NCBI GenBank assembly: GCA_031265235.1
Contig: JAISCX010000029.1
Span: 19,137-83,136, forward strand
Length of the DNA stretch: 64,000 nucleotides
Direction of reading: 5' to 3'
From: Rickettsiales bacterium
GTDB lineage: Bacteria > Pseudomonadota > Alphaproteobacteria > Rs-D84
The position numbers and the translations under genes are program-made. Every line of letters starts with the position of its first letter. Within the stretch, counting starts at the first letter, position 1. The notes under the pieces were generated by a model that was not told where the DNA came from, did not search any database, and saw only the letters and a list, made by a program, of their open reading frames with translations. Shown here one piece after another: positions 1 to 64,000 of this stretch.

Positions 1-987
1 CGCGAACAGACACTGAACCAGCTGCTTATTGAAATGGACGGATTTTCCAACGATTCCGGAATCATTGTAATCGGCGCCACGAATCGGCCGGACATGCTGG
101 ACAAAGCACTGCTGCGCCCCGGGCGTTTTGACAGACAGGTTTATATAGAACTGCCTAATTTACAGGGCCGCGAAGAAATCTTAGAACTGTATTCGAAAAA
201 AATGAAGCTTGCAAAGTCTGTGGGCCTGAAAAACGTCGCGCGCGGCACAACCGGCTTTTCCGGGGCGGATTTGGAAAACCTGCTGAACGAAGCGGCGCTG
301 GTCGCGGCGCGTTTGGGCCACAAAGAAATTGAAAATTCCGATCTGGAAGAAGCGCGCGACAAAACGCTGATGGGACCCAAGAAAAACAAGAAAATGCGCG
401 ACTGGGACAAGCGTCTTACCGCATATCACGAGGCCGGGCATGCGTTCATTTCCGTGCATTACGCGGATCTCGTCGATCCGATTCACAAGGCGACGATTAT
501 CCCGCGCGGGCGATCGCTCGGCATGACACAGTTTTTGCCGACCGATGATAAGGTGTCGCTGACGATATCGGAAATCAAGGCGAACATGTCCGTCGCGATG
601 GGCGGACGCGCCGCCGAAGAAGTATTTCTTGGCGCCGACAAGATCACGACAGGGGCGGAAATGGACATCGCGCACGCGACGTATCTGGCGCGGCGGTCGA
701 TCACCATGGACGGGCTGTCAGAAAAGATAGGCCCGGTCGCGATAAACCAGGCCGATACGTTCGGAACGCGCCACGCATTGGAAAGCGCTTCGCAGAAAAC
801 GGCCGAACTGGTGGATTCTGAAATCCGCAGCTGGATGGACACAGCGCACCGGGACGCGAAAAATATTCTTGGCAAAAACCGCGAAAAAGTCAAAAAGCTG
901 GCCGAAGAATTGCTGGCCCGTGAAACACTGTCGCGCGAAGAGATCGAAAAAATAATCATCGGCAAAAAGATGAAAAAGAAAAACTAA
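1..987 (+). CDS. ftsH: ATP-dependent zinc metalloprotease FtsH, C-terminal part (5' end lies upstream of the window)
   Basis: Frame-1 translation from nt 1 reads [15 protein letters not shown]...[21 protein letters not shown], the AAA second region of homology. HEAGHA zinc-binding motif and FtsH C-terminal helical region are present. The ORF track starts at an internal Met at 34. Confidence 0.9.
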
Positions 988-1021
988 TCCAATATTATAA
1001 CCAAATTGAAAGGATTAGATT

Positions 1022-2314
1022 ATGTCAAACGCATACGCGGGCATTGATTTCGGGACGACAAACACCACCGCGGCGGTTGCCGGCGGCGGCATGGCGCCAC
1101 ATATTGTTCCTATTGAAAATAATGACGTGGCCACCCCCAGCGCAATATTTTTTGAAGAAAAAACCGGCCGGGTGTTTTTCGGTCGCGCAGCTATGCAGAA
1201 ATATATGAACGCGGACCCTGGCCGCTTCATGCGATCGTTAAAGCGCGTTCTGGGCACGAATCTTATGATGACCGGCACCATTATTAACGGCCGACCATGG
1301 ACGTTTCAGGATATACTCGGCACCTTTATGGAAAATGTCAAAGCCAGACTGGACGCCGCGGCGGGACAAAGCATAGAACATGTTGTAATGGGGCGTCCGG
1401 TGCATTTTCGCGACAATGACCCGACCGGCGACGCATTGGCAGAGAAAGAGCTGGAACAAATTGCGAAGAAATCGGGGTTCAAGGAAGTCCTGTTTCAATA
1501 TGAACCAATTGCCGGCGCACTTGCCCACGAACAGCTGCTGCGTGAAGAAATGCTGGCCGCGGTCATTGACATAGGCGGCGGAACCAGCGATTTTTCGATA
1601 ATCCGGCTTGGCGGCGACCGCGCGGGCAAAGCTGATCGCAAGGATGATATTTTGGCGAATACGGGCGTCAGAATCGGCGGGAATGACTTTGACAAGCGGT
1701 TGTCATTGGAATCTTTTATGCAGGAATTCGGCAAAGGTGTCGAATATAATTCTGGAACTGAAAAACAGCCGAAATTATTGCCGATTCCGACGACTTATTT
1801 TTTTGATCTTTCGGAATGGAGCCATGTAAATTCTCTATATACCCATAAAAACATCAATATGGTCAACAAGTATTGGAAATGGTCCGGAAATAACGAACGG
1901 CTCGGCCGGCTTGTGGAAGTTTTAGAGCATGAACTGGGGCATAAAGTTCTGGCAATGGTGGAAGATACGAAAATCAGTTTGACCGACTTGGAAACATTGG
2001 ATGTTTTGTTGAATTTCCTATCGTCGAAAACCAAGATTCCCGTTACCCGGAAAGAATTCGAAAGAGCGATAGCACCGCAAGCGGTCAAGATATTGGATTC
2101 TGTTAATGAATGCGCAAGACTATCCGGTGTTAAATTCACAGATGTCCAGTTGATAGTCCTTACCGGTGGATCTACAGAGATCCCTTATATTCGCGACACG
2201 CTGTGCAGATTATTTCCAAATGCAAAAGTTTCCAGCGGCGAAAAGCTGTCCAGCGTAGGGCTCGGCCTTGCATTTGATGCCATCCGGCGGTTTGAAAAAA
2301 ATTCCGGACGATAA
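1022..2314 (+). CDS. Hsp70-family actin-like ATPase, short YegD-type DnaK paralog
   Basis: N-terminal GIDFGTTNT phosphate-1 motif and IDIGGGTSDFS phosphate-2 motif of the Hsp70/actin fold. At 430 aa it is too short for DnaK and fits YegD-like proteins. Confidence 0.7.
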   Translation: MSNAYAGIDFGTTNTTAAVAGGGMAPHIVPIENNDVATPSAIFFEEKTGRVFFGRAAMQKYMNADPGRFMRSLKRVLGTNLMMTGTIINGRPWTFQDILGTFMENVKARLDAAAGQSIEHVVMGRPVHFRDNDPTGDALAEKELEQIAKKSGFKEVLFQYEPIAGALAHEQLLREEMLAAVIDIGGGTSDFSIIRLGGDRAGKADRKDDILANTGVRIGGNDFDKRLSLESFMQEFGKGVEYNSGTEKQPKLLPIPTTYFFDLSEWSHVNSLYTHKNINMVNKYWKWSGNNERLGRLVEVLEHELGHKVLAMVEDTKISLTDLETLDVLLNFLSSKTKIPVTRKEFERAIAPQAVKILDSVNECARLSGVKFTDVQLIVLTGGSTEIPYIRDTLCRLFPNAKVSSGEKLSSVGLGLAFDAIRRFEKNSGR

Positions 2315-2344
2315 TAATTATAACTATTACAATAAGGAAAAATC

Positions 2345-2980
2345 TTGCGGACAGAAATTAAAGTCTTCCGAATGCCGCCGGAAAACACGAATTCCGTGCT
2401 GGTGACAAACGGCGCGCTGGCGGCGGTTTTCGATCCGTGGGGGACAACGGAAAACTGGCTGAAATTATTGCGCGACGAAAATCTGACGTTAAAAAATATT
2501 TTCTGCACGCACGGGCATTACGACCATGTTTCCGCGATTCCCGGCCTGATTGCGGATACCGGCGCGAAATGGTTCATGCATCCGGACGATATTCCCGTAA
2601 TCGAATGGTCCAATGAAATTCTGCCGCGGATCGGCGCGAAAAAAATTGATTTGAAAAAAATCCCGCCTTGCCCCATTGCGCCCGGCGCTATGGAAATATT
2701 GCCGGGACTTTCCGCCGAGGCAATTCATACCCCCGGACATTCCGCCGGCAGCATCGCGTTTTATTTTCCAAATGAAAAGCTGTTAATCGCAGGCGACACG
2801 ATTTTTCAAGACGGGTATGGCCGCACGGATTTGCCGACCGGCAGCGAATCGCATATGCGCGAATCGTTAAAAAAAATAAGAAATATGAACCTGGCGGACG
2901 ACACGACCGTCATCCATGGGCATGGCCCGGACACAACGATAGGATATCTGAAAGAAAAAAATCCTTTTTTCTGTTTGTGA
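2345..2980 (+). CDS. MBL-fold metallo-hydrolase (glyoxalase II-like)
   Basis: THGHYDH zinc-binding motif (HxHxDH), later HTPGH and a C-terminal His, about 210 aa. The start may be the TTG at 2345 or the ATG at 2371. Confidence 0.75.
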   Translation: MRTEIKVFRMPPENTNSVLVTNGALAAVFDPWGTTENWLKLLRDENLTLKNIFCTHGHYDHVSAIPGLIADTGAKWFMHPDDIPVIEWSNEILPRIGAKKIDLKKIPPCPIAPGAMEILPGLSAEAIHTPGHSAGSIAFYFPNEKLLIAGDTIFQDGYGRTDLPTGSESHMRESLKKIRNMNLADDTTVIHGHGPDTTIGYLKEKNPFFCL

Positions 2981-3002
2981 AAAATCCATCCGGCGCCGTA
3001 CT

Positions 3003-4049
3003 TTATTCAAAATAGTTCAGATTCATCGCGCGCTTGACGCGGGCCAGCGTTTTCGCCGCCCTTGACCGCGCCCGCATTGTTCCGGCACGCAGTATTTCCA
3101 TAATGGCGCCGGGGTCGCGGGCCAGCGCTTCGCGCCGTTCGCGAATCGGCCGCAGCGTTTCCTGCATGACTTCGTTCAGGAATTTTTTCACCCGGACATC
3201 GCCAAGGCCGCCCCGTTCATAATGCGCGGCCAATTCCGCATAATTCTTATATTCCGGCATAAACGCTGTGAAATGTTCCGGCTTTGCAAACACCGACAGA
3301 TAAACGAACACCGGATTATTTTCCGTATGCCCCGGATCTTCCATGCGCAAATGCAACGGGTCGGTAAACATCGTTTTTATTTTCGCCGCAATTTCATCCG
3401 CGCTGTCTTTCAGATAAATCCCGTTACCAAGCGATTTTCCCATCTTTGCATTGCCATCGATCCCCGGCAGACGCGCCGCGGTTGCGCTTTCAGGCAGCAC
3501 CGCGCGCGGCATGATCAAAGTTTCACCATATATCGAATTAAATTTGCGCACTATTTCCTGGGTCTGTTCAATCATGGGCAGCTGGTCTTCGCCGACAGGC
3601 ACAATCGTCGCATCAAACGCGGTGATGTCCGCCGCCTGGGAAATAGGATACACAAAGAACCCGACCGGCACGCCGCCAGAAAATTTTTCTTTCTGCGCGA
3701 TTTCTGTCTTGACCGTCGGATTACGTTGCAAACGCGCAACAGTGACCAGGTTCATGTAATAGAAAGTCAGCTCTGCCAGCTCTGAAATTTCGGACTGGAT
3801 GAACAGGGTGGATTTTTCCGGATCAAGCCCGACAGACAAATAATCCAGCGCGACTTGCAGAATATTTTCGCGCACTTTTTCCGGGCTGTCGGCATTATCG
3901 GTAAGCGCCTGGGCATCCGCGACCATTATAAAAGGCTCATATTTACCCGTATTTTGCAATTCCACGCGCCGGTATAACGAACCGACATAGTGCCCGATAT
4001 GCAGCGGGCCAGTCGGTCTATCGCCCGTTAATATTATTTCTTTTTTCAT
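3003..4049 (-). CDS. trpS: tryptophan--tRNA ligase
   Basis: Class I aaRS HIGH-type motif ([12 protein letters not shown]) and KMGKS (KMSKS variant). 348 aa is typical of TrpS. Confidence 0.8.
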
Positions 4050-4089
4050 TTCTTCGCCTTTTGGTTAAGTCTTATACATTTAATCATTT

Positions 4090-4128
4090 TTTTCAATAAT
4101 AAAAAAGGGGCGCGTTAAACGCGCCCCG
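4090..4128 (-). terminator. rho-independent terminator downstream of gap
   Basis: GC hairpin GGGGCGCG-TTAAA-CGCGCCCC followed on the minus strand by a T-run. Confidence 0.7.
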
Positions 4129-4144
4129 CCGCCTTTCTGAAAGA

Positions 4145-5158
4145 TTATATCAATCTTCCAATCTCTGCGGCTGTCGCGCACATGCGGTTCGAAAAACCCC
4201 ATTCGTTATCATACCAAGACGTGACATGCAAAAGCTTGCCATCGACAACCTTGGTCAGGGTCGCGTCAAATATGCTTGAACGCGGATCATTCATAAAGTC
4301 CACGGACACCAGCGGCAGTTCGTTGTATCCCAATACGCCGGCTAGTTTCCCGTCCGCGGCTTTTTTCATGGCCGCGTTGACTTCCGCTTCTGTCACGGCT
4401 TTTTCAAGATTGACGACCAGTTCCACGACGGACACATCAGGCGTCGGAACACGGATCGCGACACCGTTCAATTTTCCTTCCAATTTTGGCAGGACTAATC
4501 CGATCGCCTTGGCCGCGCCCGTACTGGTCGGAATCATGGACACCGCAGCTGCGCGCGCGCGGCGCGGATCCTTGTGATTCTTGTCCAGCAGCTGCTGGTC
4601 GCCGGTATATGCGTGCACGGTTGTCATCCATCCGTCTTTGATTCCGAATGCTTCATCCAGAACCGCGGCCACAGGCGCAAGACAGTTCGTGGTGCACGAA
4701 CCGTTTGATACAATTTTCATGTCTTTGGTCAGAACATCATGGTTCACGCCGTAAACGATTGTGGCATCGGCGCCGTTGCTGGGCGCGGAAACCAATACCC
4801 TCTTCGCGCCCGCGTCAAGATGGACTTTTGCCTTGTCCGCGTCGGTGAATATTCCGGTGCATTCCATAACTATATCGATATCCAGTTCGCGCCAAGGCAG
4901 ATTCGTCGGATCCCTTTCAGAAACCACGGTGATATTATGCCCGCCGACCTTTATAACATTTCCATCAACATCAATCGGCATGTTCAATTTGCCATGGACG
5001 GAATCATATTCCAAAAGATACGCGTTTTGTTCCAGCGGCGCGATGTCGTTGATGGCGACAAATTCCAAATCGTCGCGTTTTGATTCCAGCGCCGCGCGCA
5101 GAATAAGCCTTCCGATGCGTCCGAACCCACTGATTGCAATTCTTGTTTTTTTACTCAT
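4145..5158 (-). CDS. gap: glyceraldehyde-3-phosphate dehydrogenase
   Basis: MSKKTRIAISGFGRIGR NAD-binding N-terminus and ASCTTNCLAP active-site motif. The true start is the ATG at 5158 (337 aa). The longer ORF to 5455 is an upstream in-frame extension with no homology. Confidence 0.9.
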   Translation of the reverse strand: MSKKTRIAISGFGRIGRLILRAALESKRDDLEFVAINDIAPLEQNAYLLEYDSVHGKLNMPIDVDGNVIKVGGHNITVVSERDPTNLPWRELDIDIVMECTGIFTDADKAKVHLDAGAKRVLVSAPSNGADATIVYGVNHDVLTKDMKIVSNGSCTTNCLAPVAAVLDEAFGIKDGWMTTVHAYTGDQQLLDKNHKDPRRARAAAVSMIPTSTGAAKAIGLVLPKLEGKLNGVAIRVPTPDVSVVELVVNLEKAVTEAEVNAAMKKAADGKLAGVLGYNELPLVSVDFMNDPRSSIFDATLTKVVDGKLLHVTSWYDNEWGFSNRMCATAAEIGRLI

Positions 5159-5282
5159 ATTTTTTCTCCTTGATAAAATATTGGACCCTAGATCGTGTCT
5201 ACAAATTATTGTGTGATTTGTAGACACGACTTGGATTATGCCACAAATAAAATTAAAATCCATTGGGAATTTTTTCAAAACA

Positions 5283-5310
5283 AAGCCCCGCCGTCGCGGG
5301 GCTTTGTTTT
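5283..5310. terminator. hairpin terminator-like element
   Basis: AAAGCCCCGC-CGTC-GCGGGGCTTT followed by GTTTT, between gap and the 5322 gene. Confidence 0.4.
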
Positions 5311-5321
5311 GATCAGTAATT

Positions 5322-5705
5322 TTAGCGGCTGAAAAACTTCGCGACTTTGGAATATTTATACCAATCATCCAATTGCAGACGATAGGTATTATCATTGGCA
5401 TATTGCGCATTTGCCGCAGCGTCATATCTTTCTTGACTCGGTTTGGACAAATCACCTCTGTCCATTTTCAACAGCTCTATGCCATCAATTTCCTGCTCCG
5501 CATTATCCCATTCGCTAATAATGGCGTTTTTTTCCTTTTGTTCGGACACCCCAATTACAACCCATGGCGCTATTGCAACCCCCAGCACGCATGCAATCGC
5601 AATTTTCAGCTGTTTGATCTTTTTATCCATGCCGCCGCGCAGCGTGGAAAAGCGCTTGTTCAGCAAATCTTTCTGTTCTTTTGTAAAAATTTCCATAGTT
5701 TCCAT
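5322..5705 (-). CDS. hypothetical single-pass membrane protein
   Basis: 127-aa ORF with a central hydrophobic helix (IAIACVLGVAIAPWVVIGV). No recognisable motif. Confidence 0.4.
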   Translation of the reverse strand: METMEIFTKEQKDLLNKRFSTLRGGMDKKIKQLKIAIACVLGVAIAPWVVIGVSEQKEKNAIISEWDNAEQEIDGIELLKMDRGDLSKPSQERYDAAANAQYANDNTYRLQLDDWYKYSKVAKFFSR

Positions 5706-5825
5706 TTGTTTTTTCCTTTTATTAATGATTCGCTACCCAACTATATTAACATATTACTATTATTGGTATATTTGTCAAGTTATTTTTTCTTTATGATTTT
5801 TGTTTATTGCTTTATAATTTGTTTC

Positions 5826-6722
5826 ATGAACAGGACGTCTTACATAGTCGCGGGGCCAACGGCATCCGGCAAATCTGATTTCGCGCACCTACTGGCACTG
5901 CGGACCGGCGGGGTGATTATAAATTGCGACAGCGTCCAGATGTATCGCGGTATAGAAAACATCAGCGCGTCGCCATTCGCAAATCGCGCATTGACAGACG
6001 ACATAGGCGGCGTCCCGTATAAACTTTTTTCAATACTGCCATTGACCGAACAAATTTCCGTCGCCGATTATCTGGAACGGGCGCGATTGGCATTATCCGC
6101 GGCGCGCGCATCCGGGCGTCCCGCGATTTTTGTCGGCGGCACGGGATTTTATATCAGCGCCCTGCTCTTTGGCATTTCGCCCATACCGGAAATTTCAAAT
6201 GAAAATCGCGCGCGCGCGCGCGACATGGTGCGCGATTATCCGGACGCCGCTTTGCGGCTGCTTAAAAACGCCGATCCTGATAATGCGTATACGGACCCCC
6301 AGCGAATGTCGCGCGCGTTGGAAGTATTTCTTGAAACCGGGCGACCAATGGCGGAATGGCAGACATTGCCGAAACGCGGCGCGATCACGCCGGACGCGTT
6401 TAATATCCTGATAAATCCGCACAAGGAAATTTTGGCGGCGCGGATTGCAAAACGCATTCCGGAAATGATGCAAGGCGGCGCAATGGACGAAGCCCGGGCA
6501 GTGATCGCAGCCGGCTGGGAAAAAGAACGCGCCATTGGCGCGTCGGAACTGGTAAAGCTTATCAGGAACGAAATCAGCGAAAAAGAATGCATGCAGAATT
6601 GGGAAACGCGCACGATCCAATATTCCAAGCGCCAGCGCACTTGGTTTCGGAATCAATACGCGGCCGACATTGAAATCCCGCATGTGCCGACAGAAAAAGA
6701 CTTGGATGCGGTTTTATCATGA
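5826..6722 (+). CDS. miaA: tRNA dimethylallyltransferase
   Basis: N-terminal P-loop YIVAGPTASGKSDFA and MiaA fold. Start taken at the ATG at 5826. The upstream part of the 449-aa ORF has no homology and overlaps the 5322 gene. Confidence 0.9.
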   Translation: MNRTSYIVAGPTASGKSDFAHLLALRTGGVIINCDSVQMYRGIENISASPFANRALTDDIGGVPYKLFSILPLTEQISVADYLERARLALSAARASGRPAIFVGGTGFYISALLFGISPIPEISNENRARARDMVRDYPDAALRLLKNADPDNAYTDPQRMSRALEVFLETGRPMAEWQTLPKRGAITPDAFNILINPHKEILAARIAKRIPEMMQGGAMDEARAVIAAGWEKERAIGASELVKLIRNEISEKECMQNWETRTIQYSKRQRTWFRNQYAADIEIPHVPTEKDLDAVLS

Positions 6723-8917
6723 CGTTCAATCCCGGCGATATTATAAAGGTTCTGGTTCCCATCGCGATTGGCGACGGGTATGACTATCGTCTGGCAATGC
6801 CCGCAGAAATCGGACAGTTTGCCAGCGTCTATGTAATGAACCGGCTTTATGTCGGCGTAATCGTCGGCCTTGGGACATCCAATCTGCCGCATGATAAAAT
6901 CAAGCCGGTCACAGCGATTCATGATTCGCGGCTATCGTCTTGCGATTTGCAATGGATTATGAAGATGTCCGACTGGACAATGATGCCGCCGGGCGCGGTG
7001 CTGCGGCTGATTATTAATGTTCCCGAAGCTTTCGCACCGCAAAAAACGGAACCCCTGTTCGCATATGTTGAGCAGGAAAAAATGTGGATGACCGAACAGC
7101 GCCAGTCCGTCGCCGACGCATTCGCGTCAAATGATTCCGAACCTATGTCCGCTGGGGATATTCAAAACATCGCACGCGTCAGCCCGGCTGTTGTCCGCAC
7201 GATGATAAAAAATGGAATTTTAAAGCAATCTTCTGAAAAAATCATAAATCATAAACCTGAAATCACAAATTATCATGATACGGGAAATGTAATTCTGAAT
7301 GCCGAACAACAGTCCGCCGCGGATTCCATATCGGCTTTCGGTTCCCGGTTCTCGGTTCACGTTCTTGACGGCATCACCGGCAGCGGCAAGACCCAGGTAT
7401 ATTTCGACGCGGCCATTCGCGCATACCAGGGCGGGCGCAGCGTATTATTAATGATGCCGGAAATCGCGCTGACCGCGCAGTTTATGTCTCGATTCGAAGG
7501 GCGGTTTGGCGCAAAGCCCGTCGTATGGCACAGCAATCTGACCGCGGCAAAGCGCCGCGATATCTGGCGCGGGATCGCGGCTGGCGACATTCGCATTATC
7601 GTCGGAACGCGCAGCGCGTTGTTTTTGCCGTGGCAAGATTTGGGATTGATTGTTGTTGATGAAGAACATGACGCATCATACAAACAGGAAGATATGGGGA
7701 ATTATCATGCGCGCGACATGGCGGTATTGCGCGCAAAGATTTCGGATTTTCCGGTGATTCTGGCATCCGCGACGCCCAGTGCGGAAACGATAAAAAAAAT
7801 AGCCGACGGCGCGTATAAGCGTTCGCGTCTGACATCCCGCTTTGGCGGCGCGCAAATACCAACTATCGAAACGATTGATATGCGGAAAGACAGGCCCGAG
7901 AAATTCCCATCCCCCCTGGATAGCGCGGAATCGCCCGGACACCTGTCTCCGACCCTTTGCGGCGCCATTACAGAAACATTGAACGCGGGACGGCAAATCA
8001 TGCTGTTCATCAACCGTCGCGGATACGCGCCGATCACCCAATGCAGAAAGTGCGGATGGGTCGCGCAATGCCCCGATTGTTCCGTCGGCATGACTCATCA
8101 CAAGAAAAGGGGCGCGTTGCTGTGCCATGTCTGCGGGCGGACCATGCCGATGCCATCGGTCTGTCCCGAATGCGGCGGCGCGATTTCGCAGACCGGCATT
8201 GGCATCGAAAAAATCGAAGCGGAATGCAAAGCCCGATGGCACGACGCCCGCATAGCAATAGTATCATCAGATACCATGCAATCGCGCCAGGCATTGGAAC
8301 GTTTGGTCCGGCATATGGAATCAGGCGAGATTGATATTGTCATAGGCACGCAAATCTTGGCCAAGGGACATCATTTCCCCAACTTGACCCTGGTTGGCGT
8401 TGTGGATGCTGATCAGGGATTGTTCGGAACTGACTTTCGCGCGGGCGAACGGACCTTTCAACAATTATTCCAGGTCGCGGGACGCGCGGGACGGGGACAA
8501 ACGCCGGGGCGCGTTCTGTTGCAGACTTACCAGCCGGAACATCCGGTGATAAAGGCGATTGTCGCGGGCAACCGGGATAAATTGATGGACATGGATTTGG
8601 ATGGTCGCCGCGCCGCGGGCATGCCGCCATACGGCCAGCTGGTCGCATTGATTGCCGAGGGACAAAAGGAAACAACGCTGCAAAATTACTGCGCAAGCCT
8701 GGCCGCATGCGCGCCGCGTGCAGAAAAAATAAAGGTATTCGGCCCGATACCCGCACAGATTTACCAAATAAGAAATTGGTTCCGCATGCGGTTTTTAATC
8801 GGTGCGCCGGAACGCGTCAAGATCCAAGAATTTGTGAAAGCCTGGATGGACCGCGCGCCGAAAATGCCTGCGAACGTTAAATTAAAAATAGACGTGAACC
8901 CGCAGAATTTTATGTGA
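6719..8917 (+). CDS. priA: primosomal protein N' (replication restart helicase)
   Basis: Walker A GITGSGKT, DEEHD box, Cys4-type zinc-binding region (CRKCGW...CPDCS...CHVCG...CPECG). 732 aa. ATGA overlap with miaA. Confidence 0.95.
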   Translation: MTFNPGDIIKVLVPIAIGDGYDYRLAMPAEIGQFASVYVMNRLYVGVIVGLGTSNLPHDKIKPVTAIHDSRLSSCDLQWIMKMSDWTMMPPGAVLRLIINVPEAFAPQKTEPLFAYVEQEKMWMTEQRQSVADAFASNDSEPMSAGDIQNIARVSPAVVRTMIKNGILKQSSEKIINHKPEITNYHDTGNVILNAEQQSAADSISAFGSRFSVHVLDGITGSGKTQVYFDAAIRAYQGGRSVLLMMPEIALTAQFMSRFEGRFGAKPVVWHSNLTAAKRRDIWRGIAAGDIRIIVGTRSALFLPWQDLGLIVVDEEHDASYKQEDMGNYHARDMAVLRAKISDFPVILASATPSAETIKKIADGAYKRSRLTSRFGGAQIPTIETIDMRKDRPEKFPSPLDSAESPGHLSPTLCGAITETLNAGRQIMLFINRRGYAPITQCRKCGWVAQCPDCSVGMTHHKKRGALLCHVCGRTMPMPSVCPECGGAISQTGIGIEKIEAECKARWHDARIAIVSSDTMQSRQALERLVRHMESGEIDIVIGTQILAKGHHFPNLTLVGVVDADQGLFGTDFRAGERTFQQLFQVAGRAGRGQTPGRVLLQTYQPEHPVIKAIVAGNRDKLMDMDLDGRRAAGMPPYGQLVALIAEGQKETTLQNYCASLAACAPRAEKIKVFGPIPAQIYQIRNWFRMRFLIGAPERVKIQEFVKAWMDRAPKMPANVKLKIDVNPQNFM

Positions 8918-8919
8918 CA

Positions 8920-9345
8920 TCATTTCATTTTTTGTTTTCTTGCCGCCCATATTTTTTCAAATTCACGATTTCGCGCCAATGTTTTCAGACGGGGAAATCG
9001 TATAAATATGGGATCGGTATCCCACAACTGCATAACCGATTTTCCCGTCGCGCGCTCCAATTTCGCAACATCTTTCTTATTACGTTCATAATATTCGTCA
9101 CCCGAAAGAAAATGCAGGATCGCGTCAAAATCCATTTTCTGCTTGAACAAATCCACAAGAACCCAATCCGCCAATTGTTTTCGTCCGCCGGAACCGATGG
9201 TCAGCCAGCCGGCGGCGCTTTGCGCGGGCCCGGTCAGCAGAATCCAGTGCGCCGCGCTGCGCGCGCGCGTCAAGGCATAGCCAAAACATGCTTTCTTGAA
9301 TTTATTCATTCCAGCGAACTTACTAAAAATACCAAGAATACGCAA
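8920..9345 (-). CDS. hypothetical protein
   Basis: 141-aa ORF immediately downstream of priA on the opposite strand. No confident motif. Confidence 0.35.
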   Translation of the reverse strand: MRILGIFSKFAGMNKFKKACFGYALTRARSAAHWILLTGPAQSAAGWLTIGSGGRKQLADWVLVDLFKQKMDFDAILHFLSGDEYYERNKKDVAKLERATGKSVMQLWDTDPIFIRFPRLKTLARNREFEKIWAARKQKMK

Positions 9346-9357
9346 GACCGGAAAAAA

Positions 9358-10707
9358 TCAAACCAGCGCGCATGCGTCCGCAGATTGACGGTTCAGCCGG
9401 CGCAGCAATCCGAACATCAGGCATGCCGCCAGCGCGCAGGAAAAAATATCGCCGACCGGCCATAAAACCATCAGGCCCTTGATCCCCCAGAAATACGAAC
9501 CGATATATATGGCCGGCAATGCGAATCCGATCGCACGCATAAAGTTCAGAATCAGCGAACGCATGTAATGCCCGGTCGCGTTCATAAATACGCCGGATAC
9601 GAACACCATGCCCAAAAATGGAAAGCTGATCGCCAGCCAGCTGATCGCGCGTGCCGCCAGCGCGCTTGACGCGCCGTCGCCGAATGCGCTGGCCAGCGTG
9701 CCGCCGAAAACCCAGATCGCCACCATCGCCGCGCAAAGCCAGACTTCGGTTGCAAAGAATGCTTTCATCAGCGCCGAACGCACGCGGGCGAATTTCCCGG
9801 CGCCGTAATTGTATCCGGCGATTGCCTGCATCGCCTGGGTGAATCCGAATACCGGCATCGTTAAAAATTGCTGGACAACGATGACGACCGCCCACGCGCC
9901 TATGGCGACGTCGCCACCATTCTTGGCCAGAACACCATTGACCACAAAGCTGTTCGCCGCGAATGCCAGATGCAGGACGAACGGCGCGGCGCCGAATTTG
10001 CAGATCGTCCACATTACGCGCGGACTGGGCATTTCAAAGGCAAGCCGCACCACGGATTTCCTGAACGAAAACGCCACCATGACAAATATCGAAAACATCG
10101 CGACCGCGGTGGCGATGCCGGCGCCGGCCATACCCATGTCCATATGAATTATAAGAACATAGTCCAGGATTATATTCACGACGCTGCCCGCAATCGCGTT
10201 CGCCATGGCGCGCCCGGGGCGGCCCAGGCTGCGCACGAACTGGTTCAGTCCGTTTCCCATTATGTCGAAAAATACCCCGCATAAAAGAAACGTCATGAAT
10301 TGCCGCGCAAGTGGCAAGGTCTCTGCCGACGCGCCGCACGCAATCAGAATATCGTTCATAAAAAAGCCGGTTGCCGCGATGTATGCCGCGCCCAGAATGC
10401 TCTGCAGCCATATGGTATTTCGCACGATTTTGTTTGCGGCCGGCGCGTCCCCGCAGCCAAGCTTTATGGAGAATAAGGCGTTCCCGCCAACGCCGCAAAG
10501 AAGATTGATTGTTATCGCGATCAGAAACAGCGGCGCGGCAATGCCAAGCGCAGCAAGCCCGGTGTCGCCCAAAGCCGCGCCGATAAAGATTCTGTTGGAT
10601 GCGTTGTAAACGGCGCCGACCATGAACGATATTATTGCGGGCATCGCAAACCGCCACAGTAACCCGCCGACCGGCGCCGTCCCAAGACGCGTTGTTTCCT
10701 TGTTCAT
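9358..10707 (-). CDS. MATE-family multidrug efflux transporter (NorM-like)
   Basis: 449 aa with 12 predicted TM helices and MATE signature segments. An internal duplication is apparent. Confidence 0.85.
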   Translation of the reverse strand: MNKETTRLGTAPVGGLLWRFAMPAIISFMVGAVYNASNRIFIGAALGDTGLAALGIAAPLFLIAITINLLCGVGGNALFSIKLGCGDAPAANKIVRNTIWLQSILGAAYIAATGFFMNDILIACGASAETLPLARQFMTFLLCGVFFDIMGNGLNQFVRSLGRPGRAMANAIAGSVVNIILDYVLIIHMDMGMAGAGIATAVAMFSIFVMVAFSFRKSVVRLAFEMPSPRVMWTICKFGAAPFVLHLAFAANSFVVNGVLAKNGGDVAIGAWAVVIVVQQFLTMPVFGFTQAMQAIAGYNYGAGKFARVRSALMKAFFATEVWLCAAMVAIWVFGGTLASAFGDGASSALAARAISWLAISFPFLGMVFVSGVFMNATGHYMRSLILNFMRAIGFALPAIYIGSYFWGIKGLMVLWPVGDIFSCALAACLMFGLLRRLNRQSADACALV

Positions 10708-10772
10708 TAATGTATTCCTGTATTTAATTTTTATCCGTTAAAAAAACGGCGGAACGCCGTTTTGAATTAAAG

Positions 10773-10849
10773 TGGTCGGAGTGGCGGGGTTCGAACCCAC
10801 GACCTCTGCGTCCCGAACGCAGCACTCTACCAGGCTGAGCTACACTCCG
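10773..10849 (-). tRNA. tRNA-Pro (anticodon CGG)
   Basis: The reverse complement folds as a cloverleaf: acceptor CGGAGTG/CACTCCG, anticodon stem CTGCG/CGCAG with loop TTCGGGA, T-arm GTGGGTTCGAACCC, 3' CCA encoded. Confidence 0.9.
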
Positions 10850-11006
10850 ATTGCGTCGGATTATGCAATACGCTCTTGCAAAAATCAAGTTATTTGTTAA
10901 AATGCTTAAATGCGTCCGAATACTTATATCCGAACCGCGCCACCGTATGGTCGGATTCGTCATGAATTTTCGGACAGATAATCCACTTTAATAAAATGGG
11001 CGCGTT

Positions 11007-11888
11007 ATGATTATAGAAAACAAACTGGATAACTTTACATGGATTCGCGTGTATTATCCGGACAAGGACGACTTTGAGTCTCTTCTTTCCGATTATAAAA
11101 TAGATGAAGACACGCTTGGCGACATACTTGACCCGGACGAACAGCCGCGCATAGAAAGCGAAGACGATTACAAACTTATCATCATCAGATTCCCGATATC
11201 CAATTCCGAGATTGATAAAATCTGGCATACAGAGCCGATGGGGATAATATATACCAAAAGCAAAGTGGTGACCATATGCCGCAAACGCTGCGACATTTTA
11301 GACAAAATACAGCTTAGCCTTATGGAATCGAAAGAGTATTTCATACTGGACATAATAAACAAAATCGCGGAAAGATATCTGAAATCGCTGAAATCCCTGA
11401 ATACCGAAGTATTCAAGTCAAAGCAAAAATTAACGAAAAAAATACGGAAACAGCACCTGTTGAAACTGCTGGACATCGAGAACAGCTATACGCTTTACCT
11501 TGCCGGATTAAAAGGCAACAACAGCGTGATGGAAAAACTGGACAAGATGCGTTCGTTCAACAATGACGAAGAGTGCGAAGAATTGCTGGACGACGCGCGC
11601 GTCGAAATCAATCAAGCCATCGAAACAACGGTGTCTTATTCGAAAATGCTGGCGGCTATAAAGAATACTTTCGAATCGGTGATCAATATAGATTCCAATA
11701 CTTACATCAACCGACTGACTATGTGGACGATCATACTGATCGCACCGACGATCGTGGTCGGGTTTTACGGAATGAACATGGCCCTGCCCTTTGCGCAGTA
11801 TGAAATTACATCGGTTGTGATATTCTGGATGATCATGCTTTTAATCCTGGCGTACGGAATTTATTCGTTTGTTAAAAAAAGGGGTTAA
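11007..11888 (+). CDS. corA: CorA-family magnesium/cobalt transporter
   Basis: C-terminal YGMNM (GMN) signature flanked by two TM helices. 293 aa. Confidence 0.8.
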   Translation: MIIENKLDNFTWIRVYYPDKDDFESLLSDYKIDEDTLGDILDPDEQPRIESEDDYKLIIIRFPISNSEIDKIWHTEPMGIIYTKSKVVTICRKRCDILDKIQLSLMESKEYFILDIINKIAERYLKSLKSLNTEVFKSKQKLTKKIRKQHLLKLLDIENSYTLYLAGLKGNNSVMEKLDKMRSFNNDEECEELLDDARVEINQAIETTVSYSKMLAAIKNTFESVINIDSNTYINRLTMWTIILIAPTIVVGFYGMNMALPFAQYEITSVVIFWMIMLLILAYGIYSFVKKRG

Positions 11889-11921
11889 AAAATCGCCGCA
11901 ACCGCGGCGATTCTTTTTGTA
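11889..11921 (+). terminator. rho-independent terminator after corA
   Basis: AATCGCCGC-AACC-GCGGCGATT followed by CTTTTTG. Confidence 0.6.
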
Positions 11922-12026
11922 AATCAATTAGAGCGTGCCAGATGCGCCGATTAAGGCGGCGGGAGTGTATTGAACATACACGACCAAAGCTTTAATCGGT
12001 GCAGATGGTGCGTTATAATTGATTTA
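11920..12026. repeat. 107-bp imperfect palindromic element (copy X) forming the 3' end of the downstream cysteine-rich gene
   Basis: Perfect 11-bp terminal inverted repeats TAAATCAATTA / TAATTGATTTA. Central hairpin GTGTAT-TGAAC-ATACAC at the exact midpoint. Internal CAGATGCGCC boxes. The minus-strand TAA stop of the 12024..14627 gene lies inside the terminal repeat. Confidence 0.8.
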
Positions 12027-14627
12027 CATCGGGATGTCTTTGCAACTTTCGTCAGGCTTTTCTTCGGTGCATTCCATTCCGCGGCTGTCCCAAAGCCCCA
12101 AGAATCCGCGGCTGCCCTTGGTCTTGCAGTTTTTGCGAATGACCAATGTGCAGTAATGACAGTTTCGGTCTTTGCGGTTGAATATGGACCACATTTCTTT
12201 CGTGCCGCCTTCGAATTCAACCTTGTGATGATCGGATGACAACATTCCGATTGCCTTGACCGATGCATCCGCAATCATGCCCGCCGGATTTAGCGTCAAG
12301 ATCGCGCCCGCCGCGCCCAGCGCCGTACTCGTCGCGCCACCATCACTGCCGCCGGCAGCAGCACCGCTTTTTGTTTCCATTTTCGCACCGCCAAGTTTTT
12401 CAGACGAATGCGTTCCGCCAGCCGCGATAGACGCATTTGACACACCTGCGATTTCAAGAACTATGGCATACGGAATGCTGATCACACCTACGAAGTCGGA
12501 CGCCGCTATCCCTTGGGCGGAACCGTTGGTCGCCGGCAGCTTGTTGCACATCAAATTGGCAACGTCCGTGCTGGCGCTCTTGGTTGCTTCTGCCATCAAT
12601 TCATTGAACTTTTTATTATAATTATCCGTAGCCGCACGAATTGCGGACATCGCGATTGCCATCTTGATTTGATTCAACAGATTTGGGAATCTTCCCTTTG
12701 TTGAACCGCCGCCTTCTTTTATCTGGGACAAATCGCGACCGGTAATGCAATATTGAATCTTTGGATCTTGTTCGATCATATCGATCGCCGTATTTATCTT
12801 GCCCTGGATACTTTCCATTTCATAGCGCACATTATCTATGACGCTGGCGTATTCTGCCGGCACGCCCAAAGCGTCCACCTTTGCGATATAGTCTTGAATG
12901 TCAATCTTTCCGGGGGCAAGCGTTATCTCTTGACCGCTTGCATCCTTTACTTTGCTTTGTCCGTTGCCAACCTTTATCTGTCCGAAAGACAACATTCCGG
13001 TTATGCTGTATATTCCGCCGCGTTTTTGACTATTAAGCGACGACGTGCCGATGTTTTCGTCCGTCGCGAACTTGTCGCAGTCCGTAGTGCTGTCGCAGAT
13101 TTCCATCATTTTCGTGTTTACAATGTTCTGGCAATTTTCCAACGCCGAATTATCCACGTTCAAATAAAATCCCATCAGCATATTGTCTATATCGGACATG
13201 GAAAAATCTTTGTTTCCCTGCTTGCACACGACCAGCTTGTCCACCGGGCACATTTCATGCATATATTTATAATCCATGCCGATACAGTTCATAAAATCAG
13301 ATCCGCAGCGGTCGTCGGATGTAAAGCATTCCTTTACTTCCTCGGTGCAGCGATCCACGCGCATCGCGGCCAGCTTGTCCTTTACATATCCCCAGATTAA
13401 CGGTTCCATCCGTTCGCACGGGTCAATCTGATTCTTGCAGAAACTGCGCGCCATGTCCGGACGCGACAGGCATGAATCCATGGTGTCCACGCCCTTACCG
13501 ACGATATCGTCCTTGCACGCCTTTTGTATACAGCCGGAAATATCGGTCAGGCACGACTGGCGCATATTGGATTCAATGTTCAATTCCGCAGTCTTTAATT
13601 CCGGCGCGATATCGCGGATAAAGTCGGGCCACACCTGGTCCCTTACCGCGACGCATTGATCCAGAATACTTTCGCACATATTGCGTTTGGAATCCAACAT
13701 CTCGCGCGTGTTCGTCGAAATGCCATACTTGTCTATGTGCTCTACCTTTGTTTTCGCGGTGCTGACTGTCGCGGCCTGCATGTTTTCTGCCGCAACATAT
13801 TTCGCACAGCGCGACCAGTCTTCGCCACAGACATCCGGTCCCATCATGCATTTTTTAAAGCCAATCAAACAAGTCCCGCGGTCAAGTTTGTTCGATTCTT
13901 CAAATGACGCCAGACGCGCGTCGCGCACGTCTTTCTGGGCGCTTGCCAATTCCGCATCCGCCTTGCGCGATAATTCCTTTACCGCATTGTCAAAAGCCTT
14001 GCAGTCGTTTTTAACCTGGGTCGCGTAAAGCTGGGTCAGCATCATCTGATCTTTTTCGCAGGAATCCGGCATTTGATCAAGGCAAAGTCCGCGCGCGGCA
14101 TTGTAAAGCACAACCCCTGTCTTGCCGGCAACCGATTCCACGCTGCTCCAAATATCTTCGTTGTCGTCGTTCCAAAGGGACAACAAATCCAGCTTTTTTT
14201 GTTCCTTATTTGCCTTATTTTCTTTTTTTTCCAAACTGATCACATTGCCCTGGGCGTCGTATTGGCGATCCCCGCCAAAGACTATGTCTGCCTTTGCGCC
14301 GACCTGGATTTTTTCAACCTCTATCGTGCGCAGATTTTCGGCGTTTTTAAGCTGTGTCTCGATATCGGAAAGAACTTTTTCATACTTTACATTCTCGTCG
14401 CTGCATGCGCATGCACCGCCGGATTCATTGTCGGAAGTGCAGAACGAATCCATGCATCCGAAATAATTGTCGTAACATTCTTGGGAAAACAGTCCCGTTG
14501 GCTGGACTTTCTGGCGTATGGTCGTGCCGCTTGCGATAACGGACGTTTTCTTTGCGGTAACAGGGGCCGCATGCGCGTCAAAAATAAGCAATGAAAAAGA
14601 AATTGCGACAAATAATATTTTCTTCAT
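12024..14627 (-). CDS. secreted cysteine-rich protein, paralog family member P1 (867 aa)
   Basis: Signal peptide MKKILFVAISFSLLIFDAHA. Family motifs are ECYDNYFGCMDSFC...CACS, CLIGFKKCMMGPDVCGEDWSRC and CESILDQCVAV. A C-terminal Gly-rich hydrophobic (glycine-zipper) segment is followed by RNCHYC and a ...ESCKDIPM tail. Confidence 0.8.
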   Translation of the reverse strand: MKKILFVAISFSLLIFDAHAAPVTAKKTSVIASGTTIRQKVQPTGLFSQECYDNYFGCMDSFCTSDNESGGACACSDENVKYEKVLSDIETQLKNAENLRTIEVEKIQVGAKADIVFGGDRQYDAQGNVISLEKKENKANKEQKKLDLLSLWNDDNEDIWSSVESVAGKTGVVLYNAARGLCLDQMPDSCEKDQMMLTQLYATQVKNDCKAFDNAVKELSRKADAELASAQKDVRDARLASFEESNKLDRGTCLIGFKKCMMGPDVCGEDWSRCAKYVAAENMQAATVSTAKTKVEHIDKYGISTNTREMLDSKRNMCESILDQCVAVRDQVWPDFIRDIAPELKTAELNIESNMRQSCLTDISGCIQKACKDDIVGKGVDTMDSCLSRPDMARSFCKNQIDPCERMEPLIWGYVKDKLAAMRVDRCTEEVKECFTSDDRCGSDFMNCIGMDYKYMHEMCPVDKLVVCKQGNKDFSMSDIDNMLMGFYLNVDNSALENCQNIVNTKMMEICDSTTDCDKFATDENIGTSSLNSQKRGGIYSITGMLSFGQIKVGNGQSKVKDASGQEITLAPGKIDIQDYIAKVDALGVPAEYASVIDNVRYEMESIQGKINTAIDMIEQDPKIQYCITGRDLSQIKEGGGSTKGRFPNLLNQIKMAIAMSAIRAATDNYNKKFNELMAEATKSASTDVANLMCNKLPATNGSAQGIAASDFVGVISIPYAIVLEIAGVSNASIAAGGTHSSEKLGGAKMETKSGAAAGGSDGGATSTALGAAGAILTLNPAGMIADASVKAIGMLSSDHHKVEFEGGTKEMWSIFNRKDRNCHYCTLVIRKNCKTKGSRGFLGLWDSRGMECTEEKPDESCKDIPM

Positions 14628-14644
14628 TTTTTCTCTCTCTCCTA

Positions 14645-14751
14645 AAAATCAATCAGGATGGTGTAGATGCGTGGATTCGCAGACCCGACGTGTATTGGAC
14701 ATACACGAGGGTCGGTGAATGCGCGCAGATGCGCCATTATGATTGATTTTA
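14645..14751. repeat. 107-bp imperfect palindromic element (copy Y) forming the 3' end of the second cysteine-rich gene
   Basis: Terminal inverted repeats AAAATCAATCA / TGATTGATTTT (11/11), central GTGTAT-TGGAC-ATACAC hairpin at the midpoint, TAGATGCG / CAGATGCGCC boxes. The TAA stop of the 14749..16791 gene sits in the terminal repeat. Same length as copy X and alignable with it. Confidence 0.8.
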
Positions 14752-16791
14752 CATATTTACGTCCTCGCAGGATTCAAGTTCCTGGCAGAATTCTTTCGTG
14801 CCGCCGGACATCATTCCCATCAGCCCCCCGCCAACGCCGCCGACAATCGCGCCGATCGCCGTGCCCCATCCCGGCGTTACCATTGTTCCGGCCGACGCGC
14901 CCGCGGCCAGTCCGCCGGCCGCACCCTTCATCGCCGACGCGCCTTTTTCTTCGCCGCCGACTTCGCATACTTTTTGAACGCGGCAGATGTGACAGTTGCG
15001 CAAAGACGGTTCAAAGTGAACGCTTGCGATCCAGACATTGTCCGTATCTTTGTGATCCGATTTCATTTTTTCGCACGCGGCTTTGGCATCATTCAAATCT
15101 TCTTTGCGGGCCAATTCCACCACTTTTGCCTGATACGCGCGCTGGGCGCGGCCCTCGGCCGAAACCTTGGCCAGCAATTTTGCCGTGGTGAACACGTTCT
15201 TGCCCAGTCCGTTGCCGCTGCACTGCGTCACAGTCGTATCTTTTTCAAACTGTTTGAAGAAATTGTCCACTTCCTTGTCCGCATTCGCGCGCCAATCCAC
15301 GATGGCAGAAGACTTTTTCATGGCCGAAATCTGATCGTCCGACGGCAAGCATGACATATCCGTTCCGCATACGCGGCCCAGCGCGTCGCTGAAATAGTTG
15401 ATGCAGCCCTGCATCATCTGGTAATCCATTTGCAGCAATGTGCTGGACACGATCACGTCAAACTGCGTCTGACCCTTGCAGCTTGGGAACATGTTCTGTG
15501 GGCACAGTGCGACGATATCGCGCGGCTTTTTGCCAACGCACGCAGGATTGGTGAAATTCGCGCCACACTTTTCCTGCAAGCATTTGTCGATGTCGTTCTG
15601 GCAGAACCGCACGCGCAGGAATCCAAGCTTGTCATTAATGGATGTTTTGATTCCAGGCACCAAAGTATTGCATTCGTTTATGACCGGACACACGCCGGCG
15701 GCGATGTTCACATTATCCAGACATTGTGAATTCGTCGTGGGCGAACAAGAATCTTCCAAACATGCCTGGATCCGTGCAAAGCATGTTCCGCGACGGTTTT
15801 TGTCCGCGTATTCCGCGGCGTCCGCCAGAACCATCTTGGATTCCGCGGTCCAGTCTTCCAAAACATACTTTTTAACGGCCATGCATTGGTCAAGCACGTT
15901 GTCGCATGCATTCGCGCGCCGGGCCAAAAGTTCCGCGTCAAGACAGTTTTCAAAATTCGCGCCGCATCCGCCCTTGTCCGCGATGCAGTTTTTATACGTG
16001 ATCAGGCATTCGCCGCGATTATATTTGTTGGTGGTGTCAAGCATTTCGAATCTTGCCGCGCGCACGGCCTTGTCCGCGGCGGTTTTGTTGCCCGACGCAA
16101 TTTTCTTTTGGTCGTCCAAGAATGTCGTGAATGATTTGCAGTCTGCGGTAATCTGCCGCTCATAAAGCATTTCTTCCATTTTCGCGTCTTTGCCGCATGC
16201 TTTTAAATGGCGGCTGCATGATTCATACGCCATCGCGTAAAGATCGTCGCCAATGTCCATATCTTCGTCCAGCGATACGCCGTCGCCGCCACCGTAAACC
16301 CAAGACATAAAGTCAATGCCGCTTTTTTTCGCTTTCTCGCTTTGCCCGAATACCAGCACGGCTTTCGCGCCCAGCTTTTCGCGCTCGACGCCTTCGCCGA
16401 ACAATTTTTCGGCGGCGGCCTGGATATCGTTGATTTCTTTAATCAGCGGCTTGGAACGCGCGATATTGCCGGAACAGCTGCAGCGTTCACCTTCTGACGC
16501 GTCCATCAGACAGAACTGATCCATACAGTCGCGGTATGGCGCGCGGCATTCTTCACTGCTGCCGGTCACCGGTTCTTCGGCTTTTTTACCGCTGAAATCC
16601 GGTTTTATTTCTTGTTTCTCTTCCTCGTTCTGCGAATGCATGCTTACCCCCGCGACAACCGTGGTCACACGATTGTCCGCAATAGCAGGACGGACGCCGA
16701 CGCGCGCGGTATCGGTATTGTCCGCAGCGGACGCACAAAAAAACAGTAATACGGAAAACGCCGGCAGCATTGCCGTTATTGATCTCTTCAT
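14749..16791 (-). CDS. secreted cysteine-rich protein, paralog family member P2 (680 aa)
   Basis: Signal peptide MKRSITAMLPAFSVLLFFCASA. Family motifs are ECRAPYRDCMDQFC...CSCSG, CLITYKNCIADKGGCGANFENC and CDNVLDQCMAV. The C-terminus carries RNCHIC, a Gly-zipper segment and a ...ESCEDVNM tail. Colinear with P1 over most of its length. Confidence 0.8.
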   Translation of the reverse strand: MKRSITAMLPAFSVLLFFCASAADNTDTARVGVRPAIADNRVTTVVAGVSMHSQNEEEKQEIKPDFSGKKAEEPVTGSSEECRAPYRDCMDQFCLMDASEGERCSCSGNIARSKPLIKEINDIQAAAEKLFGEGVEREKLGAKAVLVFGQSEKAKKSGIDFMSWVYGGGDGVSLDEDMDIGDDLYAMAYESCSRHLKACGKDAKMEEMLYERQITADCKSFTTFLDDQKKIASGNKTAADKAVRAARFEMLDTTNKYNRGECLITYKNCIADKGGCGANFENCLDAELLARRANACDNVLDQCMAVKKYVLEDWTAESKMVLADAAEYADKNRRGTCFARIQACLEDSCSPTTNSQCLDNVNIAAGVCPVINECNTLVPGIKTSINDKLGFLRVRFCQNDIDKCLQEKCGANFTNPACVGKKPRDIVALCPQNMFPSCKGQTQFDVIVSSTLLQMDYQMMQGCINYFSDALGRVCGTDMSCLPSDDQISAMKKSSAIVDWRANADKEVDNFFKQFEKDTTVTQCSGNGLGKNVFTTAKLLAKVSAEGRAQRAYQAKVVELARKEDLNDAKAACEKMKSDHKDTDNVWIASVHFEPSLRNCHICRVQKVCEVGGEEKGASAMKGAAGGLAAGASAGTMVTPGWGTAIGAIVGGVGGGLMGMMSGGTKEFCQELESCEDVNM

Positions 16792-16916
16792 CTCTTATCC
16801 CCGATGTTGGTACGTGTTAATTTTATCAGAAAAAGTTAAAAGAATAAAGTTAAAAATTGAAATTTCGATCGTTGCGCGACAGCGCAGGCCGACATTTTAA
16901 CTTTCGGTTTTAATAA

Positions 16917-16945
16917 AAAAATCCGCCGTCCGGCGGATTTTTTTA
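16917..16945. terminator. bidirectional rho-independent terminator downstream of infA
   Basis: AAAATCCGCCGTCCGGCGGATTTTTTT. The identical 28-nt module recurs at 25499. Confidence 0.7.
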
Positions 16946-17200
16946 TTCGGTCGGCACAGCGTCGGTCGGCGCGGGCGCGCGATTGCGTTCGGCGCGCGTT
17001 ATGCGGCCCTTGTCCAGATCATACGGGGTCATTTCAACCTGGACCTTTTCGCCAACGTTCACCCAGATGCGATTTTTTCGCATCTTGCCGCACACGGTCG
17101 CGACAATCTCGTGCCCATTTTCTAACCGGACGCGAAACATTGTGTTGGGCATTTTATCCACAACCACACCGCTGAAAGTTATAACTTCGTCTCTTGCCAT
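16943..17200 (-). CDS. infA: translation initiation factor IF-1
   Basis: [69 protein letters not shown] is an S1-like fold and the IF-1 consensus. Confidence 0.9.
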
Positions 17201-17369
17201 AAAAAACCTTTATTTTATGCGGACAATAGTATCCATAAAAATTGAAAAAATCAAGGATATAATCGTGCGGGCGGTTCGTGCCGGTGCGGGCGGGTGGCGA
17301 TCGGCGCAATCCACTATTTTTCCTCTTGCCCCGCAATAATTAAATAAGCTAGAATCAAATTCATAGAGT

Positions 17370-20162
17370 ATGAGAAAAATTCTTATCTTTTTATCTGCCA
17401 TGTCGATTTCCGCGCATTGTCTGGCCGCGGCGCAAAATCCGCGCGCCACGACCGCCCAGCCGCGCGCGGCCGCGACCGTGGCGACAACTGCGCGCAATGC
17501 CACGGAACGCCCGGCGACAGCGGCCGTTTCCGCACGAAGCGCGGCCGTTGCCACACGCGCCGCGGCAACGGCGGCGCCAACCAACGCCAGATCTGCGAAA
17601 AACAATGCGACCGCACCCCGCGCGGCAACAAACAGCGCCGTGCGTACCGCACCTCACGCTGCACGCGAAGTTGTCGGAACCAACATCGCGGCGCGCGCGG
17701 CGTTGGTTCCGACAACTTCGACAATGGGCGACGGGTATAACGCATGCCGCGATGTTTACTTTACATGCATGGATCAATTCTGCGCGGCCAAAGACGACGT
17801 GTACCGCCGCTGCATGTGTTCCGGACGCTTGGATGAAATCCGCGAAAAAGAACGAAAGCTGAAACAATCCGCCGGACTTTTGCAAGACTTTGCGGAATAC
17901 AATATCGATGCGATTACCAAAACCGCCCAGGAAGTCGCGGCAATGCTGAAAGCAACGCCGGGCGAATACGCCGCGGCGACCGGGCAAAAATACGACAAAT
18001 CCGACGCCACGAAAAATCTTGCCGGAATTTCAAGCGTTTTGAATAATGCGAAATCTCAGTCCCTGTCCACCAAAGGCACCCTTGACATCGCCGGAAACAT
18101 CAATGCGATCTGGTCTTCTTCGGACTTGATAGGCAGCGGCGATATCGCGAATCTAGAAGGCAGGAAACTTTACGAACAGGTTCACGCCCAATGCGCGTCC
18201 ATATCGGCTGACGCATGCCCGCGCACCCCAACAATGAACATGGTCGTCAGCGCATACGGCATGTATATAGAACAGGACTGCAACGTAATATCCGCCGCAC
18301 TGGAAGGGAAAAGAATCCAAACCGCGGGCGACGTCCGCAAGACAGAACGCGTGATGAGCGAGGCGCGCCTGGAAAATTACAACGTCCACAATTCCGCGGC
18401 AGTCAACGAATGCATCGCCCAGGTTCGCAAAGATATCACCGAAGATCCCGCGTGCGGCCCGGAATTCGTCCATTGTCTGGATGTCACCGGCATGTATTTG
18501 GTATATGCCACGGGGGAACCGATTTACAGCCCCAGCTTTTTCAATCTTGAAAATCAAATTTCGCTGACCGGCGATACTCTAAGCAATTCGGCAAACAGGC
18601 TTTTCGTGTCGCTGTTGGAAAAGAACAAGGAATTCGCAAAGCGCGGGCTGGACACTTGCCGCGACATATCGGCGGACGTATGGGATGAATTCATGCGCCA
18701 GGCTTTGGTCGAAATATACCAGGGCCAGCAAAACCGAATCCGTGCGGTCAAAGATGAATGCATATCCGTCGTTAACGAATGCTATGACGCGCAGACGCAA
18801 AAGTTAAAGGACTTTTCAAACATGGACCGCCAATCCTTGCTGGGCCAAACTATCGAAACAGCCGAAGCGATGTGCAAGACAAAGCTTGACGCGTGTTCCA
18901 ATCTTTACGGCGGCGCAAGCGGATTGAAAGAACTGACGGATTTTGTGTTCAACGTAGGCAGCTTGAAAGTATCCGAATCTTGCGAGAAATATCTGGACCA
19001 ATACATTCGCAACATCTGCACTTTAAAGTCTGACACATTGCACGGATTCCCGTATGACTGCCGCATTCGCAAGCCGGGTTCGTATGTCTGCGAACAGTCC
19101 GGCGCATCATCGGATGATTGCAGCAAGGATTCCGTATACGCCCAGCTGGCGAAATACGCGCGTGAAAACTGTGTCCGGCCCAGTGTCCAGCCAGAAGATC
19201 CGCTGCCGTCCGTCGTCCAAACCGCGGTCAACCGCATTATGGATACCACGAAACGCGAAATGGAAAAATTGCTGCGCGCGGAATGCAAAAACGTATCCGG
19301 CGATTGGACGAATGATTTGGATAAACGTCCCAAAGACGATTCCACTGAAATTTTATCCGTATCGTTCGCGCTTGATGTTAATGCGGACCATGACTGGGGC
19401 ATATGTTTGGCGAACAGCTGCGACCTGGCCAATTCCGGCGAGAGATATACGGATGAATACGGCATACAGCAATGCTGTGCAAATACGGATTCGTATGACC
19501 CTGCTTCAAAGACATGCGTCGAAAAAGATGTAGCCATTTGCATCAGTTACGGCGACCATATCATAGTGGACACCAGTTGTTCGACACAGGGGAGACACGG
19601 CGACGACCATGGATGCGTGGTAAAAGATTGCAGATGCGATGATGGTTATCAGCTAGACGTTCCGGAAGAACCAAATACACCAGTGTCTTGCATACTGCGG
19701 CAATGTCCATCCGGATCGGACGATGCCACAGATTGCCCGGCCCCCAATGGTGCCAACGGGGAACTGGCCGGATGCGTGAAAAAAGATTGCAAATGCCAAA
19801 GCGATCACATAATAGATATTACCAACGGTGTGCGGGCATGCAAGAAAGTGGAGTGTGGAAGCGCATCATCATTTGATGCAACTTGCACGGAAGCGAATGG
19901 GGGAGATGAATACCTGCTCGGGGGCTGTTTCAAACAGTTTTGCAGATGCGACACAGATGCATATAAACAAAATAATTATAATACATGTCGCGCCACAGAT
20001 TGCCCCGACCACTCTCATGCCGAACAAGCTTGTTTGTCTAGCCCCGGAACAACAACTAATTGTCTTACTGACAAAAATGGTTGTAAATGCGATGATGGAT
20101 ACTCGGTAATGCTCCCTGATGGAGACTATGGATATCGCATGGTATGCCAATCTGATGTTTAA
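17370..20162 (+). CDS. secreted cysteine-rich protein, paralog family member P3 (930 aa), with N-terminal Ala/Thr/Arg-rich low-complexity region and C-terminal Cys-rich tandem modules
   Basis: Signal peptide MRKILIFLSAMSISAHCLAAA, then about 100 aa of A/T/R-rich low complexity. Family motifs are NACRDVYFTCMDQFC...CMCSG, ACGPEFVHC and CKTKLDAC. The C-terminal 250 aa carry repeated CxC...DGYQLD / GCVKKDCKC / GCKCDDGY modules. Confidence 0.8.
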   Translation: MRKILIFLSAMSISAHCLAAAQNPRATTAQPRAAATVATTARNATERPATAAVSARSAAVATRAAATAAPTNARSAKNNATAPRAATNSAVRTAPHAAREVVGTNIAARAALVPTTSTMGDGYNACRDVYFTCMDQFCAAKDDVYRRCMCSGRLDEIREKERKLKQSAGLLQDFAEYNIDAITKTAQEVAAMLKATPGEYAAATGQKYDKSDATKNLAGISSVLNNAKSQSLSTKGTLDIAGNINAIWSSSDLIGSGDIANLEGRKLYEQVHAQCASISADACPRTPTMNMVVSAYGMYIEQDCNVISAALEGKRIQTAGDVRKTERVMSEARLENYNVHNSAAVNECIAQVRKDITEDPACGPEFVHCLDVTGMYLVYATGEPIYSPSFFNLENQISLTGDTLSNSANRLFVSLLEKNKEFAKRGLDTCRDISADVWDEFMRQALVEIYQGQQNRIRAVKDECISVVNECYDAQTQKLKDFSNMDRQSLLGQTIETAEAMCKTKLDACSNLYGGASGLKELTDFVFNVGSLKVSESCEKYLDQYIRNICTLKSDTLHGFPYDCRIRKPGSYVCEQSGASSDDCSKDSVYAQLAKYARENCVRPSVQPEDPLPSVVQTAVNRIMDTTKREMEKLLRAECKNVSGDWTNDLDKRPKDDSTEILSVSFALDVNADHDWGICLANSCDLANSGERYTDEYGIQQCCANTDSYDPASKTCVEKDVAICISYGDHIIVDTSCSTQGRHGDDHGCVVKDCRCDDGYQLDVPEEPNTPVSCILRQCPSGSDDATDCPAPNGANGELAGCVKKDCKCQSDHIIDITNGVRACKKVECGSASSFDATCTEANGGDEYLLGGCFKQFCRCDTDAYKQNNYNTCRATDCPDHSHAEQACLSSPGTTTNCLTDKNGCKCDDGYSVMLPDGDYGYRMVCQSDV

Positions 20163-20243
20163 TAAAGCAACCTGCGGGAAAAATAATTTCTCGTATTGAA
20201 CTATACGCTTTTTTCTGGTAAAATCCTTAGATAAGAGAGATCC

Positions 20244-20981
20244 ATGCTAAAAACCAAACTGTTTGCTTTTTACTTTTCGTTTTTTGTTTTCTGTTCCGCA
20301 GCCCAAGCGGCAACGCCCTGGTGGCTGCAGCCTACTATTTGCCAGCTCAGCCCGACGAAATGCTATCCGTCTATGGGCGCGGGATTCGACGCCGGCATGT
20401 GGGACGCGAATGCAAACTGTTGGGGAATGAAAATAATTTGTCCGGATGCCTTTTCAACCGGCTCGCATAACGACCCGGCACCTGTTTCCAAAACGACTCT
20501 CATGGCCGGCACCGGAATAAAGGTGGATTTTGACACGGATTTGTTCTTTGCGGGTGACGGATGCTATGGCGCGCGGCGGACAGCCGGGGGCGGCGCATAC
20601 GCGCTTGTAAACGGGACCCAGGCAAAGATTTATTGTGCCGGCGTATTGCAGAATCCGACGGAAACATTGACGAATGGAGAAATCACCACAGGCCCCCAGC
20701 CAACGTGCGCACAGCTTGCCGCGGACGGGTGGGTCGCCGTGCAGAATGGAAATTGCTTTGGCAAACAGTATTCCGCGAATGATTATTTCATAGAATGCGG
20801 AAACGACGCGTCCGATCTGCCGAACAGAATTGTCGCGATCCGCGGCGCCAGCAGCTTTGTGACGGGCGGCGCCGGCAATTCCGGCGGCAGCACGCCGTCA
20901 ACGCAATCAGCGGCGAATTCATTGTTTGACCTGATGATCCAGGCATCCGCCGCGCGCAAATCAACGCAATTTAATCAATAA
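20244..20981 (+). CDS. hypothetical secreted protein
   Basis: Signal peptide MLKTKLFAFYFSFFVFCSAAQAA. 245 aa with Cys, Gly and aromatic residues and no known motif. Confidence 0.5.
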   Translation: MLKTKLFAFYFSFFVFCSAAQAATPWWLQPTICQLSPTKCYPSMGAGFDAGMWDANANCWGMKIICPDAFSTGSHNDPAPVSKTTLMAGTGIKVDFDTDLFFAGDGCYGARRTAGGGAYALVNGTQAKIYCAGVLQNPTETLTNGEITTGPQPTCAQLAADGWVAVQNGNCFGKQYSANDYFIECGNDASDLPNRIVAIRGASSFVTGGAGNSGGSTPSTQSAANSLFDLMIQASAARKSTQFNQ

Positions 20982-21012
20982 CCAGTGGGTTCTGCGATTT
21001 TTACACATACCG

Positions 21013-22037
21013 ATTGCCAAAAAATCGGTAATTATACGACTAGCTACGCAAGAAGTCAAAATGCCAAATCCTAATGTATAAAATCTGCTGCTGAAATTTG
21101 CGTCTAAATTTAAAGAATAACGGATTTCGGCGCCTTTAAGGTTGTAACTAAAAATCCTGTAATGTAAATGCTTGCCCTGTAATGTTGGCAAAAAACCTTC
21201 TGTCACCGCGACTTTACCACTTTGGCAATAGCAAAAAACTTATTAATGCCGGGCCATTCTTCATCAGGCTCTTTATATTTCTTCATAACTGTAAAGCCGG
21301 CATCTTGTAATAAACCTTCAATTTCCTTTTGCGATACTACATTCAAGTCAGTTAGCAACTTTGGATCAAAAGTCTCGGGGAATGATATTTCGCCGGAAAC
21401 ACCTTCCGCCATGCCAAGAAAGAGAAAGCCGTCTTTGTTTATGATTTTGTGAATATCCATAAGACACTTTGGAACTTTGTTCTTTGAAATGCAGCAAAGT
21501 GAGTTTCTTGCAACAGCACAATCGAAAGAATTCTGCGGGAAATCCAATTTCTCAATATCTTGTTTAATAAAATTGGCATTGGAATTTTTTGCTTTCGCAA
21601 GTTTCAACATCTCGTCGGACAAATCAACACCCGTAACATCATGACCAAGATTTGACAGATAAACAGCATTATTGCCAGGTCCGCAACCTATGTCTATAAT
21701 TCGCGACTTTGGTTTTATATGCTTCGCAAATTCATCAATGTGTTCGGAGGTCCCTATGGCCCCGTCATAAGCTTTTGCTATCGAATTATATAGTGAAATA
21801 ATTCTTTTTCTGTTCATAAGCTTGAGGCTATCACATAATTTATGATTTGCAAGTTGTGTGAAAAACAGCAGATTTTTAGCTGACATTACTGTTTTCGCAT
21901 TACATTACGGTTTAATTATTTACAATCTTGAAATATGCAGAAGTCCGCTGTTTTTATAAAAAAACCACGAATTACCGGCGACTAGATGTCGATTTTAGAT
22001 GTTTGCGTAGCTATCCGTATAATTGCCAAAAAATCCC
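21013..22037. mobile_element. about 1-kb inverted-repeat-flanked single-gene cassette (methyltransferase cargo) adjacent to tRNA-Arg; putative mobile or foreign insertion
   Basis: Outer inverted 22-mers TAATTATACGACTAGCTACGCAA (21029-21051) and TTGCGTAGCTATCCGTATAATT (22003-22024), plus ATTGCCAAAAAATC direct repeats. Inner inverted repeats with GTAATGT motifs at 21156-21189 and 21882-21910 tightly bracket the CDS. Cargo GC is well below the local average. Confidence 0.4.
21203..21886 (-). CDS. class I SAM-dependent methyltransferase
   Basis: Motif I IIDIGCGPGNNAVYL and motif II DCAVARNSL. 227 aa, AT-rich codon usage. Confidence 0.75.
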   Translation of the reverse strand: MSAKNLLFFTQLANHKLCDSLKLMNRKRIISLYNSIAKAYDGAIGTSEHIDEFAKHIKPKSRIIDIGCGPGNNAVYLSNLGHDVTGVDLSDEMLKLAKAKNSNANFIKQDIEKLDFPQNSFDCAVARNSLCCISKNKVPKCLMDIHKIINKDGFLFLGMAEGVSGEISFPETFDPKLLTDLNVVSQKEIEGLLQDAGFTVMKKYKEPDEEWPGINKFFAIAKVVKSR

Positions 22038-22077
22038 TTGATTTTTGTCGGGAATGATATAAAATGCCCCCTGGCAA

Positions 22078-22154
22078 GCGCCCATAGCTTAACTGGATAA
22101 AGCATCTGACTACGGATCAGAAGACTGAGGGTTCGAATCCTTCTGGGCGCGCCA
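22078..22154 (+). tRNA. tRNA-Arg (anticodon ACG)
   Basis: Cloverleaf: acceptor GCGCCCA/TGGGCGC, D-arm GCTT/AAGC, anticodon stem TCTGA/TCAGA with loop CTACGGA, T-arm GAGGGTTCGAATCCTTC, 3' CCA encoded. Confidence 0.9.
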
Positions 22155-22403
22155 AAAATTGTTGTCACGCATATGTTTTTCACAAATTCATTCGCAATAT
22201 TTAACATTGCTTTCCTTTCATATATCCTTTGAAATATTTATGGTTCAAAAAGCGGCGAAAATATGATAGAATTCTCATCAGAGAATACAATAATGAATTT
22301 CAGATCGCTTTTTTCCGCCCAGGTTCCCAGTGCGTTTGTTTTCAGCACGCACGGTTTTTGCACCATGGCCAATAACGTTAAAATTGCTGGATCCCGCGGA
22401 AAC

Positions 22404-22456
<53 letters not shown>

Positions 22457-22554
22457 TCATCTTGTCCGATAACCGGCGCAAGTAAATTTTTCAGCAAATT
22501 CATAACACCCGATACGGCAAAGGCTGTATCGAGTGTTTTAATTGTGATAAAGAA

Positions 22555-22965
22555 ATGAATACAGGCAAACTGTTCACAGCAATATTCGGCGCCATGGTCT
22601 TGGCCGCGGCCGGCAACGCGCATGCCGCGCCCCAGATCAAATACAATTATAACGGAACCAATTATTCGGCCGAGACGGACGCGAACAAGGTAAAATCAAT
22701 ATCCGGCGGCGGCACGGGAATCACCGCGGCCGCAACGGACGACCAGTATCCCAGCGCCAAGGCGGTAAAGGACACTTTGGACGGCGCGGAACAAGTCGGC
22801 AACCGCGCGACCGATGTCGGCGATTCCACAACCACGACGACATATCCGACAACCGGCGCCGTGCGAAGCGCACTGAACGCGCAATTTGTTCAAAAATCAA
22901 ACGAAGCCGAGGCCGCCGCATATTCCGCCGCCCATCCAAATGTCTTGGTTTACATACCAGAGTAA
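22555..22965 (+). CDS. small secreted protein (136 aa)
   Basis: Signal peptide MNTGKLFTAIFGAMVLAAAGNAHA. Repeated YPSAKAVKDTLDG / YPTTGAVRSALN motifs. Confidence 0.5.
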   Translation: MNTGKLFTAIFGAMVLAAAGNAHAAPQIKYNYNGTNYSAETDANKVKSISGGGTGITAAATDDQYPSAKAVKDTLDGAEQVGNRATDVGDSTTTTTYPTTGAVRSALNAQFVQKSNEAEAAAYSAAHPNVLVYIPE

Positions 22966-22974
22966 TTCGTTTTC

Positions 22975-24036
22975 ATGTCAATGGTCGAAAATCTTATAAT
23001 TGCCGCAATAATACCTTTATCCGGAATAGAATCCGGCGGCAATATTCTGACGGTCACAGGTTCGAATTTTCCATATCATTCTATCAACAGTTATGTTTCC
23101 GACGGATTGGTCGCCCATTATGACGGGATCGACAACCAAGGCCTGGGGGATGAAAACCATTCAACCGACACGCTGGTTTGGAAAGACCTGTCCGGAAACA
23201 ACAACAACGTGACGTTTAGCGGCGCTTTGGGAAACGCCAAATGGACGGCCAAAGGATTCAAGCTCGGCGACAACCGCTTTTTCCAAAATACCGCATTGAA
23301 CATGATTGGTCTGCCGTTCGGGAACGAAAGCTATACCATCGAACTGGTCTGGGATCCAAGACAAAGCAAGAATCTTGGTGATGGCGGTTTATTGGGATGG
23401 GGATGCAATGGCGCCGGCAGCCAGACAAACAATACACGCTTTCTGAATGCGACGTTAACGAATCAATGCTTTCGCCATTATTGGTGGTCCAATGATTTCG
23501 ATTTTTGCGTCCCGACGTCCGACAATCCCGTTCGAAACATTGCCATAACATATGACAATACTGTCGGGCGCCGCGGTTATTTCAACGGCGTTCTCTTCGG
23601 AACCAATTCCAATAAAAACAAAAACACGTGCACGTCCGGCGGATTCTATATCGGAAAAACAACGAATAACGAATATGCGACCGGCACTTTGGTTTTTTCA
23701 ATCAGAATTTACAACCGCCAGCTGACGGATGCGGAAATTGCGCAAAACCACGCCATCGACAGCGCAAGATTTCAAAATCTGCCCGTTGTAAAAATAGGCG
23801 AAAATCTTTGCGACGATCTGAAGTTGCTGTCCGACACCAAAATGACCTGTATCGTTCCGGCCGGATCAGGAACAAACGACATAACCATGGGCTATGGTGG
23901 CGATGAAAACGTCATTATCGGCGCATACAAGTATATTATAAAAAACCTGTGGCATTCCGTCTATTCAATACGGAAAATATTCATCCAGGGAAAATCCGTA
24001 AAGAACATGTTTATCAGCGGCCGCAAGATATTCTAA
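22975..24036 (+). CDS. IPT/TIG plus LamG-like (concanavalin-type jelly-roll) domain protein
   Basis: N-terminal IPLSGIESGGNILTVTGSNF (IPT-like). Central AHYDGIDNQG...WKDLSGNNNNVTF...KGFKLGDN pattern typical of LamG/ConA-like lectin domains. C-terminal IPT-like KMTCIVPAGSGTNDITMGYGGD. 10-bp spacing from the preceding gene suggests an operon. Confidence 0.5.
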   Translation: MSMVENLIIAAIIPLSGIESGGNILTVTGSNFPYHSINSYVSDGLVAHYDGIDNQGLGDENHSTDTLVWKDLSGNNNNVTFSGALGNAKWTAKGFKLGDNRFFQNTALNMIGLPFGNESYTIELVWDPRQSKNLGDGGLLGWGCNGAGSQTNNTRFLNATLTNQCFRHYWWSNDFDFCVPTSDNPVRNIAITYDNTVGRRGYFNGVLFGTNSNKNKNTCTSGGFYIGKTTNNEYATGTLVFSIRIYNRQLTDAEIAQNHAIDSARFQNLPVVKIGENLCDDLKLLSDTKMTCIVPAGSGTNDITMGYGGDENVIIGAYKYIIKNLWHSVYSIRKIFIQGKSVKNMFISGRKIF

Positions 24037-24068
24037 GGCCCGCGCACTTGCCTTGATTGCCCCGCAGG

Positions 24069-24716
24069 TCATGACTTTCGGACAATGTGCAGCCGGCCAT
24101 TGTGCCATTGGGCGATAAAAACATCGTCCGCATTCTTTATCTTTTTTTCTTTCAGCTTTTTCTTCAGCCACGCGTCGTTCTTTTTAATATCGCGCAGTGC
24201 CTGCTCGTCAACTATGCCGTTGTCCATCAGAACTATGGAATAATTCTGGTCGCCCTTTTTTACAACCGTCAGATCGCCGCCCGGCTCTATCTGCGCCATT
24301 TTGACTTCGGTTAATGAATGTATTTTCTGGCGGCGCAATGCGGCCGCGATTTCATGCGCGGACAAATTCAGCCGATTTATCATTTCTTCGTCCACCTTGC
24401 CGTCCTGTATTATGATCTTCGGAGAACCTATCAGCAGACGCTGGCCCCAGCCCGTCTTTTTTGTGACAAAGGTAACGACATATACCATCGCGATATAAAT
24501 AGACATTATTATGAAAAAATTGAACGTCGACAGCCTGTCGTTCGTTATAAATCCGCCAAGTATCGCACCCAGGATAAAGTTGATGATCAAATCCAGCGCC
24601 GTCATCTGTTTCAGCTGGTAATTCATGCCAAAGATTTTTACAAAGATCAAAATTACCAGAAAGGCGCTTAGCAATTCGACAACCCGTGTTCCGTAATAAG
24701 ATAAAATTTCTTGCAT
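24069..24716 (-). CDS. DUF421 (YetF-like) membrane protein
   Basis: N-terminal TM helices and C-terminal LLIGSPKIIIQDGKVDEEMINRLNLSAHEIAAALR segment, resembling the Bacillus YetF/YdfS family. Confidence 0.55.
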   Translation of the reverse strand: MQEILSYYGTRVVELLSAFLVILIFVKIFGMNYQLKQMTALDLIINFILGAILGGFITNDRLSTFNFFIIMSIYIAMVYVVTFVTKKTGWGQRLLIGSPKIIIQDGKVDEEMINRLNLSAHEIAAALRRQKIHSLTEVKMAQIEPGGDLTVVKKGDQNYSIVLMDNGIVDEQALRDIKKNDAWLKKKLKEKKIKNADDVFIAQWHNGRLHIVRKS

Positions 24717-24795
24717 AAATTTTCCCCTTTTATGCAGATGATTTTACCATGTTAACGGATTTTTTTGCGGCGGATTGAATTCCCAATTTTTTATG

Positions 24796-25044
24796 CTATA
24801 AAATTATTATTTGCTGCCAAAGAAACGCTGTCGGAACATATGTTTGGTAATAATTTACGACTTTTGTCTTGGTTTTTACCCTGACGTATGCCGGCGCATG
24901 ATTGAAAACCCGGGGCCGTTTGTCGCATTTATTGTCCCGCGCGGCGCAATTATTATAAGTAAAGCCCCCGTCATAACGACAAGACGCATGGGCGGATGAA
25001 AACGCGAAAGCAACAAACAACACAGCAAGAATCATTTTTTTCAT
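24796..25044 (-). CDS. small secreted cysteine-containing protein
   Basis: Start taken at MKKMILAVLFVAFAFSSAHA (signal peptide). About 82 aa. Cys pattern C-x10-C-x6-C. Confidence 0.4.
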   Translation of the reverse strand: MKKMILAVLFVAFAFSSAHASCRYDGGFTYNNCAARDNKCDKRPRVFNHAPAYVRVKTKTKVVNYYQTYVPTAFLWQQIIIL

Positions 25045-25173
25045 TTGAACCCCTTTTGGCTTTAAAAAATGTAGCACTATATTATAAATAGTCAAGAATT
25101 ATATAAAAACATAACAAATATGCTTGCATTTTGCCGTATGCAGGGGTATATTGAGGCAAAATAAAGGATTTCT

Positions 25174-25500
25174 ATGTTTTCCGTTCTTCTTACATTGCTT
25201 ATAATTATCGCCGTTATGATGATCGGCGTGATATTATTGCAAAAATCCGAAGGTTCCGGCATGTCAGGCAGCAGCGCCGCCAGCATGTTCGGCGGCGCGC
25301 TGACGGGCGCATCGGCGGGAAACTTTCTGACCCGGGCGACCGCTGTTCTGGCCACTATATTTTTTATCTTGTGCGCGGCGCTGGCGATCGTGGTTGCCAA
25401 AACGAACAAAGCGGCCCAAGAATCCGAATTGCGCCAGGAACTGGTCGCGCCATCACAGACCGCGCCGATCCCCGCCCCGGTAACAGTTCCGGAAAATTAA
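25174..25500 (+). CDS. secG: preprotein translocase subunit SecG
   Basis: MFSVLLTLLIIIAVMMIGVILLQKSEGSG...FGG is the SecG consensus with two TM helices and Gly-rich loops. Confidence 0.8.
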   Translation: MFSVLLTLLIIIAVMMIGVILLQKSEGSGMSGSSAASMFGGALTGASAGNFLTRATAVLATIFFILCAALAIVVAKTNKAAQESELRQELVAPSQTAPIPAPVTVPEN

Positions 25501-25527
25501 AATCCGCCGTCCGGCGGATTTTTTTAA
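25499..25527. terminator. bidirectional rho-independent terminator (secG and ankyrin operon)
   Basis: AAAATCCGCCGTCCGGCGGATTTTTTT, identical to the module at 16917. Confidence 0.7.
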
Positions 25528-26489
25528 CAGCCTAATTCTTTCATTATATCAGCCCTGACTTGATTCGCTTTTGCTTGCGCGCAAACGCTCCGCCCCCAGC
25601 TGTCCTTGTCATCCAATCTCGCGCCTTTCTCTTTTAATTTTACCACAGCATCCTTGCATTCGTAATATGCCGCCTCTCTTATAGCAGAAAATCCATAAGT
25701 TCCTTTGCTATTCACATCAGCGCCATTATCTATCAAGAAATTTATGAAATCCATATTACAATGCCGGGCTGCAATAAAAAGCGCGGTCCCCCTGGCAGAA
25801 TCTTGATAATCTATTATATCAGGGTGTTCTGTTATCAAATTTTTTGCTTCTTCAAACTGCTTTGCAAACACTGCATCAATCATTTGTTCCGATACAGGTT
25901 TTTCTTCTTTTGGGGTATTTGATGATATTACTTGCTCAACATTTGCTGTATTTTGTTCACATGCAAACATCTGACGAATTTGTCCGCTTCCGTCCGCCAA
26001 AGTGCAATGCATGATTTTCGTAAAACCATTTTCTCTGGTTACTATTTCGCTACGATCATTGGTGCAAGTTATATTCGGTGTAAATTTGGGGCCCAATTCT
26101 CGATTTACATATTCTTCACTTAAAAATTCGCATGCTTTTGCGCCTTCGTCTATCAAATTCTGTGCGATCACATTTTCATCTGATTCATTTTGATTTTCCT
26201 GATCACCGCCGGAACCAAGCAGACCGTCCGCCCCAGGAATAGCCCCGCCCAATGTGCTCAATAAATTATTATCGGTGACGGCGCCGGTAACTTGTTCAAT
26301 AATACCGCCAGCGTTCTTAGCCGCGCAAACGCCTTTGCTTTCATCATATTTTTTTTCCTTTAATTCGCACACAGCTTCTGTATGTTTTTTCAAAATTTTA
26401 TCCGCTTCCTCTATATCAACCGCAGCCGCATGCGCGACGCTGGAAAGCGCAAAGGTAAAAATAATAAAAGAAGCAATCTTTTTAAACAT
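25524..26489 (-). CDS. secreted ankyrin-repeat protein
   Basis: Start taken at MFKKIASFIIFTFALSSVAHA (signal peptide). The C-terminal half has 3-4 ankyrin repeats (GTALFIAARHCNMDFINFLIDNGADVNSKGTYGFSAI...). TGATG stop/start overlap with the upstream gene. Confidence 0.7.
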   Translation of the reverse strand: MFKKIASFIIFTFALSSVAHAAAVDIEEADKILKKHTEAVCELKEKKYDESKGVCAAKNAGGIIEQVTGAVTDNNLLSTLGGAIPGADGLLGSGGDQENQNESDENVIAQNLIDEGAKACEFLSEEYVNRELGPKFTPNITCTNDRSEIVTRENGFTKIMHCTLADGSGQIRQMFACEQNTANVEQVISSNTPKEEKPVSEQMIDAVFAKQFEEAKNLITEHPDIIDYQDSARGTALFIAARHCNMDFINFLIDNGADVNSKGTYGFSAIREAAYYECKDAVVKLKEKGARLDDKDSWGRSVCAQAKANQVRADIMKELGC

Positions 26490-27610
26490 CACTTGTATTC
26501 TTTCAGGGATTGATTCAACTGGACGCATTCTGTTCTTTTGACATAATCGCCCGTGCATTCCGCATTATATACATTCTGGGCATTTTTATATGTCGTCTTG
26601 AATTTCTCTTGGGTTACATTTTCTTGCTTTTTCCCGCCGTATTTTTCTATATCGCCCTGGCCCAGTTTCGGGAAAATCTCGTTCACCGCAAGATTTCCAA
26701 CAAGACCGACACCTATACCAACAAGCGCAGTTGTCGCACCAGTCTTCATCTTTGACGCTGCTTCGCCAGAATCCAGGCGTTCTTGCGCTGTATCAAACCG
26801 GTTCGCTGTCTTGCCGCCTGCCCCGTTTTCTCCATAATCATACAATGATGATTTATCCACAATTAATTCCGACTCTATCCCCGCAGGCATCCCAAGGTTT
26901 TCTTTCGCAGAGCGGGTCTTGTCCGCAATTCTTATATATTCCGACTTTAATTCAACCGCCCGCGCAGGATTCGAAAATCCCGGCGCTGCGCCTGTTTCTC
27001 CACGTCTGATCTTGCCGCCACGGCCGGATATTTCACAGGTTATTGTGGACAGATATGCTGCGATGTCCGCCGCTGAGTCTTCGTCTGCTTTCTTTTCTGC
27101 TGCGCCTTGGAAATAGTTCATGCCGCCGATGCCCGCCGCACCGATCGCCGCGGCCCCGATCAGCTTGTTCGCAGTCGATTGTTCACGTGCCTTTGCCTCT
27201 GCCGCTTTTTGTTTTAGATCATCCGCCCTTGTCTGATCGAAATATTTTTCATTTTCTTTTTCCACATCCGCGCCAGTTTGCGGCGGGACAGCATCATCTG
27301 GTTTTGTTTCGTCCGGTTTTTTGTTATTTGGATCTGATTCTTCACTTTCTTCACCAGAAGTCACGCCATTCTTTGCATCTTTGATCTTGTCGGACGCAGT
27401 CACTATGGATTGATCCCTCTTATCAATGGCTGCTTTTATGGTGTCGTTATCCAGATATTTAGAATATTGTTCAATCAGCTTATTAACAGTATCTTCATAT
27501 TCTTTATTGGCTTTTGCCAGGGCGGCATCCTGGGCGGAAAAATCCACCCCTTCCCCGAAAGCAAATCCGGGAACACACAGTGCGAAAAAAATCAAAATAC
27601 ATTTTTTCAT
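26489..27610 (-). CDS. secreted hypothetical protein with C-terminal glycine-zipper segment and Cys pair
   Basis: Signal peptide MKKCILIFFALCVPGFAFG. Acidic/Lys-rich middle region. C-terminal TALVGIGVGLVGNLAV hydrophobic Gly-zipper followed by NAECTGDYVKRTEC. Confidence 0.6.
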   Translation of the reverse strand: MKKCILIFFALCVPGFAFGEGVDFSAQDAALAKANKEYEDTVNKLIEQYSKYLDNDTIKAAIDKRDQSIVTASDKIKDAKNGVTSGEESEESDPNNKKPDETKPDDAVPPQTGADVEKENEKYFDQTRADDLKQKAAEAKAREQSTANKLIGAAAIGAAGIGGMNYFQGAAEKKADEDSAADIAAYLSTITCEISGRGGKIRRGETGAAPGFSNPARAVELKSEYIRIADKTRSAKENLGMPAGIESELIVDKSSLYDYGENGAGGKTANRFDTAQERLDSGEAASKMKTGATTALVGIGVGLVGNLAVNEIFPKLGQGDIEKYGGKKQENVTQEKFKTTYKNAQNVYNAECTGDYVKRTECVQLNQSLKEYK

Positions 27611-28158
27611 ATGCCCGCTTTCACCGCTTTTTCAACATCAGACTTAATATTTTTAATATTCTTTTCGTATGTGTTTTCCGCCTTGGTTAACGCCGCCGCA
27701 AAATCCTTTTTCGCCTTTTCTGTCGCTGCATCCTGTTTGTCAGCCGTTTTTTTCTCTGCCGCAGTCAGCTTGTCGGCGTCTTTTTTTTCTTTTATCTTTT
27801 GGTTCAAGGTTTCAATGCTTGAATTTGCTTGATTGATGTTATTTTGCGCCACAGCGGCGGCATCGGCTTTTGTTTTGCGCTGATCTTCGGTCGCACCGGG
27901 CATTCCTTGGGCCGTCCGCAATTCTTTTTCGGCATCTTTCAACGCTTGTTTCTGGGTTTTCAACACACGCTCCATATCATCAAGCGATGGCGGAATGACA
28001 ATAGGCCCCAACTTTGGCAGCGGCGTAATGGAAACCGGCGCCACGTCCAGGCGGGGCGCGATGGTCGCATATGATACTGCCGGCGCTTTTTCTGAAAAAG
28101 ACGGTCCGGCAAACGCGGCAAAAACAATAAACGGCAAAACAAAGTTCTTGATTTTCAT
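27607..28158 (-). CDS. secreted Lys/Ala-rich coiled-coil protein
   Basis: Start taken at MKIKNFVLPFIVFAAFAGPSFS (signal peptide). The remainder is K/A/E-rich helical low complexity. ATGA overlap with the downstream gene. Confidence 0.5.
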   Translation of the reverse strand: MKIKNFVLPFIVFAAFAGPSFSEKAPAVSYATIAPRLDVAPVSITPLPKLGPIVIPPSLDDMERVLKTQKQALKDAEKELRTAQGMPGATEDQRKTKADAAAVAQNNINQANSSIETLNQKIKEKKDADKLTAAEKKTADKQDAATEKAKKDFAAALTKAENTYEKNIKNIKSDVEKAVKAGI

Positions 28159-28232
28159 ACTCTCTCTTATTGCAAAATATTTTATCATAAATGGCATGTT
28201 AATAAAAGAGAGAAAATTCGTGATTATCTAAT

Positions 28233-28385
28233 GTGTCATTCCGGAAAATTTTTCATTCATGAAAAATTTATCCGGAACCTGGTGGGGATTGGAATCATAA
28301 TTGTTTCCGATAGCACGGCTTTATCGCCACCGACCCCACCAGATCCCGGATATTTTTGCGTTCCGCAAAAATTCCGGGATGACAC
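28233..28385. mobile_element. RPE-like palindromic repeat element, intergenic copy (A)
   Basis: 153 bp. Terminal inverted repeats GTGTCATTCCGGAAAATTTTT / AAAAATTCCGGGATGACAC. Internal palindromic sub-hairpin TTTTTCATTCATGAAAAA and paired CCGGAACCTGGTGGGG / CCCCACCAGATCCCGG arms. It abuts the prmC stop codon. Confidence 0.7.
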
Positions 28386-28387
28386 GT

Positions 28388-29341
28388 TTATTCAAACGCC
28401 AATACGCGTTCTATTCCGCCCAGATCATTGTGCGCGGATGCAAATTTCCAACTGTTCGCCGCAAAAATTTCACGCACAGCGTTACCCTGGTCCGCACCGA
28501 TTTCAAGGAATATTTGCCCGCCCGGCTTTAACAGCCGCCGCACGGATTTCGCAATAGCGCGATAAGCAGAAAGCCCGTCCGCGCCGGCATACAGCGCCAT
28601 CTTTGGATCATGCCGCGCGCCTGCGTCCACCTGCGGATCGCCCGTCGCGATGTATGGGGGGTTGGATATGATAATGTCAAATTGTGATTTGTGATTTATG
28701 ATTTGTGATTTGAAATCTTTTCTTATTATTTTTATCCTGTCATCCAATCCCAGATTCCGAACATTTCTCCGGGCGACCCGGCATGCGCGCATGGATTTAT
28801 CAATCCCGATTCCGGTCGCATTCGGGATATTCTTTATTATAGAACAAATCAAACAACCTGTGCCTGTCCCCAGGTCCAGGATGCAAGTGTCATCCCGGAA
28901 ATTTTTCGCAGAATGCGAAAAATTATCCGGGACCTGGTGGGGCTGGGAATTATAAATATTTTTTCTATCGGAAATATTTTTTAATGCCTGGTCTTGACCA
29001 GATCCCGGGTCCATCGGCGCAAATGCGCCGATGCCCCGGGATGACACATAACCCAAAACCGCTTCTACCAATATTTCGCTATCCGGGCGGGGATCCAGCG
29101 TCGCCCCACCCGTTTCGAATTCCAACCCATAAAACCATTTTTTCCCGACGATTTTTGCAACCGGAATGCCGCGCCGCAGTTTCCATGCCGCGCGCGAAAC
29201 CGAAATACGAAATACCAGATATGAAATAATGGACATATGTTTTCGTATATCGCATTTCGACAAAATCCAATCCAACACGATGCGCGCGTCATGCGCATTG
29301 CCGGATTTTGCCAAAATTTCAAACGCTTGATTTAATTTCAC
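28388..29341 (-). CDS. prmC: release-factor glutamine N5-methyltransferase PrmC (HemK) carrying a 54-codon in-frame palindromic-element insertion
   Basis: N-terminal HemK helical domain (LDPRPDSEILVE), motif I ILDLGTGTGCL, motif IV IISNPPYI. An extra 54 aa (residues about 98-151) lie between the N-domain and motif I. They are encoded by element copy B. Confidence 0.85.
   Translation of the reverse strand: MKLNQAFEILAKSGNAHDARIVLDWILSKCDIRKHMSIISYLVFRISVSRAAWKLRRGIPVAKIVGKKWFYGLEFETGGATLDPRPDSEILVEAVLGYVSSRGIGAFAPMDPGSGQDQALKNISDRKNIYNSQPHQVPDNFSHSAKNFRDDTCILDLGTGTGCLICSIIKNIPNATGIGIDKSMRACRVARRNVRNLGLDDRIKIIRKDFKSQIINHKSQFDIIISNPPYIATGDPQVDAGARHDPKMALYAGADGLSAYRAIAKSVRRLLKPGGQIFLEIGADQGNAVREIFAANSWKFASAHNDLGGIERVLAFE
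28683..28710. repeat. heptanucleotide tandem repeat (TGTGATT x4) inside prmC
   Basis: TGTGATT TGTGATT TATGATT TGTGATT encodes the reiterated HKSQI(I/T)N peptide just upstream of the NPPY motif. Confidence 0.6.
28887..29048. mobile_element. RPE-like palindromic repeat element, copy B, inserted in-frame in prmC
   Basis: 162 bp (54 codons). Terminal inverted repeats GTGTCATCCCGGAAATTTTTC / CCCGGGATGACAC, sub-hairpin TTTCGCAGAATGCGAAA, arms CCGGGACCTGGTGGGG / ACCAGATCCCGGG. Alignable block-for-block with copy A. Confidence 0.75.
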
Positions 29342-29362
29342 AAACAGATTATAATCCAGCCT

Positions 29363-30598
29363 ATGAAAAAAGCAAACATTACAAATATAATCATCTGGAT
29401 TGCCATTCTGGCCGCGATCACCGTCATTGCGCTATTCGCGTTTCCCGGCACGCGAAAAATCATAAATCCGCCGCATGAAACCATTGTGGCCGTCCAATCC
29501 GGCGATACTCTGTCCAAGCTTTTGACCGCGCAGAATCTGTCCGGGGTAGAAGCGAACGCAATCGCCGCGATGCTGAAAACCGACTGCGGCGTGTCGTCGT
29601 TGCGCGCCGGCGCGGACCATCTGACATTTGTTCGTCCTTCACAGGAATCGCCTGTTGATAAAATCGTTTTTACGTCGGGCCCTTGGAAACGCGTGGAATT
29701 AAACTGCACGGATGGCAAATGGTCGGCCCAGGTCATAGAGGTTAAAAAGGACACGCATATCGCGCGCAAGTTCGGAAAAATTCCCAGCGGCGGCGTATTT
29801 TCCCAAACAGGGATAGAAGCAGGCATACCAATCGGAACCGTTTATGAAATAATCAACCTTTTGGCGTTTGAAATAGATTTCGAGCGCGACATCCAGCCAG
29901 GCCAGGAATTCGTGGTTTTATACGAAGAAAACCTGGTGGATGGGCGTGTGATTGACGGCGGCCGCGTGATTTACGTATCCTTTGACACCCATCTTGACCG
30001 CCGCGGGAAACTGGACATGTATCGGTTTGAAAAATCGGACGGAAAATTCGGATTCTATGACTTTGACGGCAAGGGCGCGATAAAATCGCTGAAACGCACG
30101 CCGATCGACGGGGCGTCCGTTTCCAGCAAATTCAATATGAACCGCAAGCATCCGGTGCTGGGCTTTACCCGCGCGCACAAGGGCGTTGACTTTCGCGCCG
30201 CCACAGGAACCAGGATTCCGGCCGCCGGCGCCGGCAAGGTCGTGGCGCGCGGATACAATTCGGGCCATGGGAATTTTATAAAGCTGCGCCATGCCAACGG
30301 GTTCGAAACCCTGTATGCGCATATGTCGCGGTTCCAATCGGGCGTAAATGTCGGAACATCGGTGTCCCAGGGCCAGATTGTCGGATACGTCGGCTCGACC
30401 GGGTTGTCCACCGGACCGCACCTGCATTACGAAATCATAAAGAACGGCGTGCATGTGAATCCGATGACGGTGACGTTTCCGCGCATAGACGACTTAAACA
30501 AAGCGCAGAAAGAACAATTCATGGCTGTGCGCGACAAGATAGACAAGACGAACGACATTTTGCGCGCATTCCCAAATCTTTCCGTGCCGCTATCTTAA
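29363..30598 (+). CDS. M23-family peptidoglycan endopeptidase with an N-terminal OapA/LysM-like region
   Basis: HKGVDF...G.....AGAGKVV...GNFIKLRHANGFETLYAHMS...GSTGLSTGPHLHYEI is the M23 HxxxD / HxH signature. N-terminal TM/signal segment. Confidence 0.85.
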   Translation: MKKANITNIIIWIAILAAITVIALFAFPGTRKIINPPHETIVAVQSGDTLSKLLTAQNLSGVEANAIAAMLKTDCGVSSLRAGADHLTFVRPSQESPVDKIVFTSGPWKRVELNCTDGKWSAQVIEVKKDTHIARKFGKIPSGGVFSQTGIEAGIPIGTVYEIINLLAFEIDFERDIQPGQEFVVLYEENLVDGRVIDGGRVIYVSFDTHLDRRGKLDMYRFEKSDGKFGFYDFDGKGAIKSLKRTPIDGASVSSKFNMNRKHPVLGFTRAHKGVDFRAATGTRIPAAGAGKVVARGYNSGHGNFIKLRHANGFETLYAHMSRFQSGVNVGTSVSQGQIVGYVGSTGLSTGPHLHYEIIKNGVHVNPMTVTFPRIDDLNKAQKEQFMAVRDKIDKTNDILRAFPNLSVPLS

Positions 30599-32914
30599 CA
30601 ACCTTTTCCATGCGTCAATCAATTCCTCGTACCGTTCGCAATTTGCGCAAAGCCACGCGTCTATCTGCGCGCCAGCAAAGTTCGCCTTTTTCGCCGCGCC
30701 GATAAGGATGGTTCCGGAACTGTGTCCTAACCCCTGCCCGAATGACAAATCAATATTTTTCTCTGGATGTTTTTTCACATAATTATTAATGAAAGAACCG
30801 ATGTCATCGCCGGCGTCTTTGTAAAATTGCTTTGCGTTGCGCGCGTTGTTCATTTGTTCCATCAAATATTTTGTATACATCGGGCGCCAGTTCAAATCCA
30901 AAACGACGTCGGAATTATGAATCAGCGTCTGCCCGGGCGCGCCGGGTCTGTCTATGCGGGATGCGTTCGGCCGGCGGGTCAGGCGCCCGTTGTTGCCGCA
31001 TTGATAATCAATGCCTTTGATATCATAAGTTTCGGCGATATGGCGAAACAGCCACTTGTATTCATCGCGGCTTTTTGGCGCGTTTTTTATGGTCACGCGC
31101 ATATGCAGGGATTTTCCGCCGGAAAATACGACGCGGTTGACGACGCCGATGGATACCAGCCGCGCGGCTTGCGCCGTCTGTTCTTCCAGCGACAAATTAT
31201 CGGATTCATATAAAAAGTTGCAAAAACCGAAATTCGCGTCGGCATTCGTGGGCCAGCCGCGCTTGTTTAATTTTGTCGGCGCGGCTATCAGCGGATTTAC
31301 CGATTCCAGATTTCCGGCCGCGGAATAAGTGTAGTATTTTTTTTCCTTGCCGTCTTTTTTGTCCGTGTATTCGCGGCAAGCGAACGGAATTCCGTTCGGA
31401 ATATTGGTCCCGGGCGCGATAAAGAATTCCTTGCCCGCAGCGGATGGCGGGAACGCCGGCGCGCCGATCGGCGCATCGCCTTGCGGCACGGGATTTTTTC
31501 CGAACAAATCGCGCTTTGCGAACGCGCTGCCGTTCAGGACATCGGGCACCGCGACATATCCTTGGAAATTTATTCCATACAACGCTTCGCAAGAGTCGCT
31601 TATAAGCCGTTCAAGCTTTGTTATATCCTTTGCCAATTCCTCGTTCGGCGCGACAGCGTATTCCTTGTGCGCGGCGAATAATTTTCTCTCGTCACATTGG
31701 CGGTATTCCCTGCACCACCGTTCTTCATCGTCAAATAAAACATCTTTTGAAAAATCCGAATCGCGTTCCATTTCTTTTAAAATCTTTCCGGGCGATACGG
31801 TGGCCGCATCAAAAAACAACGGCGGGCGCCGCCTGTGCCGTTCTTTCATGAACGCGTCCAGTTCCGCGCGAAAGACCGTGAAATATTCGGCGGCGAAAAA
31901 CTTTATATCTTCAAAGCTGTTTATCGGCGCCTGGCCGGCGAATATATCATAGCAGGCGCCAATAAGCGCGGTCGCCCGATCTTTAATTTCCTTGCGGCGC
32001 GATATATCGTAAACGCATGCGCAAAAATCTGACATGGCGCATGTCAGCAAAAACATGGCATGGGGCGATATAAAACTGCCCGGCATTTTCTGGGCGTATC
32101 CGTCGTCTTTCTTATGACGAGTGATTATTTTGCCGCCGAAAAATTCTTCTACATCGCTGTATCCGAATTTTTCAATGGCATCCCGGTATTGGTAATAAAA
32201 GGAATACGGCTGGCCGCCATTCACACGAATATACGCGAACAAGGAATCATAAACCCAGTCTTGTATGATTTTGGAAACTTCCTTGTCATATGTCTTGACG
32301 CCCATGATCGCCGCGATTGTGCGCGCCAGGCATAATCTCGCATCTTTGAATTTCGGCGTCAAATCTTCCGCAGACACCCAGCACCATGTCAGATGAAGAA
32401 CATATTCATAATCAGGATCATTAAACCAAAAATAACACTTTGCAAAGCCAAGGCGCATCTGGGAAAAAAAGTCACTGTTTTGCTTTAACAGTTTTGCGAC
32501 CAAAATCTGACACGCATGGGCAGAAATATATATCTGCTCTACGGGGAACAATTGCCCCGGGATCGGTTCCTTGTTTTTGACGTAAATATGACCTTCGGGA
32601 ATTTTGTAGGAAAACGCCAGTTCCCTTAGAGAGTCTTTTACCCCCTGCTTGGGCAATTCAAAAATTTCGCGGAGCGAATTGTAATTCCAAGCATTATGAT
32701 TATGTATCTTCTTTCCGGCGGAATTCAGTTCATCAAAAACGGAAAGCAACCGCATATTCATAATCGCCGGACTTATATACGTGGAAAACCGTTCGGAATA
32801 AATAATCTGGTTTTTGGTATTAAATTTAATAACGCTTGCAGCGCCAGGATCAGCCTGCATTTTTACAAGCATTTTTTTTAGCGCGCTCAAATTGCTTTTT
32901 GTAGTGGCAGACAC
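30590..32914 (-). CDS. large hypothetical protein, possible primase-polymerase-like replication protein of a foreign element
   Basis: 774 aa with low-GC codon usage. The C-terminal region carries VVNRVVFSGGKSLHMRVTI, which resembles the sGxGxH motif of archaeo-eukaryotic-type prim-pol proteins, preceded by acidic LYESDN. No other recognisable domains. The call is tentative. Confidence 0.4.
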   Translation of the reverse strand: MSATTKSNLSALKKMLVKMQADPGAASVIKFNTKNQIIYSERFSTYISPAIMNMRLLSVFDELNSAGKKIHNHNAWNYNSLREIFELPKQGVKDSLRELAFSYKIPEGHIYVKNKEPIPGQLFPVEQIYISAHACQILVAKLLKQNSDFFSQMRLGFAKCYFWFNDPDYEYVLHLTWCWVSAEDLTPKFKDARLCLARTIAAIMGVKTYDKEVSKIIQDWVYDSLFAYIRVNGGQPYSFYYQYRDAIEKFGYSDVEEFFGGKIITRHKKDDGYAQKMPGSFISPHAMFLLTCAMSDFCACVYDISRRKEIKDRATALIGACYDIFAGQAPINSFEDIKFFAAEYFTVFRAELDAFMKERHRRRPPLFFDAATVSPGKILKEMERDSDFSKDVLFDDEERWCREYRQCDERKLFAAHKEYAVAPNEELAKDITKLERLISDSCEALYGINFQGYVAVPDVLNGSAFAKRDLFGKNPVPQGDAPIGAPAFPPSAAGKEFFIAPGTNIPNGIPFACREYTDKKDGKEKKYYTYSAAGNLESVNPLIAAPTKLNKRGWPTNADANFGFCNFLYESDNLSLEEQTAQAARLVSIGVVNRVVFSGGKSLHMRVTIKNAPKSRDEYKWLFRHIAETYDIKGIDYQCGNNGRLTRRPNASRIDRPGAPGQTLIHNSDVVLDLNWRPMYTKYLMEQMNNARNAKQFYKDAGDDIGSFINNYVKKHPEKNIDLSFGQGLGHSSGTILIGAAKKANFAGAQIDAWLCANCERYEELIDAWKRLLR

Positions 32915-32955
32915 GAGAATAATCTTCGCACAAATAATTTGATTGTCAAGATAAA

Positions 32956-33696
32956 TTACCGATACTGAATATCCAGCTTTGCAATTTCCGACCTAAGTTT
33001 TTCCAATCTGGCCGCGGGGGTGGGTATCGGCTTTGGATTGGTCATTATCTTTTGAAGTGCAGCCGCGACTTCGGCATCCGTCATCGGTTTGTGCAAATCC
33101 AATTCTTTCGCCCGATCGTTTTGAAAATTTTGCAGTTTTGCCCCGGAAAGACTATACGCCGCTTCCAAATATTTGATAATTGCGAACGCTTTGAATATAT
33201 ACCATTCCTGGGCTGTGGAAATTTGTTCTTTGTCTTTCAAAAAGTCGAATATCTGCTGCTTTTGCCCGGCGATGCTTTCCGGACGAATTTCGATTCTGTG
33301 AAACTGATCGGCCCATATCATATATAAAAAGTCACCGTGAATTTCCGCACTCTGCGCAAAGGTGGCAAACGCGCCGTTGAATTCGATTTTATAATCGCTA
33401 TCTTTCGCGCGCATTCTTTCTATCGAAACGGTCAAGGGTCTGGGTTTATTATGATAATCAGCGTAATAAAGCGGGCGCGCAGGATAAAATGATTCTATAT
33501 CGACAATTTCTTCATGCTTGTAATTAAATATCTTCGTCCGCGAATCAGGCAACTTCTTAGGCAATTTTGAACGGCAGGACAATGCATAGTTGGCGAAAGA
33601 ATCAATGCCGAAAGACTTTGGCAACGAATTTAATATGCTGATATTCATCATCTTTTCAAAATTTGAAAATTCTGGCATTTGCCAAATATATAGCAC
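32956..33696 (-). CDS. hypothetical protein (246 aa) co-oriented upstream of the 774-aa gene
   Basis: ORF with RBS-distance spacing to the next gene. No motif recognised. Low GC. Confidence 0.4.
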   Translation of the reverse strand: MLYIWQMPEFSNFEKMMNISILNSLPKSFGIDSFANYALSCRSKLPKKLPDSRTKIFNYKHEEIVDIESFYPARPLYYADYHNKPRPLTVSIERMRAKDSDYKIEFNGAFATFAQSAEIHGDFLYMIWADQFHRIEIRPESIAGQKQQIFDFLKDKEQISTAQEWYIFKAFAIIKYLEAAYSLSGAKLQNFQNDRAKELDLHKPMTDAEVAAALQKIMTNPKPIPTPAARLEKLRSEIAKLDIQYR

Positions 33697-33721
33697 ATAA
33701 ATATATATCTGTCAATAATAA

Positions 33722-35971
33722 CTATTTCCCAAATTTACCGGAACGGGGAAATCCGACGGGGATGGTGTGACCCTGGGATGCGCGTTTGCCCAACCATGGC
33801 GACCAATCGTCCATCAATGTCCGGCCGCGCCCGGTGGTCCAGCCGAATCCGGAATCCCTGTCAAAGAACATCGCATCCAGAACATAGGTGCGTTCGGCAT
33901 TATACTTTTGCAAAATCACGCCTTTGCCGCGCGCCATTTCCGGAATTTCCGATGCCGGGAATATCAGCAGTTTGTCATTCGAACCAACAATTGCGCAGAA
34001 TGATTCTTGCCCTTCTGCTGGTGCCTCTGCGCATAATGCCGCCGGATTTTTCGCATCCACGTTCATAACCTGTTTTCCAGATTTGGTCTGCGCCAGACAG
34101 TTTTCGCCCGCGACGATGAATCCATTTCCATGTTTTGACACCAACAGGTATTTTTCCGCCGTATTCAAAACAAAAGCCCGGACAATGCTTTCTTCCGCGC
34201 CGATATCCGATAACATGCGCACGGATTCGCCAAAGCCCCGCGCAGATGGCAGCGCGTTTGCCGCAAGCGTGAACATTTTACCGCCCGACGTGAACAAATT
34301 GATTTTATCCGTAGATTGCGCATGAAACGCGAACGCCAATTCGTCGCCTTCTTTGAATTTTATATCCAGGGCGGCCATATCCAGATGCCCCTTGGCCGCA
34401 CGTATCCAGCCCATTGCGGACAAAACGATGGTCAGCGGTTCCTTTTCGATAAAGTCGTCCGGGTTTACAACGATTTCGTCGTCGATGCTTGCCGCAGCCC
34501 AGACAGTGCGCCGCCGGCCGATGGCCGTCGTCTTGGCATATGTCTTTTTAACATCCGCAAACCATGCTTTCATCTGATCATTCTGCATATCTTCGGACGC
34601 CAGCAGCGCCAACAGTTGCTTTTGCTCTGCCCGCAGTTCTTTATCTTCGCGGCGAATTTCCATTTCTTCCAGCTTGCGCAAAGAACGCAGCCGCGTGTTC
34701 AAGATCGCCTCTACCTGAATTTCTGTCAGCGAAAATTCGGCCATCAGCACAGCCTTGGCATTATCTTCTTCGCGGATAATCTGAATAACGCGGTCAAGGT
34801 TCAGATAAACGACCAAAAGACCGCCAAGTATTTCCAGACGGCGCGCGATATTGTTCAAACGCCAGTTTGTCCGCCGGCGCAGCACATTTTTTTGATGCGT
34901 GATGAATTCGTTTAAAACGTCGCCGATTTTCATGACGCGGGGGCTGCCCGCGCTGTCGATCACGTTAAAATTCATATTGAACTTTGATTCCAAAGAACTT
35001 GTCTGGAATAAGTGCGCCATCAGAACATCCGGCGCAACGTTGCGCGTCTTTGGCGTAATTACAATGCGGATATCCGTTGTTGATTCATCAACAATGTCGT
35101 CGCAAAGCGGCAGCTTTTTCGCGTCGATCAGCCCCGCGATCTGTTCCACCAGCGCAGATTTTGTAATCCCATACGGAATTTCGGTTATAACGATCTGGTA
35201 CTGGCCGTGGCCCAGATCTTCGGTATCCCATTTTGCGCGAATGCGGAACGCCCCCCTGCCCGTTTCATAGTTTTTAACAATTGTATCAAAATCATCAATC
35301 ATAACCCCGCCGGTCGGAAAATCGGGTCCGGTCATCTTTTTCACAACCTGTGCGGTCGTTGAATTCGGCCGGTCAATCATCATGGCCAGCGCATCGCAAA
35401 CCTCTGAAACATTGTGCGTCGGGATATTGGTCGCCATTCCGACCGCGATTCCCATAGAACCGTTCGCCAGCAAGTTCGGAAAAGCCCCGGGCATTACGAC
35501 GGGTTCCAGCGTGGTGCCGTCAAAATTCGGCATCATATCAACGCTGTCTTCGTCAATGCCGTCCATTATCATCATCGCGGCCGGAGTCATTTTGGATTCG
35601 GTGTAACGGTATGCGGCCTGGGGGTCGCCGTCGATGTTTCCAAAATTGCCCTGGCCGTCTATTAACGGATATCGCACGGAAAAATCTTGGGCTAGACGCA
35701 CCATCGCGTCGTAAACGGATGAATCGCCATGGGGATGATAATGCCCAAGAACATCGCCGACGACGGTCGCGCATTTCCGGAAAGTGGCGGCTGGGGACAA
35801 TTTTTGACGCAGCATGGAATAAAGAATGCGGCGGTGCACGGGTTTCAACCCATCGCGGACGTCGGGCAGCGCGCGCGCGACAATCGTGGATACGGCGTAT
35901 GACAGATACCGTTCGCTTAACGCATCGGACAACTGCTGGGCGTCAATATTTTGAATTACTTCTTTTGGCAT
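33722..35971 (-). CDS. parC: DNA topoisomerase IV subunit A
   Basis: GyrA/ParC N-terminal domain ([14 protein letters not shown], active-site Tyr region AAMRYTE-like). 749 aa and no GyrA-box (QRRGGKG) in the C-terminal domain, so ParC rather than GyrA. Confidence 0.75.
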
Positions 35972-36173
35972 GGGGAATAATTTATATTATTTTAACCAAA
36001 AGAGCAAGTGAGAAAATTATTGACAAAATGCCGATTATTGATAATAATGTCCTTAATAATAGATAAATATAAGGAAAAAGCATGAAACAACAGACAATAC
36101 AGCCATATGAAATACCCATAGAGATAATATCAAAGGGCTATCAAAGAAAACAAGTTAGAATAATGGGATAACT

Positions 36174-36488
36174 GTGCTTGACGATCATCCGGATGTTATT
36201 GCAGAATTACTATTAGGCGGAACATTCGCATTGATAACTTTCGGCTCTCTGATGCACGCTGGGGAAAAGGAACAAAATCTGTATCGTAATATAGACGTAG
36301 AAAACAAAGTGCATTCATTTCAATTTGGCACCCTTTCCCATATCAGCAAAGTTCATATAGAACCAAATAAAATTATGGTTGATTTTCCTTTGATAACATT
36401 TGGCCTGCGATCTATATCTCGTTTACATTTGGAAGAAAAACATCAAATAAAACATACGGTGTTCAAAATAATTGAACGCCAGGCATAA
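36174..36488 (+). CDS. hypothetical small protein in an AT-rich segment
   Basis: 104-aa ORF. Low local GC and no motif. Could be non-coding. Confidence 0.25.
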   Translation: MLDDHPDVIAELLLGGTFALITFGSLMHAGEKEQNLYRNIDVENKVHSFQFGTLSHISKVHIEPNKIMVDFPLITFGLRSISRLHLEEKHQIKHTVFKIIERQA

Positions 36489-36517
36489 AAATAAAATCCG
36501 GTTTTCACCGGATTTCT

Positions 36518-37423
36518 CTAGAACCTATACATAAAGCCAAGCTTTATCATTGGATACATCTTTAACTTGTCCAGTTCATCGTTCGCATCCTTTAATGCGA
36601 TGTTTTGTGCGTTGTTAAATTCCGTCTCTAAAGTTCCGGAAAGATCGTCGCTGATATTTTCCCACGCGCCGCTTTTCCATACTTCTAAGTACTCATTAAC
36701 CGGCACGTTCAATGACAACGCCGCGGTCTTGTTGGTAAATACTATCCCGGCATCCATATAAATCTTTATTCCCCAGAACAGCCCCAGGTCAAACCCGCCG
36801 CCCAAATACGGACCGCTGTATTTCCAATCAGCCTTGGCCGTGCCATTTATATCGCCGCCGTTATAACGGTATTCTGTTCCGTTAAGTTCAAATTCCATGG
36901 GTCCCCCCGGGACGCCATTCGCTTTGCCCGATAATTTCGAAAAAAAGCTGGTATTGCCGGTTATATATCCACCAGAAATACGCAGACCGCCCAAAAACCA
37001 AGTATTTCCAAAAGGGTAAAAATCAACCAGCGCACCAAAATGCTGCATGGAAAGATCAATGTCGCTGATGGTCAGGTTATCTATTTCAAGTCCGCCCGAT
37101 ATTGCGGAATTCATCGCGGAATTTATTGTTGATTTTAATGGCGCGGCTGTTGCGAAATCAAATCTGACACCCAAACGTTTCCACCAGAATGATTCAAAAT
37201 CCTTGTTCGCATACCCGATCCAACCGTTTATTCCCGAAGTTGCGCTGGCCCCCAGTCCCAATTGCACGCCGCGCGGGAATTTTATCTTTGGGTTCACAGG
37301 TTCGCTTTTTGTTTCTATTACATCTATATCTGCCGCAAACGAATCGTTTGCATCGTCTGCGATTGCCGGCGCATTGCCCAGTAAAACAGCCACCGCTGCT
37401 AGAAATATACAAAATTTTTTCAT
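36518..37423 (-). CDS. outer-membrane beta-barrel protein
   Basis: Start taken at MKKFCIFLAAVAVLLGNAPAIA (signal peptide). Alternating amphipathic strands. C-terminal ...KLGFMYRF with terminal Phe, typical of an OMP barrel signature. Confidence 0.6.
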   Translation of the reverse strand: MKKFCIFLAAVAVLLGNAPAIADDANDSFAADIDVIETKSEPVNPKIKFPRGVQLGLGASATSGINGWIGYANKDFESFWWKRLGVRFDFATAAPLKSTINSAMNSAISGGLEIDNLTISDIDLSMQHFGALVDFYPFGNTWFLGGLRISGGYITGNTSFFSKLSGKANGVPGGPMEFELNGTEYRYNGGDINGTAKADWKYSGPYLGGGFDLGLFWGIKIYMDAGIVFTNKTAALSLNVPVNEYLEVWKSGAWENISDDLSGTLETEFNNAQNIALKDANDELDKLKMYPMIKLGFMYRF

Positions 37424-37485
37424 AAAAATTCCTTTTGGTCTTGAATAATTATGAAAAAAATCCCGACAAAAAGCAACATGATAAA

Positions 37486-37512
37486 AAAAACCGCCTTTCG
37501 GCGGATTTTTCA
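37486..37512 (-). terminator. rho-independent terminator downstream of rpsU
   Basis: AAACCGCCTTTCGGCGGATTTTT hairpin with a T-run on the minus strand. Confidence 0.6.
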
Positions 37513-37618
37513 AAAATCAATTTAGATGAGATGAATGCACAGTTTTGACCAAAGAGAGCGTATTGAACATACGTGATTGGCGGTCAAAACAATCAGGCAT
37601 CCATAGAAATCGATTTTT

Positions 37619-37825
37619 CTAGAAGCCAAAGACCATTCTTTGCTTGGACTGTCTTTTCTTTTCTTTGCGGACGGCTTCTTCTTTCAGTCGTTTGCGCATT
37701 GTCGTCGGCTTTTCATAACGCTGGCGTTCCTTGGACTCGCGATACAGGCCCTCTTTCTGGGATTTTCTTTTCGCCACGCGCAATGCTTGCTCTACATTAT
37801 TGTCGCGCACTAAAACTTTGACCAT
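37619..37825 (-). CDS. rpsU: 30S ribosomal protein S21
   Basis: MVKVLVRDNNVEQALRVAKRKSQKEGLYRESKERQRYEKPTTMRKRLKEEAVRK is the S21 consensus. Start taken at the second Met. Confidence 0.85.
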   Translation of the reverse strand: MVKVLVRDNNVEQALRVAKRKSQKEGLYRESKERQRYEKPTTMRKRLKEEAVRKEKKRQSKQRMVFGF

Positions 37826-37900
37826 ATAAATCACCCCCTTTGCGGTTTGGTGCGGGCATTATGTCCCGCCCCGCCCCAAAAATCAAGCAAAATATATTTA

Positions 37901-37928
37901 TTGACAAATATTGGTATAATTATATAAT
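37901..37928 (+). promoter_or_regulatory. near-consensus sigma70 promoter for the downstream alpha/beta hydrolase gene
   Basis: TTGACA (37901-37906), 16-bp spacer, TATAAT (37923-37928), about 30 bp upstream of the ATG at 37956. Confidence 0.5.
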
Positions 37929-37955
37929 ATTGCCGCACTGAAAAGGATTTACCAA

Positions 37956-38894
37956 ATGGCGTATCTTCTGAGCAAGCTGCCGGACGAAATATCAGAATCG
38001 CTGAAAAGCATTGAAAGCAAGTCGCTTGTAACACCGGTGGAATTTTCCGGCGGATCGCCGGTAAGTAATTACGGGCATATAACGCATTATGAAATTTCCA
38101 GCAAGCATACCGGAAACATAGTGTTGTTGCCAGGATTGGCAAGCAATACGAAAATCGACCCGCTGATGAACGCCTGCCGTTTGTGGTCTCTGTCGCATAA
38201 TTACAATGTGTTCTGCCTGGACCATTTTCTTGGCGACTTCAAGCCGGAATTTTCCGAAACGGATGCAAAAAACAACTCTTACGAACAGTTCATGAATGTG
38301 ATTACAGCCGGACTGAACATGATATCCACGATGTCCGAAGGCAAATGGACAGCATTGCTGGCCCATTCGTTCGGCGCGCGCGGCGGCATAGATTATTTCA
38401 ACGCAAAGGCGGAATCCGACCAAATAACGAACTTTTCCGCCGTTGCCCTTTTCGCGCCGTTCGCGTCAAAGGAACACACCGACCGGCTGATTCGCACAAG
38501 ACACAAGGGAACGACGGCAAGCGATGAAGAGCTGCGCGAATTGCCGATATCCTTTACAAATCCAAACAATCCGGACAAACAGAACACGCATGTTTCGTTT
38601 TACCCAAGCATGCTGTATTCCAAAGATCCGCGGCCGGATATGATGCGGAAATGGAACATGGACACGATTTTCGTAACGGGCGGCAGAGACCACCGCGCGC
38701 CCGCGGCCGTGCATTACCAGCTGTATCAGGAACTCAGCCAGGGACCGAACGGGCATATGTTCAAGTATGTTGAATTTCCGGCCAGCAACCATTCGTTTTT
38801 CGATCAGCACAAAGATTATATAAACCTGATGAGGCTGGTTAAAAGCCTGCGTGACAAAAAATGGCATCCAAAACAGACCTTGCAATACCAGTAA
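37956..38894 (+). CDS. alpha/beta-fold hydrolase
   Basis: 312 aa. Nucleophile elbow LLAHSFGARGG (AxSxG) and downstream Asp/His candidates. Confidence 0.55.
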   Translation: MAYLLSKLPDEISESLKSIESKSLVTPVEFSGGSPVSNYGHITHYEISSKHTGNIVLLPGLASNTKIDPLMNACRLWSLSHNYNVFCLDHFLGDFKPEFSETDAKNNSYEQFMNVITAGLNMISTMSEGKWTALLAHSFGARGGIDYFNAKAESDQITNFSAVALFAPFASKEHTDRLIRTRHKGTTASDEELRELPISFTNPNNPDKQNTHVSFYPSMLYSKDPRPDMMRKWNMDTIFVTGGRDHRAPAAVHYQLYQELSQGPNGHMFKYVEFPASNHSFFDQHKDYINLMRLVKSLRDKKWHPKQTLQYQ

Positions 38895-38915
38895 CATGCC
38901 GCTATACTGATTTAC

Positions 38916-40715
38916 ATGAAAAAACTATTTGAAAAAATAAAATCATTTGTAAAAAACGACGATCCGGAATCGCAAATCAAGTGGTCGCTTTACAAGCGCG
39001 TCTGGCAGGAAGTCGGCCGGCCGCAATGGAAATGGCTGGCCGCCGGAATAATCTGCACCATATTTTCTGCGGGCGCCGAAGCATTTTCGATAACGCTGGT
39101 TCGCCAGGTAATCGACCAGGGATTCATTGAAAAAAACATGACGTCCCTTTATTGGATCGGGATACAGATCGTCGCGGCGTTCGGATTCAAAAGCATTTTC
39201 GCGTATTCGAAAACTTTGCTGATTGCGAAAGCGGGGCTGCTGGCCGCGACGGGACTGCGCCGGCGCATTTACCGCCATATGGTCCGAATGCACATCGGAT
39301 TGTTCAATAAATCCGAAGTTGGAAAGCTGATGAACTATTACAGCGTCCAGGCCGCCGCGGTTCTTAATCTGGTGACCGACAGCATCATATCCATGGTTCA
39401 AAACAGCGCGACTTTGATATTCATGATAATTCTGATGCTGTGGTACGCGCCCCAGATGTTCGCGGTACTATTGTTCCTGGTGCCGGCCATCATCGTGCCG
39501 CTTATGATAATAATGCGCAAAAAAAGAAAGCTGACGCGCCGGCAATTCGAAATAGCGGGATCGTCCACCACGCACATAAACCAGACGATCCAAGGCATCA
39601 AAACAATCCAGTCTTTCAGCAACGAAGAACCGGAAGCCGTCCGCTTTGACAGTATAGAAAGCAAGAATATCAAAAATTCATATAAAACGATCCAATTGAA
39701 CGGGATCCAATCGCCGCTGCTGGAAATCATGATTTCCATCGGGCTTGGGCTTGCGCTGATTGTGGGCGGTTATTTTATCACATCCGGCCAGATTTCAATG
39801 GGTGATTTTACCGCGTTCATACTGGCGCTGACCGCGGCATACCAGCCGGCAAAGAAAATCACGGGCGTTGGCGGCGGAATACAAAACGGGCTGATTGGCG
39901 CGGAACAGCTGTTTGAATTCCTTGATACAGAATCAGAAATCCAAGACTCGGCGAACGCCAAAGACTTGAAACCCGGCCCAATGAACGTTCGGTTGAAAAA
40001 TGTGTCTTTCGCATACAATTCCGCCGATGGGGATATTTTGCACGATATCAGCCTTGACATAGCGCCCGGAACCGTATGCGCGCTTGTCGGGCCATCCGGC
40101 GGGGGCAAGTCAACAATATTCAATCTGCTGGAACGGTTTTACGACCCGCAAAAGGGCAGCGTTTTGATTAATGGCAAAGATATGCGAAAATATACCTTGG
40201 CATCCGTCCGCCGCAATATCGCGATTGTATCGCAGGACGTATTTTTATTCAACGGCTCTATCGCGGACAACATAAAATACGGCGCGCCTGACGCGACCGG
40301 GAAAGAAATCAAAGACGCCACGATCGCGGCCAACGCGCATGATTTTATAAAAGAGCTGCCGAACGGATATAAAACGAATGTCGGCGAACGCGGAAGCCTG
40401 TTGTCCGGCGGCCAGAAACAACGAATAGCAATCGCGCGCGCCATACTTAAAAACGCGCCCATACTGCTTTTGGACGAAGCGACAAGCGCATTGGACACAC
40501 AGTCGGAAAAGCTGATCCAAGCCGCGCTGAAAAAGCTGATGGCGGGTCGGACAACATTTGTTATCGCACACCGGCTGTCCACAATATTGGATGCGGATCA
40601 GATTTGCGTGATGAGCGGCGGCCGGATTACAGAACGCGGCACCGATGCAGAATTAACAAAGGCGGCCGGCGATTACAAGAAACTAAAAGACATACAGTTT
40701 AAGAATAATAAATAA
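38916..40715 (+). CDS. ABC transporter permease/ATPase fusion (MsbA-like exporter)
   Basis: Six N-terminal TM helices, then Walker A GPSGGGKST, signature LSGGQKQRIAIARA, Walker B LLLDEATSALD and an H-loop. Confidence 0.85.
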   Translation: MKKLFEKIKSFVKNDDPESQIKWSLYKRVWQEVGRPQWKWLAAGIICTIFSAGAEAFSITLVRQVIDQGFIEKNMTSLYWIGIQIVAAFGFKSIFAYSKTLLIAKAGLLAATGLRRRIYRHMVRMHIGLFNKSEVGKLMNYYSVQAAAVLNLVTDSIISMVQNSATLIFMIILMLWYAPQMFAVLLFLVPAIIVPLMIIMRKKRKLTRRQFEIAGSSTTHINQTIQGIKTIQSFSNEEPEAVRFDSIESKNIKNSYKTIQLNGIQSPLLEIMISIGLGLALIVGGYFITSGQISMGDFTAFILALTAAYQPAKKITGVGGGIQNGLIGAEQLFEFLDTESEIQDSANAKDLKPGPMNVRLKNVSFAYNSADGDILHDISLDIAPGTVCALVGPSGGGKSTIFNLLERFYDPQKGSVLINGKDMRKYTLASVRRNIAIVSQDVFLFNGSIADNIKYGAPDATGKEIKDATIAANAHDFIKELPNGYKTNVGERGSLLSGGQKQRIAIARAILKNAPILLLDEATSALDTQSEKLIQAALKKLMAGRTTFVIAHRLSTILDADQICVMSGGRITERGTDAELTKAAGDYKKLKDIQFKNNK

Positions 40716-40754
40716 TTATAAAAGAGGAGAGAGAAACAAAAAAAGGAAGAAAAA

Positions 40755-42374
40755 ATGCTTGCAACCAAAGAAACCTTGTTGTTCTCGGAAAATCCTGTCT
40801 ATAAAAATCTGCCATTGGAATTCACGCGGACCGTGAACGCGGACAATTCTGAATCATACACCGTTTATTTCAAAAAAGATGGAAAGCGCGCGAACATAAT
40901 ATCCAAAGGAGCAAGGCGGGCGTATCAAATCATGGCCGCGCATGGTGACAGCATTATTCTAAAGCGCCGTGGAAAGAACGGAATTGCAAGCCTTTTGCGT
41001 ATTTCAAAGAAAACGGGGGCAAAGGACGAAGATATTGTATTCGGCGCGGAAGAAATCGCGGTCTCTACAAATGAAGACTCTGTTTATATAAGCGCATTTA
41101 CAGACGCCAAGCGCATCAGCACGCCGAATTATTACTGTAAAATAAAAAACGGAAAGTTAGAGCATGTTTTAAACCGCCCGTCGTTCAACATAAGGATTTA
41201 CAAAAATACCGACAACGGCGACGACGTAAAGAAGGCGTCTGAAAACACGACGGTCGCAAAGAAAAAGGGCCGCGCGACACCGCCGTATGAAGACATGGAT
41301 TTGAAAAGACTGCGGACAAGGCTTTGCCAGCTGAAATATCAGATAAAAAAAGGCACGCGCACTTCGCCAATCCCGAAAGAGCTGACCGACGCCATATTTA
41401 AAAAAGAAGCCGCAGAATCGCTGGATACTGTCGATAGAAAATTAAATGCCCCGAAAGTGCGGTATTCCGACAGAACGCTGACACAGTTATGCCAGCTGCT
41501 TTACTGCATGCGCAATGCTATAAAACATGGAAAGCGCAAGTCCCCTATTCCGGATGATTTGATTGCAGAGATTAAAAAAAAGAAAGCCACAGCGAAAGCC
41601 GCAAAACAGGAAAAAGCGCCGGTTGCAAAAACTGCGCCGGCACCAACAGCGGCACCGGCAGAAATCACAGCGGAACAGGTTCTGGAATTCGTCGCAAAAA
41701 ATCCCTGGATTATAAAGGATATTCTGCGCGACATTGCCGATTCAATCGCATCTGAAAAACCGGCCACAGAAAAGAAGACGCGAAATTCCGGCGGCACAAA
41801 GCCCGCCCCTGTATTCACAGAATCGGACGATGAACAGGAATTGACGGAATTGACAACTTCTTCAACAGCCGCCCAGCCGATTCCAGAACCAGAGTCCGTC
41901 AATCCTATTCCCATAGCAAAAGAATCTATAAAAGCAGAGAATCCTGGTCCCGCGCCAAAGGCGCCGACGCTGGGCGAGAATGATGTTCCGGTCAAAATTA
42001 TTGTCAAAAAGCAATACCTGAACGGTGCATTGGTTGATATATCTGCAAAAAAAGTTCCGCTTTTGCAGAATATTATCTATATAAATGCAGAAGTTTTACT
42101 TGATGGCAAGGTAATAGACTTTCATATCCAGAACCAAAATAATCCCCAGGAACACAAAGTCTTTTTTGCAAACGGTCTGCAAAAGAAATTCACCGGTCAG
42201 AACAAGTTCTCCAAAACAGCCGTTTATATAACGACTGTCACACAATTTGAAAACGGACTGATGATAGAGCTTAGCAATAATCAAAAATATATTACCAATA
42301 TGCAGGAAATAAACAAGCAGGCCGGCGCAAGGCGGTTTGTCATTGTTGAAAACCAGGTAATTGCATCAATGTAA
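40755..42374 (+). CDS. hypothetical protein with internal about 57-aa repeats and Pro/Ala/Glu-rich linker
   Basis: 539 aa. Repeats LCQLKYQIKKGTRTSPIPKELTDAIFKKE and LCQLLYCMRNAIKHGKRKSPIPDDLIAEIKKKK. Low GC and no signal peptide. Confidence 0.5.
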   Translation: MLATKETLLFSENPVYKNLPLEFTRTVNADNSESYTVYFKKDGKRANIISKGARRAYQIMAAHGDSIILKRRGKNGIASLLRISKKTGAKDEDIVFGAEEIAVSTNEDSVYISAFTDAKRISTPNYYCKIKNGKLEHVLNRPSFNIRIYKNTDNGDDVKKASENTTVAKKKGRATPPYEDMDLKRLRTRLCQLKYQIKKGTRTSPIPKELTDAIFKKEAAESLDTVDRKLNAPKVRYSDRTLTQLCQLLYCMRNAIKHGKRKSPIPDDLIAEIKKKKATAKAAKQEKAPVAKTAPAPTAAPAEITAEQVLEFVAKNPWIIKDILRDIADSIASEKPATEKKTRNSGGTKPAPVFTESDDEQELTELTTSSTAAQPIPEPESVNPIPIAKESIKAENPGPAPKAPTLGENDVPVKIIVKKQYLNGALVDISAKKVPLLQNIIYINAEVLLDGKVIDFHIQNQNNPQEHKVFFANGLQKKFTGQNKFSKTAVYITTVTQFENGLMIELSNNQKYITNMQEINKQAGARRFVIVENQVIASM

Positions 42375-42403
42375 AAAATCCGCACTATGTGCGGATTTTT
42401 TAT
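42375..42403 (+). terminator. rho-independent terminator
   Basis: AAAATCCGCAC-TATG-TGCGGATTTT followed by TT. Confidence 0.7.
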
Positions 42404-42723
42404 TACCTCGTTTTTAGTGCCAAAATGTCCCATTATGACCTATGATACGCTGTGATGTGCTACTTTGACACAACTACCACTCAGACAGATTTAAAGAAAA
42501 ATAATCCAAAATGATGCCAAACAAGGCATTAGAAAAAGACATATGCGAGACATAGGATTTGGACATATCCCGGACATTTTGGAATACTGTGAAAGACATA
42601 ATGGTTGATTTTTATACAGATTTATGATATAATGGCTCTAACAAAGGCGGAATTCTATTCCGCTGTTTTTATCCGACCCTGCATTCGTGCAGGGCCTTTT
42701 TTATAAAACAAAAAGGAATAATT

Positions 42724-43350
42724 ATGGAACCTACTTATGTATCAGCATTCAAGGGTATTGGCAATAACGCGATGTATGTTGGAAGCGATGGGAATATTTA
42801 TGAACATAGCGGCGGAACAATTGCGTGGCGTAATAATAATCCGGGGAATATGCGGGCGTATAAATCTGTATTTAATCGTGGCGCAATCGGAACCGGCGGT
42901 GGCGCAACCGAAAAAGCGCCGGGGTTCGCAATATTTCCCGATGCAAACACTGGTTGGAACGCGATGGTTGATTTGTTGTCAGAGCCTATGTATCAAAATC
43001 TTACTATTGAAGAAGCCATCAATAAATATTCCCCGCCAGAAGAAAACAATGTGGAAAATTATCTGAAATCTTTGGAAAATCAAACCGGGTTTCCGCGCAT
43101 TACGCCAATGAATAATCTGTCAAAAGATAATTTGTTAAAACTTGCCAAAGCTATGAAAGCGCACGAAGGGAATAAACCGGGCAAAAAGCGGCTTGTTCCA
43201 AAAAATGAAAAATATATGTGGGTTACTGAAGGCGACGACAAAGTTCGTCCAGAACACGAAGCACTGGACGGCGAAGTGCGGTCATGGTATGATAGTCCGC
43301 ATCCGGGCGAAGATTTTGGATGCAGATGTCATGCTGAAGCAGTTGATTAG
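42724..43350 (+). CDS. phage-derived protein with C-terminal Mu F / SPP1 gp7-type motif
   Basis: The C-terminus RPEHEALDGEVRSWYDSPHPGEDFGCRCHAE matches the conserved R-x-x-H-x-x-L-D-G ... P-x-H-P-x-C-R-C block of phage head-morphogenesis (Mu F-like) domains. The N-terminal 150 aa (WRNNNPGNMR, GFAIFPDANTGWNAM) are unassigned. Confidence 0.5.
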   Translation: MEPTYVSAFKGIGNNAMYVGSDGNIYEHSGGTIAWRNNNPGNMRAYKSVFNRGAIGTGGGATEKAPGFAIFPDANTGWNAMVDLLSEPMYQNLTIEEAINKYSPPEENNVENYLKSLENQTGFPRITPMNNLSKDNLLKLAKAMKAHEGNKPGKKRLVPKNEKYMWVTEGDDKVRPEHEALDGEVRSWYDSPHPGEDFGCRCHAEAVD

Positions 43351-43861
43351 ATATTTTTTAATTTTTCTATTTTGTGCCGCTTGCGCGGGCCGACCAACAT
43401 ATGTTGACTATGATAAGATGGATTATGGTTTGCCCAAAACACCAGATAAAGAAGAAATTTTTAATGTTGAAACGGAAAATTTAGATGTTTATGGAGTATC
43501 CAATATAGATACTTTTTATATTGATATAAGTGACGATGGAAAAAAAGATAAAATAATTAGGGGGTATTTTGCAAACATAAGCGCCCACGGATATACTTTC
43601 TATGAAATATACTTGAACAACGGGGAACAGGTTGCAAGATTCCGAACCCTTGAAGGCGCGGATTGTTTTTTAGAGGCTTATAAATTTCAATTTGAGCCAT
43701 TTATATTGACCAAAGCCTCGCGGTCATGGAAAGATACATGGGCAACGCCAACTCCGGCAAAAATTGAGAAATACAAAATCACAAATAATAAATTGGAGAA
43801 AATATCCGAAAAATCTGGTGGAATAATTTGCGATGTTAGGGAATTATTGCAAGAAAGATGA
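43331..43861 (+). CDS. putative lipoprotein (176 aa)
   Basis: Start taken at MLKQLIRYFLIFLFCAAC (lipobox-like LFCAAC). Overlaps the end of the preceding gene by 20 nt. No motif. Confidence 0.4.
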   Translation: MLKQLIRYFLIFLFCAACAGRPTYVDYDKMDYGLPKTPDKEEIFNVETENLDVYGVSNIDTFYIDISDDGKKDKIIRGYFANISAHGYTFYEIYLNNGEQVARFRTLEGADCFLEAYKFQFEPFILTKASRSWKDTWATPTPAKIEKYKITNNKLEKISEKSGGIICDVRELLQER

Positions 43862-43991
43862 ATTTGTAGAAATATGCGTCATTTTTTCTACAAATATGTA
43901 TGTATTTTTGTAGGAAACGGTGCGCGGACATAAAGTAAAAGACAGGCTATTTTAGAGAGATATAGTGCCACAAGCTCTGCGACATATAATA

Positions 43992-44036
43992 GACATAAAA
44001 TCTAAAAATTAAAATTAAAAGCCCGCACAAGCCTAG
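43992..44036 (-). terminator. terminator downstream of ccrM
   Basis: CCCGCA-(loop)-TGCGGG hairpin with an A/T-rich run on the minus strand. Confidence 0.5.
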
Positions 44037-44074
44037 ATTTCTGCGGGTTTTGCGCTTTAATAGGCAGCTATTTT

Positions 44075-45175
44075 TTATGCGGCCTTTTTCATGCCGCGTT
44101 TTGATTCGCGCGCATATTTGCGCAGATCGTCAATCGGGACCAGCGATCCGTCGCGCTTTTCCGCAGACCAATAATCCCACCCGTTAAACGATGCGCATTG
44201 CTGAACGCGCGCCGCCATTACGTGAATCGAAGCCTTGCCCAGCAATGTATGCCGCAGATGGCCGTCGCTGGTGATCATGACGCGGTCGCCACGTCTGCCG
44301 ACCAGCGTCTGTCCAACATGCAACAGACCGCCCGCAATCAATTCCATAAACGCAACCCGGACTTCTTCGCGCTTTGCCGCGACTTCTATTTCCGAAAGAT
44401 CGATCGGATTCGTGGCATTTATGCGCGACAGCGCGCCTTTGATATATGATCGCTCTTTCTCTATTCCTATCCAATTTCTGGACAGTTCGCGCGCGACCGC
44501 GCCGGTTGTGCCGGAACCAAAGAACGGATCCAGTATCACATCGCCCACTTTCGTACAGGACAGTATCACCCGCCGCAATAAATCCGCAGGCTTTTGCGTT
44601 GTGTGTAAAGATTTGCCATTATCGTCTTTCAATCGTTCGCCGCCCAGACATATGTCGATTCCGCCCCAATCGCTGCGCATCTGTTTGCCGCCGTTGAATT
44701 TTTTCATGGTGTCGTAATTAAAGGTATATTTTCCCGTCTTTTGCGGGGTCGCCCAGATCAGCGTCTCGTGCGCGTTCGTAAACCGCGTTCCGCGAAAATT
44801 CGGCATAGGATTGGTCTTGACCCATACTATATCGTTCAGAATCCAGAATCCCATATCCTGCATAATCGCGCCCACTTTGAAAATATTATGATAGCTGCCG
44901 ATTACCCACATCGATCCTGTGGGTTTCAAGACGCGTTTGCATTCGGAAAGCCATGCCCGGGTGAAATCGTCGTATTCCGCGCTGGACTCAAACCAGTCCC
45001 ATCCGTCGCGAACGGCCCTGGCCGCGGTCTGGTCTTCGGGCCTATACAGGGTTTTGGCCCCCAGCCGCAGGTTATAAGGCGGATCGGCGAATATGGCGTC
45101 AACGGAATTGTCCGGCAATTCCTTTATCCGTTCCACGCAATCACCTTGCAAAATGGTGTTTATATATTCCCTCAT
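44075..45175 (-). CDS. ccrM: CcrM-type beta-class N6-adenine DNA methyltransferase
   Basis: Motif IV IFADPPYNL near the N-terminus and motif I DPFFGSGTTGAVA near the C-terminus (beta-class order). C-terminal extension and 366-aa length as in Caulobacter CcrM. Confidence 0.85.
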   Translation of the reverse strand: MREYINTILQGDCVERIKELPDNSVDAIFADPPYNLRLGAKTLYRPEDQTAARAVRDGWDWFESSAEYDDFTRAWLSECKRVLKPTGSMWVIGSYHNIFKVGAIMQDMGFWILNDIVWVKTNPMPNFRGTRFTNAHETLIWATPQKTGKYTFNYDTMKKFNGGKQMRSDWGGIDICLGGERLKDDNGKSLHTTQKPADLLRRVILSCTKVGDVILDPFFGSGTTGAVARELSRNWIGIEKERSYIKGALSRINATNPIDLSEIEVAAKREEVRVAFMELIAGGLLHVGQTLVGRRGDRVMITSDGHLRHTLLGKASIHVMAARVQQCASFNGWDYWSAEKRDGSLVPIDDLRKYARESKRGMKKAA

Positions 45176-45517
45176 TCCCCTTATTTTATCATAAATTCCC
45201 CCCTGCCCTTTTCCATTTTCTCCACTGCCTATAAAATAAATACCTTGATTTTTTTATTTTTTTTAATTTTCAACCAGAACGCATAAAGACATTGCCGCAA
45301 AAATTATTAAAAATAATTCTGGGCGCGGCGCGACCCACCGGAACCAGACCCGCATTTTTGTATACCGGGAAAATATTCCCTTGACATTTATTCCTATATT
45401 GTTTAATTATACTTACCAATAAGTTCTATAAAGCTATAGACCTTAGACATTATTGTAACGGGGTCCTCCCCGTTCCTTTTCAAAAACCAAAATAAAACCT
45501 ATAAAAAGGATGATATA

Positions 45518-47215
45518 ATGAAAAAAGTCAGTCTATTAGCTATTATTGCGTTGCTTGCTTCCGCACCTGGTGTAAGTAGTGCCGATACTCTTGCTCTTAC
45601 ATCAGATGGGTCGTCTGTATCGGGGGACTCGGGAATTGATGCCCACGCTGTTTCAGATTTACTATCTGCAACAACCATAAGCGGATTCGGTATTTCCGAT
45701 GCTTATACAAAAACAGAAGTTAATACTAAATTTGATAATTTGGGCGATTTAGCCAGTAAGGATCTTATTGACTCTTCGGATATCACTGACGGTGCAGTTA
45801 CTGCCAACAAGCTTGGAGCAAGCTCTGTAACGACAACGAAAATTGACAACAACGCGGTCACTGCTGACAAACTTGCAGCGAACTCTGTAACGGAAGCGAA
45901 GATCAACGACGGTGCGGTTACGACAGCAAAGATCAACGACGGCGCGGTCACTAACTATAAGATTGCTGACGACTCTATCTCGGAAACGAAGATCCAAGGC
46001 AGCGCGGTTACGACCGACAAGCTTGCAGATAACTCTGTAACGGAAGCAAAGATCAACGACGGTGCGGTCACGACAGCAAAGATTGACAATAGTGCTGTCA
46101 CTGCTGACAAACTTGCAGCGAACTCTGTAACGGAAGCGAAGATCAACGACGGCGCAGTCACGACAGCGAAGATCAACGACGGTGCGGTCACGACTGATAA
46201 ACTCGTTGACGGTGCAGTCACTAATTATAAGATTGCAGACGACTCTATCTCGGAAACGAAGATCCAGGGCAGCGCGGTTACGACCGACAAGCTTGCAGAT
46301 AACTCTATCTCGACAGCGAAGATCCAGGATAATGCAGTTGAATTTGGTAAGCTGTCGTCGGATGTTCAAAACACCTTGAACCTTGTCGGCAATGGAGACT
46401 TTACTTCCGCCACTAATATTGCGTCATCTTCCACCACTCTTACCGATGCAATTCTTAACCTTGACACCACGATCGGCGATATGACGACAATCAGCGGGGC
46501 CCATCATGCGGCACTGGGCAACGACACTATTGCCGGCGCCATTGCCGCCATCGATACCAGGATTGACGATGTCATACGCCGCGACGGCAACTATGGATCC
46601 GGTTCCAACCTGATACACATCGGTCAGAATTCAATAGTTCTTGATGAAACCACCGGCGATATGTATTTTGACGGAACCGGCAGCGATACGCTCGCCATCC
46701 GGACGGTATCCGCGAAAGACGCATCATTCCAAGATGTCGCGACAACGGACATCACCGGCGACGGCATATACACCAGCACGTATAACATCGCGGCGACCGA
46801 TACCTTGACCGCGGCCGCCAGCAAACTTGACGCCACGATCGGTGATATGACGACGCTGCGCAACCAGATCAACAGCGGAACGCTGGTCGGTTCTCTGAAC
46901 AATATGTATGATTATGCCGAAAGCAATATCATCCGTTTGGATGGGCGCATTGATTCCGTAGAAGCACGCCTGGACGACATGACCACAGAAATGCGTTCGA
47001 TGTTCGCCGGCGCGGCGGCTATGTCGGCATTGGTTCCTAATGCGCGTGCAAAGGGAAACACCCAGATTTCGTTCGGCGCGGGAACATATCGCGACCAATA
47101 CGGGATCGCGGCCGGCGCGTTCCATTACGTGAACGACAACATTCTTTTGAATGCTGGCGCAGCATATAGCAATGACAACTTTACAGGTCGCGTTGGTGTA
47201 ACAATCGGCTGGTAA
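45518..47215 (+). CDS. trimeric autotransporter adhesin (YadA-like C-terminal anchor) with decapeptide-repeat stalk
   Basis: Signal peptide MKKVSLLAIIALLASAPGVSSA. 19 tandem 10-aa repeats (xxxAVTxxKI/L). C-terminus ...MSALVPNARAKGNTQISFGAGTYRDQYGIAAGAFHYVNDNILLNAGAAYSNDNFTGRVGVTIGW matches the YadA membrane-anchor consensus, ending in W. Confidence 0.8.
   Translation: MKKVSLLAIIALLASAPGVSSADTLALTSDGSSVSGDSGIDAHAVSDLLSATTISGFGISDAYTKTEVNTKFDNLGDLASKDLIDSSDITDGAVTANKLGASSVTTTKIDNNAVTADKLAANSVTEAKINDGAVTTAKINDGAVTNYKIADDSISETKIQGSAVTTDKLADNSVTEAKINDGAVTTAKIDNSAVTADKLAANSVTEAKINDGAVTTAKINDGAVTTDKLVDGAVTNYKIADDSISETKIQGSAVTTDKLADNSISTAKIQDNAVEFGKLSSDVQNTLNLVGNGDFTSATNIASSSTTLTDAILNLDTTIGDMTTISGAHHAALGNDTIAGAIAAIDTRIDDVIRRDGNYGSGSNLIHIGQNSIVLDETTGDMYFDGTGSDTLAIRTVSAKDASFQDVATTDITGDGIYTSTYNIAATDTLTAAASKLDATIGDMTTLRNQINSGTLVGSLNNMYDYAESNIIRLDGRIDSVEARLDDMTTEMRSMFAGAAAMSALVPNARAKGNTQISFGAGTYRDQYGIAAGAFHYVNDNILLNAGAAYSNDNFTGRVGVTIGW
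45779..46349 (+). repeat. 30-bp tandem repeat array (about 19 units, with a higher-order duplication of about 285 bp)
   Basis: Reiterated AACTCTGTAACGGAAGCGAAGATCAACGACGGTGCGGTCACGACAGC-type units. Generates artefactual minus-strand ORFs. Confidence 0.85.
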
Positions 47216-47300
47216 ATAAATAATGCATGCTGCAAAATAGGATGCTTTCCGTCCCATGGGGACGGGACGGAAAGTAAGCCTGCATAAAAGGAGAATCACA

Positions 47301-47768
47301 ATGTTGAAAAAGATGCTTATGGCAACCGTTCTGATAATGCCTGTCGCAGCCAATGCCGGCGTCAAAGTGCCGGACAATCTGGCCGGGACAGCGTTCTTTG
47401 AATTGGGCCGGTCCAAGCTGGGCACCGTTGCTATCACAATGCTGAAAGACTTTAAGAAAATGCGGACGGCTCCGAAATGCGAGAACATCACGCTGGTCGG
47501 CCACGGATGCACCCTGGGCGAAGATAAATTGAATATGGAGCTTGGGTTAAAGCGCGCGCACGCCGTTCGTACCGAACTGGTGAAGATGGGTTTTTCAGAA
47601 GAAAGGATAACGGTAAAATCCGTTGGCAAAAGCCAGCCGACATATCTATGGACATGGATGTTGGAAAATGTCCGTTATGCCAATCCAAAATACAACCGCG
47701 CGGTGGAAATATACATCGACGGTCGGAAAAGCTGGTATGACGATTTTAGGTGCAAACAGGATATTTAA
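47301..47768 (+). CDS. OmpA-like peptidoglycan-binding domain protein
   Basis: Signal peptide MLKKMLMATVLIMPVAANA. ITLVGHGCTLGEDKLNMELGLKRAHAVRTELVKMGFSEERITVKSVGKSQP matches the OmpA/MotB C-terminal domain consensus. Confidence 0.6.
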   Translation: MLKKMLMATVLIMPVAANAGVKVPDNLAGTAFFELGRSKLGTVAITMLKDFKKMRTAPKCENITLVGHGCTLGEDKLNMELGLKRAHAVRTELVKMGFSEERITVKSVGKSQPTYLWTWMLENVRYANPKYNRAVEIYIDGRKSWYDDFRCKQDI

Positions 47769-47795
47769 CAAATAATATGTCTTGTGGTTAATATT

Positions 47796-47826
47796 ACTCT
47801 CTCTTGCCAAAGGGAGAGTTTTTTAT
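47796..47826 (+). terminator. rho-independent terminator
   Basis: ACTCTCTC-TTGCCAAAG-GGAGAGT followed by TTTTTT. Confidence 0.7.
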
Positions 47827-48045
47827 TCTCTGGATAGCATTTGCGATCTTATAGCGACGCCGCAAGAACGGCGGCGCGCTTTAAAGCCGGGCCGCCCCAG
47901 TGGAAAAGATTCACATTCGGACGTCTTTTGCGATTCGGCGTGCGTCCGCGGCTTTAAAACCCGGCCTTAACCGGGTATGGCATTATATGTCGGTTGCCGC
48001 TTTTTTCCCTTGCCCGCGGCTATAAAATTTCCTACAATTTCCTTC

Positions 48046-48558
48046 ATGAGATGCCCATATTGCAACAGCACAGAATCCCAGGTAAAGGATTCCCGTCCTA
48101 GCGAAGAAGACGGGACAATCCGACGCCGGCGCATTTGTTCCGAATGCGGGGCGCGCTTTACGACCATCGAAAGGGTTCAGATGCGGGATTTGATTGTCCG
48201 GAAATCAAACAGAGAAATCCAGCCCTTTGACCGCGAAAAGCTGGCGCGCAGCATCCGCGTCGCATGTCAAAAGCGCTGTGTTTCCGACAAGCAGATTGAA
48301 AACATTGTGACTTCGATCCACCGGCGTCTTGAAACCGAGGCGACCGAAGACATAATAACGTCCGAATACATCGGGCAGCTGGCGTCCGAATCGCTGATAA
48401 TACTGGACCCGATCGCATTCGTGCGGTTTGTGTCCGTTTACAAAAAATTCACGCGCGTCGCGGATTTTAAAAAGATTATCGCGCAAATCCCCGAAGCGGA
48501 CCCAAATGCAGAAGCTTGCGAATTGCCGAAAACGTCATATAAAGGAAGCCTGTTCTAG
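48046..48558 (+). CDS. nrdR: transcriptional repressor NrdR
   Basis: MRCPYCNSTESQVKDSR...CSECGARFTT zinc ribbon plus ATP-cone. Start taken at the MRCPYC Met. Confidence 0.9.
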   Translation: MRCPYCNSTESQVKDSRPSEEDGTIRRRRICSECGARFTTIERVQMRDLIVRKSNREIQPFDREKLARSIRVACQKRCVSDKQIENIVTSIHRRLETEATEDIITSEYIGQLASESLIILDPIAFVRFVSVYKKFTRVADFKKIIAQIPEADPNAEACELPKTSYKGSLF

Positions 48559-50351
48559 TGAAAAAATTTTTACCCTCATTGAAAAAAAAGAAGGCTGGCA
48601 TTATGGAATTATCCGGCCGCGCAAAGCGCGGCTGCATCATTTTTTTCACCTTTTTATTTCTTTCCCCTTTCACTTTCGCGGCGTTTGCCGCGCTGCCGCC
48701 GCAAATCCTATCCGATGAAAACGCGGCCATCTATACGCAAATATTCAAACTGCAAGACAAAGAAAATATTGCCGGGGCTGTGGCGTTGCAGAAACAATTA
48801 TCCGATCCGCTGCTGATTCCGGACGTGCTGGAACAGCGGTATATGTCCAAGACCTATAAAACTTCGGCCAAGGAAATATCCGAATGGATGGGCAAGTATT
48901 ACGATCATCCTGGCGCGGACAGAATATATAAAATGGCGAAAAAAAGAAAAATCGGCGTCCGCGCGCCAAAACTGCCTTCGCCCGTAATGCTGACCTTTGA
49001 TTCGATCGCCAATTCCGAAAGCTGGACGCGAAAAAAATATTCCGGGGAAACGGAAAGACAAATAAAAAGCTTTAAATCATCACTGCGCCGCGGCAAAACA
49101 AAAAACGCGCGGACCCTTTTGCAGGACAAATCATTCCAAAAGAAACTTATCCCCGAAGATTACGGGCGCCTTTGCGGACGGATTGCCTTTGTTTACTATG
49201 CGGATGGAAATTTTGAACTGGCGCGACAATTCGGCAGAACCGCCGCCGCCGAAAAATCCGAATACGGTTTTTGGACGATGGGCTTGCTGTCTTTCAAGAC
49301 GGATGATTTTGAAAAAGCCCAGAAGTACTTTTCAGACATGCTGAACATTGACCAGGTAAACGGGGCCAGAAAACAGGAAGCGCTGTTCTGGGCCGGACGC
49401 GCGGCGGACGCGAACGACGACAAGACGGCCGCAAAAAAATTCTGGAAAGACGCCGCGGCCCGGCCCCAGACTTTTTACGGGGCGCTGGCGGCCGCCATGC
49501 TGGGCGATATTCCAAAATACGAATTCTTTGACCGGGAATGGGGCCAGGACGATGTCAAAGAATTGATGAAGACACGCTATGGCATAGAATCGCTGGCGCT
49601 GCTCCAAATCGGCGAACGAACCCGCGCCGAAACGCATCTGCGATACCTGATTACGAACAAGGCGTCCGACCAGCTGCTGCACGCGGTTCATGCGATCGCA
49701 AACACCGCGGAATTGCCGCGCGCGTCGATGCAGGTGTCGGCCCTGCTTCGCAAGCGCGATATTACGGAAATAAACCCCGAAGTCATATTAAGCGCACAGT
49801 ATCCGCTGCCGGATTGGGAACCCATCGGCGGGTGGAGCATCGACCGCGCGCTGCTATTCGCAATAACGCGTCAGGAATCCGGATTCAAGACAAACGCCAA
49901 ATCGCGCGTCGGCGCATCCGGATTAATGCAAATTATGCCCAAGACGGCACGCCTGGTGGCAAAGCGACAAAACATGAGAATGTCGGACTTGGACATATCG
50001 AACCCGGAACACAACATGTTTCTTGGACAGCAGCATATCGTCGATCTGCTGGGCAATCCTTTGATTGAAAACAATATAATAAAGATGCTGGTTTCTTATA
50101 ACGCCGGCCCCGGGACCATGACAAAATGGGAAAAGCAATTCCAAACGGACGACCCGCTGCTGTATATAGAAAGCTTTCCGGCATTTGAAACCCGCGGATA
50201 TATAAAGCGAGTGCTTAGCAATTTATGGCTTTATCGCGCGCGCTTGAATCAGCCGCTGACAAATATCCAAGACCTGGCGGGCGGGCGCTGGCCAAGATAC
50301 GAATCCAGCGACAGCTTTGTCGGAACGATAAGAGCGGAAAGAGAGATATAA
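48558..50351 (+). CDS. soluble lytic murein transglycosylase (Slt family)
   Basis: Signal peptide, superhelical N-terminal region, C-terminal SLT domain with RQESGFKTNAKSRVGASGLMQIMPKTA (catalytic Glu-Ser) and YNAGPG. Alternative start at the ATG at 48603. Confidence 0.7.
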   Translation: MKKFLPSLKKKKAGIMELSGRAKRGCIIFFTFLFLSPFTFAAFAALPPQILSDENAAIYTQIFKLQDKENIAGAVALQKQLSDPLLIPDVLEQRYMSKTYKTSAKEISEWMGKYYDHPGADRIYKMAKKRKIGVRAPKLPSPVMLTFDSIANSESWTRKKYSGETERQIKSFKSSLRRGKTKNARTLLQDKSFQKKLIPEDYGRLCGRIAFVYYADGNFELARQFGRTAAAEKSEYGFWTMGLLSFKTDDFEKAQKYFSDMLNIDQVNGARKQEALFWAGRAADANDDKTAAKKFWKDAAARPQTFYGALAAAMLGDIPKYEFFDREWGQDDVKELMKTRYGIESLALLQIGERTRAETHLRYLITNKASDQLLHAVHAIANTAELPRASMQVSALLRKRDITEINPEVILSAQYPLPDWEPIGGWSIDRALLFAITRQESGFKTNAKSRVGASGLMQIMPKTARLVAKRQNMRMSDLDISNPEHNMFLGQQHIVDLLGNPLIENNIIKMLVSYNAGPGTMTKWEKQFQTDDPLLYIESFPAFETRGYIKRVLSNLWLYRARLNQPLTNIQDLAGGRWPRYESSDSFVGTIRAEREI

Positions 50352-50436
50352 AAGCAATCAGCGGCATGCCCCGGCGGCATGGATTGAGCCGCCCTGCTTT
50401 TTATCTAACCCCGACGCTGGTTGCCGATTAATAAGA

Positions 50437-51069
50437 ATGCCAACATTTGAAATAGAGTCTTCTTTACCTTTTGATTTTATCGCGGGCACGGATGAAGCCG
50501 GCCGCGGACCTTTGTGCGGACCCGTGGTCGCCGCCGCGGTGATGTTTCCCAAAGATCATGCGGATATTGATTTCGTAATTTCAAAACTGAAAATCAACGA
50601 CAGCAAAAAAATGACCGCGATGCAACGCGACGCGGCATACGACTGGCTGACCGCCAATTCTGAAATAATCTGGGCCGCAGCGCAATGCAGCCCGAAAGAA
50701 ATAGACGAAATTAACATCCTGCATGCATCGATGAAGGCAATGCAGCGCGCGGTATCCGCCTTGGCCCGCGCACCACAGTTTGTTCTGGTGGACGGGAACC
50801 GCGCGCCAGATTTCGCATGCCCCGCGCGCGCAATTGTCCAGGGCGACGCAAAATCGATATCCGTCGCCGCCGCCAGCATAATAGCGAAAGTCACCCGCGA
50901 CCGCATAATGCGAAAACTTGCGGTGCAGTTTCCTGAATACGGATGGGAAAAAAATGCCGGATACCCTACGGCATCGCACTTGCAGGCCATAGATAAATAT
51001 GGTATAAACGAACACTATCGAAAAACATTCGCGCCGGTGGCGCGGATAGCGAAAATTGAAAAGGAATAA
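50437..51069 (+). CDS. rnhB: ribonuclease HII
   Basis: GTDEAGRGPLCGPVVAAAV catalytic motif. 210 aa. Confidence 0.9.
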   Translation: MPTFEIESSLPFDFIAGTDEAGRGPLCGPVVAAAVMFPKDHADIDFVISKLKINDSKKMTAMQRDAAYDWLTANSEIIWAAAQCSPKEIDEINILHASMKAMQRAVSALARAPQFVLVDGNRAPDFACPARAIVQGDAKSISVAAASIIAKVTRDRIMRKLAVQFPEYGWEKNAGYPTASHLQAIDKYGINEHYRKTFAPVARIAKIEKE

Positions 51070-51072
51070 ATC

Positions 51073-52278
51073 ATGAAAATCCACACCATTTCGGAACTTG
51101 GCGATATTGCCGGCAAATACGTGCTTTTGCGCACTGATTTTAACGTTCAAATCGTTGACGGGAAAATTACGGACACCTTTCGGATAGAACAGTCCTTGCC
51201 GACAATTCGGAATTTGAAAAAACTGGGCGCGCGCATAGCAATCGTTTCGCATCTGGGCCGTCCGAATGGCGAAAGAAACCCGAAATATTCGAATCTGCCT
51301 GTGGCGTTGGCATTGTCGGAATTAATGGGGGAACCGGTGCCGCTGGTGCCGGACTGCATCGGCGAACACGTTGCAGGCGCGCGGCGCGACATGGCGGACG
51401 GCGATGTGGTTCTGCTGGAAAACGTGCGATTTCACCCGGGCGAAGAAGAAAACAATTCGGAATTTTCGAAAGAATTGGCGCACGGCTTTGACATTTATGT
51501 AAACGATGCTTTCGGCGTTTCGCATCGCGCGCACGCATCGACGGTCGGCGTTACAAAATTTCTGCCAAGTTATGCCGGCGAATTGCTGGCGAGAGAGATC
51601 GGCACCCTGTCGAATTTAATGGAAAATCCAAAGCGGCCGCTGCTGGGGCTGATCAGCGGGGCAAAGATCAAATCCAAGATCAGTATTATCAAGGCGCTGG
51701 GCAAACTTTGCGACAAGATCATATGCGCAGGCGGAATCGGGACCAGCATGCTGGTTGCCCAGGGCGCAAAAAACCTTGCCATGGACGCGGACAATCTTGA
51801 TAAATATGACGAAAGCACCGATATTCAGATACTGGAAATAATAAAGGAATACGGCGACAAAATCATTCTGCCGGTTGAAAAAGGCGTCGCACCCGTTTGG
51901 GCCAAAGACACGCCAAGAACAAACAAAATGATGGCGGAAATCCAGCCTGGCGACGTTATTATGGACGAAGGCCCGGCATCCGTCAAAGAATACGAACACG
52001 CGATAGACAGCGCCAAAACAATTGTCTGGAACGGCACGGTCGGCATGGCCGAATGGCCCCCGGTATGGAGCACGGGCACATTCGCCCTGGCCCGTTACAT
52101 AGCGGACAAAACGCGCGCCGGCGAAATTGAATCAATTATCGGCGGCGGGGATACGGTTGCGGCACTGGATGCCGCCGGGGCCAAAGACGACATGACATAC
52201 GTATCGACAGGTGGCGGCGCATTTCTGGAATTCATCGAAGGACGCGAATTGCCGGGAATAAAAGCACTGGAAAAATAA
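51073..52278 (+). CDS. pgk: phosphoglycerate kinase
   Basis: RTDFNV N-terminus, hinge and C-terminal GGGDT...STGGGAFLE nucleotide-binding motifs. 401 aa. Confidence 0.9.
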   Translation: MKIHTISELGDIAGKYVLLRTDFNVQIVDGKITDTFRIEQSLPTIRNLKKLGARIAIVSHLGRPNGERNPKYSNLPVALALSELMGEPVPLVPDCIGEHVAGARRDMADGDVVLLENVRFHPGEEENNSEFSKELAHGFDIYVNDAFGVSHRAHASTVGVTKFLPSYAGELLAREIGTLSNLMENPKRPLLGLISGAKIKSKISIIKALGKLCDKIICAGGIGTSMLVAQGAKNLAMDADNLDKYDESTDIQILEIIKEYGDKIILPVEKGVAPVWAKDTPRTNKMMAEIQPGDVIMDEGPASVKEYEHAIDSAKTIVWNGTVGMAEWPPVWSTGTFALARYIADKTRAGEIESIIGGGDTVAALDAAGAKDDMTYVSTGGGAFLEFIEGRELPGIKALEK

Positions 52279-52289
52279 AAGGCATATTA

Positions 52290-53144
52290 TTGGGCATATT
52301 TTCCAAAATTTCATCATTACTTACCGGTCGGCGCGAACTGGACCATGTCACGTCCGAATCGCTGTCCGATGCGTTGATTGCCGCGGATGTCGCGCCTGAC
52401 TTGGCGGATGACTTGGTCGGACGTCTGCGCGCGCGGGGGGAAATTGACGCTGCGTCTGCAAAGCAAATATTGTTTGACGCCATGCTGCCGATTGCAGAAA
52501 AACTTACGCTCCATGCCCAATCACAAGAAAAACCGTCGGTTTTTCTTGTGATTGGTGTAAATGGCGCGGGGAAAACCACAACCATCGGAAAAATGGCAAA
52601 ACAATGGCATGACGATGGAAAAAAGGTTGTCGTTGCGGCCGCGGATACATTTCGCGCCGCCGCAGGGGAACAATTGGCAGAATGGGCCGCGCGCGCGGAC
52701 GCAACCCTTATTGCCGGGGATAATGACCCTGCAACGGTCGCGTACAAAGCGGTTGAATTCGGCCGTGAAAACGACGCCGATATCGTAATCATCGATACGG
52801 CAGGCCGATTGCACAACCGCGCCGATTTAATGGACGAACTTGCGAAAATAACGCGCGTTATAAAAAAGCTGATTCCGGATGCGCCGCACGAAACTCTGCT
52901 GGTTCTGGACGCTAATACAGGCCAAAACGCCATAAATCAAATTGAATACTTTGATAAAGCGGCGCGCCTGTCCGGACTGGTTGTCACAAAAATGGATTCC
53001 AGCGCCAAGGGCGGTTTTCTGGTAACCTATGCCGCGCAGAACAAGTCGGTGCTTCCTATTTATTCCATCGGATACGGCGAAAAGATTGGCGACCTGCGCA
53101 AATTCGATGCAAAAGAATATCTGAACAAATTATTGGATATGTGA
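52290..53144 (+). CDS. ftsY: signal recognition particle receptor FtsY (NG domain only, TTG start)
   Basis: GVNGAGKTTTIGKMA (G1), DTAGR (G3), TKMD (G4). 284 aa implies no acidic A-domain. Confidence 0.85.
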   Translation: MGIFSKISSLLTGRRELDHVTSESLSDALIAADVAPDLADDLVGRLRARGEIDAASAKQILFDAMLPIAEKLTLHAQSQEKPSVFLVIGVNGAGKTTTIGKMAKQWHDDGKKVVVAAADTFRAAAGEQLAEWAARADATLIAGDNDPATVAYKAVEFGRENDADIVIIDTAGRLHNRADLMDELAKITRVIKKLIPDAPHETLLVLDANTGQNAINQIEYFDKAARLSGLVVTKMDSSAKGGFLVTYAAQNKSVLPIYSIGYGEKIGDLRKFDAKEYLNKLLDM

Positions 53145-53212
53145 CCGGTCTTGAATAGCTGTCTATTTTTCCTTATATAAATTCGCGAATCGGTTTTTTA
53201 TGTGATAAAATC

Positions 53213-53824
53213 ATGTCATTCATTAATAAGATGGAGTTTTCTATGTCTCTGATACCAATGGTTATCGAAGAATCTGGCCGCGGAGAACGCAGCTTTGACA
53301 TATATTCGCGTTTGCTGCGCGACCGCATCATAATGCTGCAGGGCGAATTCGAAACGCAGATGGCGAACGTAATTATCGCCCAGCTTTTGCTGTTGGAATC
53401 CGAAAATCCGAACGCAGATATCCAGCTGTATATCCAAAGCCCCGGCGGCAGTGCGGATGCGTGCTATGCGATTCTGGATACTATGAACTATATCAAGGCG
53501 CCTGTATCCACGATCGGAATGGGCATGGTGGCCAGCGCGGCGTCCGTGATTCTGGCCGGCGGAACAAAAGGAAAACGTTTCGCGTTGACAAACACGAATA
53601 TCATGATTCACCAGCCGCTATCCAGCGCCCGCGGCCAGGTGACCGATTTGAAGATTCACATAGAACAATCGATAAAATTGAAAGAAAAGCTTATCAAAGA
53701 CTATGCGGCATGGACCGGAAAATCTGAAAAGGTAATCGCCGACGCGATAGAGCGAGATAATTATATGAGCGCCCAGGAAGCGAAAGATTTCGGATTAATC
53801 GACGAAGTAATGGTAAAGAAATAA
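53213..53824 (+). CDS. clpP: ATP-dependent Clp protease proteolytic subunit
   Basis: ClpP fold with Ser (GMVASAAS), His (MIHQP) and Asp catalytic residues. Start may be the downstream Met at 53231. Confidence 0.9.
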   Translation: MSFINKMEFSMSLIPMVIEESGRGERSFDIYSRLLRDRIIMLQGEFETQMANVIIAQLLLLESENPNADIQLYIQSPGGSADACYAILDTMNYIKAPVSTIGMGMVASAASVILAGGTKGKRFALTNTNIMIHQPLSSARGQVTDLKIHIEQSIKLKEKLIKDYAAWTGKSEKVIADAIERDNYMSAQEAKDFGLIDEVMVKK

Positions 53825-53833
53825 GGAATAAAA

Positions 53834-55105
53834 ATGTCCGACGAAAAGATTGTCAAAAAAACCAAGGACCGGGGCGAACACCAAATATGCTCGTTCTGCG
53901 GCAAGGCTGTATTTGAAGTCAAAAAGCTTGTGTCCGGCAAAAATGTCTGCATTTGCGACGAATGCATCGGTCTTTGCAATGACATAATGGCAGACGATGA
54001 AAAGCAGAAAATAACACACGACGCGTCAAAACTGCCTACGCCGTCAAAGATTTACAAAATTCTGAACGATTATGTAATCGGACAGGACGAAGCCAAACGG
54101 ACGATGGCTGTCGCTGTATATAACCACTATAAACGCCACAGCGCCGGATTGAAGTCCGATGTTGAAATCCAGAAATCAAACATCTTGATGCTCGGGCCGA
54201 CCGGCACCGGAAAAACCTTGTTCGCGCAGACACTCGCCCGCGTTTTGGATGTTCCTTTCGCAATCGCGGACGCAACGACATTGACCGAGGCGGGATACGT
54301 CGGCGAAGACGTGGAAAGCGTGCTGACCCGCTTGCTGCAAAATGCAAACTTTGACATGGAACGCGCGCAAAAAGGAATAATTTACATTGACGAGATTGAC
54401 AAGATTTCTCGCAAAAGCGAAAACCCAAGTCTTACGCGCGACGTATCCGGCGAAGGCGTCCAACAGGCGTTGCTGAAATTGATCGAAGGCACTGTTGCAA
54501 ATATTCCGGTAAACGCGCAAAGCGCGCGCAAGCATCCGGGCGAAAACACCCAGCAGATCAACACATCCGGCATATTGTTCATCTGCGGCGGCGCGTTTGA
54601 CGGTCTGAACAAAATCATAGGCGCGCGGACCAACGCCCGCGCCGGCATCGGGTTCGGCGCAAATGTGGCCAGCAAAGAAAAACGCGCGGAAAAAAATCGC
54701 CTGTCCGACGTTCAACCCGGCGATCTGGTGCGGTTTGGAATTATTCCCGAACTTGTCGGGCGTCTGCCGATTATCACGACATTAAACGAACTGGACCAGG
54801 ACGCGTTGGTCCAGATCCTGACAAAACCGAAAAACGCGATCGTCCGGCAATACCAAGCGATACTTGAAATGGAAGGGGTCAAACTGACCATAAAGCCGGA
54901 CGGGCTTGCCGCCATTGCGGAACAGGCTTTGCGCCGCAAAACAGGCGCGCGGGGACTGCGTTCCATCATTGAAAAAATATTGCTGGCCCCCATGTTCGAT
55001 GCGCCGGATACCCCGGACTTGAAAGAAATAGTAATCGACGCGGATGTTGCGGGCGGCACAAAAGAACCGGTTAAAATCTTTGCCGATGCAAAAAAAGCGG
55101 CATAA
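53834..55105 (+). CDS. clpX: ATP-dependent Clp protease ATP-binding subunit ClpX
   Basis: N-terminal C4 zinc finger (CSFCGK...CICDEC), Walker A GPTGTGKT, Walker [10 protein letters not shown], sensor motifs. Confidence 0.95.
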
Positions 55106-55115
55106 AAATATCAAC

Positions 55116-55145
55116 AGGGGCGGAAAATCTTCCGCCCCTGCAATT
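55116..55145 (+). terminator. hairpin terminator after clpX
   Basis: AGGGGCGGAA-AATC-TTCCGCCCCT with a weak T-tract. Confidence 0.45.
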
Positions 55146-55188
55146 TTCTACATTGAACACAATCTCTTTTTCTGGTAAAATTCTTTAA

Positions 55189-56154
55189 ATGAGACCATTG
55201 TTCCGCATATTTGCTGTTTGCTGTTCGCTATTTGCTGTTCTTGCATCGCGCGACACGGCGAATGCCGCGTCTTGCAATACACCCAACCTGATTAAATGTT
55301 TGGATTCCGCATGCGCGATAAATATAGATCTGCAGCCGGGCGCGCGGTGCGCTTTGTGCGGCACGGACCTGGCGGCGGACGCGGTAAAGCAAAAATCCAC
55401 TTATAACCTGGGCGGCGGCACGGCAAAGATCCAGGCCTTGTCGCTGGGCAGACAGGCGGGCGTCACATTCACGGACAAAGAATTGAAATCAGCCCCGACA
55501 GACGCGGGCAAACGCTATGCCTGGGCGGCGGCGGAATGTATGAAAAAAGTATCCGGATGCACGGCGGACGAGATAGAAAAAAATTACGACAAGCTTGTCG
55601 AACAATCATGCCGCGCGGTTCTATCCGATAACGAATACAACGCGGCGGCAAAGCCGAAAGCGGCAAAAACCCGCACGGCCTGCGAAGCGGAAATGCAAAA
55701 CGCCATGACGAATGAAAAACGATGCGGTGCAAATTTCGCAAACTGCGAATTGGACGCGGATTTTGACAGATTCTTTTCCGCCGGCATCGTCGAAACAAAG
55801 TGCGATGAATTTGCGACAGAATTCAGCAAATCGATGAGATCTTCGCGCGATAGCTATATCGCCGCGCGTGACGCGAATATCGAATCGGTTGCGTCCGCGC
55901 ATGCGACTGTGCGCGAATCCAAAAAGAAAACACTCCGCACTGCGTGCACAGACGGCAGCGCCAAAGAACAATGCGTCGCAACGACATGCGGATGGATGCC
56001 GAATGGCTGTGGAAAAAGCCAGTCGCCGAAATACTCAACAGGAATAACAGACATGCCCGTACCGGACGACGATGTTGTAATCGCGCGTAATGAACGGCAA
56101 TACGCCACGCTGTTATGCAAATATATTGACCTGGCGTGCGATAGATTGAAATAA
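55189..56154 (+). CDS. secreted cysteine-rich protein, paralog family member P4 (321 aa)
   Basis: Signal peptide MRPLFRIFAVCCSLFAVLASRDTANA. Motifs SCNTPNLIKCLDSAC...CALCG, KRCGANFANCELD and ACEAEMQNA. 22 Cys. Confidence 0.7.
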   Translation: MRPLFRIFAVCCSLFAVLASRDTANAASCNTPNLIKCLDSACAINIDLQPGARCALCGTDLAADAVKQKSTYNLGGGTAKIQALSLGRQAGVTFTDKELKSAPTDAGKRYAWAAAECMKKVSGCTADEIEKNYDKLVEQSCRAVLSDNEYNAAAKPKAAKTRTACEAEMQNAMTNEKRCGANFANCELDADFDRFFSAGIVETKCDEFATEFSKSMRSSRDSYIAARDANIESVASAHATVRESKKKTLRTACTDGSAKEQCVATTCGWMPNGCGKSQSPKYSTGITDMPVPDDDVVIARNERQYATLLCKYIDLACDRLK

Positions 56155-58161
56155 ATGTTAAGAATAAAAAATAATTTTCATCAAAACAAACCATGCAAAA
56201 TATTTGCTGTCTGCTATCTGTTGTTTGCTATCTGCGGCATGTCGGCCGCAAGTGCCGCGGATGTCATTGCGCGTCCAACCGCTGCAACACCCGCACGGCC
56301 CAGCATCTTACGCCAGTCTGCAGTACGCACAGCGCCGAAGGCGCCGGTTGTCATAGAGGAAACTGAATCCATTTCGGAATCGGAAACTGTCCCCCCGGAA
56401 CCAGAACCAATCATCACGCCGGATATTCCGGTTGCGAACAAATCATCCGACTTTGCGACAATTTTTTCGGACACAAATACTGGGGGTGCGCAAACAAATT
56501 CCACGATGGCAGAACAGATACGCGCGCAACGGGCGGCATTTGACGCCGCGGAACGCGTCGAACAAGGCAGAACCGCAGCATCGACACTTGGCACTGCGAC
56601 AGCGAACGCATGTGACAGCGCGCTTCGCGCATGCATGATCGGCAAATGCGGGAACGATTTTGAAAAATGCGCGGGCGACGGGGACACAATATTTGGCGAC
56701 AAAATGGAATCATGCCGGCGAAACATAAAATGCACCGGTCGCGAATTCACGCTGTTTTCCACGCAAATCAAGGATGATCGCGATGCGAACGCGATGTTTG
56801 CCGGATTCAACGAAATCTTGAACTGCGGCACATGTTATAACCAATGCATATTGGAAAAATGCGGCGGCATGGGATTTGGAAAATGCCTTTCCAAGGCCGG
56901 CGGAGACGCCGCGGTCGCAGCATGCAAATCTTTGGCACAAAACGATTCAAGGTCGAATGAAGTTTGCAAATCGTTAGTGCAAAAATGCCAGACAGCGGAC
57001 AGCGGATTGGCTTCCCGCGCGATGGAATTATTTGGAAACCTGCGCGTGGACACGGAAAAAAATATCGCGTCATGGGAAAAACAGCTTTACGCATTGCGCG
57101 ACAAGATGTCCGCTGATTGCACGGCCGGGGGCGGAATGTTTGATTCTGCCAGCTTTGATTGCGTATTTACGGTGGAAATGAATGCCCAGGGATGGGATCA
57201 TCCTGTTGCCACGAAAAAACTATTCGCAGGCCAAAACTTTATGTGCACTGAAAATTGGTTCGGCGTCGATATAACGACATTCAAAGAAAACGCGGCCCGC
57301 CTGACGCGGTCGCAAACCGGCGCGTCCAGCGCGTTCTTGGGCGCGGGACTTGGCGTCGCCGCCGGGGCGATATCATCCGGTGCAATCGGCCGCGCGATTG
57401 ACAGGTTCAAAGCGGACAAAGCGTTAACAAATGAATTAAAAAAAGAATTACCACCTGCGGCACCCGAAGCCACATGCGAAGATCCGTATAAGGACAATCC
57501 TGATGGTGGACCATGCGTATGTATTAATGGAAGTGATTCCGACAACTGCGAAAATGCATCAGAAGAAGAACCGGAAACGCCAGTTGCAGAGGATCCAGAA
57601 CCAACACCAGAAGTTCCAACACCAACACCGGTGCCGCAAGAAGCCACAGATGACTGCGTTGATCCGAAACAAAAAAACGACGCCGGCGAATGCGAATGCA
57701 AAAACGGCGAGAAGACAGAAAATTGCGAAGCTACGCCGCCTCCTCCACCGCCACCGGTACCCGAAGAAACAATTTCCATGCCTGGCGATGCTTTGTTTGC
57801 CAGCGGAAGAACCACTGTTATGAAAGGCAAAGAAAACCTGTTGACCAACTGGGCCGATACAATGAAAGGTCATATAACCAAAAATAAAAATCTATGCTTT
57901 TTGATCGGGGGATACAGCGATAACGACAAGATTGACCCAAAGTTTAAAAACAATAAATGTCTCAAAAGCAACCTGGCCTTGTCAGAATGTCGCGCGGAAT
58001 CAGTGAAAAATGTTTTGATAAACAAAGGCGTCCCAGCGAACAATCTTTCCCATGTCGAATACGGGGATGCTGGGTGTTCCGCCAAGACAGCCGCTGAAAA
58101 AGCAGCATGCAGAAAAATAACATTCCAGGTATCATCCGATAATGATTGCAATTCCATATAA
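56155..58161 (+). CDS. secreted cysteine-rich protein, paralog family member P5 (668 aa) with Pro-rich hinge and C-terminal OmpA-like peptidoglycan-binding domain
   Basis: Signal peptide. Motifs ACDSALRACMIGKCGNDFEKCAGDGD and CKSLVQKCQ. Linkers PEPEPII and PPPPPPVPEE. The C-terminus LIGGYSDNDKIDPKFKNNKCLKSNLALSECRAESVKNVLINKGVPANNLSHVEYGDAGC matches the OmpA/MotB domain. Start immediately follows the P4 stop (TAAATG). Confidence 0.8.
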   Translation: MLRIKNNFHQNKPCKIFAVCYLLFAICGMSAASAADVIARPTAATPARPSILRQSAVRTAPKAPVVIEETESISESETVPPEPEPIITPDIPVANKSSDFATIFSDTNTGGAQTNSTMAEQIRAQRAAFDAAERVEQGRTAASTLGTATANACDSALRACMIGKCGNDFEKCAGDGDTIFGDKMESCRRNIKCTGREFTLFSTQIKDDRDANAMFAGFNEILNCGTCYNQCILEKCGGMGFGKCLSKAGGDAAVAACKSLAQNDSRSNEVCKSLVQKCQTADSGLASRAMELFGNLRVDTEKNIASWEKQLYALRDKMSADCTAGGGMFDSASFDCVFTVEMNAQGWDHPVATKKLFAGQNFMCTENWFGVDITTFKENAARLTRSQTGASSAFLGAGLGVAAGAISSGAIGRAIDRFKADKALTNELKKELPPAAPEATCEDPYKDNPDGGPCVCINGSDSDNCENASEEEPETPVAEDPEPTPEVPTPTPVPQEATDDCVDPKQKNDAGECECKNGEKTENCEATPPPPPPPVPEETISMPGDALFASGRTTVMKGKENLLTNWADTMKGHITKNKNLCFLIGGYSDNDKIDPKFKNNKCLKSNLALSECRAESVKNVLINKGVPANNLSHVEYGDAGCSAKTAAEKAACRKITFQVSSDNDCNSI

Positions 58162-58191
58162 TAGATGCATGCACAATTAAGATTGTTATTA

Positions 58192-59337
58192 TCACCACAT
58201 AACTGCGGCCCACATGTAAAGGGCAAGAAAACCCATATATATCACGCTGGTCCAGCGTGATATTTTTTTCCATACGAACAGATTCAGCGTCAGCATCACC
58301 AGCGCAGCGACCATCGCCCAAACGTCAAGGCGCGATATGTGCGGCGTCACCGGCAGATCCATGAAAATGGCCGCGGTCGGTATGACCAACGCTATGTTCA
58401 TCAGGTTCGATCCCAGAATATTTCCAATTGCAATTTGCGGACTGCGGCGGACGGCCGCAATAATCGTGACAATCAGTTCCGGCATGGACGTCCCGGGACC
58501 CACTATTAATATTCCCGCAAGCGTCTGGTCCAGATGATTAACATTCGCTATGGTCTGCAGCGCGTCCATAAAAATTTCAGACCCGGAATATATCAGTCCG
58601 ATACCCAAAAGAACCAGGGATGCAAGCCCCGCAGTGGAATCCTGAAAAAAACGAAACAAAGCATTGTCATAAAGAAAGTCATAGTGTCGCCGGGTATTGA
58701 AAGCATTCCCCGTGCCGGGAATTTTTTGCACGGCCGCAGCGACGTCAATTTTGTTCGCGGCATTGATCTTGGGCCCGGGGTTTGAAATCGTCGCACTATC
58801 CCGGCTGGCTTGGCCATCGGGTCCTGCTTCCTTTTCCTTTGCGTTTTTTATCGCGTACCACAAATACGCAGCGAAAATCGAATAAAGAATAACGCCGTCT
58901 ATCCAGCCTATGACACGGAACATGCACATCGCGGTCAGAATTATGGTTGCAATCCAGACAAACACAAAATCCGTCGGATGCCGCCGGCCGTTAAGAATTA
59001 TGGGCGATAAAAACGCGCCGATTCCTATGACGCCCCAAATATCGACGATGTTGGACGACACATTATTGCTGACGACCAGTGTTCCCAAATCGCGGTTGTC
59101 GGATATTATCGACACGAAAAGTTCCGGCATGGATGTCCCGATACCTATGATTACCACGGCGATTATAAATTCGGACAGCCCCAGCCGGCGGGATATTCCG
59201 ACGGTTCCGCGCACAAGCCAATCGCCGCCTATCAGCATCAGAATCGCGCCAAAAAACAAATGGACCCAAGTCATAAAATAATCATAGTGAATAAAAGCAA
59301 CTATGTTGATAGGAAGCAAAGCCCGAACCATGATCAT
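58192..59337 (-). CDS. Ca2+:cation antiporter (CaCA / YrbG-like) family membrane protein
   Basis: Two alpha-repeat motifs G(T/I)SMPELFVSII and GTSMPELIVTII, about 10 TM helices, 381 aa. Confidence 0.8.
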   Translation of the reverse strand: MIMVRALLPINIVAFIHYDYFMTWVHLFFGAILMLIGGDWLVRGTVGISRRLGLSEFIIAVVIIGIGTSMPELFVSIISDNRDLGTLVVSNNVSSNIVDIWGVIGIGAFLSPIILNGRRHPTDFVFVWIATIILTAMCMFRVIGWIDGVILYSIFAAYLWYAIKNAKEKEAGPDGQASRDSATISNPGPKINAANKIDVAAAVQKIPGTGNAFNTRRHYDFLYDNALFRFFQDSTAGLASLVLLGIGLIYSGSEIFMDALQTIANVNHLDQTLAGILIVGPGTSMPELIVTIIAAVRRSPQIAIGNILGSNLMNIALVIPTAAIFMDLPVTPHISRLDVWAMVAALVMLTLNLFVWKKISRWTSVIYMGFLALYMWAAVMW

Positions 59338-59364
59338 AAAAAATCCGCGCGGCGCGCGGATTTT
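59338..59364 (-). terminator. rho-independent terminator downstream of the large surface-protein gene
   Basis: AAATCCGCGCG-GCGC-GCGGATTT with a T-run on the minus strand. Confidence 0.6.
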
Positions 59365-62300
59365 TATATTCCAAGCTTATGATTTAGTTTAAACATTAAA
59401 ATCGTTTCGTCCCCGAATTCATCCGTATGATTCGGATTGCTGCGATATATGAACCCAAGCGCGCCGGACGTCCAATCGTTAAACTTTGCGCGGTATGCGG
59501 CGGAAAATCTGGTTTCGCGTCCATGCGCAGCCAGATCAAGATTCCGGGCATAAGGATTTGCCACCAAGTCAAAACCCGTGTCAGATTCCACCAAATCATA
59601 ATCGGCGCTTGCATACTGCAAATGCCCGCGCGTCACCGCCAAAGGCCGCGATACATTGAACGACCAGCCGCCAAATTCCACGCCGACAGACATTGCGTCC
59701 GACCGCAAGTCCGACATTCCCAAAATAAATTCGCCTGTTGCATTCGTCTTTGTTTGCGCCGCGGTATATCTGGCATTAAGCTGTAATTTTTCGCTTGCGC
59801 GGATTGTCAGAACACTGTCGATATATGCGGTCTCGCCCGCGCCAAACGCCAGCAATCCATCGGAATATGAACCCAGCATCGTTTCCGATTCATCCATAAA
59901 TCCAATAATGCTGGCCACAGAAAATACGCCGCGATCAAATACGACCCCGAATTCGCCGCCGGAAACGCTGCCCAGCCGCATAGGGGTATATCTGCCGCTT
60001 AGCGCGGGATCATTTTCCATGAGCCCTTCTTCAGTTATTGCGCCGGTCCAGCCGCGAAACGCAACCGACCATGCGCCGGTCCCATACTTGACATCCGTTG
60101 AAACCGCGTTGGACGCAAGAGAAAGCACCGGATTTGCGGCATCGCCCCGCATTATGTTCGCGCCGCCCATGTTGCGTTCGTACTTTGCGCCGAACGACCA
60201 CGCGCCGGCGGAATACCCCAGCGACAGTTCATCCAGGTTGCCATACCCGTCGTCCGCAGTCGAATCGCGAAACGATACGGACATGGCGATTGGCGATTTG
60301 TTATTGGCGATCGGCAAATCCTTGCCGTCATCAATCTTGAAATCCGCAAGCAAATTCGCAGACAGCGCCCGTCTGTTATTGGCCAATGAAATCGTGTTTT
60401 CAAAGATCCGCGGCATCGACGCGGTTCTGTCCACGGATTCCACAAAGTCAAACACGGGCGTCATTAGCAAAGCGCCTTGCGCGCCGAACGCGCTGCCCAG
60501 AGACACCGCGGTTTTCGCCACAGTACTTGAATTTACGGTTGCCTGGCGCCAATATGCTTTGCCGCTGCTGGATACAATGCGATCATCGGATGTGAAAAAA
60601 TGCAATTTTGTCCCGGCGCGCGTCGCGCGTTCCAGATTGACAAGGCCGTATCCGTAAATCTCTGCAAATACGCTAAGATAACTTTCTCCGGAAGCCACGC
60701 GATACTGATACTGTCCGGGCAATGTGTAAATGCCGCTTAAATATTCAATCAAAGCAGCCTCTGAAAACGTATTGCCGGCGGCATCCGTCCCCAGCATATA
60801 TCCGTCCGCCGTCAGCGCCAGCAGCCTGAAAATCATTTCATTGGACATGTATGAAAACGCGCCCTTTGCCGCGCCGAACGCGCCCGCCATGGCGGCGACA
60901 GCCTGGTCTGAATTCGCGCCAGCCGCCGCAAAGCACCATGGATCCGTCGTGCCGTTCGCCCTGCCGGCCATACCGCACGCGCGCGATGCGAAAACATCCG
61001 TCCCATCGGTCCATGTTGCCAATCCGATCTTGCCCATGCCGCTTGCCGAATCATATCCGGAAACAGTGTCCACGTTCGTGGTTCCCGACCCGTTGGAATA
61101 CTGCACCGCGACGACAGACATGAATTTATGATTTAGGTTCTCGTAAAGCGCTGGCGCGAAATTTTCAAAACTTGCCTCTTGAATCTGGCCGTCAATATGG
61201 CCGTTCACGATATTCAAAGTATATCCGCCTGTTCCGAAAATCAGCATAGGCGCATTCGCCGCCCCCATGGCGCCCCCGAACAACAGGCCGGCGTCCGTTC
61301 CCGGAAAATACGAATCCACAATCGGATTATCATAATACTTATTTACAGTATCCGTGAATATAGTGCGCGCGTCCGTTGTCGTCTGGCCGGCAATCATTGC
61401 AGCCATATCGGTTATTGTCTCGGAATCATTGGACAGCAACGACACAGGCATGGCCGCGTTCGCAATGCTGGCCACCGGATTCCCGACGCTATTCAATGAC
61501 GACGACGCATTCAGCATCGCCCGATAGTTCATATAATCGATATTCTGCAGCTGCTTGTTCAACGTCACATTTCCGGACGAATCTATCGCATAGGCGCTGT
61601 CTATGCCGCCGCCGGTCGAATTGACATACAGCAATCCGTCCGCGCCGATGTATCCGCTGAAATTATAAAGTCCCGCGACGGAAAACACGCTGCCGTTCAC
61701 TGTTATTGTATAAGTGTTTCCGCCGACTGTGATGGTATCGCCGGTATCCCAATTGTCATTGTTATTAACATCGATCATGGTCCCGACAGGCGCGCCGGGC
61801 GTGACGCTGACGAATCCCCGGCCGCCGCCAGTGCGGTAAACCGCCAGCTGTCCGTTCGGCATGAATCCATAATAGTCGCCGACATCCGGCGCCTGTCCGT
61901 TTTCCCATCCAGCGATTATCTTGGCCAGCGCGGAATCATCGCTTGACGCATAGGGATTAAAAACGGTTCCGCTGCCGCTTAGGTCAAATCCGATGTCTTC
62001 GGACACGGTGGAATCGTTTCCGGCGGCCGTGAACTTATTGTTGAAAAACTTGCGCGACACAGTGCCGCTGCCGGTTTCTGCCGCGGTGCAGGCATCTTCC
62101 GTCCCCGCCGCGCATCCGGCCCATGTTATCCAGCCGTCCGTGGCGGATCCGGATGCATTCACCCCGTTTGCGGTGATCAGCGCGGTTAAAACCGGCCGCC
62201 CGCCGCCTGCCGTATCGCCTGTCGCGGAATTCGTCAGATCATAAACCAAAGGCGTTCTGTCAGCCAGACGCAATGTTTTTTGCCCGGCGTATCCGCGGGC

Positions 62301-63017
62301 CAGCGGGCTGTATCCGTGCATCATCAAAAGATAGTTCTGTTTGTTGCTGGCGGACATATATGCAAAGTCCCAGTCGCGGACGGTCGTGCTGCCCGCCGGA
62401 TTTTTCGGACTGAATTGGTCCAGCGCGCTTTTATAGTTGTAAAGCGGCGCAAGTTCCGCGGGACCTTTTGGTAAAGCGGCTGTCTCTGTCACCGTTCCGC
62501 CGGTTCCGCCACTGTTGCCCCCGCCCCCTTTGCCGCGACCGGTTCCGTCGTTGTTGGGTCCGCCGCCGTTATTATTACCCGGTCCGCCCAGCAGGTCCAC
62601 CAAAAGCCATACCCCCCCAACGACAACGGCCGCCCCTGCGGCGGCCAATGTCATATTCTGCGCGGTTGACAAGCCAGAGAATAATCCGCCCGATTCTTCT
62701 TTGGGCAATCGCTGGTTATATCTTTTTATCTGCTGGTCGCATTTTGACGCGTCCGCGCCGTATACCTGCAATATCTGCGCGGCCTTTATATCATTGTTCA
62801 TCAGCGCCGTGCAAACAATCGAAAGCCCGGTGTTATCGACATAGTTCACATTCGCGCCGGCATTTACAAGCGCCTGAACCGTCTGGGCATTGCCGGCGCG
62901 CGCCGCGGACAAAAGCTGGGCCGCAGTTTGAAATTCAGTCGCAGCATACAAAGGAGCGCCCGTGCAAAAAGCAAAGAGCGCAAAGCAAAATGCAAGTTTT
63001 TTTGATAAAAATCTCAA
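59364..63017 (-). CDS. giant surface protein (1217 aa): signal peptide, ankyrin repeats, Gly/Asn-rich linker, large passenger region and C-terminal outer-membrane beta-barrel (autotransporter-like)
   Basis: MRFLSKKLAFCFALFAFCTGAPLYAA signal peptide. Two ankyrin repeats (AGNAQTVQALVNAGANVNYVDNTGLSIVCTALMNNDIKAAQILQVYGADAS). GGPGNNNGGGPNNDGTGRGKGGGGNSGGTGG linker. The last 330 aa alternate hydrophobic and polar residues with Gly/aromatic-rich strands (GYSAGAWSFGAKYE...), typical of a 12-strand translocator. The terminal residue is Ile rather than Phe/Trp, so barrel assignment is provisional. Confidence 0.55.
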   Translation of the reverse strand: MRFLSKKLAFCFALFAFCTGAPLYAATEFQTAAQLLSAARAGNAQTVQALVNAGANVNYVDNTGLSIVCTALMNNDIKAAQILQVYGADASKCDQQIKRYNQRLPKEESGGLFSGLSTAQNMTLAAAGAAVVVGGVWLLVDLLGGPGNNNGGGPNNDGTGRGKGGGGNSGGTGGTVTETAALPKGPAELAPLYNYKSALDQFSPKNPAGSTTVRDWDFAYMSASNKQNYLLMMHGYSPLARGYAGQKTLRLADRTPLVYDLTNSATGDTAGGGRPVLTALITANGVNASGSATDGWITWAGCAAGTEDACTAAETGSGTVSRKFFNNKFTAAGNDSTVSEDIGFDLSGSGTVFNPYASSDDSALAKIIAGWENGQAPDVGDYYGFMPNGQLAVYRTGGGRGFVSVTPGAPVGTMIDVNNNDNWDTGDTITVGGNTYTITVNGSVFSVAGLYNFSGYIGADGLLYVNSTGGGIDSAYAIDSSGNVTLNKQLQNIDYMNYRAMLNASSSLNSVGNPVASIANAAMPVSLLSNDSETITDMAAMIAGQTTTDARTIFTDTVNKYYDNPIVDSYFPGTDAGLLFGGAMGAANAPMLIFGTGGYTLNIVNGHIDGQIQEASFENFAPALYENLNHKFMSVVAVQYSNGSGTTNVDTVSGYDSASGMGKIGLATWTDGTDVFASRACGMAGRANGTTDPWCFAAAGANSDQAVAAMAGAFGAAKGAFSYMSNEMIFRLLALTADGYMLGTDAAGNTFSEAALIEYLSGIYTLPGQYQYRVASGESYLSVFAEIYGYGLVNLERATRAGTKLHFFTSDDRIVSSSGKAYWRQATVNSSTVAKTAVSLGSAFGAQGALLMTPVFDFVESVDRTASMPRIFENTISLANNRRALSANLLADFKIDDGKDLPIANNKSPIAMSVSFRDSTADDGYGNLDELSLGYSAGAWSFGAKYERNMGGANIMRGDAANPVLSLASNAVSTDVKYGTGAWSVAFRGWTGAITEEGLMENDPALSGRYTPMRLGSVSGGEFGVVFDRGVFSVASIIGFMDESETMLGSYSDGLLAFGAGETAYIDSVLTIRASEKLQLNARYTAAQTKTNATGEFILGMSDLRSDAMSVGVEFGGWSFNVSRPLAVTRGHLQYASADYDLVESDTGFDLVANPYARNLDLAAHGRETRFSAAYRAKFNDWTSGALGFIYRSNPNHTDEFGDETILMFKLNHKLGI

Positions 63018-63218
63018 GACTTTCTCCTACAATTCTCCAACACTCTCAATCCTACTATAAAACGAAAATTTAGTGCAAGTGAAAAATCATATTAATGTAT
63101 CTCGATCAAAGGAATTTATTTCGACCGGACCAGACGGATGCCACCGCTTTTCCGCCCTATTGCGGGGCGGGAAAATCCGGTCGAATTCATACATGGCGCA
63201 ACTTCACAAACCGAGAAA

Positions 63219-64000
63219 TTATTTTTCTCCGAATAATCTTTTAAACAGCCTGTTATTTATCTTAACGGGATATTTTCTGGACAAGAATGCGGAATAGTCA
63301 TCCGTCACAGTGCGCGCCAGCATGTTCGCTGCTTCCTTTTGCAACGCCGATTTTTTACCGGCGTCCATCTTTGGCGTTATGGATTCCTTGACCCATAACA
63401 CGTAAAATGCGTCCCGACCAGGAACAATCGTTTTTGTCCCAGGCTCGTTCGCGAACGCGGCGCTTAACACCTCTATCGGCGCGCCGCTCGCGCGGGTAAC
63501 GGTAACGCCGGACCCGATTGATTTGCCTTTTGCGTTTGCCGCCGCCAGAACTTCGTTCGCTTTCAGATACGCGCTTTTTTTCTGTTCATCGCGCTTCCAC
63601 ATTTCCGCCAGTTCTTTTTCCATCGATTCCATTTCCGCAATATGCGCGTATTCTATCTTTTCAACGCGAAATATGGCAAATCCTGACTTTGTTTCGATTA
63701 TCTCGCTTTCCATGCCTTCATCCAAGGAAAACGCCAATGATATTATCGAATCGTTAAGAATAGGATCTGTCACCGCCGCCCCGCCGCGCACTGTCCTTTC
63801 GGCATCAATATTCGGCAATTTCATAAATTTTGCCTTGAATTTGGCCGCCGCATTCGACATTGATTCGCCGCCGATAATCGCGTCTTCTAATTTTTGCGCA
63901 GACGCGTACGCGCGGTCATAATCATCCGGCTCGCTCATTTTCGCAGGCACCAGGACATACGAAATACTGCGGAATTCCGGAATTGTTTTCTGGTTTTTCG
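63219..64000 (-). CDS. periplasmic chaperone/peptidyl-prolyl isomerase PpiD-like protein, C-terminal part (N-terminus beyond window end)
   Basis: The frame stays open to the window edge. The sequence resembles the C-terminal chaperone region of PpiD/SurA-like proteins. Weak assignment. Confidence 0.4.
   Translation of the reverse strand, partial: KNQKTIPEFRSISYVLVPAKMSEPDDYDRAYASAQKLEDAIIGGESMSNAAAKFKAKFMKLPNIDAERTVRGGAAVTDPILNDSIISLAFSLDEGMESEIIETKSGFAIFRVEKIEYAHIAEMESMEKELAEMWKRDEQKKSAYLKANEVLAAANAKGKSIGSGVTVTRASGAPIEVLSAAFANEPGTKTIVPGRDAFYVLWVKESITPKMDAGKKSALQKEAANMLARTVTDDYSAFLSRKYPVKINNRLFKRLFGEK

Follow-up and report, generated by a model that had tools for sequence, protein, structure and literature searches.

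A family of palindromic interspersed repeats at stop codons and a tRNA end in Rickettsiales-like gut Alphaproteobacteria

Small palindromic repeats are common and are usually scattered in intergenic DNA in both orientations. The Rickettsia palindromic elements (RPEs) are old, diverged families that are said to keep their hairpin potential, and they are known for in-frame insertion within protein-coding genes. SPRITE elements have AAAA/TTTT ends and are enriched at the 3' ends of CDS (PMC3049150). Correia elements are cleaved by RNase III, and 3' ERIC elements have RNase E effects (PMC10969869). Ribosomes stall at REPs that lie no more than 15 nt from a stop codon (PMC12306157), and in Borrelia the 3' ends of genes carry IS605 stem-loops (PMC2775950). 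The palindrome analyzed here is at the 3' end of gene P1 in a 64-kb stretch of Rickettsiales DNA (the window). It is a member of a previously undescribed family of palindromic interspersed repeats, and all copies found so far lie at a stop codon or tRNA end and are oriented one way. In the DNA sampled, the family is limited to one clade of Rickettsiales-like Alphaproteobacteria, uncultured and from the gut, mostly of termites.

The palindrome after P1 (copy 1) has two arms of 53 nt each, positions 11918–11970 and 11976–12028, and a loop of 5 nt (Table 1). Watson-Crick pairs are present at 40 of the 53 arm positions (75%). The outer inverted repeat is perfect (TAAATCAATTA, 11920–11930, and TAATTGATTTA, 12016–12026) and stays perfect out to 13 bp (TGTAAATCAATTA/TAATTGATTTACA). 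The initial annotation had described a near-perfect dyad. The palindrome is real, and its arms, perfect outer repeat and apical hairpin are confirmed in place, but "near-perfect" does not apply to a dyad with 13 of 53 positions that are not Watson-Crick. The paired CATCTGC boxes of that description were located as two CATCTG boxes, which read CAGATG on the + strand. Where box 1 pairs with box 2, the + strand retains a tandem G-A/A-G 2x2 internal loop, which is U-C/C-U on the mRNA strand, and a GA internal loop precedes the apical hairpin. The corA terminator does adjoin the element on its other side, as had been stated. The covariance model scores copy 1 at 99.9 bits on the + strand and 56.1 bits on the - strand.

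Table 1. Coordinates of the palindromic copies in the window and of the features within and beside copy 1
Feature	Position	Strand or orientation	Remarks
Copy 1, palindromic element	11918..12028	+ folds strongly; - is the mRNA strand of P1	Fold and covariance model
Outer helix, distal arm TGTAAATCAATTA	11918..11930		Contains the family-conserved AAATCAAT box, invariant in 8 copies
Outer helix, gene-proximal arm TAATTGATTTACA	12016..12028		Holds the stop codon of P1 and 2 nt of its final Met codon
Box 1, CCAGATGCG	11938..11946	+	Pairs with box 2
Box 2, GCAGATGG	12001..12008	+	Pairs with box 1
Apical hairpin, GTGTAT-TGAAC-ATACAC	11965..11981	+	GTGTAT-GTTCA-ATACAC in gene orientation
TAA stop codon of P1	12024..12026	-	Base-paired within the outer helix
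Bidirectional intrinsic terminator	11887..11916	corA (+) and P1 (-)	Common to both genes; directly distal to copy 1, outside the element
Copy 2	14644..14751	Same as copy 1	106.9 bits, covariance model
Copy 3, more degenerate	37512..37620	Same as copy 1	95.9 bits, covariance model

P1 is an ORF of 867 aa (12024..14627, - strand) and its 3' end reads ATG TAA. The element had been thought to supply this stop codon. The TAA is indeed inside the outer arm, but P1 orthologues that have no element end at the same codon (ATG TAA or ATG TAG); the element therefore adjoins and pairs a pre-existing stop and does not make a new protein end.

Three copies are present in the window, after P1, P2 and rpsU, and ten more are found in other contigs from related termite-gut and other Alphaproteobacteria/Rickettsiales (total n = 13). 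Copy 2 is between the P2 stop codon (14749–14751, - strand) and the P1 Shine-Dalgarno sequence AGGAGAGAGAG (14633–14643, - strand). Copy 3 is between the stop TAG of rpsU, the S21 gene (37619–37621, - strand), and a terminator at 37481–37511. The sample is small, 13 copies from about 340 kb of lineage DNA. A strict two-box pattern applied to genome_contigs and metagenome_contigs gave 14 stretches, six of which have the hairpin; L006 is the same as L009, which leaves 5 distinct copies, and the remaining stretches are chance matches. Four copies came from a model search of contigs selected on other grounds, and the same rule of position and orientation holds for these. With the filters off, the model search of the window returned the three copies and ordinary terminators and nothing else. 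Four further contigs with P1 homologues have no copy, and exact-protein look-ups with P1 and ClpP gave no contig. Rfam at the gathering threshold finds only two tRNAs in the window, and a permissive scan gives noise on the adjacent terminator alone. The apical motif occurs in 27 stretches of viral contigs, none of which is upheld by the covariance model, and copies 1 and 2 have no BLASTN match among plasmids or phages.

The elements are about 105–115 bp in size, and identities between copies are 40–78%. The outer helix of the family is an A-run/T-run, AAA(A)ATCAAT...ATTGAT(T)TTT; copies outside the eight with the AAATCAAT/ATTGATTT box have variant ends. The two CAGATG boxes and the apical hairpin are conserved and the stem in between varies. 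The apical hairpin is the most conserved part of the family, and its stem covaries to GCGTAT/ATACGT and GTGTAC/GTACAT. Throughout the alignment 91% of cells are paired, and there are double changes at 22 of 39 pairs. None of 500 shuffles matches this, and slid controls are 35–42% paired. The hairpin is maintained through compensatory changes. The view of copy 1 as a repeated, structure-forming element and not a simple intrinsic terminator is borne out.

The position of the copies is uniform. At all 12 of the independent loci the start of the helix is 0–4 nt away from the stop codon or the end of the tRNA, and the orientation is the same throughout. Every copy has a gene 3' end (stop codon or tRNA CCA) on one side and a terminator or the ribosome-binding site of the next gene on the other. 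The base of the helix pairs the stop codon, and the helix runs on into gene-specific letters: in copy 1 the TG of the final codon, in L010 the GA of TGA with TC, and in L013 the tRNA ACCA with TGGT. A canonical terminator follows immediately after copies 1, 3 and L055, and copies 2, L010 and L026 are within operons. In the intercistronic copies (P2-P1 and rpsR-rplI) the sense strand must be transcribed. The host genes are P1, P2, rpsU (twice), rpsR, tRNA-Tyr, an OMP-like gene, an autotransporter and three others. The ten copies from other contigs include two orthologous ones after rpsU. The hosts take in an exonuclease-like gene, and no function is common to them.

Orthologous sites show that the element comes and goes. 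In L024 the order P2-P1-corA is the same and P1 is 67% identical, and both copies are absent (ATGTAAAAATAAAAAACCGCG...; ATGTGATTTCTTGTTGGAGAGAGAGAATG). L025 and L026 have no element at P1, and in L016-L021 and L023 a plain terminator comes after rpsU. The empty orthologous sites in the closest relatives imply that the element has been gained and lost. The comparison of this locus across relatives had been suggested as a means of seeing whether gene content varies between copies; the P2-P1-corA order is conserved without the element, and only the hairpin, not a gene plus hairpin, is gained or lost. TA is present on both flanks in 6 of the 12 loci and not in the others, and a self-complementary TA is indistinguishable from an extension of the inverted repeat. 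In 4 of the 5 such cases that directly abut the stop codon, excision of the element and one TA restores an in-frame stop.

RNA folding, the check named in the initial annotation, places copy 1 far beyond shuffled sequence on both strands. In gene orientation the delta G is -45.4 kcal/mol (z = -7.8; equalled by 0 of 200 shuffles), and for the opposite strand it is -66.0 kcal/mol (z = -12.5). The earlier description was therefore given on the weaker-folding strand, and the + strand folds better. Folded as DNA, the values are -25.6 in gene orientation and -33.4 on the opposite strand. The two strands of copy 2 fold as RNA with -65.0 and -44.6 kcal/mol. In copy 3 the asymmetry is almost nil (-35.5 versus -34.3 kcal/mol as RNA), and the sense strand is the more stable one as DNA. 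Across the compared copies, RNA folding favors the strand antisense to the host gene by 1 to 21 kcal/mol, and DNA folding favors it in copies 1 and 2. G-U pairs exceed A-C oppositions on the antisense strand by 18:4 in the unfitted alignment, 27:3 in the model-fitted and 32:15 in the strand-neutral one. The internal loops are 72% purine on this strand and the tandem G-A is conserved; alignment columns 26–27 and 92–93 are G,A in 8–9 of 11 copies. By the usual rules, the G-U excess and the purine-rich loops imply that the antisense strand is under structural selection. The sense strand is C-rich and G-poor in 11 of 11 copies. Since the mRNA strand around the copies has G>C, the opposite of what would be required, mutation bias is rejected as the source of the G-U excess and does not explain the sense-strand composition. 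The strand bias is absent from other long palindromes of the same genomes.

The reading favored here, which has in our judgment about an even chance of being correct, is that of a small mobile, terminator-like palindromic repeat resembling SPRITE, Correia and ERIC, co-transcribed as a 3' stem-loop. It is like MITEs in its terminal inverted repeats, its small size, its lack of coding capacity, its dispersed copies and the empty orthologous sites. It would have spread as a MITE-like, non-autonomous insertion of DNA directed to the T-A/A-run found after stop codons; its outermost 7 bp (AAAAATC...GATTTTT) are identical to the flanks of ordinary bidirectional terminators in this genome. The element would be co-transcribed with the upstream gene, and the mRNA would then carry a long, interrupted stem-loop of about -45 kcal/mol from the stop codon on. 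The base of the helix would be within the footprint of the terminating ribosome, so that each termination event would have to melt the helix. As in SPRITE, Correia/NEMIS, ERIC and REP, the element would probably act as a structure, at the 3' end or between cistrons, that determines the 3' ends, the decay or the processing of the mRNA. Candidate roles are those of a substrate for an RNase III-type enzyme, a barrier to exonucleases or a terminator that leaks. The fixed orientation might arise if the weaker-folding strand alone is tolerated on the mRNA at the stop codon. Several observations do not fit well. The best-folding strand is not the mRNA strand. Pfam scans of ORFs found no transposase, integrase or reverse transcriptase in the 64-kb window, and the neighbor lists of related contigs contain no integrase or mobility gene. 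The TA target-site duplication is ambiguous and may belong to the inverted repeat. A tolerance filter alone is also a poor explanation for 12 of 12 sites exactly at gene ends and none elsewhere in intergenic DNA.

The mobile-repeat reading does not account for the strand asymmetry, which may reflect a strand-specific ssDNA or antisense-RNA mechanism. It is possible, with a probability clearly lower than that of the mobile repeat, that the active form is the antisense strand, either as a folded ssDNA substrate for recombination or transposition that is recognized on one strand, like attC bottom strands or IS200/IS605/REP hairpins, or as an antisense RNA or a terminator in the antisense direction. 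Gene-end position and orientation would then stem from the strand-specific mechanism and not from a role in the mRNA. The higher stability of the antisense strand, by up to 21 kcal/mol as RNA in the copies compared and in copies 1 and 2 also as DNA, argues for this, as do the G-U count far above A-C, the two conserved, purine-rich internal loops with tandem G-A, the C-rich, G-poor sense copies in a surrounding of opposite composition, and the lack of strand bias in the other long palindromes. The pattern is also attC-like: a variable sequence is combined with conserved structure, length and ends, and the strand that folds lies antisense to the ORF upstream of it. However, promoter scans show no sigma-70-like promoter next to copies 1 or 2, the antisense strand opposes the operon in copies 2, L010 and L026, and neither the window nor the neighbor gene lists contain an HUH/Y1 transposase, tyrosine recombinase or reverse transcriptase. 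The near symmetry of copy 3 as RNA and its more stable sense strand as DNA are also contrary, and selection that merely weakens the mRNA-strand hairpin would give an equal asymmetry. A somewhat more doubtful proposal is that of a structure-defined, strand-specific mobile hairpin that homes, via folded antisense DNA or antisense RNA, to the nucleotide next to the last codon of a gene or to a tRNA end, or of a one-way "antisense terminator" that shields gene ends. The homing hairpin would be recognized by an enzyme of the host or the element, a form of attC-like single-strand recombination outside integrons.

Strong covariation and the conserved loops and boxes would also be compatible with an immobile, vertically inherited cis-regulatory RNA motif that is bound by a clade-specific protein, has repeatedly arisen or been lost at gene ends, and acts, for example, in translation termination, coupling or mRNA decay control. 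The extension of the helix into gene-specific sequence suggests selection for pairing the gene's own end, and the rpsU site is filled in three lineages. This explanation is nevertheless unlikely. The orthologous sites of the closest relatives are empty, and the hosts share no function (ribosomal proteins, tRNA, surface proteins, exonuclease-like gene). Copy 1 is nearer to copies at unrelated genes elsewhere (L010, 70%; L026, 69%) than to copy 2 (61%) or copy 3 (52%), and the finding that the most similar copies follow unrelated genes in different genomes means that copying between loci is needed. It is very improbable that the element is an intrinsic (Rho-independent) terminator of unusual length, or flanking DNA that was duplicated with the P1/P2 paralogues. 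The outermost 7 bp (AAAAATC...GATTTTT) do match the flanks of the ordinary bidirectional terminators of this genome (families D2/D3), and there is a short U-run after the hairpin on both strands. But the base of the stem is A/U-rich, the terminator scan did not call copy 1, and the copies either precede a canonical terminator (1, 3, L055) or are inside operons (2, L010, L026). The P2/P1 duplication is ancient and relatives have it without the element. A by-product of that duplication, the case against the element that was foreseen initially, is also contradicted by the third copy after rpsU and by ten more after unrelated genes elsewhere. Least probable of all, and close to negligible, is the initial suggestion of an integron attC site or attC-like cassette boundary with P1 and P2 as gene cassettes. 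An imperfect palindrome of attC length, variable in sequence and conserved in structure, is present at the stop codon of two successive genes, but the RYYYAAC (R'') and GTTRRRY (R') cores are absent from the ends of 11 copies on both strands, and there is no integrase in the 64 kb or in the neighbor lists of related contigs. P1 is also not cassette-like: its family has >1300 homologues with conserved P2-P1 synteny, the pair is element-free in L024 and L025, and other hosts are rpsU, rpsR and tRNA-Tyr.

Other candidates were checked by eye and rejected. A T-loop mimic by the GUUCA loop clashes with the covarying 6-bp stem, an IHF site (WATCAANNNNTTR) in the outer arm has its TTR part missing, and the match of the arms to dif/Xer-like sites is poor. 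The C>G composition of the sense strand suggested a Rho-loading (rut) site, but the RNA is far too structured. A retron or DGR is rejected since no reverse transcriptase was found.

The landing at gene ends in one orientation, together with the compensated fold and the stability of the antisense strand, points to an unknown mechanism. This could be targeting, where gene ends or terminator flanks guide insertion, or a strand-specific function. In these uncultured gut symbionts, whose genomes are compact, the elements may change where transcripts of ribosomal-protein, tRNA and surface-protein genes end or how their 3' ends are built. The lineage-specific insertion polymorphisms can be useful in strain tracking. 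The elements are also liable to be annotated by mistake as integron sites or small-RNA genes.

A close likeness is that to SPRITE. Both are small palindromes of low copy number with A-run/T-run terminal inverted repeats, a long stem, enrichment at CDS 3' ends, no identified transposase and no clear target-site duplication. SPRITE is, however, from another phylum, has no sequence relation to the new element and consists of an 18-bp duplex with a long U-rich tail, whereas the stem of the new element measures about 50 bp and has G-A internal loops and an apical hairpin that are conserved. The new element is 0–4 nt from the stop codon, its orientation is strictly fixed, and its antisense strand is the better-folding one. 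Correia/NEMIS of Neisseria and ERIC/YPAL of enterobacteria are similar in size (100–200 bp) and have terminal inverted repeats, with TA at the ends of Correia (PMC10969869). They are co-transcribed as RNA hairpins that are substrates of RNase III or RNase E and alter mRNA levels, and they show presence/absence polymorphism (PMC10969869). These families have 70–95% identity, occur in both orientations at many intergenic sites and often have promoters or IHF sites, in contrast to the 40–78% identity, compensated stems, lack of promoter signal and fixed position and orientation found here.

Integron attC sites are imperfect palindromes of 57–141 bp at or on the stop of the upstream ORF, and there too the antisense strand is the one that folds "properly". 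The new element differs in having no cassette array, and conserved housekeeping flanks in fixed synteny. The RPEs are likewise palindromic repeats of about 100–150 bp in Rickettsiales-type genomes; 13 of 13 copies of the new element are outside coding sequence, and the two are set apart here by insertion site. REP/BIME are extragenic palindromes, often ≤15 nt from the stop, that can stall ribosomes, lower expression and stabilize upstream mRNA (PMC12306157). A REP/MITE relationship had been suggested initially. The MITE neighborhood stands but REP membership does not, since REPs are 20–40 nt, GC-rich, have a GTAG/CGTC tag and are linked to RAYT transposases, while the element is three times longer at 107 bp, with AT-rich ends, no tag and no Y1 transposase in the window. 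The IS605-derived stem-loops of Borrelia lipoprotein genes are similar in that they are free-standing after stop codons, and are maintained by compensatory and G-U changes once any transposase is lost (PMC2775950). They are about 38 nt with stems of about 14–24 bp, their G-U pairs are on the mRNA strand and the parent IS is identifiable (PMC2775950), whereas the new element has no known parent and has its G-U pairs on the antisense strand.

The element that adjoins gene P1 (copy 1) is an imperfect palindrome with two 53-nt arms and a 5-nt loop. The arm ends form a perfect 13-bp outer helix (TGTAAATCAATTA / TAATTGATTTACA), the apex reads GTGTAT-TGAAC-ATACAC on the + strand, and the two CAGATG boxes (which read CATCTG in gene orientation) lie opposite one another. 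The TAA of P1 is inside the outer arm. The initial annotation correctly placed a palindrome at this gene end, but the arms are just 75% Watson-Crick complementary and the dyad is not "near-perfect" as described. RNA folding reveals structure far beyond chance on both strands: none of 200 shuffles was as good as the gene-strand fold (z = -7.8) or the opposite-strand fold (z = -12.5). The strand originally chosen for description is the weaker-folding one (see table).

Positions and RNA folding energies of element copies and other features. L-numbers are contigs of other genomes or metagenomes; all other positions are in the window
Feature	Position	Antisense (kcal/mol)	Sense (kcal/mol)	Remarks
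Copy 1	11918-12028	-66.0	-45.4	CAGATG boxes 11938-11946, 12001-12008
Copy 2	14644-14751	-65.0	-44.6	between P2 stop and P1 Shine-Dalgarno
Copy 3	37512-37620	-35.5	-34.3	between rpsU stop and rpsU terminator; more degenerate
L006 copy		-60.0	-43.0	same contig as L009; termite-gut 'Alphaproteobacteria' MAG
L007 copy		-56.7	-52.0	
L010 copy		-47.3	-41.7	
L012 copy		-47.1	-37.0	
L013 copy		-61.0	-48.9	
L015 copy		-65.1	-60.6	after rpsU; outer stem variant, apex unchanged; model-found
L022 copy		-55.8	-53.3	after rpsU; outer stem variant, apex unchanged; model-found
L026 copy				after rpsR; model-found
L055 copy		-88.8	-77.2	energies with flanks; after autotransporter gene; model-found
P1	12024-14627, - strand			867 aa; ends ATG TAA
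P2	14749-16791, - strand			tandem Cys-rich paralogue of P1
corA/P1 bidirectional terminator	11887-11916			adjoins copy 1 at end away from P1
Ordinary bidirectional terminators	16916-16947, 25497-25528, 37484-37515, 42373-42404, 59339-59370, 11887-11916			shared flank AAAAAATC...GATTTTTT
Heptamer arrays	28680-28712, 7235-7270			GTGATTT x4; AAATCAT-type
Hairpin at P2 orthologue end	L026 9570-9605			perfect, 14 bp
Orphan distal-arm motif	L015 10320-10335; L022 ~756-775			AATTGATTTA / ATTAGATTTTTT
Second palindrome class	L006 5084-5233, 6069-6218; L017 1994-2143; L015 4214-4363; L016 10301-10450; L013 2372-2521; L026 7240-7389, 19999-20148			
YadA-anchor adhesin gene	45518-47215			30-nt-periodic direct repeats, 45737-46338
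Phage Mu F-like fragment and adjoining methylase	42724-43350, 44075-45175			CcrM-type N6/N4 DNA methylase with RAMA domain

The window has three copies in identical orientation, and a filter-off covariance model search found these and no others. AAATCAAT is exactly 38 nt ahead of GTATTGRACATAC in all three. Public genomes and metagenomes scanned with this two-box pattern (AAATCAAT-38 nt-GTATTGRACATAC) yielded, amid chance matches, five further real copies (L006, L007, L010, L012 and L013). The covariance model, trained on these eight copies, detected 4-5 additional ones in contigs retrieved for unrelated reasons; the total sample is 13 copies in ~340 kb of lineage DNA. The search for further copies proposed in the initial annotation adds a third window copy, after rpsU, and ten in other contigs. 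No similar sequences were found in Rfam, viral contigs, plasmids or phages. In L015 and L022 an orphan distal-arm motif is present beyond the variant rpsU hairpin, which suggests that the outer helix may have been remodelled following loss of the proximal arm.

Identity among copies is just 37-78%; copy 1 is 70% identical to the L010 copy, 69% to L026, 61% to copy 2 and 52% to copy 3, and its nearer kin, in L010 and L026, are in other genomes, where they follow unrelated genes. Sequence conservation is confined to the outer helix, AAA(A)ATCAAT/ATTGAT(T)TTT, to two GCAGATGC boxes, whose mutual pairing leaves a 2x2 G-A/A-G loop, and to the apical hairpin together with the GA loop below it. An unfitted eight-copy alignment gives a consensus hairpin of 39 pairs; pairing holds in 91% of cells, and both-sided changes occur at 22 of the 39 pairs. 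None of 500 shuffles matches the observed pairing and covariation, and sliding one arm reduces pairing to 35-42%.

The element starts at the 3' end of a gene in all 12 independent loci, and in all 12 the host gene is opposite the strongly folding strand; a single orientation has a chance probability of ~0.0005. The pattern by which five copies were ascertained constrains the outer box and the apex but neither position nor orientation relative to genes; the four copies that came from the model and not from the pattern scan follow the same rules. A TAA, TAG or TGA stop is followed by 0-4 A's and ATCAAT, except in L012, whose longer helix begins 4 nt past the stop; in L013 the element immediately follows the CCA end of tRNA-Tyr. 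The helix often reaches into gene-specific sequence: in copy 1 it takes in TG from the final codon; it also pairs the GA of TGA with TC in L010, pairs the tRNA ACCA with TGGT in L013 and gains nine additional pairs in L012. Next comes a canonical terminator after copies 1 and 3 and the L055 copy (30 nt further on in L006), or, within operons, the ribosome-binding site of the following gene (copy 2, P2-P1; L026, rpsR-rplI; L010). In L026, where P2 and P1 are separated by an inserted 23S_rRNA_IVP gene, a hairpin ACATGTAAACCGGC-AA-GCCGGTTTACATGT holds the last codon and stop of the P2 orthologue. Stop-codon pairing seems to recur in the lineage, even without the element.

Comparison of relatives, as had been proposed, shows that presence of the element varies at the P1, P2 and rpsU ends. 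L024 keeps the order P2-P1-corA (P1 67% identical) and has neither copy; its P1 ends ATG TAA AAATAAAAAACCGCGCG, the last being the terminator, and the P2-P1 gap is 20 nt. L025 and L026 also have no element after P1, and in L016-L021 and L023, with S21 identical to that of the window, an ordinary terminator directly follows rpsU. The claim that the element supplies the P1 stop codon holds for the location of the TAA. It does not hold for its origin, since orthologues without the element end in the same Met-stop; on sequence comparison the stop codon was not created by the element, which appears to have been inserted between the stop and the terminator A-tract or the next ribosome-binding site. 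Six copies have TA on both flanks. Removal of the element and one TA gives an in-frame stop in four of the five stop-abutting TA-flanked copies (copy 1, copy 2, L055, L007, L026), i.e., TAG in copy 2 and L055 and TAA in L007 and L026, and deletion in L012 leaves a perfect 20-bp palindrome with a central TA. Insertion targeted to TA is consistent with this pattern but not proved by it, since TA is self-complementary. The 7 bp at the extremities of the element (AAAAATC...GATTTTT) also flank the ordinary bidirectional terminators of the genome (families D2/D3), which hints that the element may mimic or target terminator bases. Two short tandem heptamer arrays within predicted ORFs have the AAATCA/TGATTT hexamer that is at the element ends.

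Folded as RNA, the antisense strand (opposite the host mRNA) is more stable than the sense strand in each copy compared; with DNA parameters the advantage is seen in copies 1 and 2 and not in copy 3. The better fold is due to excess G-U pairs, conserved internal loops that are tandem G-A on this strand, and unpaired columns that are 72% purine. Antisense G-U pairs exceed A-C oppositions by 18:4 in the unfitted alignment, 27:3 in the model-fitted alignment, which is biased towards the model, and 32:15 (p = 0.02) in a strand-neutral arm-to-arm alignment. All 11 of 11 sense copies are C-rich and G-poor; mutation bias fails as an explanation because the surrounding mRNA strand is G-rich. Other long palindromes of these genomes have no consistent strand bias. 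Related contigs contain a second class of long near-perfect palindromes with arms of tandem heptamer arrays (e.g., CAAAGTT, GGTATGA, TAAGATT, GAAAAAC) and, in addition, a palindrome of 140 nt that is almost perfect (-101/-104 kcal/mol); unlike the element, these have no strand bias in folding energy.

Several known identities were rejected. The suggested reading as an integron attC site is not borne out: R''/R' cores are absent from both strands of 11 copies, other hosts are housekeeping genes, and P1 and P2 form a conserved pair. The window and the neighbour lists of related contigs contain no integrase, transposase or reverse transcriptase. REPs have a GTAG/CGTC tag, which is absent here; the element is three times too long and its ends are AT-rich. 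The initial view that it is not a simple intrinsic terminator is upheld, as the stem base is A/U-rich and a terminator scan makes no call; some copies are intercistronic and others precede real terminators. Duplication of flanking DNA along with P1/P2, also raised initially, is discounted since the duplication is old and relatives do not have the element.

Neither P1 nor P2 has a Pfam domain, apart from a weak Gly-zipper towards the C-terminus of P2; both have signal peptides. The P1 protein is 100% identical to LBK26_03265, which assigns the window to a MAG labelled Rickettsiales bacterium, and has >1300 homologues (~850 aa, gut Alphaproteobacteria MAGs, infA the usual neighbour); these make up a large family of uncharacterised surface/secreted proteins. 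Elsewhere in the window are a repeat-containing YadA-anchor adhesin gene and a CcrM-type methylase gene, which is syntenic with rpsU/nrdR in relatives.

The best-supported reading, to which we give about an even chance, takes the copies as non-autonomous, terminator-like palindromic repeats of a new family, which would insert at the T-A/A-run immediately behind gene ends. Transcribed together with the host gene, each would form a long, interrupted stem-loop at the 3' end or between cistrons. Because the stop codon is within the helix base, a terminating ribosome would have to open it every time, and the fixed orientation may mean that this site tolerates the weaker strand only. If the strand asymmetry is taken at face value, the antisense strand would be the active one, as folded ssDNA or RNA, and a strand-specific mechanism would account for the gene-end position. 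This main rival is possible but rather unlikely; an antisense RNA has against it that a scan found no promoter-like site beside copies 1 or 2 and that intercistronic copies are expected to be transcribed on the sense strand only. A non-mobile cis-regulatory motif is improbable, as orthologous sites are empty and copies at unrelated loci resemble one another.

As a terminator-like repeat, the stem-loop would be expected, by analogy with known elements, to alter mRNA 3' ends, processing or decay. SPRITEs have A/T-run ends and are enriched at CDS 3' ends (PMC3049150), RNase III is linked to Correia/NEMIS elements and RNase E to ERIC copies at 3' ends (PMC10969869), REPs no more than 15 nt from stop codons stall ribosomes (PMC12306157), and IS605 stem-loops follow Borrelia genes (PMC2775950).

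Follow-up and report, generated by a model that had tools for sequence, protein, structure and literature searches.

Several families of short palindromic repeats have been described at the 3' ends of bacterial genes. REPINs, the elements of the REP/REPIN-RAYT systems (Pseudomonas; BIMEs of E. coli), are extragenic hairpins of ~100 nt with conserved ends and a variable interior that is kept paired by compensatory changes (PMC3116915); they are located at gene 3' ends inside transcripts, are not flanked by a target-site duplication and can reach hundreds of copies per genome. In Coxiella, QMITE1 and QMITE2 are non-coding palindromic repeats which abut or supply stop codons, overlap gene 3' ends by 1-50 bp, lie mainly in 3'UTRs and are conserved between strains (PMC5896051); they carry direct repeats of 2-11 nt. 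ERIC (enterobacteria) and Correia/NEMIS (Neisseria) elements are imperfect palindromes of ~105-155 bp, co-transcribed with flanking genes as long RNA hairpins; within 3'UTRs, Correia hairpins are cut by RNase III and ERIC hairpins by RNase E, with an effect that depends on orientation (PMC10969869). Correia elements have, in addition, a TA duplication, promoters and IHF sites. Finally, Rickettsia palindromic elements (RPEs) are palindromes of ~100-150 bp that characteristically insert in frame in ORFs and are translated.

The stretch of DNA analysed here (64,000 nucleotides, hereafter the window) contains an imperfect palindrome, designated Y, between two genes, P2 and P1. Y is probably one copy of a dispersed family of non-coding palindromes of ~105 bp, of the REP/REPIN, ERIC, Correia or QMITE kind. 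The family was previously undescribed, and its hosts are uncultured gut-associated alphaproteobacteria. Its likeness to the systems listed above can be delimited as follows: (i) it shares with REPINs the size, the extragenic position at gene 3' ends inside transcripts, the conserved ends, the compensated variable interior and the absence of a target-site duplication, but its arms are not self-complementary and lack GTAG, its apex is conserved too, no RAYT is encoded in the 64-kb window, and its density, apparently modest (about one copy per 20-40 kb), looks far below that of REPINs; (ii) like the QMITEs, it is non-coding and palindromic, is located mainly in 3'UTRs, abuts or supplies stop codons and is conserved between strains, but it has no direct repeats and no sequence relationship with them, is much shorter than QMITE1, lacks a GTAG REP core and shows strict polarity; (iii) it resembles ERIC and Correia elements in length, imperfect symmetry and presumed co-transcription; these belong to other sequence families and other phyla, and single-polarity docking at stop codons is reported for neither of them; (iv) it shares with RPEs the size, the occurrence in Rickettsiales-labelled genomes and the coexistence with coding sequence, but is set apart by its insertion behaviour, none of the 13 copies identified being inside an ORF. 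As in MITEs, there are terminal inverted repeats, a length between 50 and 500 bp, no coding capacity, a dispersed distribution and three pairs of empty and filled sites; a consistent flanking target-site duplication is lacking. Membership of a named family fails, because there is no REP/GTAG end, no target-site duplication, no in-frame insertion and no similarity to the families tested. The element is otherwise an ordinary kind of bacterial repeat and not a new recombination system.

Table 1. Copies of the element in the window, their parts and their neighbours (positions are those of the window).
Feature	Position	Strand	Remarks
Element Y, imperfect palindrome of ~105 nt	14645..14751	-	P2-P1 intercistronic space; the minus strand is that of the flanking genes and of the presumed transcript
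Outer arm of Y, AAAATCAATCA	14645..14655		nine A-T and two G-C pairs; partner 14740-14750
Outer arm of Y, TGATTGATTTT	14740..14750		overlaps the P2 stop codon (14749-14751)
5' TAGATG box of Y	14664..14669	+	forms with 14726-14731 a tandem G·A/A·G 2x2 internal loop
3' CAGATG box of Y	14726..14731	+	partner 14664-14669
Apical hairpin of Y, GTGTAT-TGGAC-ATACAC	14690..14706		loop centred on midpoint 14698
P2, 680-aa Cys-rich secreted protein	14749..16791	-	stop codon in Y
P1 ribosome binding site, GGAGAGAGAGA	14632-14642		2 nt past Y
P1, 867-aa paralog of P2	12024..14627	-	stop codon in X
Element X	11918..12028	-	between P1 stop codon (12024-12026) and bidirectional terminator
Terminator hairpin with flanking A and T tracts	11891..11912		common to corA (+) and P1 (-); just beyond X
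Element Z, third copy, degenerate	37512..37618	-	between rpsU stop and terminator 37491-37504
rpsU (ribosomal protein S21)	37619..37825	-	abutted by Z; stop TAG 37619-37621
Bidirectional intrinsic terminator	37491..37504		just beyond Z

In a repeat search of the 64 kb, X and Y ranked as the longest and the third longest inverted repeats of the window, respectively. The original prediction had ascribed to Y perfect terminal repeats, a hairpin at the exact midpoint and flanking boxes, and all these sequence details hold (Table 1). The left-arm box TAGATGCG is at 14664-14671 and the right-arm box CAGATGCGCC at 14726-14735. It had also placed the TAA of the gene within the outer repeat; the stop codon of P2 (14749-14751, minus strand, in the reading ATG TAA AAT CAA TCA) does indeed fall within the right arm of Y. 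The plus strand is the better-folding one and carries the purine mismatches, while the same pair of boxes read on the mRNA strand gives a UC/UC loop. When both strands of X and Y were folded as RNA, z values ranged from -6.8 to -12.4 and none of 200 shuffles folded as well. For Y, the predicted RNA energy is -65 kcal/mol on the strand antisense to the gene vs -44.6 kcal/mol on the other strand, and the corresponding DNA energies are -36 and -25.7.

Other copies were retrieved by pattern scans and then by a covariance model. A scan of GTDB genomes for the central hairpin with short end repeats gave six matches, of which one, in a MAG labelled Rickettsiales (L005), is a true homolog; the other five are A/T-rich chance matches and not members of the family. 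Metagenomes scanned with the end-repeat pattern yielded 58 stretches, namely five palindromic members (L022, L034, L038, L041 and L063) and 53 chance matches, and two scans of viral sequences returned nothing relevant. The model (R1) was built from eight copies (X, Y, L005 and the five metagenome members), which it scores at 80-122 bits (111 for Y, 104 for X); the unrelated loci used as negatives, 383 kb in total and including the chance-match stretches, do not exceed 24 bits. Run with filters off, it detected exactly one more copy in the window, Z (53.5 bits on the plus strand vs 16.6 on the minus strand), and it also matched four copies (L078, L082, L066, L073) in loci that had been fetched for other reasons, which makes five copies found by the model alone and 13 copies overall, three in the window and ten elsewhere. 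Decayed or variant-ended copies score 29-54 bits. The ten outside copies come from termite-gut, human-gut and other metagenome contigs or MAGs labelled Rickettsiales or Alphaproteobacteria by NCBI. In Rfam 15, the element had no match at the gathering threshold; matches overlapping it at E<=10 were far below gathering scores and chance-like, the stronger of these weak ones falling on the neighbouring terminator. A literature search with the motifs of the element found nothing relevant.

Pairwise identity is 69% between X and Y, 75% between X and L022 and 77% between Y and L063, and divergence among copies amounts to 25-45%. Copies of one genome are no more alike than copies of different genomes, so there is no sign of recent bursts. 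The proteins P1 and P2, for comparison, are 26% identical. Two copies (L066 3208-3310; L073 649-750) form a variant subfamily that shares the apex (CCTCGTGTATGTTCAATACACGTCGGGG) but not the ends, which read GTTCGTTTTGC...CACAACGAATC and are entirely different. Conservation is thus higher at the apex than at the termini, an unusual pattern for a MITE recognised by a transposase. A second alignment restricted to the apex aligned poorly and no model was made from it. At L038 (1658-1860) there are 1.8 tandem copies, a full copy followed by GTTATGTGGATTA and then by a copy without the left arm and with an identical interior; recent duplication or faulty assembly could account for this.

From its base upwards, the stem starts with 10 bp rich in A/T, which a 1x1 mismatch separates from the next 9 bp; above these come the 2x2 loop CAGATG/CAGATG, ~14 bp of variable stem and a GA/GA loop, with the conserved apical hairpin on top. 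The apical motif GTA...TAC..GA is invariant in the 12 copies aligned and constitutes the most conserved module; the terminal inverted repeats measure 10-13 bp. It had been proposed from the first two copies that the palindrome itself is under selection, and that covariation should be examined once more copies were at hand. Further copies were found and they covary: in a structure-blind MAFFT alignment, paired cells reach 90.7% and double-sided changes are found at 21 of the 38 pairs, a level attained by none of 500 shuffles, while slid controls give 7-10 such pairs. The stem is therefore kept through compensatory change. Y aligns with X block by block, as described originally, and the two are homologous, with invariant blocks; the difference between their ends (ATTA versus ATCA), thought to be compensatory, is a true double-sided change, the pair being U-A in seven copies and C-G in Y. 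Another double compensatory change is present in L082, in its terminal arms (AAATCACG/CGTGATTT). A coding role was also considered: short reading frames across the element are not conserved between copies, and a small ORF starting from CAGATG was discarded, its peptides varying in length and sequence among copies.

The position of the copies relative to genes is highly regular. Twelve of the 13 are tied to a gene's stop codon: they start 0-5 nt past it, overlap with it or provide it themselves (TAA at +10). All five copies found by the model alone, without a search pattern, are among these 12; L063 is the ambiguous thirteenth copy. Polarity is constant in the 12, the strand that reads AAATCAATTAG...TTATAATTGATTT always being the one opposite the gene. 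The docked genes are real and unrelated, and encode P1, P2, ribosomal protein S21 in three genomes (Z, L066, L073), ribosomal protein S18 (rpsR; L078), a T2SS ATPase, a DUF2155 protein, a 3'-5' exonuclease, a thioredoxin-reductase-like protein, a probable ketoacyl-ACP synthase and an autotransporter (L082).

Canonical terminators are located beyond X, Z and L082, a ribosome binding site and a start codon follow directly past Y and L022, and the next gene begins ~40-50 nt past L005 and L078. With a terminator or the next cistron beyond the copies, the element would be part of the transcript and not its terminator; as P1 has no room for a promoter of its own, Y must be transcribed with the upstream gene. 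A strong hairpin ending in a U-rich arm, together with a plus strand that folds very stably, could point to an intrinsic terminator or to a small antisense RNA gene. Both are very improbable, however, given the separate terminators past X, Z and L082, the placement of Y, L022 and L078 inside operons just ahead of the next gene, and a stem base that is A/U-rich instead of the G/C-rich stem with U tract of a terminator; on the plus strand, no promoter is present and a terminator stands immediately upstream, and no Rfam family is matched even at E<=10. An internal sigma-70 promoter was also rejected: the right arm contains TATAAT with no conserved -35, and a promoter scan found nothing.

P1 and P2 (12024-16791) are Cys-rich secreted paralogs without a Pfam domain. 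P1 has more than 1300 homologs, the named ones coming from MAGs of Alphaproteobacteria or Rickettsiales, and is 100% identical to a protein from a 'Rickettsiales bacterium' MAG. The P2-P1 pair is syntenic beside infA in all relatives examined (loci L075-L082). P1 and P2 belong to an uncharacterised conserved family of surface or secreted proteins.

Comparison with relatives revealed empty counterparts of the filled sites. Indeed (i) in L075 and L076 only 20-30 nt separate P2 from P1, and the terminator comes immediately after the stop codon of P1, so that both sites filled by Y and X in the window are empty; (ii) the rpsU site is empty in L067 and L070 and filled in the window, L066 and L073; (iii) the rpsR-rplI (S18-L9) site is empty in L080 and filled in L078. 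Among nine loci whose S21 is identical to that of the window, the stop codon is followed directly by a terminator in four, by a GTAG REP-like hairpin in three and by the variant-ended element in two. The adjacency of P2 and P1 is conserved in L075, L076, L078, L079, L080 and L082, mostly without elements. In view of the empty orthologous sites, X and Y are independent later insertions into an existing P2-P1 operon, and are neither relics of gene duplication nor cassette boundaries. Copies turn up in several genomes and at loci that are not related to one another, and relatives have empty orthologous sites; the element has therefore been gained or lost independently of the genes.

These sites bear directly on the original prediction that the succession gene-element-gene-element is cassette-array-like. 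An integron-like attC site, with P2-Y-P1-X as a cassette array, would agree with the imperfect palindrome of ~105 bp after each ORF and overlapping its stop codon, with the two copies on one strand 2.7 kb apart, and with a better-folding strand antisense to the ORF, like attC bottom strands; attC sites are likewise imperfect palindromes that come right after an ORF and in many cases take in its stop codon. This reading nonetheless fails and can hardly be entertained. P2 and P1 are adjacent without elements in L075, L076 and L080, and other copies are scattered after core genes (rpsU, rpsR, and the genes of the T2SS ATPase, the thioredoxin-reductase-like protein and the probable ketoacyl-ACP synthase), which is not cassette behaviour. 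A tyrosine recombinase or integrase had been proposed as something to look for nearby; Pfam scans of ~40 ORFs of the 64-kb window found no integrase, tyrosine recombinase or transposase, but housekeeping families (including FtsH, GAPDH, MiaA, PriA, CorA, ParC, PGK, FtsY, ClpP and ClpX), and neither an integrase nor an attI site is present within the 64 kb. The ends, AAATCAAT/ATTGATTT, do not correspond to the attC cores R'' (RYYYAAC) and R' (GTTRRRY); internal AAC/GTT motifs exist in some copies, being absent from Y and incomplete in X. Finally, the mismatches are symmetric (1x1 and 2x2 loops), with no extrahelical bases or asymmetric spacer. Of the original prediction, the maintenance of the palindrome itself, whether as RNA or as single-stranded DNA, is borne out; a recombination site or cassette array is not supported.

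Other palindromes, unrelated to the family, occupy the same stop-codon sites in some relatives (L068 2417-2450, L072, L074; L077 5850-5930). L068, L072 and L074 have a GTAG REP-like hairpin (TTGTAGGGGCGCGTTTCCACGCGCCCCTACAA) after rpsU, and L077 (5850-5930) has a palindrome of ~75 nt, GACTACCCC...GGGGTAGTC, in the space between P2 and P1. Sites close to stop codons thus appear to be hot spots at which several repeat families insert.

The two strands of the hairpin are not equivalent. All 13 copies fold better as RNA on the strand antisense to the abutting gene, and so do X and Y, the two copies tested, as DNA (-36/-33 vs -26 kcal/mol). On the antisense strand, the non-Watson-Crick positions comprise 82 purine·purine vs 5 pyrimidine·pyrimidine mismatches, and wobbles are G·T in 41 cases vs A·C in 16 (binomial p=0.001). 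About 65 of the 82 purine·purine positions correspond to five conserved G·A sites per copy. A replication-linked composition bias was rejected as the cause, the local plus strand being C- and T-rich and not purine-rich. Antisense RNA is itself unlikely, because on that strand terminators immediately precede X, Z and L082. Judging from sequence and predicted folds, this polarity argues that the mRNA hairpin would not be the structure under strongest selection; either a template-strand DNA hairpin would be selected or copied, or the mRNA would need a weakened hairpin with pyrimidine loops.

The first of these options leads to a reading that is rather unlikely, in which a single-stranded DNA hairpin of the antisense strand would be the selected, active form and the mRNA hairpin a weaker by-product that is tolerated. 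Mobilisation would then be strand-specific, for example by an HUH/Y1 enzyme (RAYT or IS200/IS605-like) or by an attC-like recombinase of folded DNA. The better antisense folding of all copies (of X and Y also as DNA) and the improbability of RNA from that strand are consistent with it; the purine·purine and G·T mismatches in excess are those that a DNA hairpin tolerates best, and the lack of a target-site duplication also fits. Indeed, no consistent duplication was found, TA being present at both ends in only 2-3 of 9 copies examined. By contrast, no Y1/HUH or tyrosine-recombinase gene is encoded in the window, the ends are not REPs (no GTAG, not locally palindromic), and a conserved target tetranucleotide of the IS200/IS605 type was rejected since the flanks vary. 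The polarity also follows the gene in 12 of 12 copies; for ribosomal-protein genes, such a polarity would normally put the favoured strand on the leading-strand template, which is the opposite of IS200/IS605 behaviour. The recurrent G·A sites, moreover, could equally be a motif read in RNA.

Improbable, too, is a distinct class of polar, stop-codon-docking elements, in which a single-stranded template-strand DNA hairpin would be inserted strand-specifically at translation stop sites. Insertion might then proceed by folded-DNA recombination without an integron or by incorporation at the replication fork, and the apical GTA...TAC-GA with the tandem G·A boxes would be the recognition module.

It is distinctly improbable that the element is a non-mobile cis-regulatory RNA of the host, i.e. 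a 3'UTR or intercistronic stem-loop for mRNA stabilisation, processing or termination control, spread only by vertical descent and occasional recombination. A stem compensated despite the divergence between copies, a fixed placement and polarity in transcripts, the low density and the failure to find a mobilising gene would all suit such an RNA. However, the same family past unrelated genes, along with empty orthologous sites, requires insertion events; relatives carry other palindromes at the same sites, as expected of insertion hot spots; and the mismatch polarity disfavours the mRNA strand.

For a dispersed repeat of the REP/REPIN, ERIC, Correia or QMITE kind, which is the preferred explanation, a function could be envisaged as follows. 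The element would be transcribed within the mRNA of the upstream gene, as 3'UTR or intercistronic RNA. The stem-loop would begin at the stop codon, and a terminating ribosome would open no more than its weak A/U base, leaving the G/C-rich upper part folded as a barrier to 3'-exonucleases or as an RNase processing site and thereby setting the relative stability of upstream and downstream cistrons. Termination could also be modulated, as shown for REP, ERIC and Correia elements. With less support, the copies may have been spread in trans by an enzyme encoded elsewhere, and the mismatch polarity suggests that the antisense-strand hairpin, probably as single-stranded DNA, might be the form copied or selected. 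Several observations weigh against the preferred explanation: neither the window nor ~190 kb of related loci showed a transposase, a RAYT or a parent IS sharing the ends of the element, no consistent target-site duplication was found, the density appears modest, there is no sign of recent bursts, the apex is better conserved than the ends, and the mismatch polarity favours pairing on the antisense strand.

This is the first interspersed repeat family described for a poorly known lineage of gut "Rickettsiales" MAGs. The covariance model finds its copies cleanly, and the empty and filled orthologous sites provide a usable marker of genome dynamics. Caution is needed in annotation, as the repeat contributes the last stop-codon bases of several genes, P1 and P2 among them. 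Reports on REP, ERIC or MITE elements do not usually describe docking at stop codons as strict, or a purine/wobble polarity as strong, as those seen here; both features could help to decide between mRNA and single-stranded DNA as the form on which selection of such hairpins acts.

Other repeats and possible traces of mobile DNA were noted in the window and in related loci. A bidirectional terminator hairpin of 28 nt, AAAATCCGCCGTCCGGCGGATTTTTTTA, occurs twice in identical form (16918-16945; 25499-25526), with near-copies at 37486-37513 and 36493-36520. An inverted repeat with 25-nt arms, 92% complementary and separated by a 5-nt spacer (17666-17720), is located within a 930-aa ORF without a Pfam domain (17370-20162). 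Repeats with a 30-nt period (45737-46338; six overlapping 182-nt copies) lie within the ORF 45518-47215, whose terminal YadA-like membrane anchor identifies the product as a repetitive trimeric-autotransporter adhesin. In one relative (L078 12765-14377 and 2740-3502), the P1 ortholog is directly followed by an insertion that comprises an EcoRV-type endonuclease and a D12 methylase, and a VbhA/Fic toxin-antitoxin pair is encoded nearby. In the window, an otherwise housekeeping region holds a phage Mu F-like fragment together with an N6/N4 DNA methylase that carries a RAMA domain (42724-43350; 44075-45175), possibly what is left of a prophage or else a restriction-modification island; a methylase of that type also adjoins rpsU in L068 and L072.

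Follow-up and report, generated by a model that had tools for sequence, protein, structure and literature searches.

The 64,000-nucleotide stretch of DNA analysed here (the window) belongs to a termite-gut Rickettsiales bacterium. Between the terminator region of a gene coding a 245-amino-acid protein and a tRNA-Arg module it carries a segment of 1001 bp (21027–22027), hereafter the cassette, whose sole gene as identified with Pfam codes a class I SAM-dependent methyltransferase. The segment is flanked on the left by the neighbouring gene's 3′ end and on the right by the tRNA-Arg promoter. Two inverted arms enclose a unique centre (21204–21864) that is made exactly of the methyltransferase coding sequence and of 47 nucleotides bearing a promoter-like site. 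The GC content of the cassette is 37%, with 35–36% in the arms. Its single passenger is unrelated to transposition and is provided with a promoter-like site of its own. One other assembly (L001), possibly from the same sample, covers the region; it is identical across 3,808 bases and has the cassette in the same orientation. The sequence features quoted in the initial annotation of this DNA were all recovered where it had placed them. The features defined in the present work are listed in Table 1.

Table 1. Features of the cassette and of its immediate surroundings (positions in the window).
Feature	Position	Strand	Remarks
8-bp direct repeat, left copy (putative target-site duplication)	21019–21026	.	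AAAAAATC; abuts the left tip at 21027
Left arm, whole	21027–21203	.	Long diverged inverted repeat; ends at the methyltransferase stop codon
IRL, left terminal inverted repeat	21027–21062	+	GGTAATTATACGACTAGCTACGCAA...
Outward sigma-70-like promoter in IRL	21031–21059	-	TTGACT-17-TATAAT; consensus match only (11/12)
Inner conserved block, left arm	21156–21185	+	Two CCTGTAATGT boxes, 20 nt spacing
Class I SAM-dependent methyltransferase, probable CDS, 204 aa	21203–21817	-	Homologue starts, Pfam, fold
Promoter-like site of the methyltransferase	21835–21862	-	TTCACA-16-AATTAT; consensus match only (9/12)
Right arm, whole	21865–22027	.	Long diverged inverted repeat
Inner conserved block, right arm	21883–21913	-	Two GTAATGT boxes, 19 nt spacing
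IRR, right terminal inverted repeat	21992–22027	-	Tip read inward: GGCAATTATACGGATAGCTACGCAA...
Outward sigma-70-like promoter in IRR	21994–22023	+	TTTAGA-18-TATAAT; consensus match only (10/12)
8-bp direct repeat, right copy	22028–22035	.	AAAAAATC; coincides with the start of the conserved tRNA module
Native tRNA-Arg promoter	22038–22065	+	TTGATT-16-TAAAAT; conserved in relatives
tRNA-Arg (anticodon ACG), intact	22078–22154	+	Neighbour, outside the cassette

The methyltransferase gene

A methyltransferase CDS of 684 bp had been proposed initially. The longest ORF does have this length (21203–21886, minus strand; 227 codons and the stop codon), but its Met24 is the start in the NCBI gene model and in all homologues, so that the likely CDS is the shorter one of Table 1. 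The protein matches the Pfam families Methyltransf_25, Methyltransf_11 and Methyltransf_23 with E-values of about 1e-22 to 7e-22. Its GxGxG motif is intact (DIGCGPG) and conserved in a 40-sequence alignment. The AF2 model (pLDDT 95.5) displays a Rossmann-fold SAM methyltransferase and its Foldseek neighbours are methyltransferases (E ~1e-15). Structural neighbours (3sm3, 3e23, MitM, toxoflavin N-methyltransferase and Htm) reach TM-scores of 0.7–0.84 at a sequence identity of only 15–24%. As modelled, the fold is of the small-molecule type. Function searches by NCBIfam, PHROGs, PADLOC, PDB sequence and fold returned generic SAM-domain matches only, and the NCBIfam equivalogs TehB, UbiE, BioC and DVU_1556 all scored below cut-off (65.9 bits at best, against the 155 required for DVU_1556, with all other families far short of theirs). 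Identity as a DNA methyltransferase or an orphan of a restriction-modification system was discarded: the protein has no Pfam match to the DNA methyltransferase domains N6_N4_Mtase and DNA_methylase, and the catalytic (D/N)PP(Y/F) motif is absent, with no PPY or PPF in the sequence. Note that some sources label distant homologues "DNA methyltransferase". The gene is intact and probably expressed from the predicted internal promoter.

The AT-rich composition noticed initially is borne out by the comparison with the window genes. GC and GC3 are 38.2% and 36.6%, while the 47 genes of the window average 49.1±4.4% and 55.0±7.6%, respectively; with a z-score of about −2.5 the methyltransferase gene is the second lowest of the 47. 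Further low-GC genes are found at 25.5, 42.7 and 43.2 kb, and its composition is atypical rather than unique.

The family is small, four sequences having been found among 5.8 billion protein clusters. Close relatives do not exceed 53–58% identity and lie in other alphaproteobacterial-type contexts of ~40% GC, their genes having themselves a GC content of ~33.5%. Homologues P0002 and P0004 are found in unrelated contexts that lack both these inverted repeats and a tRNA. For the same two reasons the homologue loci L002, L003 and L004 were rejected as further copies of the element. The homologue of L002 is bracketed by 27-nt direct repeats built of GACAT boxes. Boxes of this sequence also bracket a low-GC segment of the window (42.5–44.0 kb); their assignment as a conserved regulator site of a MuF-like gene was dismissed as they are absent upstream of its 78% ortholog in L063.

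Inverted arms, direct repeat and promoter-like sites

The initial annotation recognised two nested pairs of inverted repeats. Both pairs are present, but they belong to a single collinear inverted repeat, of which they form the better-conserved ends and in which ~178 nt of the left arm pair with 163 nt of the right arm (63% identity, with gaps). Similarity is densest at the tips, where 22 of the 25 outermost nucleotides are identical (21027–21051 against 22003–22027; 78% over 36 nt), and in each arm the tips and the GTAATGT block are better conserved than the stretch between them; an inner block of 97 nt is 70% identical. The Smith-Waterman score of arm against arm is 36. Dinucleotide shuffles score 10.6±1.5 (none of 2000 reaches 36), and the flanks of other window genes, used as control, do not exceed 14. 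The paired GTAATGT motif occurs twice in the 64 kb, both times in the arms (21159–21185, plus strand; 21883–21908, minus strand), with 0 occurrences expected. The outer 22-mers (21030–21051, minus strand; 22003–22024, plus strand) are the sole matches in the window at up to 3 mismatches (0.01 expected). The inner repeat thought to overlap the methyltransferase start codon is in fact immediately upstream of the gene's promoter-like site, which lies in the part of the unique centre that separates Met24 from the right arm. The end sequences of the cassette read GGYAATTATACG...AGCTACGCAA. The ~170 nt of inverted similarity extending past the tips are unusual for ends of an insertion sequence (IS) and look more like those of MITE or fold-back elements.

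The tips are touched on both sides by the perfect 8-bp direct repeat AAAAAATC, for which the chance of abutting both of them is ~3e-5 at the local base composition, by arithmetic. The right copy is the A-tract upstream of the tRNA-Arg −35 sequence. The repeat reads as 14 nt (ATTGCCAAAAAATC; 21013–21026 and 22022–22035) when the ATTGCC of the right tip is counted, and the left junction holds an 8-bp hairpin (TACCGATT...AATCGGTA, 21008–21030); the left boundary is therefore uncertain by ~6 nt. The identity of the direct repeat (14/14) compared to that of the arms (63–70%) dates the divergence of the arms before the insertion, as would be expected if the ends arrived already imperfect.

Both tips contain an outward promoter-like site. 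The site in IRL is oriented leftwards, so that transcription from it would enter the neighbouring gene from its 3′ end, and could make an antisense RNA to this gene. The one in IRR faces tRNA-Arg, to which it could add read-through transcription. The native tRNA-Arg promoter resembles that of the tRNA-Pro gene of the window.

It is unlikely that the arms are cis-elements (operator or looping sites of a methyltransferase regulator, pairing 5′ and 3′ UTR sequences, or duplicated outward promoters) kept by selection around a gene that was acquired otherwise. Such a role would agree with the higher conservation of two blocks per arm than of the intervening sequence, with the position of the right inner block directly upstream of the methyltransferase −35 sequence and with the near-consensus promoters in the tips; one GTDB chance match to the terminal core (see below) is itself a TTGACT-17-TATAAT promoter, in Lentilactobacillus. 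However, the internal promoter would exclude the right arm from the mRNA, there is no gene in front of the left outward promoter, and the abutting direct repeat is left unexplained. A Rfam scan of 20.9–22.6 kb returned the tRNA only, the arms matching no family. Their motifs are absent elsewhere in the 64 kb and thus do not represent a regulatory or terminator palindrome in general use in this genome.

The bracketing of a whole gene by inverted repeats is also the arrangement of an inverton, in which a trans-acting site-specific recombinase would flip the methyltransferase gene as a phase switch. Phase-variable methyltransferases exist in other bacteria. We regard an inverton at this locus as very improbable: flipping would not switch the gene because its promoter-like site is inside the segment, the repeats have diverged, their best match being 22/25, the L001 assembly has the same orientation, the 47 ORFs of at least 150 aa in the 64 kb yielded no recombinase, and the direct repeat flanking the segment would have no explanation.

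The locus in relatives and the search for other copies

Three relatives (L006, L007 and L008) have the ortholog of the neighbouring gene, a terminator, a TTGATT-N16-TAAAAT promoter and tRNA-Arg on the plus strand, with a 120-nt spacer free of the cassette. Homology to the window begins at 22029 in L006, which is collinear, and at 22028 in L005, which is inverted. This is the right end of the cassette, and the stop of homology at these two positions led us to discard the arms as ancestral sequence upstream of the tRNA. Alternatively, the boundary at 22028 could mark no more than the limit of the conserved promoter module of the tRNA. No similarity was found between the arms and the loci of the relatives. 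L005 is the closest relative (82% ortholog) but its tRNA module is rearranged, so that the cleanest "empty site" is that of a distant relative with a 53% ortholog, in which the rest of the spacer does not align. For the locus of the window itself, the predicted empty-site join is ...CCGATTGCCAAAAAATCCCTTGATTTTTG.... The tRNA module is absent beside the ortholog in L043, L010 and L044. L006 carries beside the ortholog a different IS of the IS1595 family (L006:3904–4632) with ends unrelated to those of the cassette.

An integrative element using tRNA-Arg as target had been envisaged initially. The insertion is situated 5′ of the tRNA promoter and the att/integrase idea fails on this ground. The 3′ end of the tRNA (16 nt), for which a check of duplication had been advised, has no duplicate in the window; the only other near match to this 16-mer, with 2 mismatches and 12 kb away, is within chance expectation. 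tRNA-Arg is a bystander of the insertion. That an integrase placed a larger island at this tRNA and that decay left the methyltransferase gene is extremely improbable. tRNA-Arg(ACG) is an integration site in the clade, and in L005 16 nt of the tRNA 3′ end are repeated 170 nt from the intact tRNA, but the cassette of the window lies 5′ of the tRNA promoter, its repeats are inverted and not direct, the window is free of a tRNA 3′-end duplicate and no integrase was found.

None of the 47 ORFs of at least 150 aa in the 64-kb window matches a transposase, integrase or recombinase family (46 were compared to Pfam and PriA to NCBIfam), and no DDE_Tnp_IS1595 gene is present in the cassette or the window. 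Within the window the two arms are the only copies of the ends, both with 3 mismatches allowed and by word-7 blastn. The terminal inverted repeat (TIR) core with matching flanks has no further copy in 185,579 GTDB species genomes, JGI metagenomes, IMG/VR, plasmids and phages, in scans that required the exact 17-base core; the source genome is outside the GTDB set. Stretches matching this core were found 31 times in GTDB, 15 times in JGI and once in IMG/VR. The GTDB and JGI matches were rejected after realignment with 150 nt of context, which gave scores up to 22 and none above the core itself, against 36 for the true arms; the IMG/VR match, inspected directly, is unrelated sequence. A multi-copy repeat of Caloramator was set aside as a chance match, as it has AGCGTAGCTAGACGTATAATTAC ~25 nt inside its boundary and no further similarity. 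BLAST of the whole cassette against plasmids and phages gave no match. Neither a second copy of the ends nor a cognate transposase was found in the collections searched, and the mobility of the cassette is inferred, as are the transposition event, the transposase family and the current activity or inactivity of the element.

The lack of a second copy of the ends in the collections searched would also suit a local rearrangement, in which a foreign methyltransferase fragment entered the spacer by illegitimate recombination, the arms arose when local sequence was duplicated in inverted orientation, through template switching or the formation of a palindrome, and the direct repeat was left behind by repair. 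The locus is prone to rearrangement in the clade, as shown by the inverted module of L005 and its absence in L043, L010 and L044, and IS ends do not typically resemble each other over such a length. We nevertheless hold such an origin to be rather unlikely. Neither arm is homologous to the spacer sequence of the relatives, and the arms are low in GC like the passenger gene and unlike the host. Similarity concentrated at the tips together with an abutting perfect 8-bp repeat is a specific signature of transposition. A 14/14 direct repeat beside arms of 63% identity is hard to obtain from a single local duplication.

Proposed mobilisation in trans and comparison with known elements

The explanation that we favour, with somewhat better than even confidence, is that the segment is a mobile insertion cassette (MIC) devoid of transposase that owes its insertion to a DDE transposase acting in trans. 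The small mobilised cassette suggested in the initial annotation fits the data: terminal inverted repeats, an 8-bp repeat, a foreign passenger, no transposase, and absence from the spacer of the relatives. In this scheme a DDE transposase encoded elsewhere would have recognised the GG-tipped ends and cut, with an 8-bp stagger, the A-tract (AAAAAATC) that immediately precedes the tRNA-Arg promoter. The cassette, whose donor would have been a genome of lower GC content, would have been inserted at this cut, with the terminator region of the 245-aa gene on one side of it and the tRNA module on the other, and repair of the stagger would have duplicated the 8 bp.

If this reading is right, the locus is a natural example of a single accessory gene moved into a reduced, host-associated alphaproteobacterial genome without bringing a transposase, the insertion having hit the A-tract of the tRNA promoter and spared the tRNA. 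The concrete end sequence (GGYAATTATACG...AGCTACGCAA) gives a handle on the cognate transposase in termite-gut Rickettsiales, and an orphan methyltransferase family of small-molecule type is flagged. Current understanding is unchallenged by these data; their value lies in annotation and in a lead on the mobile elements of the clade.

A more far-reaching possibility, in our opinion quite doubtful, is that the cassette belongs to an undescribed family of cargo-carrying fold-back elements of termite-gut Rickettsiales, defined by ~170-nt arms with promoter-bearing tips and subterminal GTAATGT boxes, and that the same methyltransferase cargo is shuttled by a second boundary system, the GACAT repeats of L002. 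If true, it would imply modular exchange of cassettes between two kinds of non-autonomous elements and a rewiring of tRNA-Arg transcription by the insertion.

Among known systems, tRNA-targeting genomic islands employ a tyrosine integrase and have the tRNA 3′ end as att. Like them, the cassette adjoins a tRNA gene and has cargo of foreign composition; unlike them, it is 5′ of the tRNA promoter and has inverted repeats, with neither an integrase nor a duplicated tRNA fragment found. MITEs and fold-back elements have in common with it the TIRs, the target duplication, the lack of transposase and an extensive inverted similarity of the two halves. MITEs are non-coding, usually shorter than ~600 bp and multi-copy, whereas the cassette has 1001 bp and an intact 204-aa gene with a promoter-like site, and is single copy in the data searched.

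Duplications of 8 bp are made by IS1, IS6, ISL3, IS256 and IS66 as well as by IS1595. In the ISNwi1 group of IS1595 the ends follow the consensus ggnnatTAT, and some members carry passenger genes; the tips of the cassette, GGTAATTAT and GGCAATTAT, presumably fit this consensus. Members of the IS1595 family usually bear flanking 8-bp duplications, and the related Merlin elements have 5′-GG tips, TIRs of 24–462 bp and 8–9-bp duplications (PMC8101967). The cassette shares with both an 8-bp duplication, 5′-GG tips and a TIR of ~25 bp, features that are not exclusive to IS1595; by analogy, its GG tips and duplication would fit an element of IS1595/Merlin type.

MICs are defined by inverted repeats without a transposase, usually with target duplication, and are exemplified by MIC231 of Bacillus cereus, mobilised by the IS231A transposase, and by the qnrD and qnrS2 "mic" elements (PMC3913671). 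Mobilisation in trans by the cognate IS was shown for MIC231; for the cassette no cognate IS was found. The cassette further differs by the similarity of its arms over ~170 nt, well beyond the tips, by its single copy and by its host, an uncultured termite-gut Rickettsiales bacterium. It shares with MICs the imperfect inverted repeats of ~24–25 bp, a passenger that is not a transposase, the target duplication and a size of ~1–1.5 kb. The cassette neatly illustrates a type of hitch-hiking element that is already known and does not represent a new mechanism.

Ends and arms of the cassette

Reverse-complemented, the left flank of the methyltransferase gene aligns with the right flank as a single collinear inverted repeat, whose tips, GGTAATTATACG... 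and GGCAATTATACG..., lie at 21027 and 22027. It pairs ~178 nt with 163 nt in a gapped alignment of 63% identity; 22 of the outer 25 nt match, and an inner 97-nt block, which holds paired GTAATGT boxes, is 70% identical. The local alignment score of the arms is 36, compared with 10.6±1.5 for dinucleotide shuffles (0 of 2000 reach 36), 14 for the arms in direct orientation and at most 14 for the equivalent flanks of other window genes, taken as controls. The initial annotation, whose quoted strings were all found where it placed them, described two nested pairs of inverted repeats. These repeats are real, and both pairs belong to one structure rather than being separate.

With up to 3 mismatches permitted, the outer core of the tips still has just two occurrences in 64 kb (expected 0.01), and the paired GTAATGT motif likewise has two (expected 0). 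The arms are therefore not terminator or operator palindromes of the kind repeated throughout the genome, an outcome that the initial annotation had named as refuting it. That they act as functional palindromes in cis is quite unlikely; each tip does carry an outward promoter-like site, assigned by consensus match only.

An 8-bp direct repeat abuts both tips, a match whose chance at these fixed positions is ~3e-5 by arithmetic from the local base composition. Duplications of 8 bp are made by IS1595 and by other IS families; the tips would fit the ISNwi1-group consensus, ggnnatTAT. Counting the six bases that end the right tip lengthens the identity to 14 nt (ATTGCCAAAAAATC); these bases, ATTGCC, also directly precede the left direct repeat. 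The left junction has the potential to form a perfect 8-bp hairpin spanning flank, direct repeat and the outermost 4 nt of the left tip. Because of the 14-nt identity and this hairpin, the left boundary of the cassette is uncertain by ~6 nt. The symmetry of this junction goes beyond what an 8-bp duplication alone predicts, and may stem from a former terminator or from a preference for end-like sequence as target.

Features of the cassette and its surroundings (window coordinates)
Feature	Position	Strand	Remarks
930-aa and 245-aa protein genes	17370-20162; 20244-20981		cysteine-rich ORFans, signal peptides, no Pfam match
Left-junction hairpin	21008-21030		TACCGATT-N7-AATCGGTA, loop GCCAAAA
8-bp direct repeat	21019-21026; 22028-22035	.	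AAAAAATC, directly outside both tips
Left arm; right arm	21027-21203; 21865-22027		
Promoter-like site, left tip		outward	TTGACT-17-TATAAT, 11/12
Promoter-like site, right tip		outward	TTTAGA-18-TATAAT, 10/12
Methyltransferase, longest ORF	21203-21886	-	227 aa; class I SAM methyltransferase, Methyltransf_25/11/23, E ~1e-22
Methyltransferase, likely CDS	21203-21817	-	204 aa; start at Met24 of the 227-aa ORF
Unique centre	21204-21864		
Methyltransferase promoter-like site	21862-21835	-	TTCACA-16-AATTAT, just upstream of likely CDS
Native tRNA-Arg promoter	22038-22065	+	intact, conserved
tRNA-Arg(ACG)	22078-22154	+	intact, conserved
(GA)n microsatellite	22407-22455		~24 units
Terminator-like hairpin	22510-22531		just before start codon of 136-aa gene
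136-aa secreted-protein gene	22555-22965		
Ankyrin-repeat protein gene	25524-26558		GC3 35%
GACAT-box arrays	42524-42600; 43925-43998		11-nt spacing, core AGAAAAAGACATAT.C.AGACATAG.A
MuF/SPP1-gp7-like gene; overlapping ORF	42724-43350; 43193-43861		~201-209 aa; no family match

The methyltransferase passenger gene

The window belongs to a "Rickettsiales bacterium" genome assembled from a metagenome (108-kb contig; NCBI proteins MDR1207410.1 and MDR1207411.1), and a Logan contig of run SRR14710921 (L001) is 100% identical to it over 3.8 kb. The shorter reading frame of the methyltransferase is preferred because both the 204-aa NCBI model and all homologues begin at Met24; the unique centre between the arms is then exactly this CDS plus 47 nt carrying a promoter-like site. 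The protein is intact and keeps all invariant positions of the family. Its AlphaFold model is confident (pLDDT 95.5, pTM 0.92), with structural-genomics and small-molecule methyltransferases as best structural neighbours (3sm3, 3e23, MitM, toxoflavin N-methyltransferase, NmbA, Htm; 15-24% identity). It scores far under the cut-off of all NCBIfam equivalogs, matches PHROGs and PADLOC through its SAM-binding half only, and contains no DNA-methyltransferase motif.

The gene has a GC content of 38.2% and a GC3 of 36.6%, compared with 49.1±4.4% and 55.0±7.6% (mean ± sd) for the 47 window genes (z ~-2.5, second lowest of 47), which bears out the low GC initially ascribed to it. The arms are at 35-36% GC and the whole cassette at 37%. 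A few further window genes are low in GC, so that this property alone is not unique to the cassette; the lowest GC3 belongs to the ankyrin-repeat gene, probably a foreign or host-interaction gene.

Only three close homologues (P0002-P0004, 53-58% identity) were found among 5.8 billion protein clusters, the next being at ~31%. Their genes (~33.5% GC) lie in unrelated chromosomal contexts of genomes with ~40% GC, and neither inverted repeats nor a nearby tRNA were found at these loci. At two of them (L002 and L003, with the same boxes) the homologue is flanked by 27-nt direct repeats (25/27) of GACAT boxes (L002:432-485 and 1219-1245), and the window copy matches that of L002 at 23/27. In the window these boxes flank a low-GC segment at 42.6-44.0 kb holding a MuF-like gene and a 222-aa ORF, and all 3 matches to GACAT-N6-GACAT lie at 42.5-44.0 kb (expected 0.11); the region upstream of the MuF-like gene's 78% ortholog in L063 lacks the boxes. 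They may mark boundaries (recombination or att-like) or be iterons that bind protein. The short MuF-like protein has 65-84% identity to proteins in dozens of alphaproteobacterial MAGs, and at 3/3 loci (window, L063, L065/L066) its gene overlaps a following ORF of ~170-220 aa without a family match; despite its low GC in the window, the pair resembles a conserved module of two genes more than prophage debris.

The tRNA-Arg and related loci

The gene upstream of the cassette, encoding 245 aa, has orthologs in termite-gut-type metagenomes. At L006, L007 and L008 (53% identity) the gene is followed by a terminator hairpin, a TTGATT-N16-TAAAAT promoter and tRNA-Arg(+), with a gene-tRNA spacer of 120 nt that lacks the methyltransferase. 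At L005 (82% identity) the tRNA-Arg module, equivalent to window 22028-22159 and 94% identical, is inverted. The nucleotide homology of L005 and of L006 (22029-22154) to the window sets in precisely at the cassette's right tip, and neither arm matches any relative. The clean empty site comes from a distant relative only, the 22028 boundary could be no more than the limit of the conserved promoter module, and the gene-tRNA junction is fluid in the clade, the tRNA being absent after the ortholog at L043, L010 and L044. The evidence from relatives for an insertion is supportive, not decisive.

The tRNA-Arg had been put forward as an integration target. At L005, 16 nt of the tRNA 3' end (TGGCGCGCCCAGAAGG) recur 170 nt away (L005:2306-2321 and 2491-2567), an att-like scar that suggests integrase-type events at tRNA-Arg in this clade. 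In the window there is no duplicate of the tRNA 3' end and no integrase among the 47 ORFs of at least 150 aa; the tRNA is a neighbour of the cassette, not its att site, and a decayed tRNA island is extremely unlikely.

The 930-aa and 245-aa genes form a conserved pair whose homologues are found in termite-gut-type Rickettsiales metagenomes. The pair comes after an eIF-1a/InfA-like gene at L010 and L044; at L006 the three genes are likewise present, but InfA lies on the other strand and the ORFans are separated by an IS. This 729-bp IS1595-family IS, directly upstream of the 53% ortholog, encodes a 219-aa DDE_Tnp_IS1595 and has 28-bp TIRs (L006:3904-3931 and 4605-4632). The IS is enclosed by a second, perfect 19-nt inverted-repeat pair (L006:3894-3912 and 4936-4954); the ends are unrelated to those of the cassette. 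On the other side of the tRNA, the (GA)n tract lies ~100 nt upstream of the 136-aa gene, followed by a terminator-like hairpin. The tract is a possible slipped-strand phase-variation site; L001, the Logan assembly that includes it, shows no difference from the window over the length of the assembly.

Origin of the cassette

The window has the gene content of an ordinary chromosome (FtsH, TrpRS/TyrRS-class synthetase, GAPDH, MiaA, PriA, CorA, topoisomerase IV/gyrase A, MsbA, CcrM-like methylase, PGK, FtsY/SRP54-type GTPase, ClpP, ClpX). No transposase, integrase or recombinase was found among all its 47 ORFs of at least 150 aa (46 compared with Pfam, PriA with NCBIfam), and an inverton is very unlikely. 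No second copy of the cassette was found in GTDB species genomes (a set without the source genome), JGI metagenomes, IMG/VR, plasmids or phages. The 17-base core pattern of the tips matched 31 stretches in GTDB species genomes and 15 in JGI metagenomes, none aligning past the core, and one in IMG/VR with only the core in common on direct inspection; BLAST of the cassette against plasmids and phages gave no match. The core matches were rejected as chance, including a Mucilaginibacter repeat protein and a multi-copy Caloramator repeat. Many contigs in genomes of Caloramator, Caproiciproducens and Clostridiales break at the latter, ~100 nt short of the contig end (L012, L014-L016, L018-L019, L021-L027, L029, L034-L035, L037-L041). 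Within this repeat, ~25 nt from the boundary, lies AGCGTAGCTAGACGTATAATTAC, which matches the tip core at 20/22 with no similarity to the cassette beyond it; the repeat is probably an unrelated family.

Of the two origins initially proposed, the tRNA-integrase element is not borne out, and the small mobilised cassette agrees with the ends, the 8-bp duplication, the passenger gene and the foreign composition. We consider, at slightly better than even chances, that it is a mobile insertion cassette (MIC), because it combines imperfect TIRs, an abutting 8-bp duplication and one passenger gene that has a promoter-like site of its own but no transposase, because gene and arms share a foreign composition, and because it is absent from the spacers of relatives. 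We infer the transposition event from this footprint. The target would be the A-tract directly upstream of the tRNA-Arg -35, and the arms would have been imperfect already on arrival, since the direct repeat is 14/14 and the arms are 63-70% identical. The same disparity argues against a single local inverted duplication, and a local rearrangement without transposition is unlikely.

MICs are defined by inverted repeats without a transposase, usually with a target duplication; for MIC231, the prototype, the IS231A transposase provides mobility in trans (PMC3913671). The cassette resembles the IS1595/Merlin superfamily in its GG tips, TIRs of ~25 bp and 8-bp duplication (PMC8101967). The long similarity of its arms is closer to MITE or fold-back elements than to IS.

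Follow-up and report, generated by a model that had tools for sequence, protein, structure and literature searches.

An RPE-4-like palindromic repeat in frame within prmC of an uncultured Rickettsiales bacterium

The window, i.e., the whole 64-kb stretch of DNA that was analyzed, has a G+C content of 48.9% and belongs to a record labeled "MAG: Rickettsiales bacterium"; the host is not a Rickettsia. It carries prmC, encoding a release-factor N5-glutamine methyltransferase, and two copies of a palindromic element, copy A inside the gene and copy B next to its stop codon. Scores in bits given with the element modules are those of the covariance model R1, which was built from other alphaproteobacteria only, without window or Rickettsia sequences.

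28388..29341, minus strand: prmC, intact open reading frame of 317 amino acids, host of the insert
28886..29047, minus strand: 54 in-frame codons from the element (162 nt, by translation), PrmC residues 99 to 152
28887..29047, no strand assigned: element copy A, 161 bp, an RPE-4-like REP dimer made of two inverted hairpin modules with TGTC tags, from its cloverleaf fold and the family architecture pattern
28887..28898, plus strand: left terminal inverted repeat GTGTCATCCCGG, 12 nt, 100% complementary to the right one
28887..28937, plus strand: left module of copy A, with tag TGTC, stem ATCCCGG, 28-nt inner hairpin, CCGGGAC, and tail CTGG (30.0 bits; E value, 0.0036)
28900..28910 / 28914..28924, no strand assigned: perfect 11-bp inner hairpin of the left module, from inverted-repeat pairing
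28927..28938 / 28997..29008, no strand assigned: arms GGACCTGG / CCAGATCC, 12 nt, 92%
28938..28997, no strand assigned: AT-rich variable core (spacer) of copy A, with a weak hairpin of its own (28945..28961 / 28972..28988)
28998..29047, minus strand: right module of copy A, with TGTC, ATCCCGGG, inner hairpin, CCCGGGAT, C, and TGG (22.5 bits; E value, 0.065)
29005..29021 / 29024..29040, no strand assigned: right-module hairpin, 17 nt, 82%, from inverted-repeat pairing
29036..29047, plus strand: right terminal inverted repeat CCGGGATGACAC, pairing with the left one over 12 nt (100%)
28233..28385, no strand assigned: element copy B, 153 bp, intergenic, first base 2 bp past the prmC stop codon, ∼70% identity to copy A (112/161)
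28233..28282, plus strand: left module of copy B (24.9 bits)
28339..28385, minus strand: right module of copy B (31.2 bits)

An earlier note on this DNA had held that the prmC frame is intact with its motifs present, and this was confirmed. The product passed the NCBIfam equivalog TIGR03534 with 214.1 bits (cutoff, 199.1), the match consisting of two stretches with the insert between them, and the motifs DPRPDSE, ILDLGTGTG, and NPPY were all kept. The best matches to its AlphaFold model were PrmC/HemK structures (2b3t_A; E value, 3.2e-21; TM score on target, 0.81), and the modeled core outside the insert superposed on PrmC structures. The enzyme with its insert is most likely still functional. 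The nearest PrmC homologues, from uncultured Alphaproteobacteria or Rickettsiales MAGs, share 55 to 58% identity with it.

The insert, translated as VSSRGIGAFAPMDPGSGQDQALKNISDRKNIYNSQPHQVPDNFSHSAKNFRDDT, lies in the linker that runs from the EAVL helix to ILDLGTGTG. Of 114 homologues, 101 have a linker of 6 to 16 amino acids (mode, 10), and that of the window PrmC measures 57 amino acids, as expected if 54 extra residues sit where relatives have a short linker. In a comparison with E. coli PrmC (2B3T), residues 98 to 152 of the window protein stand in place of the 7-residue loop 105 to 111. Because just three linker residues not belonging to the element are left (GY and C), below every homologue, the insertion was not a simple addition. 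In the AlphaFold model, pLDDT was <50 at residues 120 to 148, and the confident flanks were a helix (residues 86 to 101) and a strand (residues 153 to 157). The insert is thereby predicted to occupy a solvent-exposed loop site of PrmC, and its 54 residues are predicted to be disordered, with no folded module. The "novel surface loop" proposed earlier is thus upheld by the model as to its site but not as a folded module. An exhaustive phmmer search of 1.84 billion cluster representatives returned no orthologue with the same 54 residues; the peptide occurred in a single further protein, which was DciA and not PrmC. No NCBIfam model, the RPE4 model (TIGR03777) included, matched the insert peptide or an open frame of either copy, A or B, at an E value of ≤10; an RPE4-like peptide, the positive control for that model, scored 53.3 bits.

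The terminal repeats of copy A are perfect despite lying inside coding DNA. They are 12 bp long and not 13 bp, as first thought; directly outside them stands an A on either side, which leaves this position unpaired. The span of 28887 to 29048 given at the same time was one base off, the palindrome ending at 29047 and the codons running from 28886 to 29047. The internal subhairpin and the paired arms that had been named were both recovered, the former perfect. As single-stranded DNA, copy A was predicted to fold with −52.3 kcal/mol, compared with −23.0 ± 3.5 kcal/mol in 200 dinucleotide shuffles (z = −8.4), none of which folded as well.

Further copies had been anticipated, and two were found. 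Copy B lies 500 bp from copy A. In both, two inverted modules enclose a core of about 60 nt, and all four modules start with G-TGTC-AT(C/T)CCGG; the inner hairpins of A and B differ in sequence yet are self-complementary in each. The third copy, known as protein only, lies in frame within the DciA protein MDR1207600.1 and is read in the same frame as in PrmC (VSSR...FRDDT), its C-terminal 15 residues being identical to those of the PrmC insert. When the insert was removed, DciA gave a contiguous domain (profile positions 6 to 88 of 89) and its score rose from 37.4 to 45.3 bits. The accession number is close to MDR1207421.1, which represents the cluster of the window PrmC, and both are labeled "MAG: Rickettsiales bacterium"; by this accession series, the DciA copy appears to come from the same MAG as the window prmC. 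Three copies are therefore documented for the host genome, two in the 64-kb window and one in the DciA protein.

RPE-4 was reportedly described by Ogata et al. in 2000 and 2002. The RPE-4 DNA of R. bellii reads GTGTCATCCCGTGG-CTTGA-CCACGGGATCCAG ... GGGATGACAC, and its termini are identical to those of the window element over 11 nt (GTGTCATCCCG; compared with R. bellii and REIP DNA). The order of parts is also the same, namely tag, stem, loop, stem, CCAG tail, AT-rich core, and then the mirror image. R1 gave RPE-4 30.2 bits, compared with 22.5 to 31.2 bits for the window modules. Both elements are found not only between genes but also in frame within housekeeping genes that are unrelated to one another, and both encode the end peptides VSSRG... 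and ...RDDT. The element is akin to RPE-4, and the RPE-like nature suggested in the earlier note is more than an analogy. The two differ in that RPE-4 has the stem CCCGTGG/CCACGGG and a 5-nt loop, CTTGA, whereas the window element has CCCGG/CCGGG and a 24- to 28-nt inner hairpin that gives it a cloverleaf fold. RPE-4 also measures roughly 85 to 105 bp in the copies examined, against 153 to 161 bp here; the window insert peptide lacks a match to the RPE4 model, and the window host has 49% G+C and lies outside Rickettsia. Plasmid searches with RPE-4 DNA and peptide gave no Rickettsia match. The window element likewise has ATGAC, an end motif described for RPE-4, -6, and -7 (PMC3767692). Measured against the general definition of RPEs, whose terminal repeat is 12 bp (PMC2229807, Table 1), copy A is a palindrome with terminal repeats of about that length, and its 161 bp slightly exceed the quoted 100 to 150 bp. 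Copies likewise lie both between genes (B) and inside genes (A and DciA), in frame in unrelated conserved genes of which neither is broken, and the encoded segment occupies a solvent-exposed site, by prediction for PrmC. The host is different, being Rickettsia (or Wolbachia) in the definition.

The element belongs to the (C/T)GTC-tagged REP/SRM superfamily found across Alphaproteobacteria (PMC3733652; PMC11893778), each of its ends being a (C/T)GTC-tagged hairpin of the type named CGTC REP, SRM, or NTS. Published CGTC-4 REPs are RPE-4, mostly occur as dimers, and are sometimes intragenic; TGTC, like CCTC, is an accepted variant of the CGTC tag (PMC3733652). The window element shares with the CGTC REPs of Di Nocera et al. 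(2013; PMC3733652) the unpaired (C/T)GTC tag, an AT-initial stem, a CCA-like tail, and a predominantly alphaproteobacterial distribution. CGTC REPs are mostly inverted dimers with 20- to 100-bp spacers, as are both window copies. The stem is 8 to 9 bp and the loop 4 to 5 nt in those REPs, whereas the window stem ATCCCGG is 7 bp and encloses an inner hairpin of 24 to 28 nt; the tail is CCA there and CTGG here, although CCA is present in many relatives of the window element from other genera. Set against the NTS consensus frame CGTC-AT..CCC...GGG..AT-C-YRG, the modules agree in outline, and two of the four window modules fit it fully, with the tail C-TGG; these are the right modules of A and B (...CCGGGAT-C-TGG), the left ones having C for the last paired T. 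The loop of NTS is much shorter, and NTS are described as intergenic and transformation modulating, whereas copy A is an in-frame insert.

The same termini were found in at least 116 loci of other genomes, mostly of Alphaproteobacteria, and an architecture with four CCGG motifs was common to 99 of 119 extracted elements. Among the family members, the first 25 to be parsed had cores of 36 to 94 nt. The inner hairpins comprised about 80 distinct sequences, with stems of ≥5 bp in 71% and 54%, compared with 3 to 5% in shuffles. An RPE-like family in this lineage, as had been proposed, is therefore real, with three copies, but it is not special to the lineage and is widespread in Alphaproteobacteria. 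In high-GC free-living alphaproteobacteria, none of the 119 elements was truly in frame, and the family looks intergenic there; the 19 longest read-through frames in these genomes were rejected as real genes, since their codon-position G+C was wrong on one or both sides. A metagenome pattern scan for the window subfamily returned four short loci only, with the window's own contig not among the matches. Into the flanks of the copies, the inverted repeat continued only weakly and variably, C rich on the left and G rich on the right. Pairs of ends 300 to 4,000 bp apart were, by their coordinates, apparent neighboring elements.

Other small repeats were compared. REPINs (Bertels and Rainey, 2011; PMC3116915) similarly consist of two inverted REP hairpins and a spacer, are non-autonomous, and can form one long fold. 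They are built from GTAG-type REPs with an HUH tyrosine transposase (RAYT), whereas CGTC-type repeats show no association with RAYT genes (PMC3733652); no transposase partner was found in the window or the sampled loci. MITEs known in frame in genes (the 107-bp Correia/NEMIS, ERIC, and QMITE; PMC2229807, PMC10969869) are also small, carry terminal inverted repeats, and are read through, but their ends derive from IS, and their target sites are duplicated (TA or others). Beside the terminal repeats of 120 copies, no direct repeat of ≥3 bp was found beyond chance, and 865 kb of loci contained no autonomous partner or longer element with the same ends; MITE identity was rejected on these grounds. 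The Caulobacter CIR, as defined in PMC2229807, is about 110 bp, lacks a terminal inverted repeat, and has a conserved GANTC in the loop. Copies A and B both have terminal repeats, GANTC is missing from A and occurs once in B, and CIR identity was ruled out.

Quite probably, then, prmC holds one copy of a non-autonomous palindromic repeat, an RPE-4-like REP dimer, that inserted in frame in the loop of this gene. Two (C/T)GTC-tagged hairpin modules, inverted with tags outward around a variable spacer, make up this REPIN-like REP dimer. A copy of it would have entered, as DNA, the loop by which helix 1 of the methyltransferase domain is connected to strand β1. Its survival could be explained by the 162 nt, which keep the reading frame, and by the absence of a stop codon from the frame in use. 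A probably disordered excursion of ∼54 residues may be tolerated because the loop lies at the end of β1 opposite the SAM-binding GxGxG loop. We infer that the element came in by insertion and did not evolve within prmC; the event and its exact boundaries are reconstructed, since the available homologues, the nearest of which are as distant as stated above, offer no empty site. The extra residues are presumably translated and neutral.

It is unlikely, though the best placed of the alternatives, that the element is kept for a function in DNA or RNA, as an Ssn-type nuclease target modulating recombination or transformation or as a hairpin acting on mRNA stability or transcription near prmC. Such a role would suit the perfect terminal repeats, the differing but self-pairing inner hairpins of A and B, even in coding DNA, and the pairing kept over the approximately 80 hairpin variants; palindromy is, however, equally expected of a recent copy of a palindromic mobile element. 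Copy B occupies the usual place of REPs, which are thought to act on transcripts (PMC3733652), and NTS modulate the integration of transforming DNA in Neisseria (PMC11893778). Against this, Rfam gave no matching family for the window element, for 16 other loci, or for Rickettsia DNA, and copy B has no terminator-like site, which rules out a terminator role for it. An ssn gene is also absent from the window: tblastn with three GIY-YIG queries found no GIY-YIG/Ssn homologue in the 64 kb.

Recruitment of the 54 residues as a useful protein module of PrmC, e.g., a new interaction surface, is improbable. The open frame in an intact gene, the DciA copy read in the same frame with its identical C terminus, and the long inserts that other PrmC orthologues also have in this loop all agree with it. 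The segment is nevertheless predicted to be disordered, and the same sequence occurs in noncoding DNA and in an unrelated protein; the inserts of the orthologues are unrelated in sequence, and therefore no conserved peptide has been selected. The effect of an RPE on Rickettsia guanylate kinase was reportedly neutral or slightly harmful in the work of Abergel et al. (2006), as cited in PMC2229807.

More improbable still is that prmC was recently inactivated, or the contig misassembled at a repeat, with the frame open by luck. Two of the six reading frames of copy A are open, making a stop-free in-frame insertion not very improbable; the NCBI and JGI records are both 108,359 bp and probably give no independent confirmation, and a related contig ends inside such an element. 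Both halves of PrmC nonetheless keep every motif and together score above the equivalog cutoff, the flanks in the model are confident and PrmC-like, and DciA and the orthologous prmC genes of other samples show the same behavior. That an old lineage-specific loop evolved in place with incidental palindromy is barely credible: length does vary here in many homologues, but the ends and the module order are repeated in the copies between genes 500 bp away and in DciA, RPE-4 of Rickettsia and >100 loci from other genera have these ends too, and a fold z score of −8.4 is not incidental.

For the spread of the inserted repeat, the likeliest route, proposed tentatively, is that a cognate nuclease of the Ssn family (GIY-YIG, cd10448) would recognize the single-stranded hairpin and cut just upstream of the GTC tag. 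This is modeled on the published NTS/SRM-SsnA pairs, by analogy with which Ssn would be the likely cognate enzyme family. SsnA nucleases cut single-stranded DNA beside such hairpins, which flank their genes, and SRM-rich taxa include Rickettsia and Wolbachia; mobilization by Ssn is put forward as a hypothesis in the same study (PMC11893778, 2025). Of the GIY-YIG genes homologous to the Neisseria locus, 4 of 4 in the genome loci and 7 of 8 in plasmid records were flanked by the tagged hairpin of their own host in inverted orientation; such genes are already published as the Ssn family and are no new lead.

The interpretation given in the earlier note is thus supported, and the element adds a clear new instance to a type of selfish DNA that is already known; it does not represent a system of a new kind. 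As a case of selfish DNA that codes for protein, it is clean, can be checked, and comes from a host that is not a Rickettsia; two essential-type genes, those for PrmC and DciA, carry it in apparently one uncultured genome. It also joins the RPE-4, CGTC REP, and Ssn-related-motif literatures on what looks like one hairpin module. The case bears on the origin and mobility of RPEs, questions dating from 2000, which a lineage with a long inner hairpin in the module could make more tractable. Annotators should bear in mind that a long "lineage-specific loop" in a conserved enzyme from such a MAG can be repeat DNA.

Orthologous genes with different elements at one site could help in asking about targeted insertion and the role of Ssn nucleases. 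A further, rather doubtful, suggestion is that the prmC linker loop is a fixed intragenic landing site at which different families of tagged hairpins replace one another. If so, insertion would be targeted, e.g., toward a hairpin already present or toward single-stranded DNA at the spot, and not simply random and filtered by selection, and the perfect palindromy kept in coding DNA would reflect ongoing processing by a cognate Ssn-type nuclease. Three orthologous prmC genes with the same divergent M23-peptidase neighbor each hold an unrelated cloverleaf palindrome in the linker loop. These palindromes start 2 to 5 codons past the same helix and end 1 to 3 codons before ILDLGTGTG, leaving 3 to 6 native linker residues in each gene.

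Direct reading of the region around prmC identified the following features.

28233 to 28385: copy B of the palindromic element, 153 bp, beginning 2 bp past the prmC stop codon
28388 to 29341, minus strand: prmC ORF, 317 aa
28886 to 29047, minus strand: in-frame extra segment of prmC, 162 nt, 54 codons (VSSRG...NFRDDT)
28887 to 29047: palindrome proper (copy A), 161 bp
29363 to 30598: divergent M23-peptidase neighbor of prmC

The prmC frame was intact, as the earlier note had proposed; the product matched the NCBIfam PrmC equivalog TIGR03534 in two stretches at 214.1 bits (cut-off, 199.1 bits) and retained DPRPDSE, ILDLGTGTG, and NPPY. The claim that 54 extra residues stand in place of a short linker was confirmed by aligning 114 of the best 120 PrmC homologues (≤58% identity, mostly 255 to 270 aa), which placed the insert between the EAVL helix and ILDLGTGTG. 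This stretch comprised 6 to 16 residues in 101 of the 114 homologues (mode, 10) and 57 in the window PrmC. Against Escherichia coli PrmC (2B3T), residues 54 to 97 and 153 to 313 aligned, with residues 98 to 152 replacing the 7-residue loop at 105 to 111. An AlphaFold model based on the 114-sequence alignment (mean pLDDT, 87.3) had PrmC/HemK as its closest structures (top hit, 2b3t_A; E value, 3.2e−21). The novel loop suggested earlier held as to position, as the insert lay between a confidently modeled helix (residues 86 to 101) and strand (153 to 157), although the insert itself was predicted to be disordered (pLDDT of <50 at residues 120 to 148). The loop precedes β1 at its N terminus, in class I methyltransferases the strand end that lies away from the GxGxG SAM loop.

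PrmC lengths in this clade also varied in the N-terminal domain and immediately before NPPY. In two alignments of PrmC homologues (A2 and A3), inserts in clade members reached 56 residues in the N-terminal helical domain (mode, 16) and 49 residues before FD.I.SNPPY (mode, 9). At this second length-variable spot, the window prmC carries a TTGTGAT-like 7-bp tandem repeat of ∼5 units (28681 to 28715; protein KSQIINHKSQ).

The terminal repeats of copy A, GTGTCATCCCGG / CCGGGATGACAC, were perfect across 12 bp and not the 13 bp first described. The internal hairpin and paired arms were seen: a central stem of CCGGGACCTGGT / ACCAGATCCCGG is accompanied by two short hairpins. As single-stranded DNA, copy A folded into a cloverleaf of −52.3 kcal/mol, compared with −23.0 ± 3.5 for dinucleotide shuffles (z = −8.4; 0 of 200 shuffles as good). 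The palindromic structure is real and far above chance expectation.

Further copies, expected of a repeat, were identified. Copy B was ∼70% identical to copy A (112/161), and no copy besides these two was found within the 64-kb window. An exhaustive phmmer search of 1.84 billion cluster representatives with the 54-residue peptide returned exactly one other protein, P0121, a 160-aa DciA/DUF721 protein (E value, 2e−11; 64% identity). PrmC orthologues encoding the same 54 residues in non-palindromic DNA would have argued against the RPE-like reading; no orthologue with these residues was found, P0121 being the sole other carrier. Deletion of the insert from P0121 left a contiguous DciA domain (profile positions 6 to 88 of 89) and raised the DciA score from 37.4 to 45.3 bits. 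P0121 (MDR1207600.1, on a 122-kb contig) and the window PrmC cluster (MDR1207421.1, on a 108-kb contig) belong to one accession series and are both labeled "MAG: Rickettsiales bacterium"; by this numbering they probably derive from the same MAG, and at least three copies appear to be present in this genome. The PrmC and DciA copies are in-frame, in the same reading frame, in unrelated housekeeping genes.

No NCBIfam model matched the window insert peptide at an E value of ≤10. The Rickettsia palindromic element (RPE)-like peptide VSSRGLTTGS...LDPVVKPRDDT matched TIGR03777 (RPE4 domain) at 53.3 bits, and a protein search with it retrieved Rickettsia RPE4 domain proteins, whose coding DNA was compared. 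RPE-4 DNA from R. bellii, GTGTCATCCCGTGG-CTTGA-CCACGGGATCCAG ... CTGGATCCCGTGG-TCAAG-CCACGGGATGACAC, had the termini and module order of the window element, and an intermediate form, GTGTCATCCCGGG-CTTGA-CCCGGGATCCAG, was present in a 37%-GC MAG (loci L003 and L080). A covariance model trained on end modules from outside both the window and Rickettsia scored the four window modules at 31.2, 30.0, 24.9, and 22.5 bits and R. bellii RPE-4 at 30.2 bits, and identified nothing else in the window. The shared termini and module order, together with detection by the same independent model, support the RPE-like identity proposed previously.

RPEs have so far been regarded as a feature of Rickettsia, plus Wolbachia (PMC1779305, PMC10969869, PMC2229807). 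RPE-4, -6, and -7 have an ATGAC end motif, and one site in orthologues may carry different RPE groups (Matsutani et al. 2013; PMC3767692). The CGTC-tagged REPs of Di Nocera et al. (2013; PMC3733652) have a CGTC or TGTC tag, an AT-initial stem, and a CCA tail, are mainly inverted dimers, and occur in every alphaproteobacterial order; CGTC-4 was equated with RPE-4, intragenic copies were listed, and a dedicated transposase was not found. Given the CGTC-REP and Ssn literature, the window element is an inverted pair of an already known module. Its modules differ from known CGTC-REP/SRM (Ssn-related hairpin motif) modules in their 7-bp stem, CTGG tail, and 24- to 28-nt inner hairpin instead of a 4- to 5-nt loop, the last giving rise to the 153- to 161-bp cloverleaf. 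The element is most aptly classed as an RPE-4-like variant of the CGTC-REP/SRM dimer with an expanded loop, and it adds to a known phenomenon a well-documented example in which the lineage and host gene are new.

Scanning one genome per species for the two terminal repeats spaced 110 to 140 nt apart identified at least 116 loci; the matches listed were mostly from Phenylobacterium, Methylocella, Hyphomicrobium, Parvibaculum, Rhizomicrobium, and other Alphaproteobacteria. Both window copies and 99 of the 119 extracted elements had one architecture: terminal repeat, short hairpin, CCGGGAnCC, variable core, GGnTCCCGG, short hairpin, and terminal repeat. The short hairpins occurred in ∼80 sequence versions, with stems of ≥5 bp in 71% and 54% (3 to 5% when shuffled). 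No genuine in-frame copy was found among high-GC free-living genomes, and read-through therefore appears to be a trait of this lineage and Rickettsia, not of the whole family. The 19 longest read-through frames were ruled out as real in-frame copies by codon-position G+C: in each of the 19, one or both sides showed the pattern expected of an incorrect frame.

The flanks of 118 family copies (L001 to L116) were C-rich at −8 to −4, G-rich at +4 to +7, and frequently complementary, in a pattern differing from copy to copy; either the elements are longer than their conserved 12-bp ends or they land preferentially in other palindromes. Contigs assigned to Cloacimonadota, Saccharibacteria, and Gammaproteobacteria bins (L048, L089, L060, and L092) also carried the alphaproteobacterial termini without mismatch, which could reflect mis-binning or a broader host range. 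On a related metagenome contig (L120), a window-subfamily copy lies directly 5′ of the lpxB start (14245 to 14316 and upstream), and the contig terminates within it; lpxB itself contains an apparent in-frame G+C-rich palindrome, NPTPRPCGGGGSRFCGPGGGLNKSKIQ.

Three prmC orthologues of different sample origin, with the same divergent M23-peptidase neighbor, carried other inserts in the same loop, located in their respective loci as follows.

L121, 3322 to 3519: 198 bp, −78 kcal/mol, z = −14
L124, 2598 to 2738: 141 bp, z = −8.5
L123, 997 to 1137: weaker, z = −3.4

The L121 insert had outer CGTC-tagged hairpins of a sequence type unlike the window element. The L121 and L124 inserts start 2 to 5 codons past the end of the AVL helix and end 1 to 3 codons before ILDLG, leaving just 3 to 6 native linker residues. 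The loop could be a hot spot, a place where one element replaces another, or a permissive site that is repeatedly hit, an ambiguity already noted for RPE-4, -6, and -7 (PMC3767692). Of all these findings, the recurrence of different palindromes in a single prmC loop most merits follow-up.

Apart from the in-frame palindromic repeat in one of its loops, PrmC is intact; the repeat belongs to a widespread family, and copies exist elsewhere, including in-frame in DciA. The element would have reached prmC by insertion and is probably translated as a disordered excursion that PrmC tolerates; selection may have purged insertions other than frame-keeping, stop-free ones in permissive loops. No target duplication was visible at the elements, and 865 kb of loci yielded no partner element sharing their ends. 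For mobility, the best available idea is a cognate Ssn-type nuclease that would process the hairpins in single-stranded DNA; as no GIY-YIG (Ssn-type) gene was found in the 64-kb window, this step remains a proposal for this genome. SsnA proteins, which are small nucleases of the GIY-YIG type, bind single-stranded DNA and cleave it beside NTS/SRM hairpins, ssn genes are typically motif-flanked, and SRM-rich taxa include Rickettsia and Wolbachia (2025 Ssn paper, PMC11893778). The 865 kb of loci contained four GIY-YIG genes (L027, L039, L081, and L096), each located 12 to 60 bp from a module and flanked by inverted copies of the (C/T)GTC-tagged hairpin that is native to its host. Inverted host-own tagged hairpins likewise flanked 7 of 8 GIY-YIG genes on plasmids and chromids (L127 to L133) selected without regard to repeats. 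The layout in the sampled loci is that published as NTS-ssnA-NTS (PMC11893778). On plasmid AZO_p3 of Azospirillum lipoferum 4B (L127), sufB and sufC are separated by a ∼530-bp unit of REP dimer, GIY-YIG gene, and REP dimer. This unit is missing in A. ramasamyi and A. sp. B510 (L135 and L136), which share ∼96 to 97% identity with L127 over the matched sufB-sufC flanks; the entire unit is thus subject to presence/absence polymorphism.

The window also contains another palindromic repeat family, unrelated to the first and ∼110 bp in length, AAAATCAATCA...GTGTATTG.ACATACAC...TGATTGATTTT, with one copy (11918 to 12028 and 14645 to 14750) at each end of an 867-aa ORF (12024 to 14627, minus strand). 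One end of this repeat overlaps the last codons of the ORF, and the remainder is intergenic.
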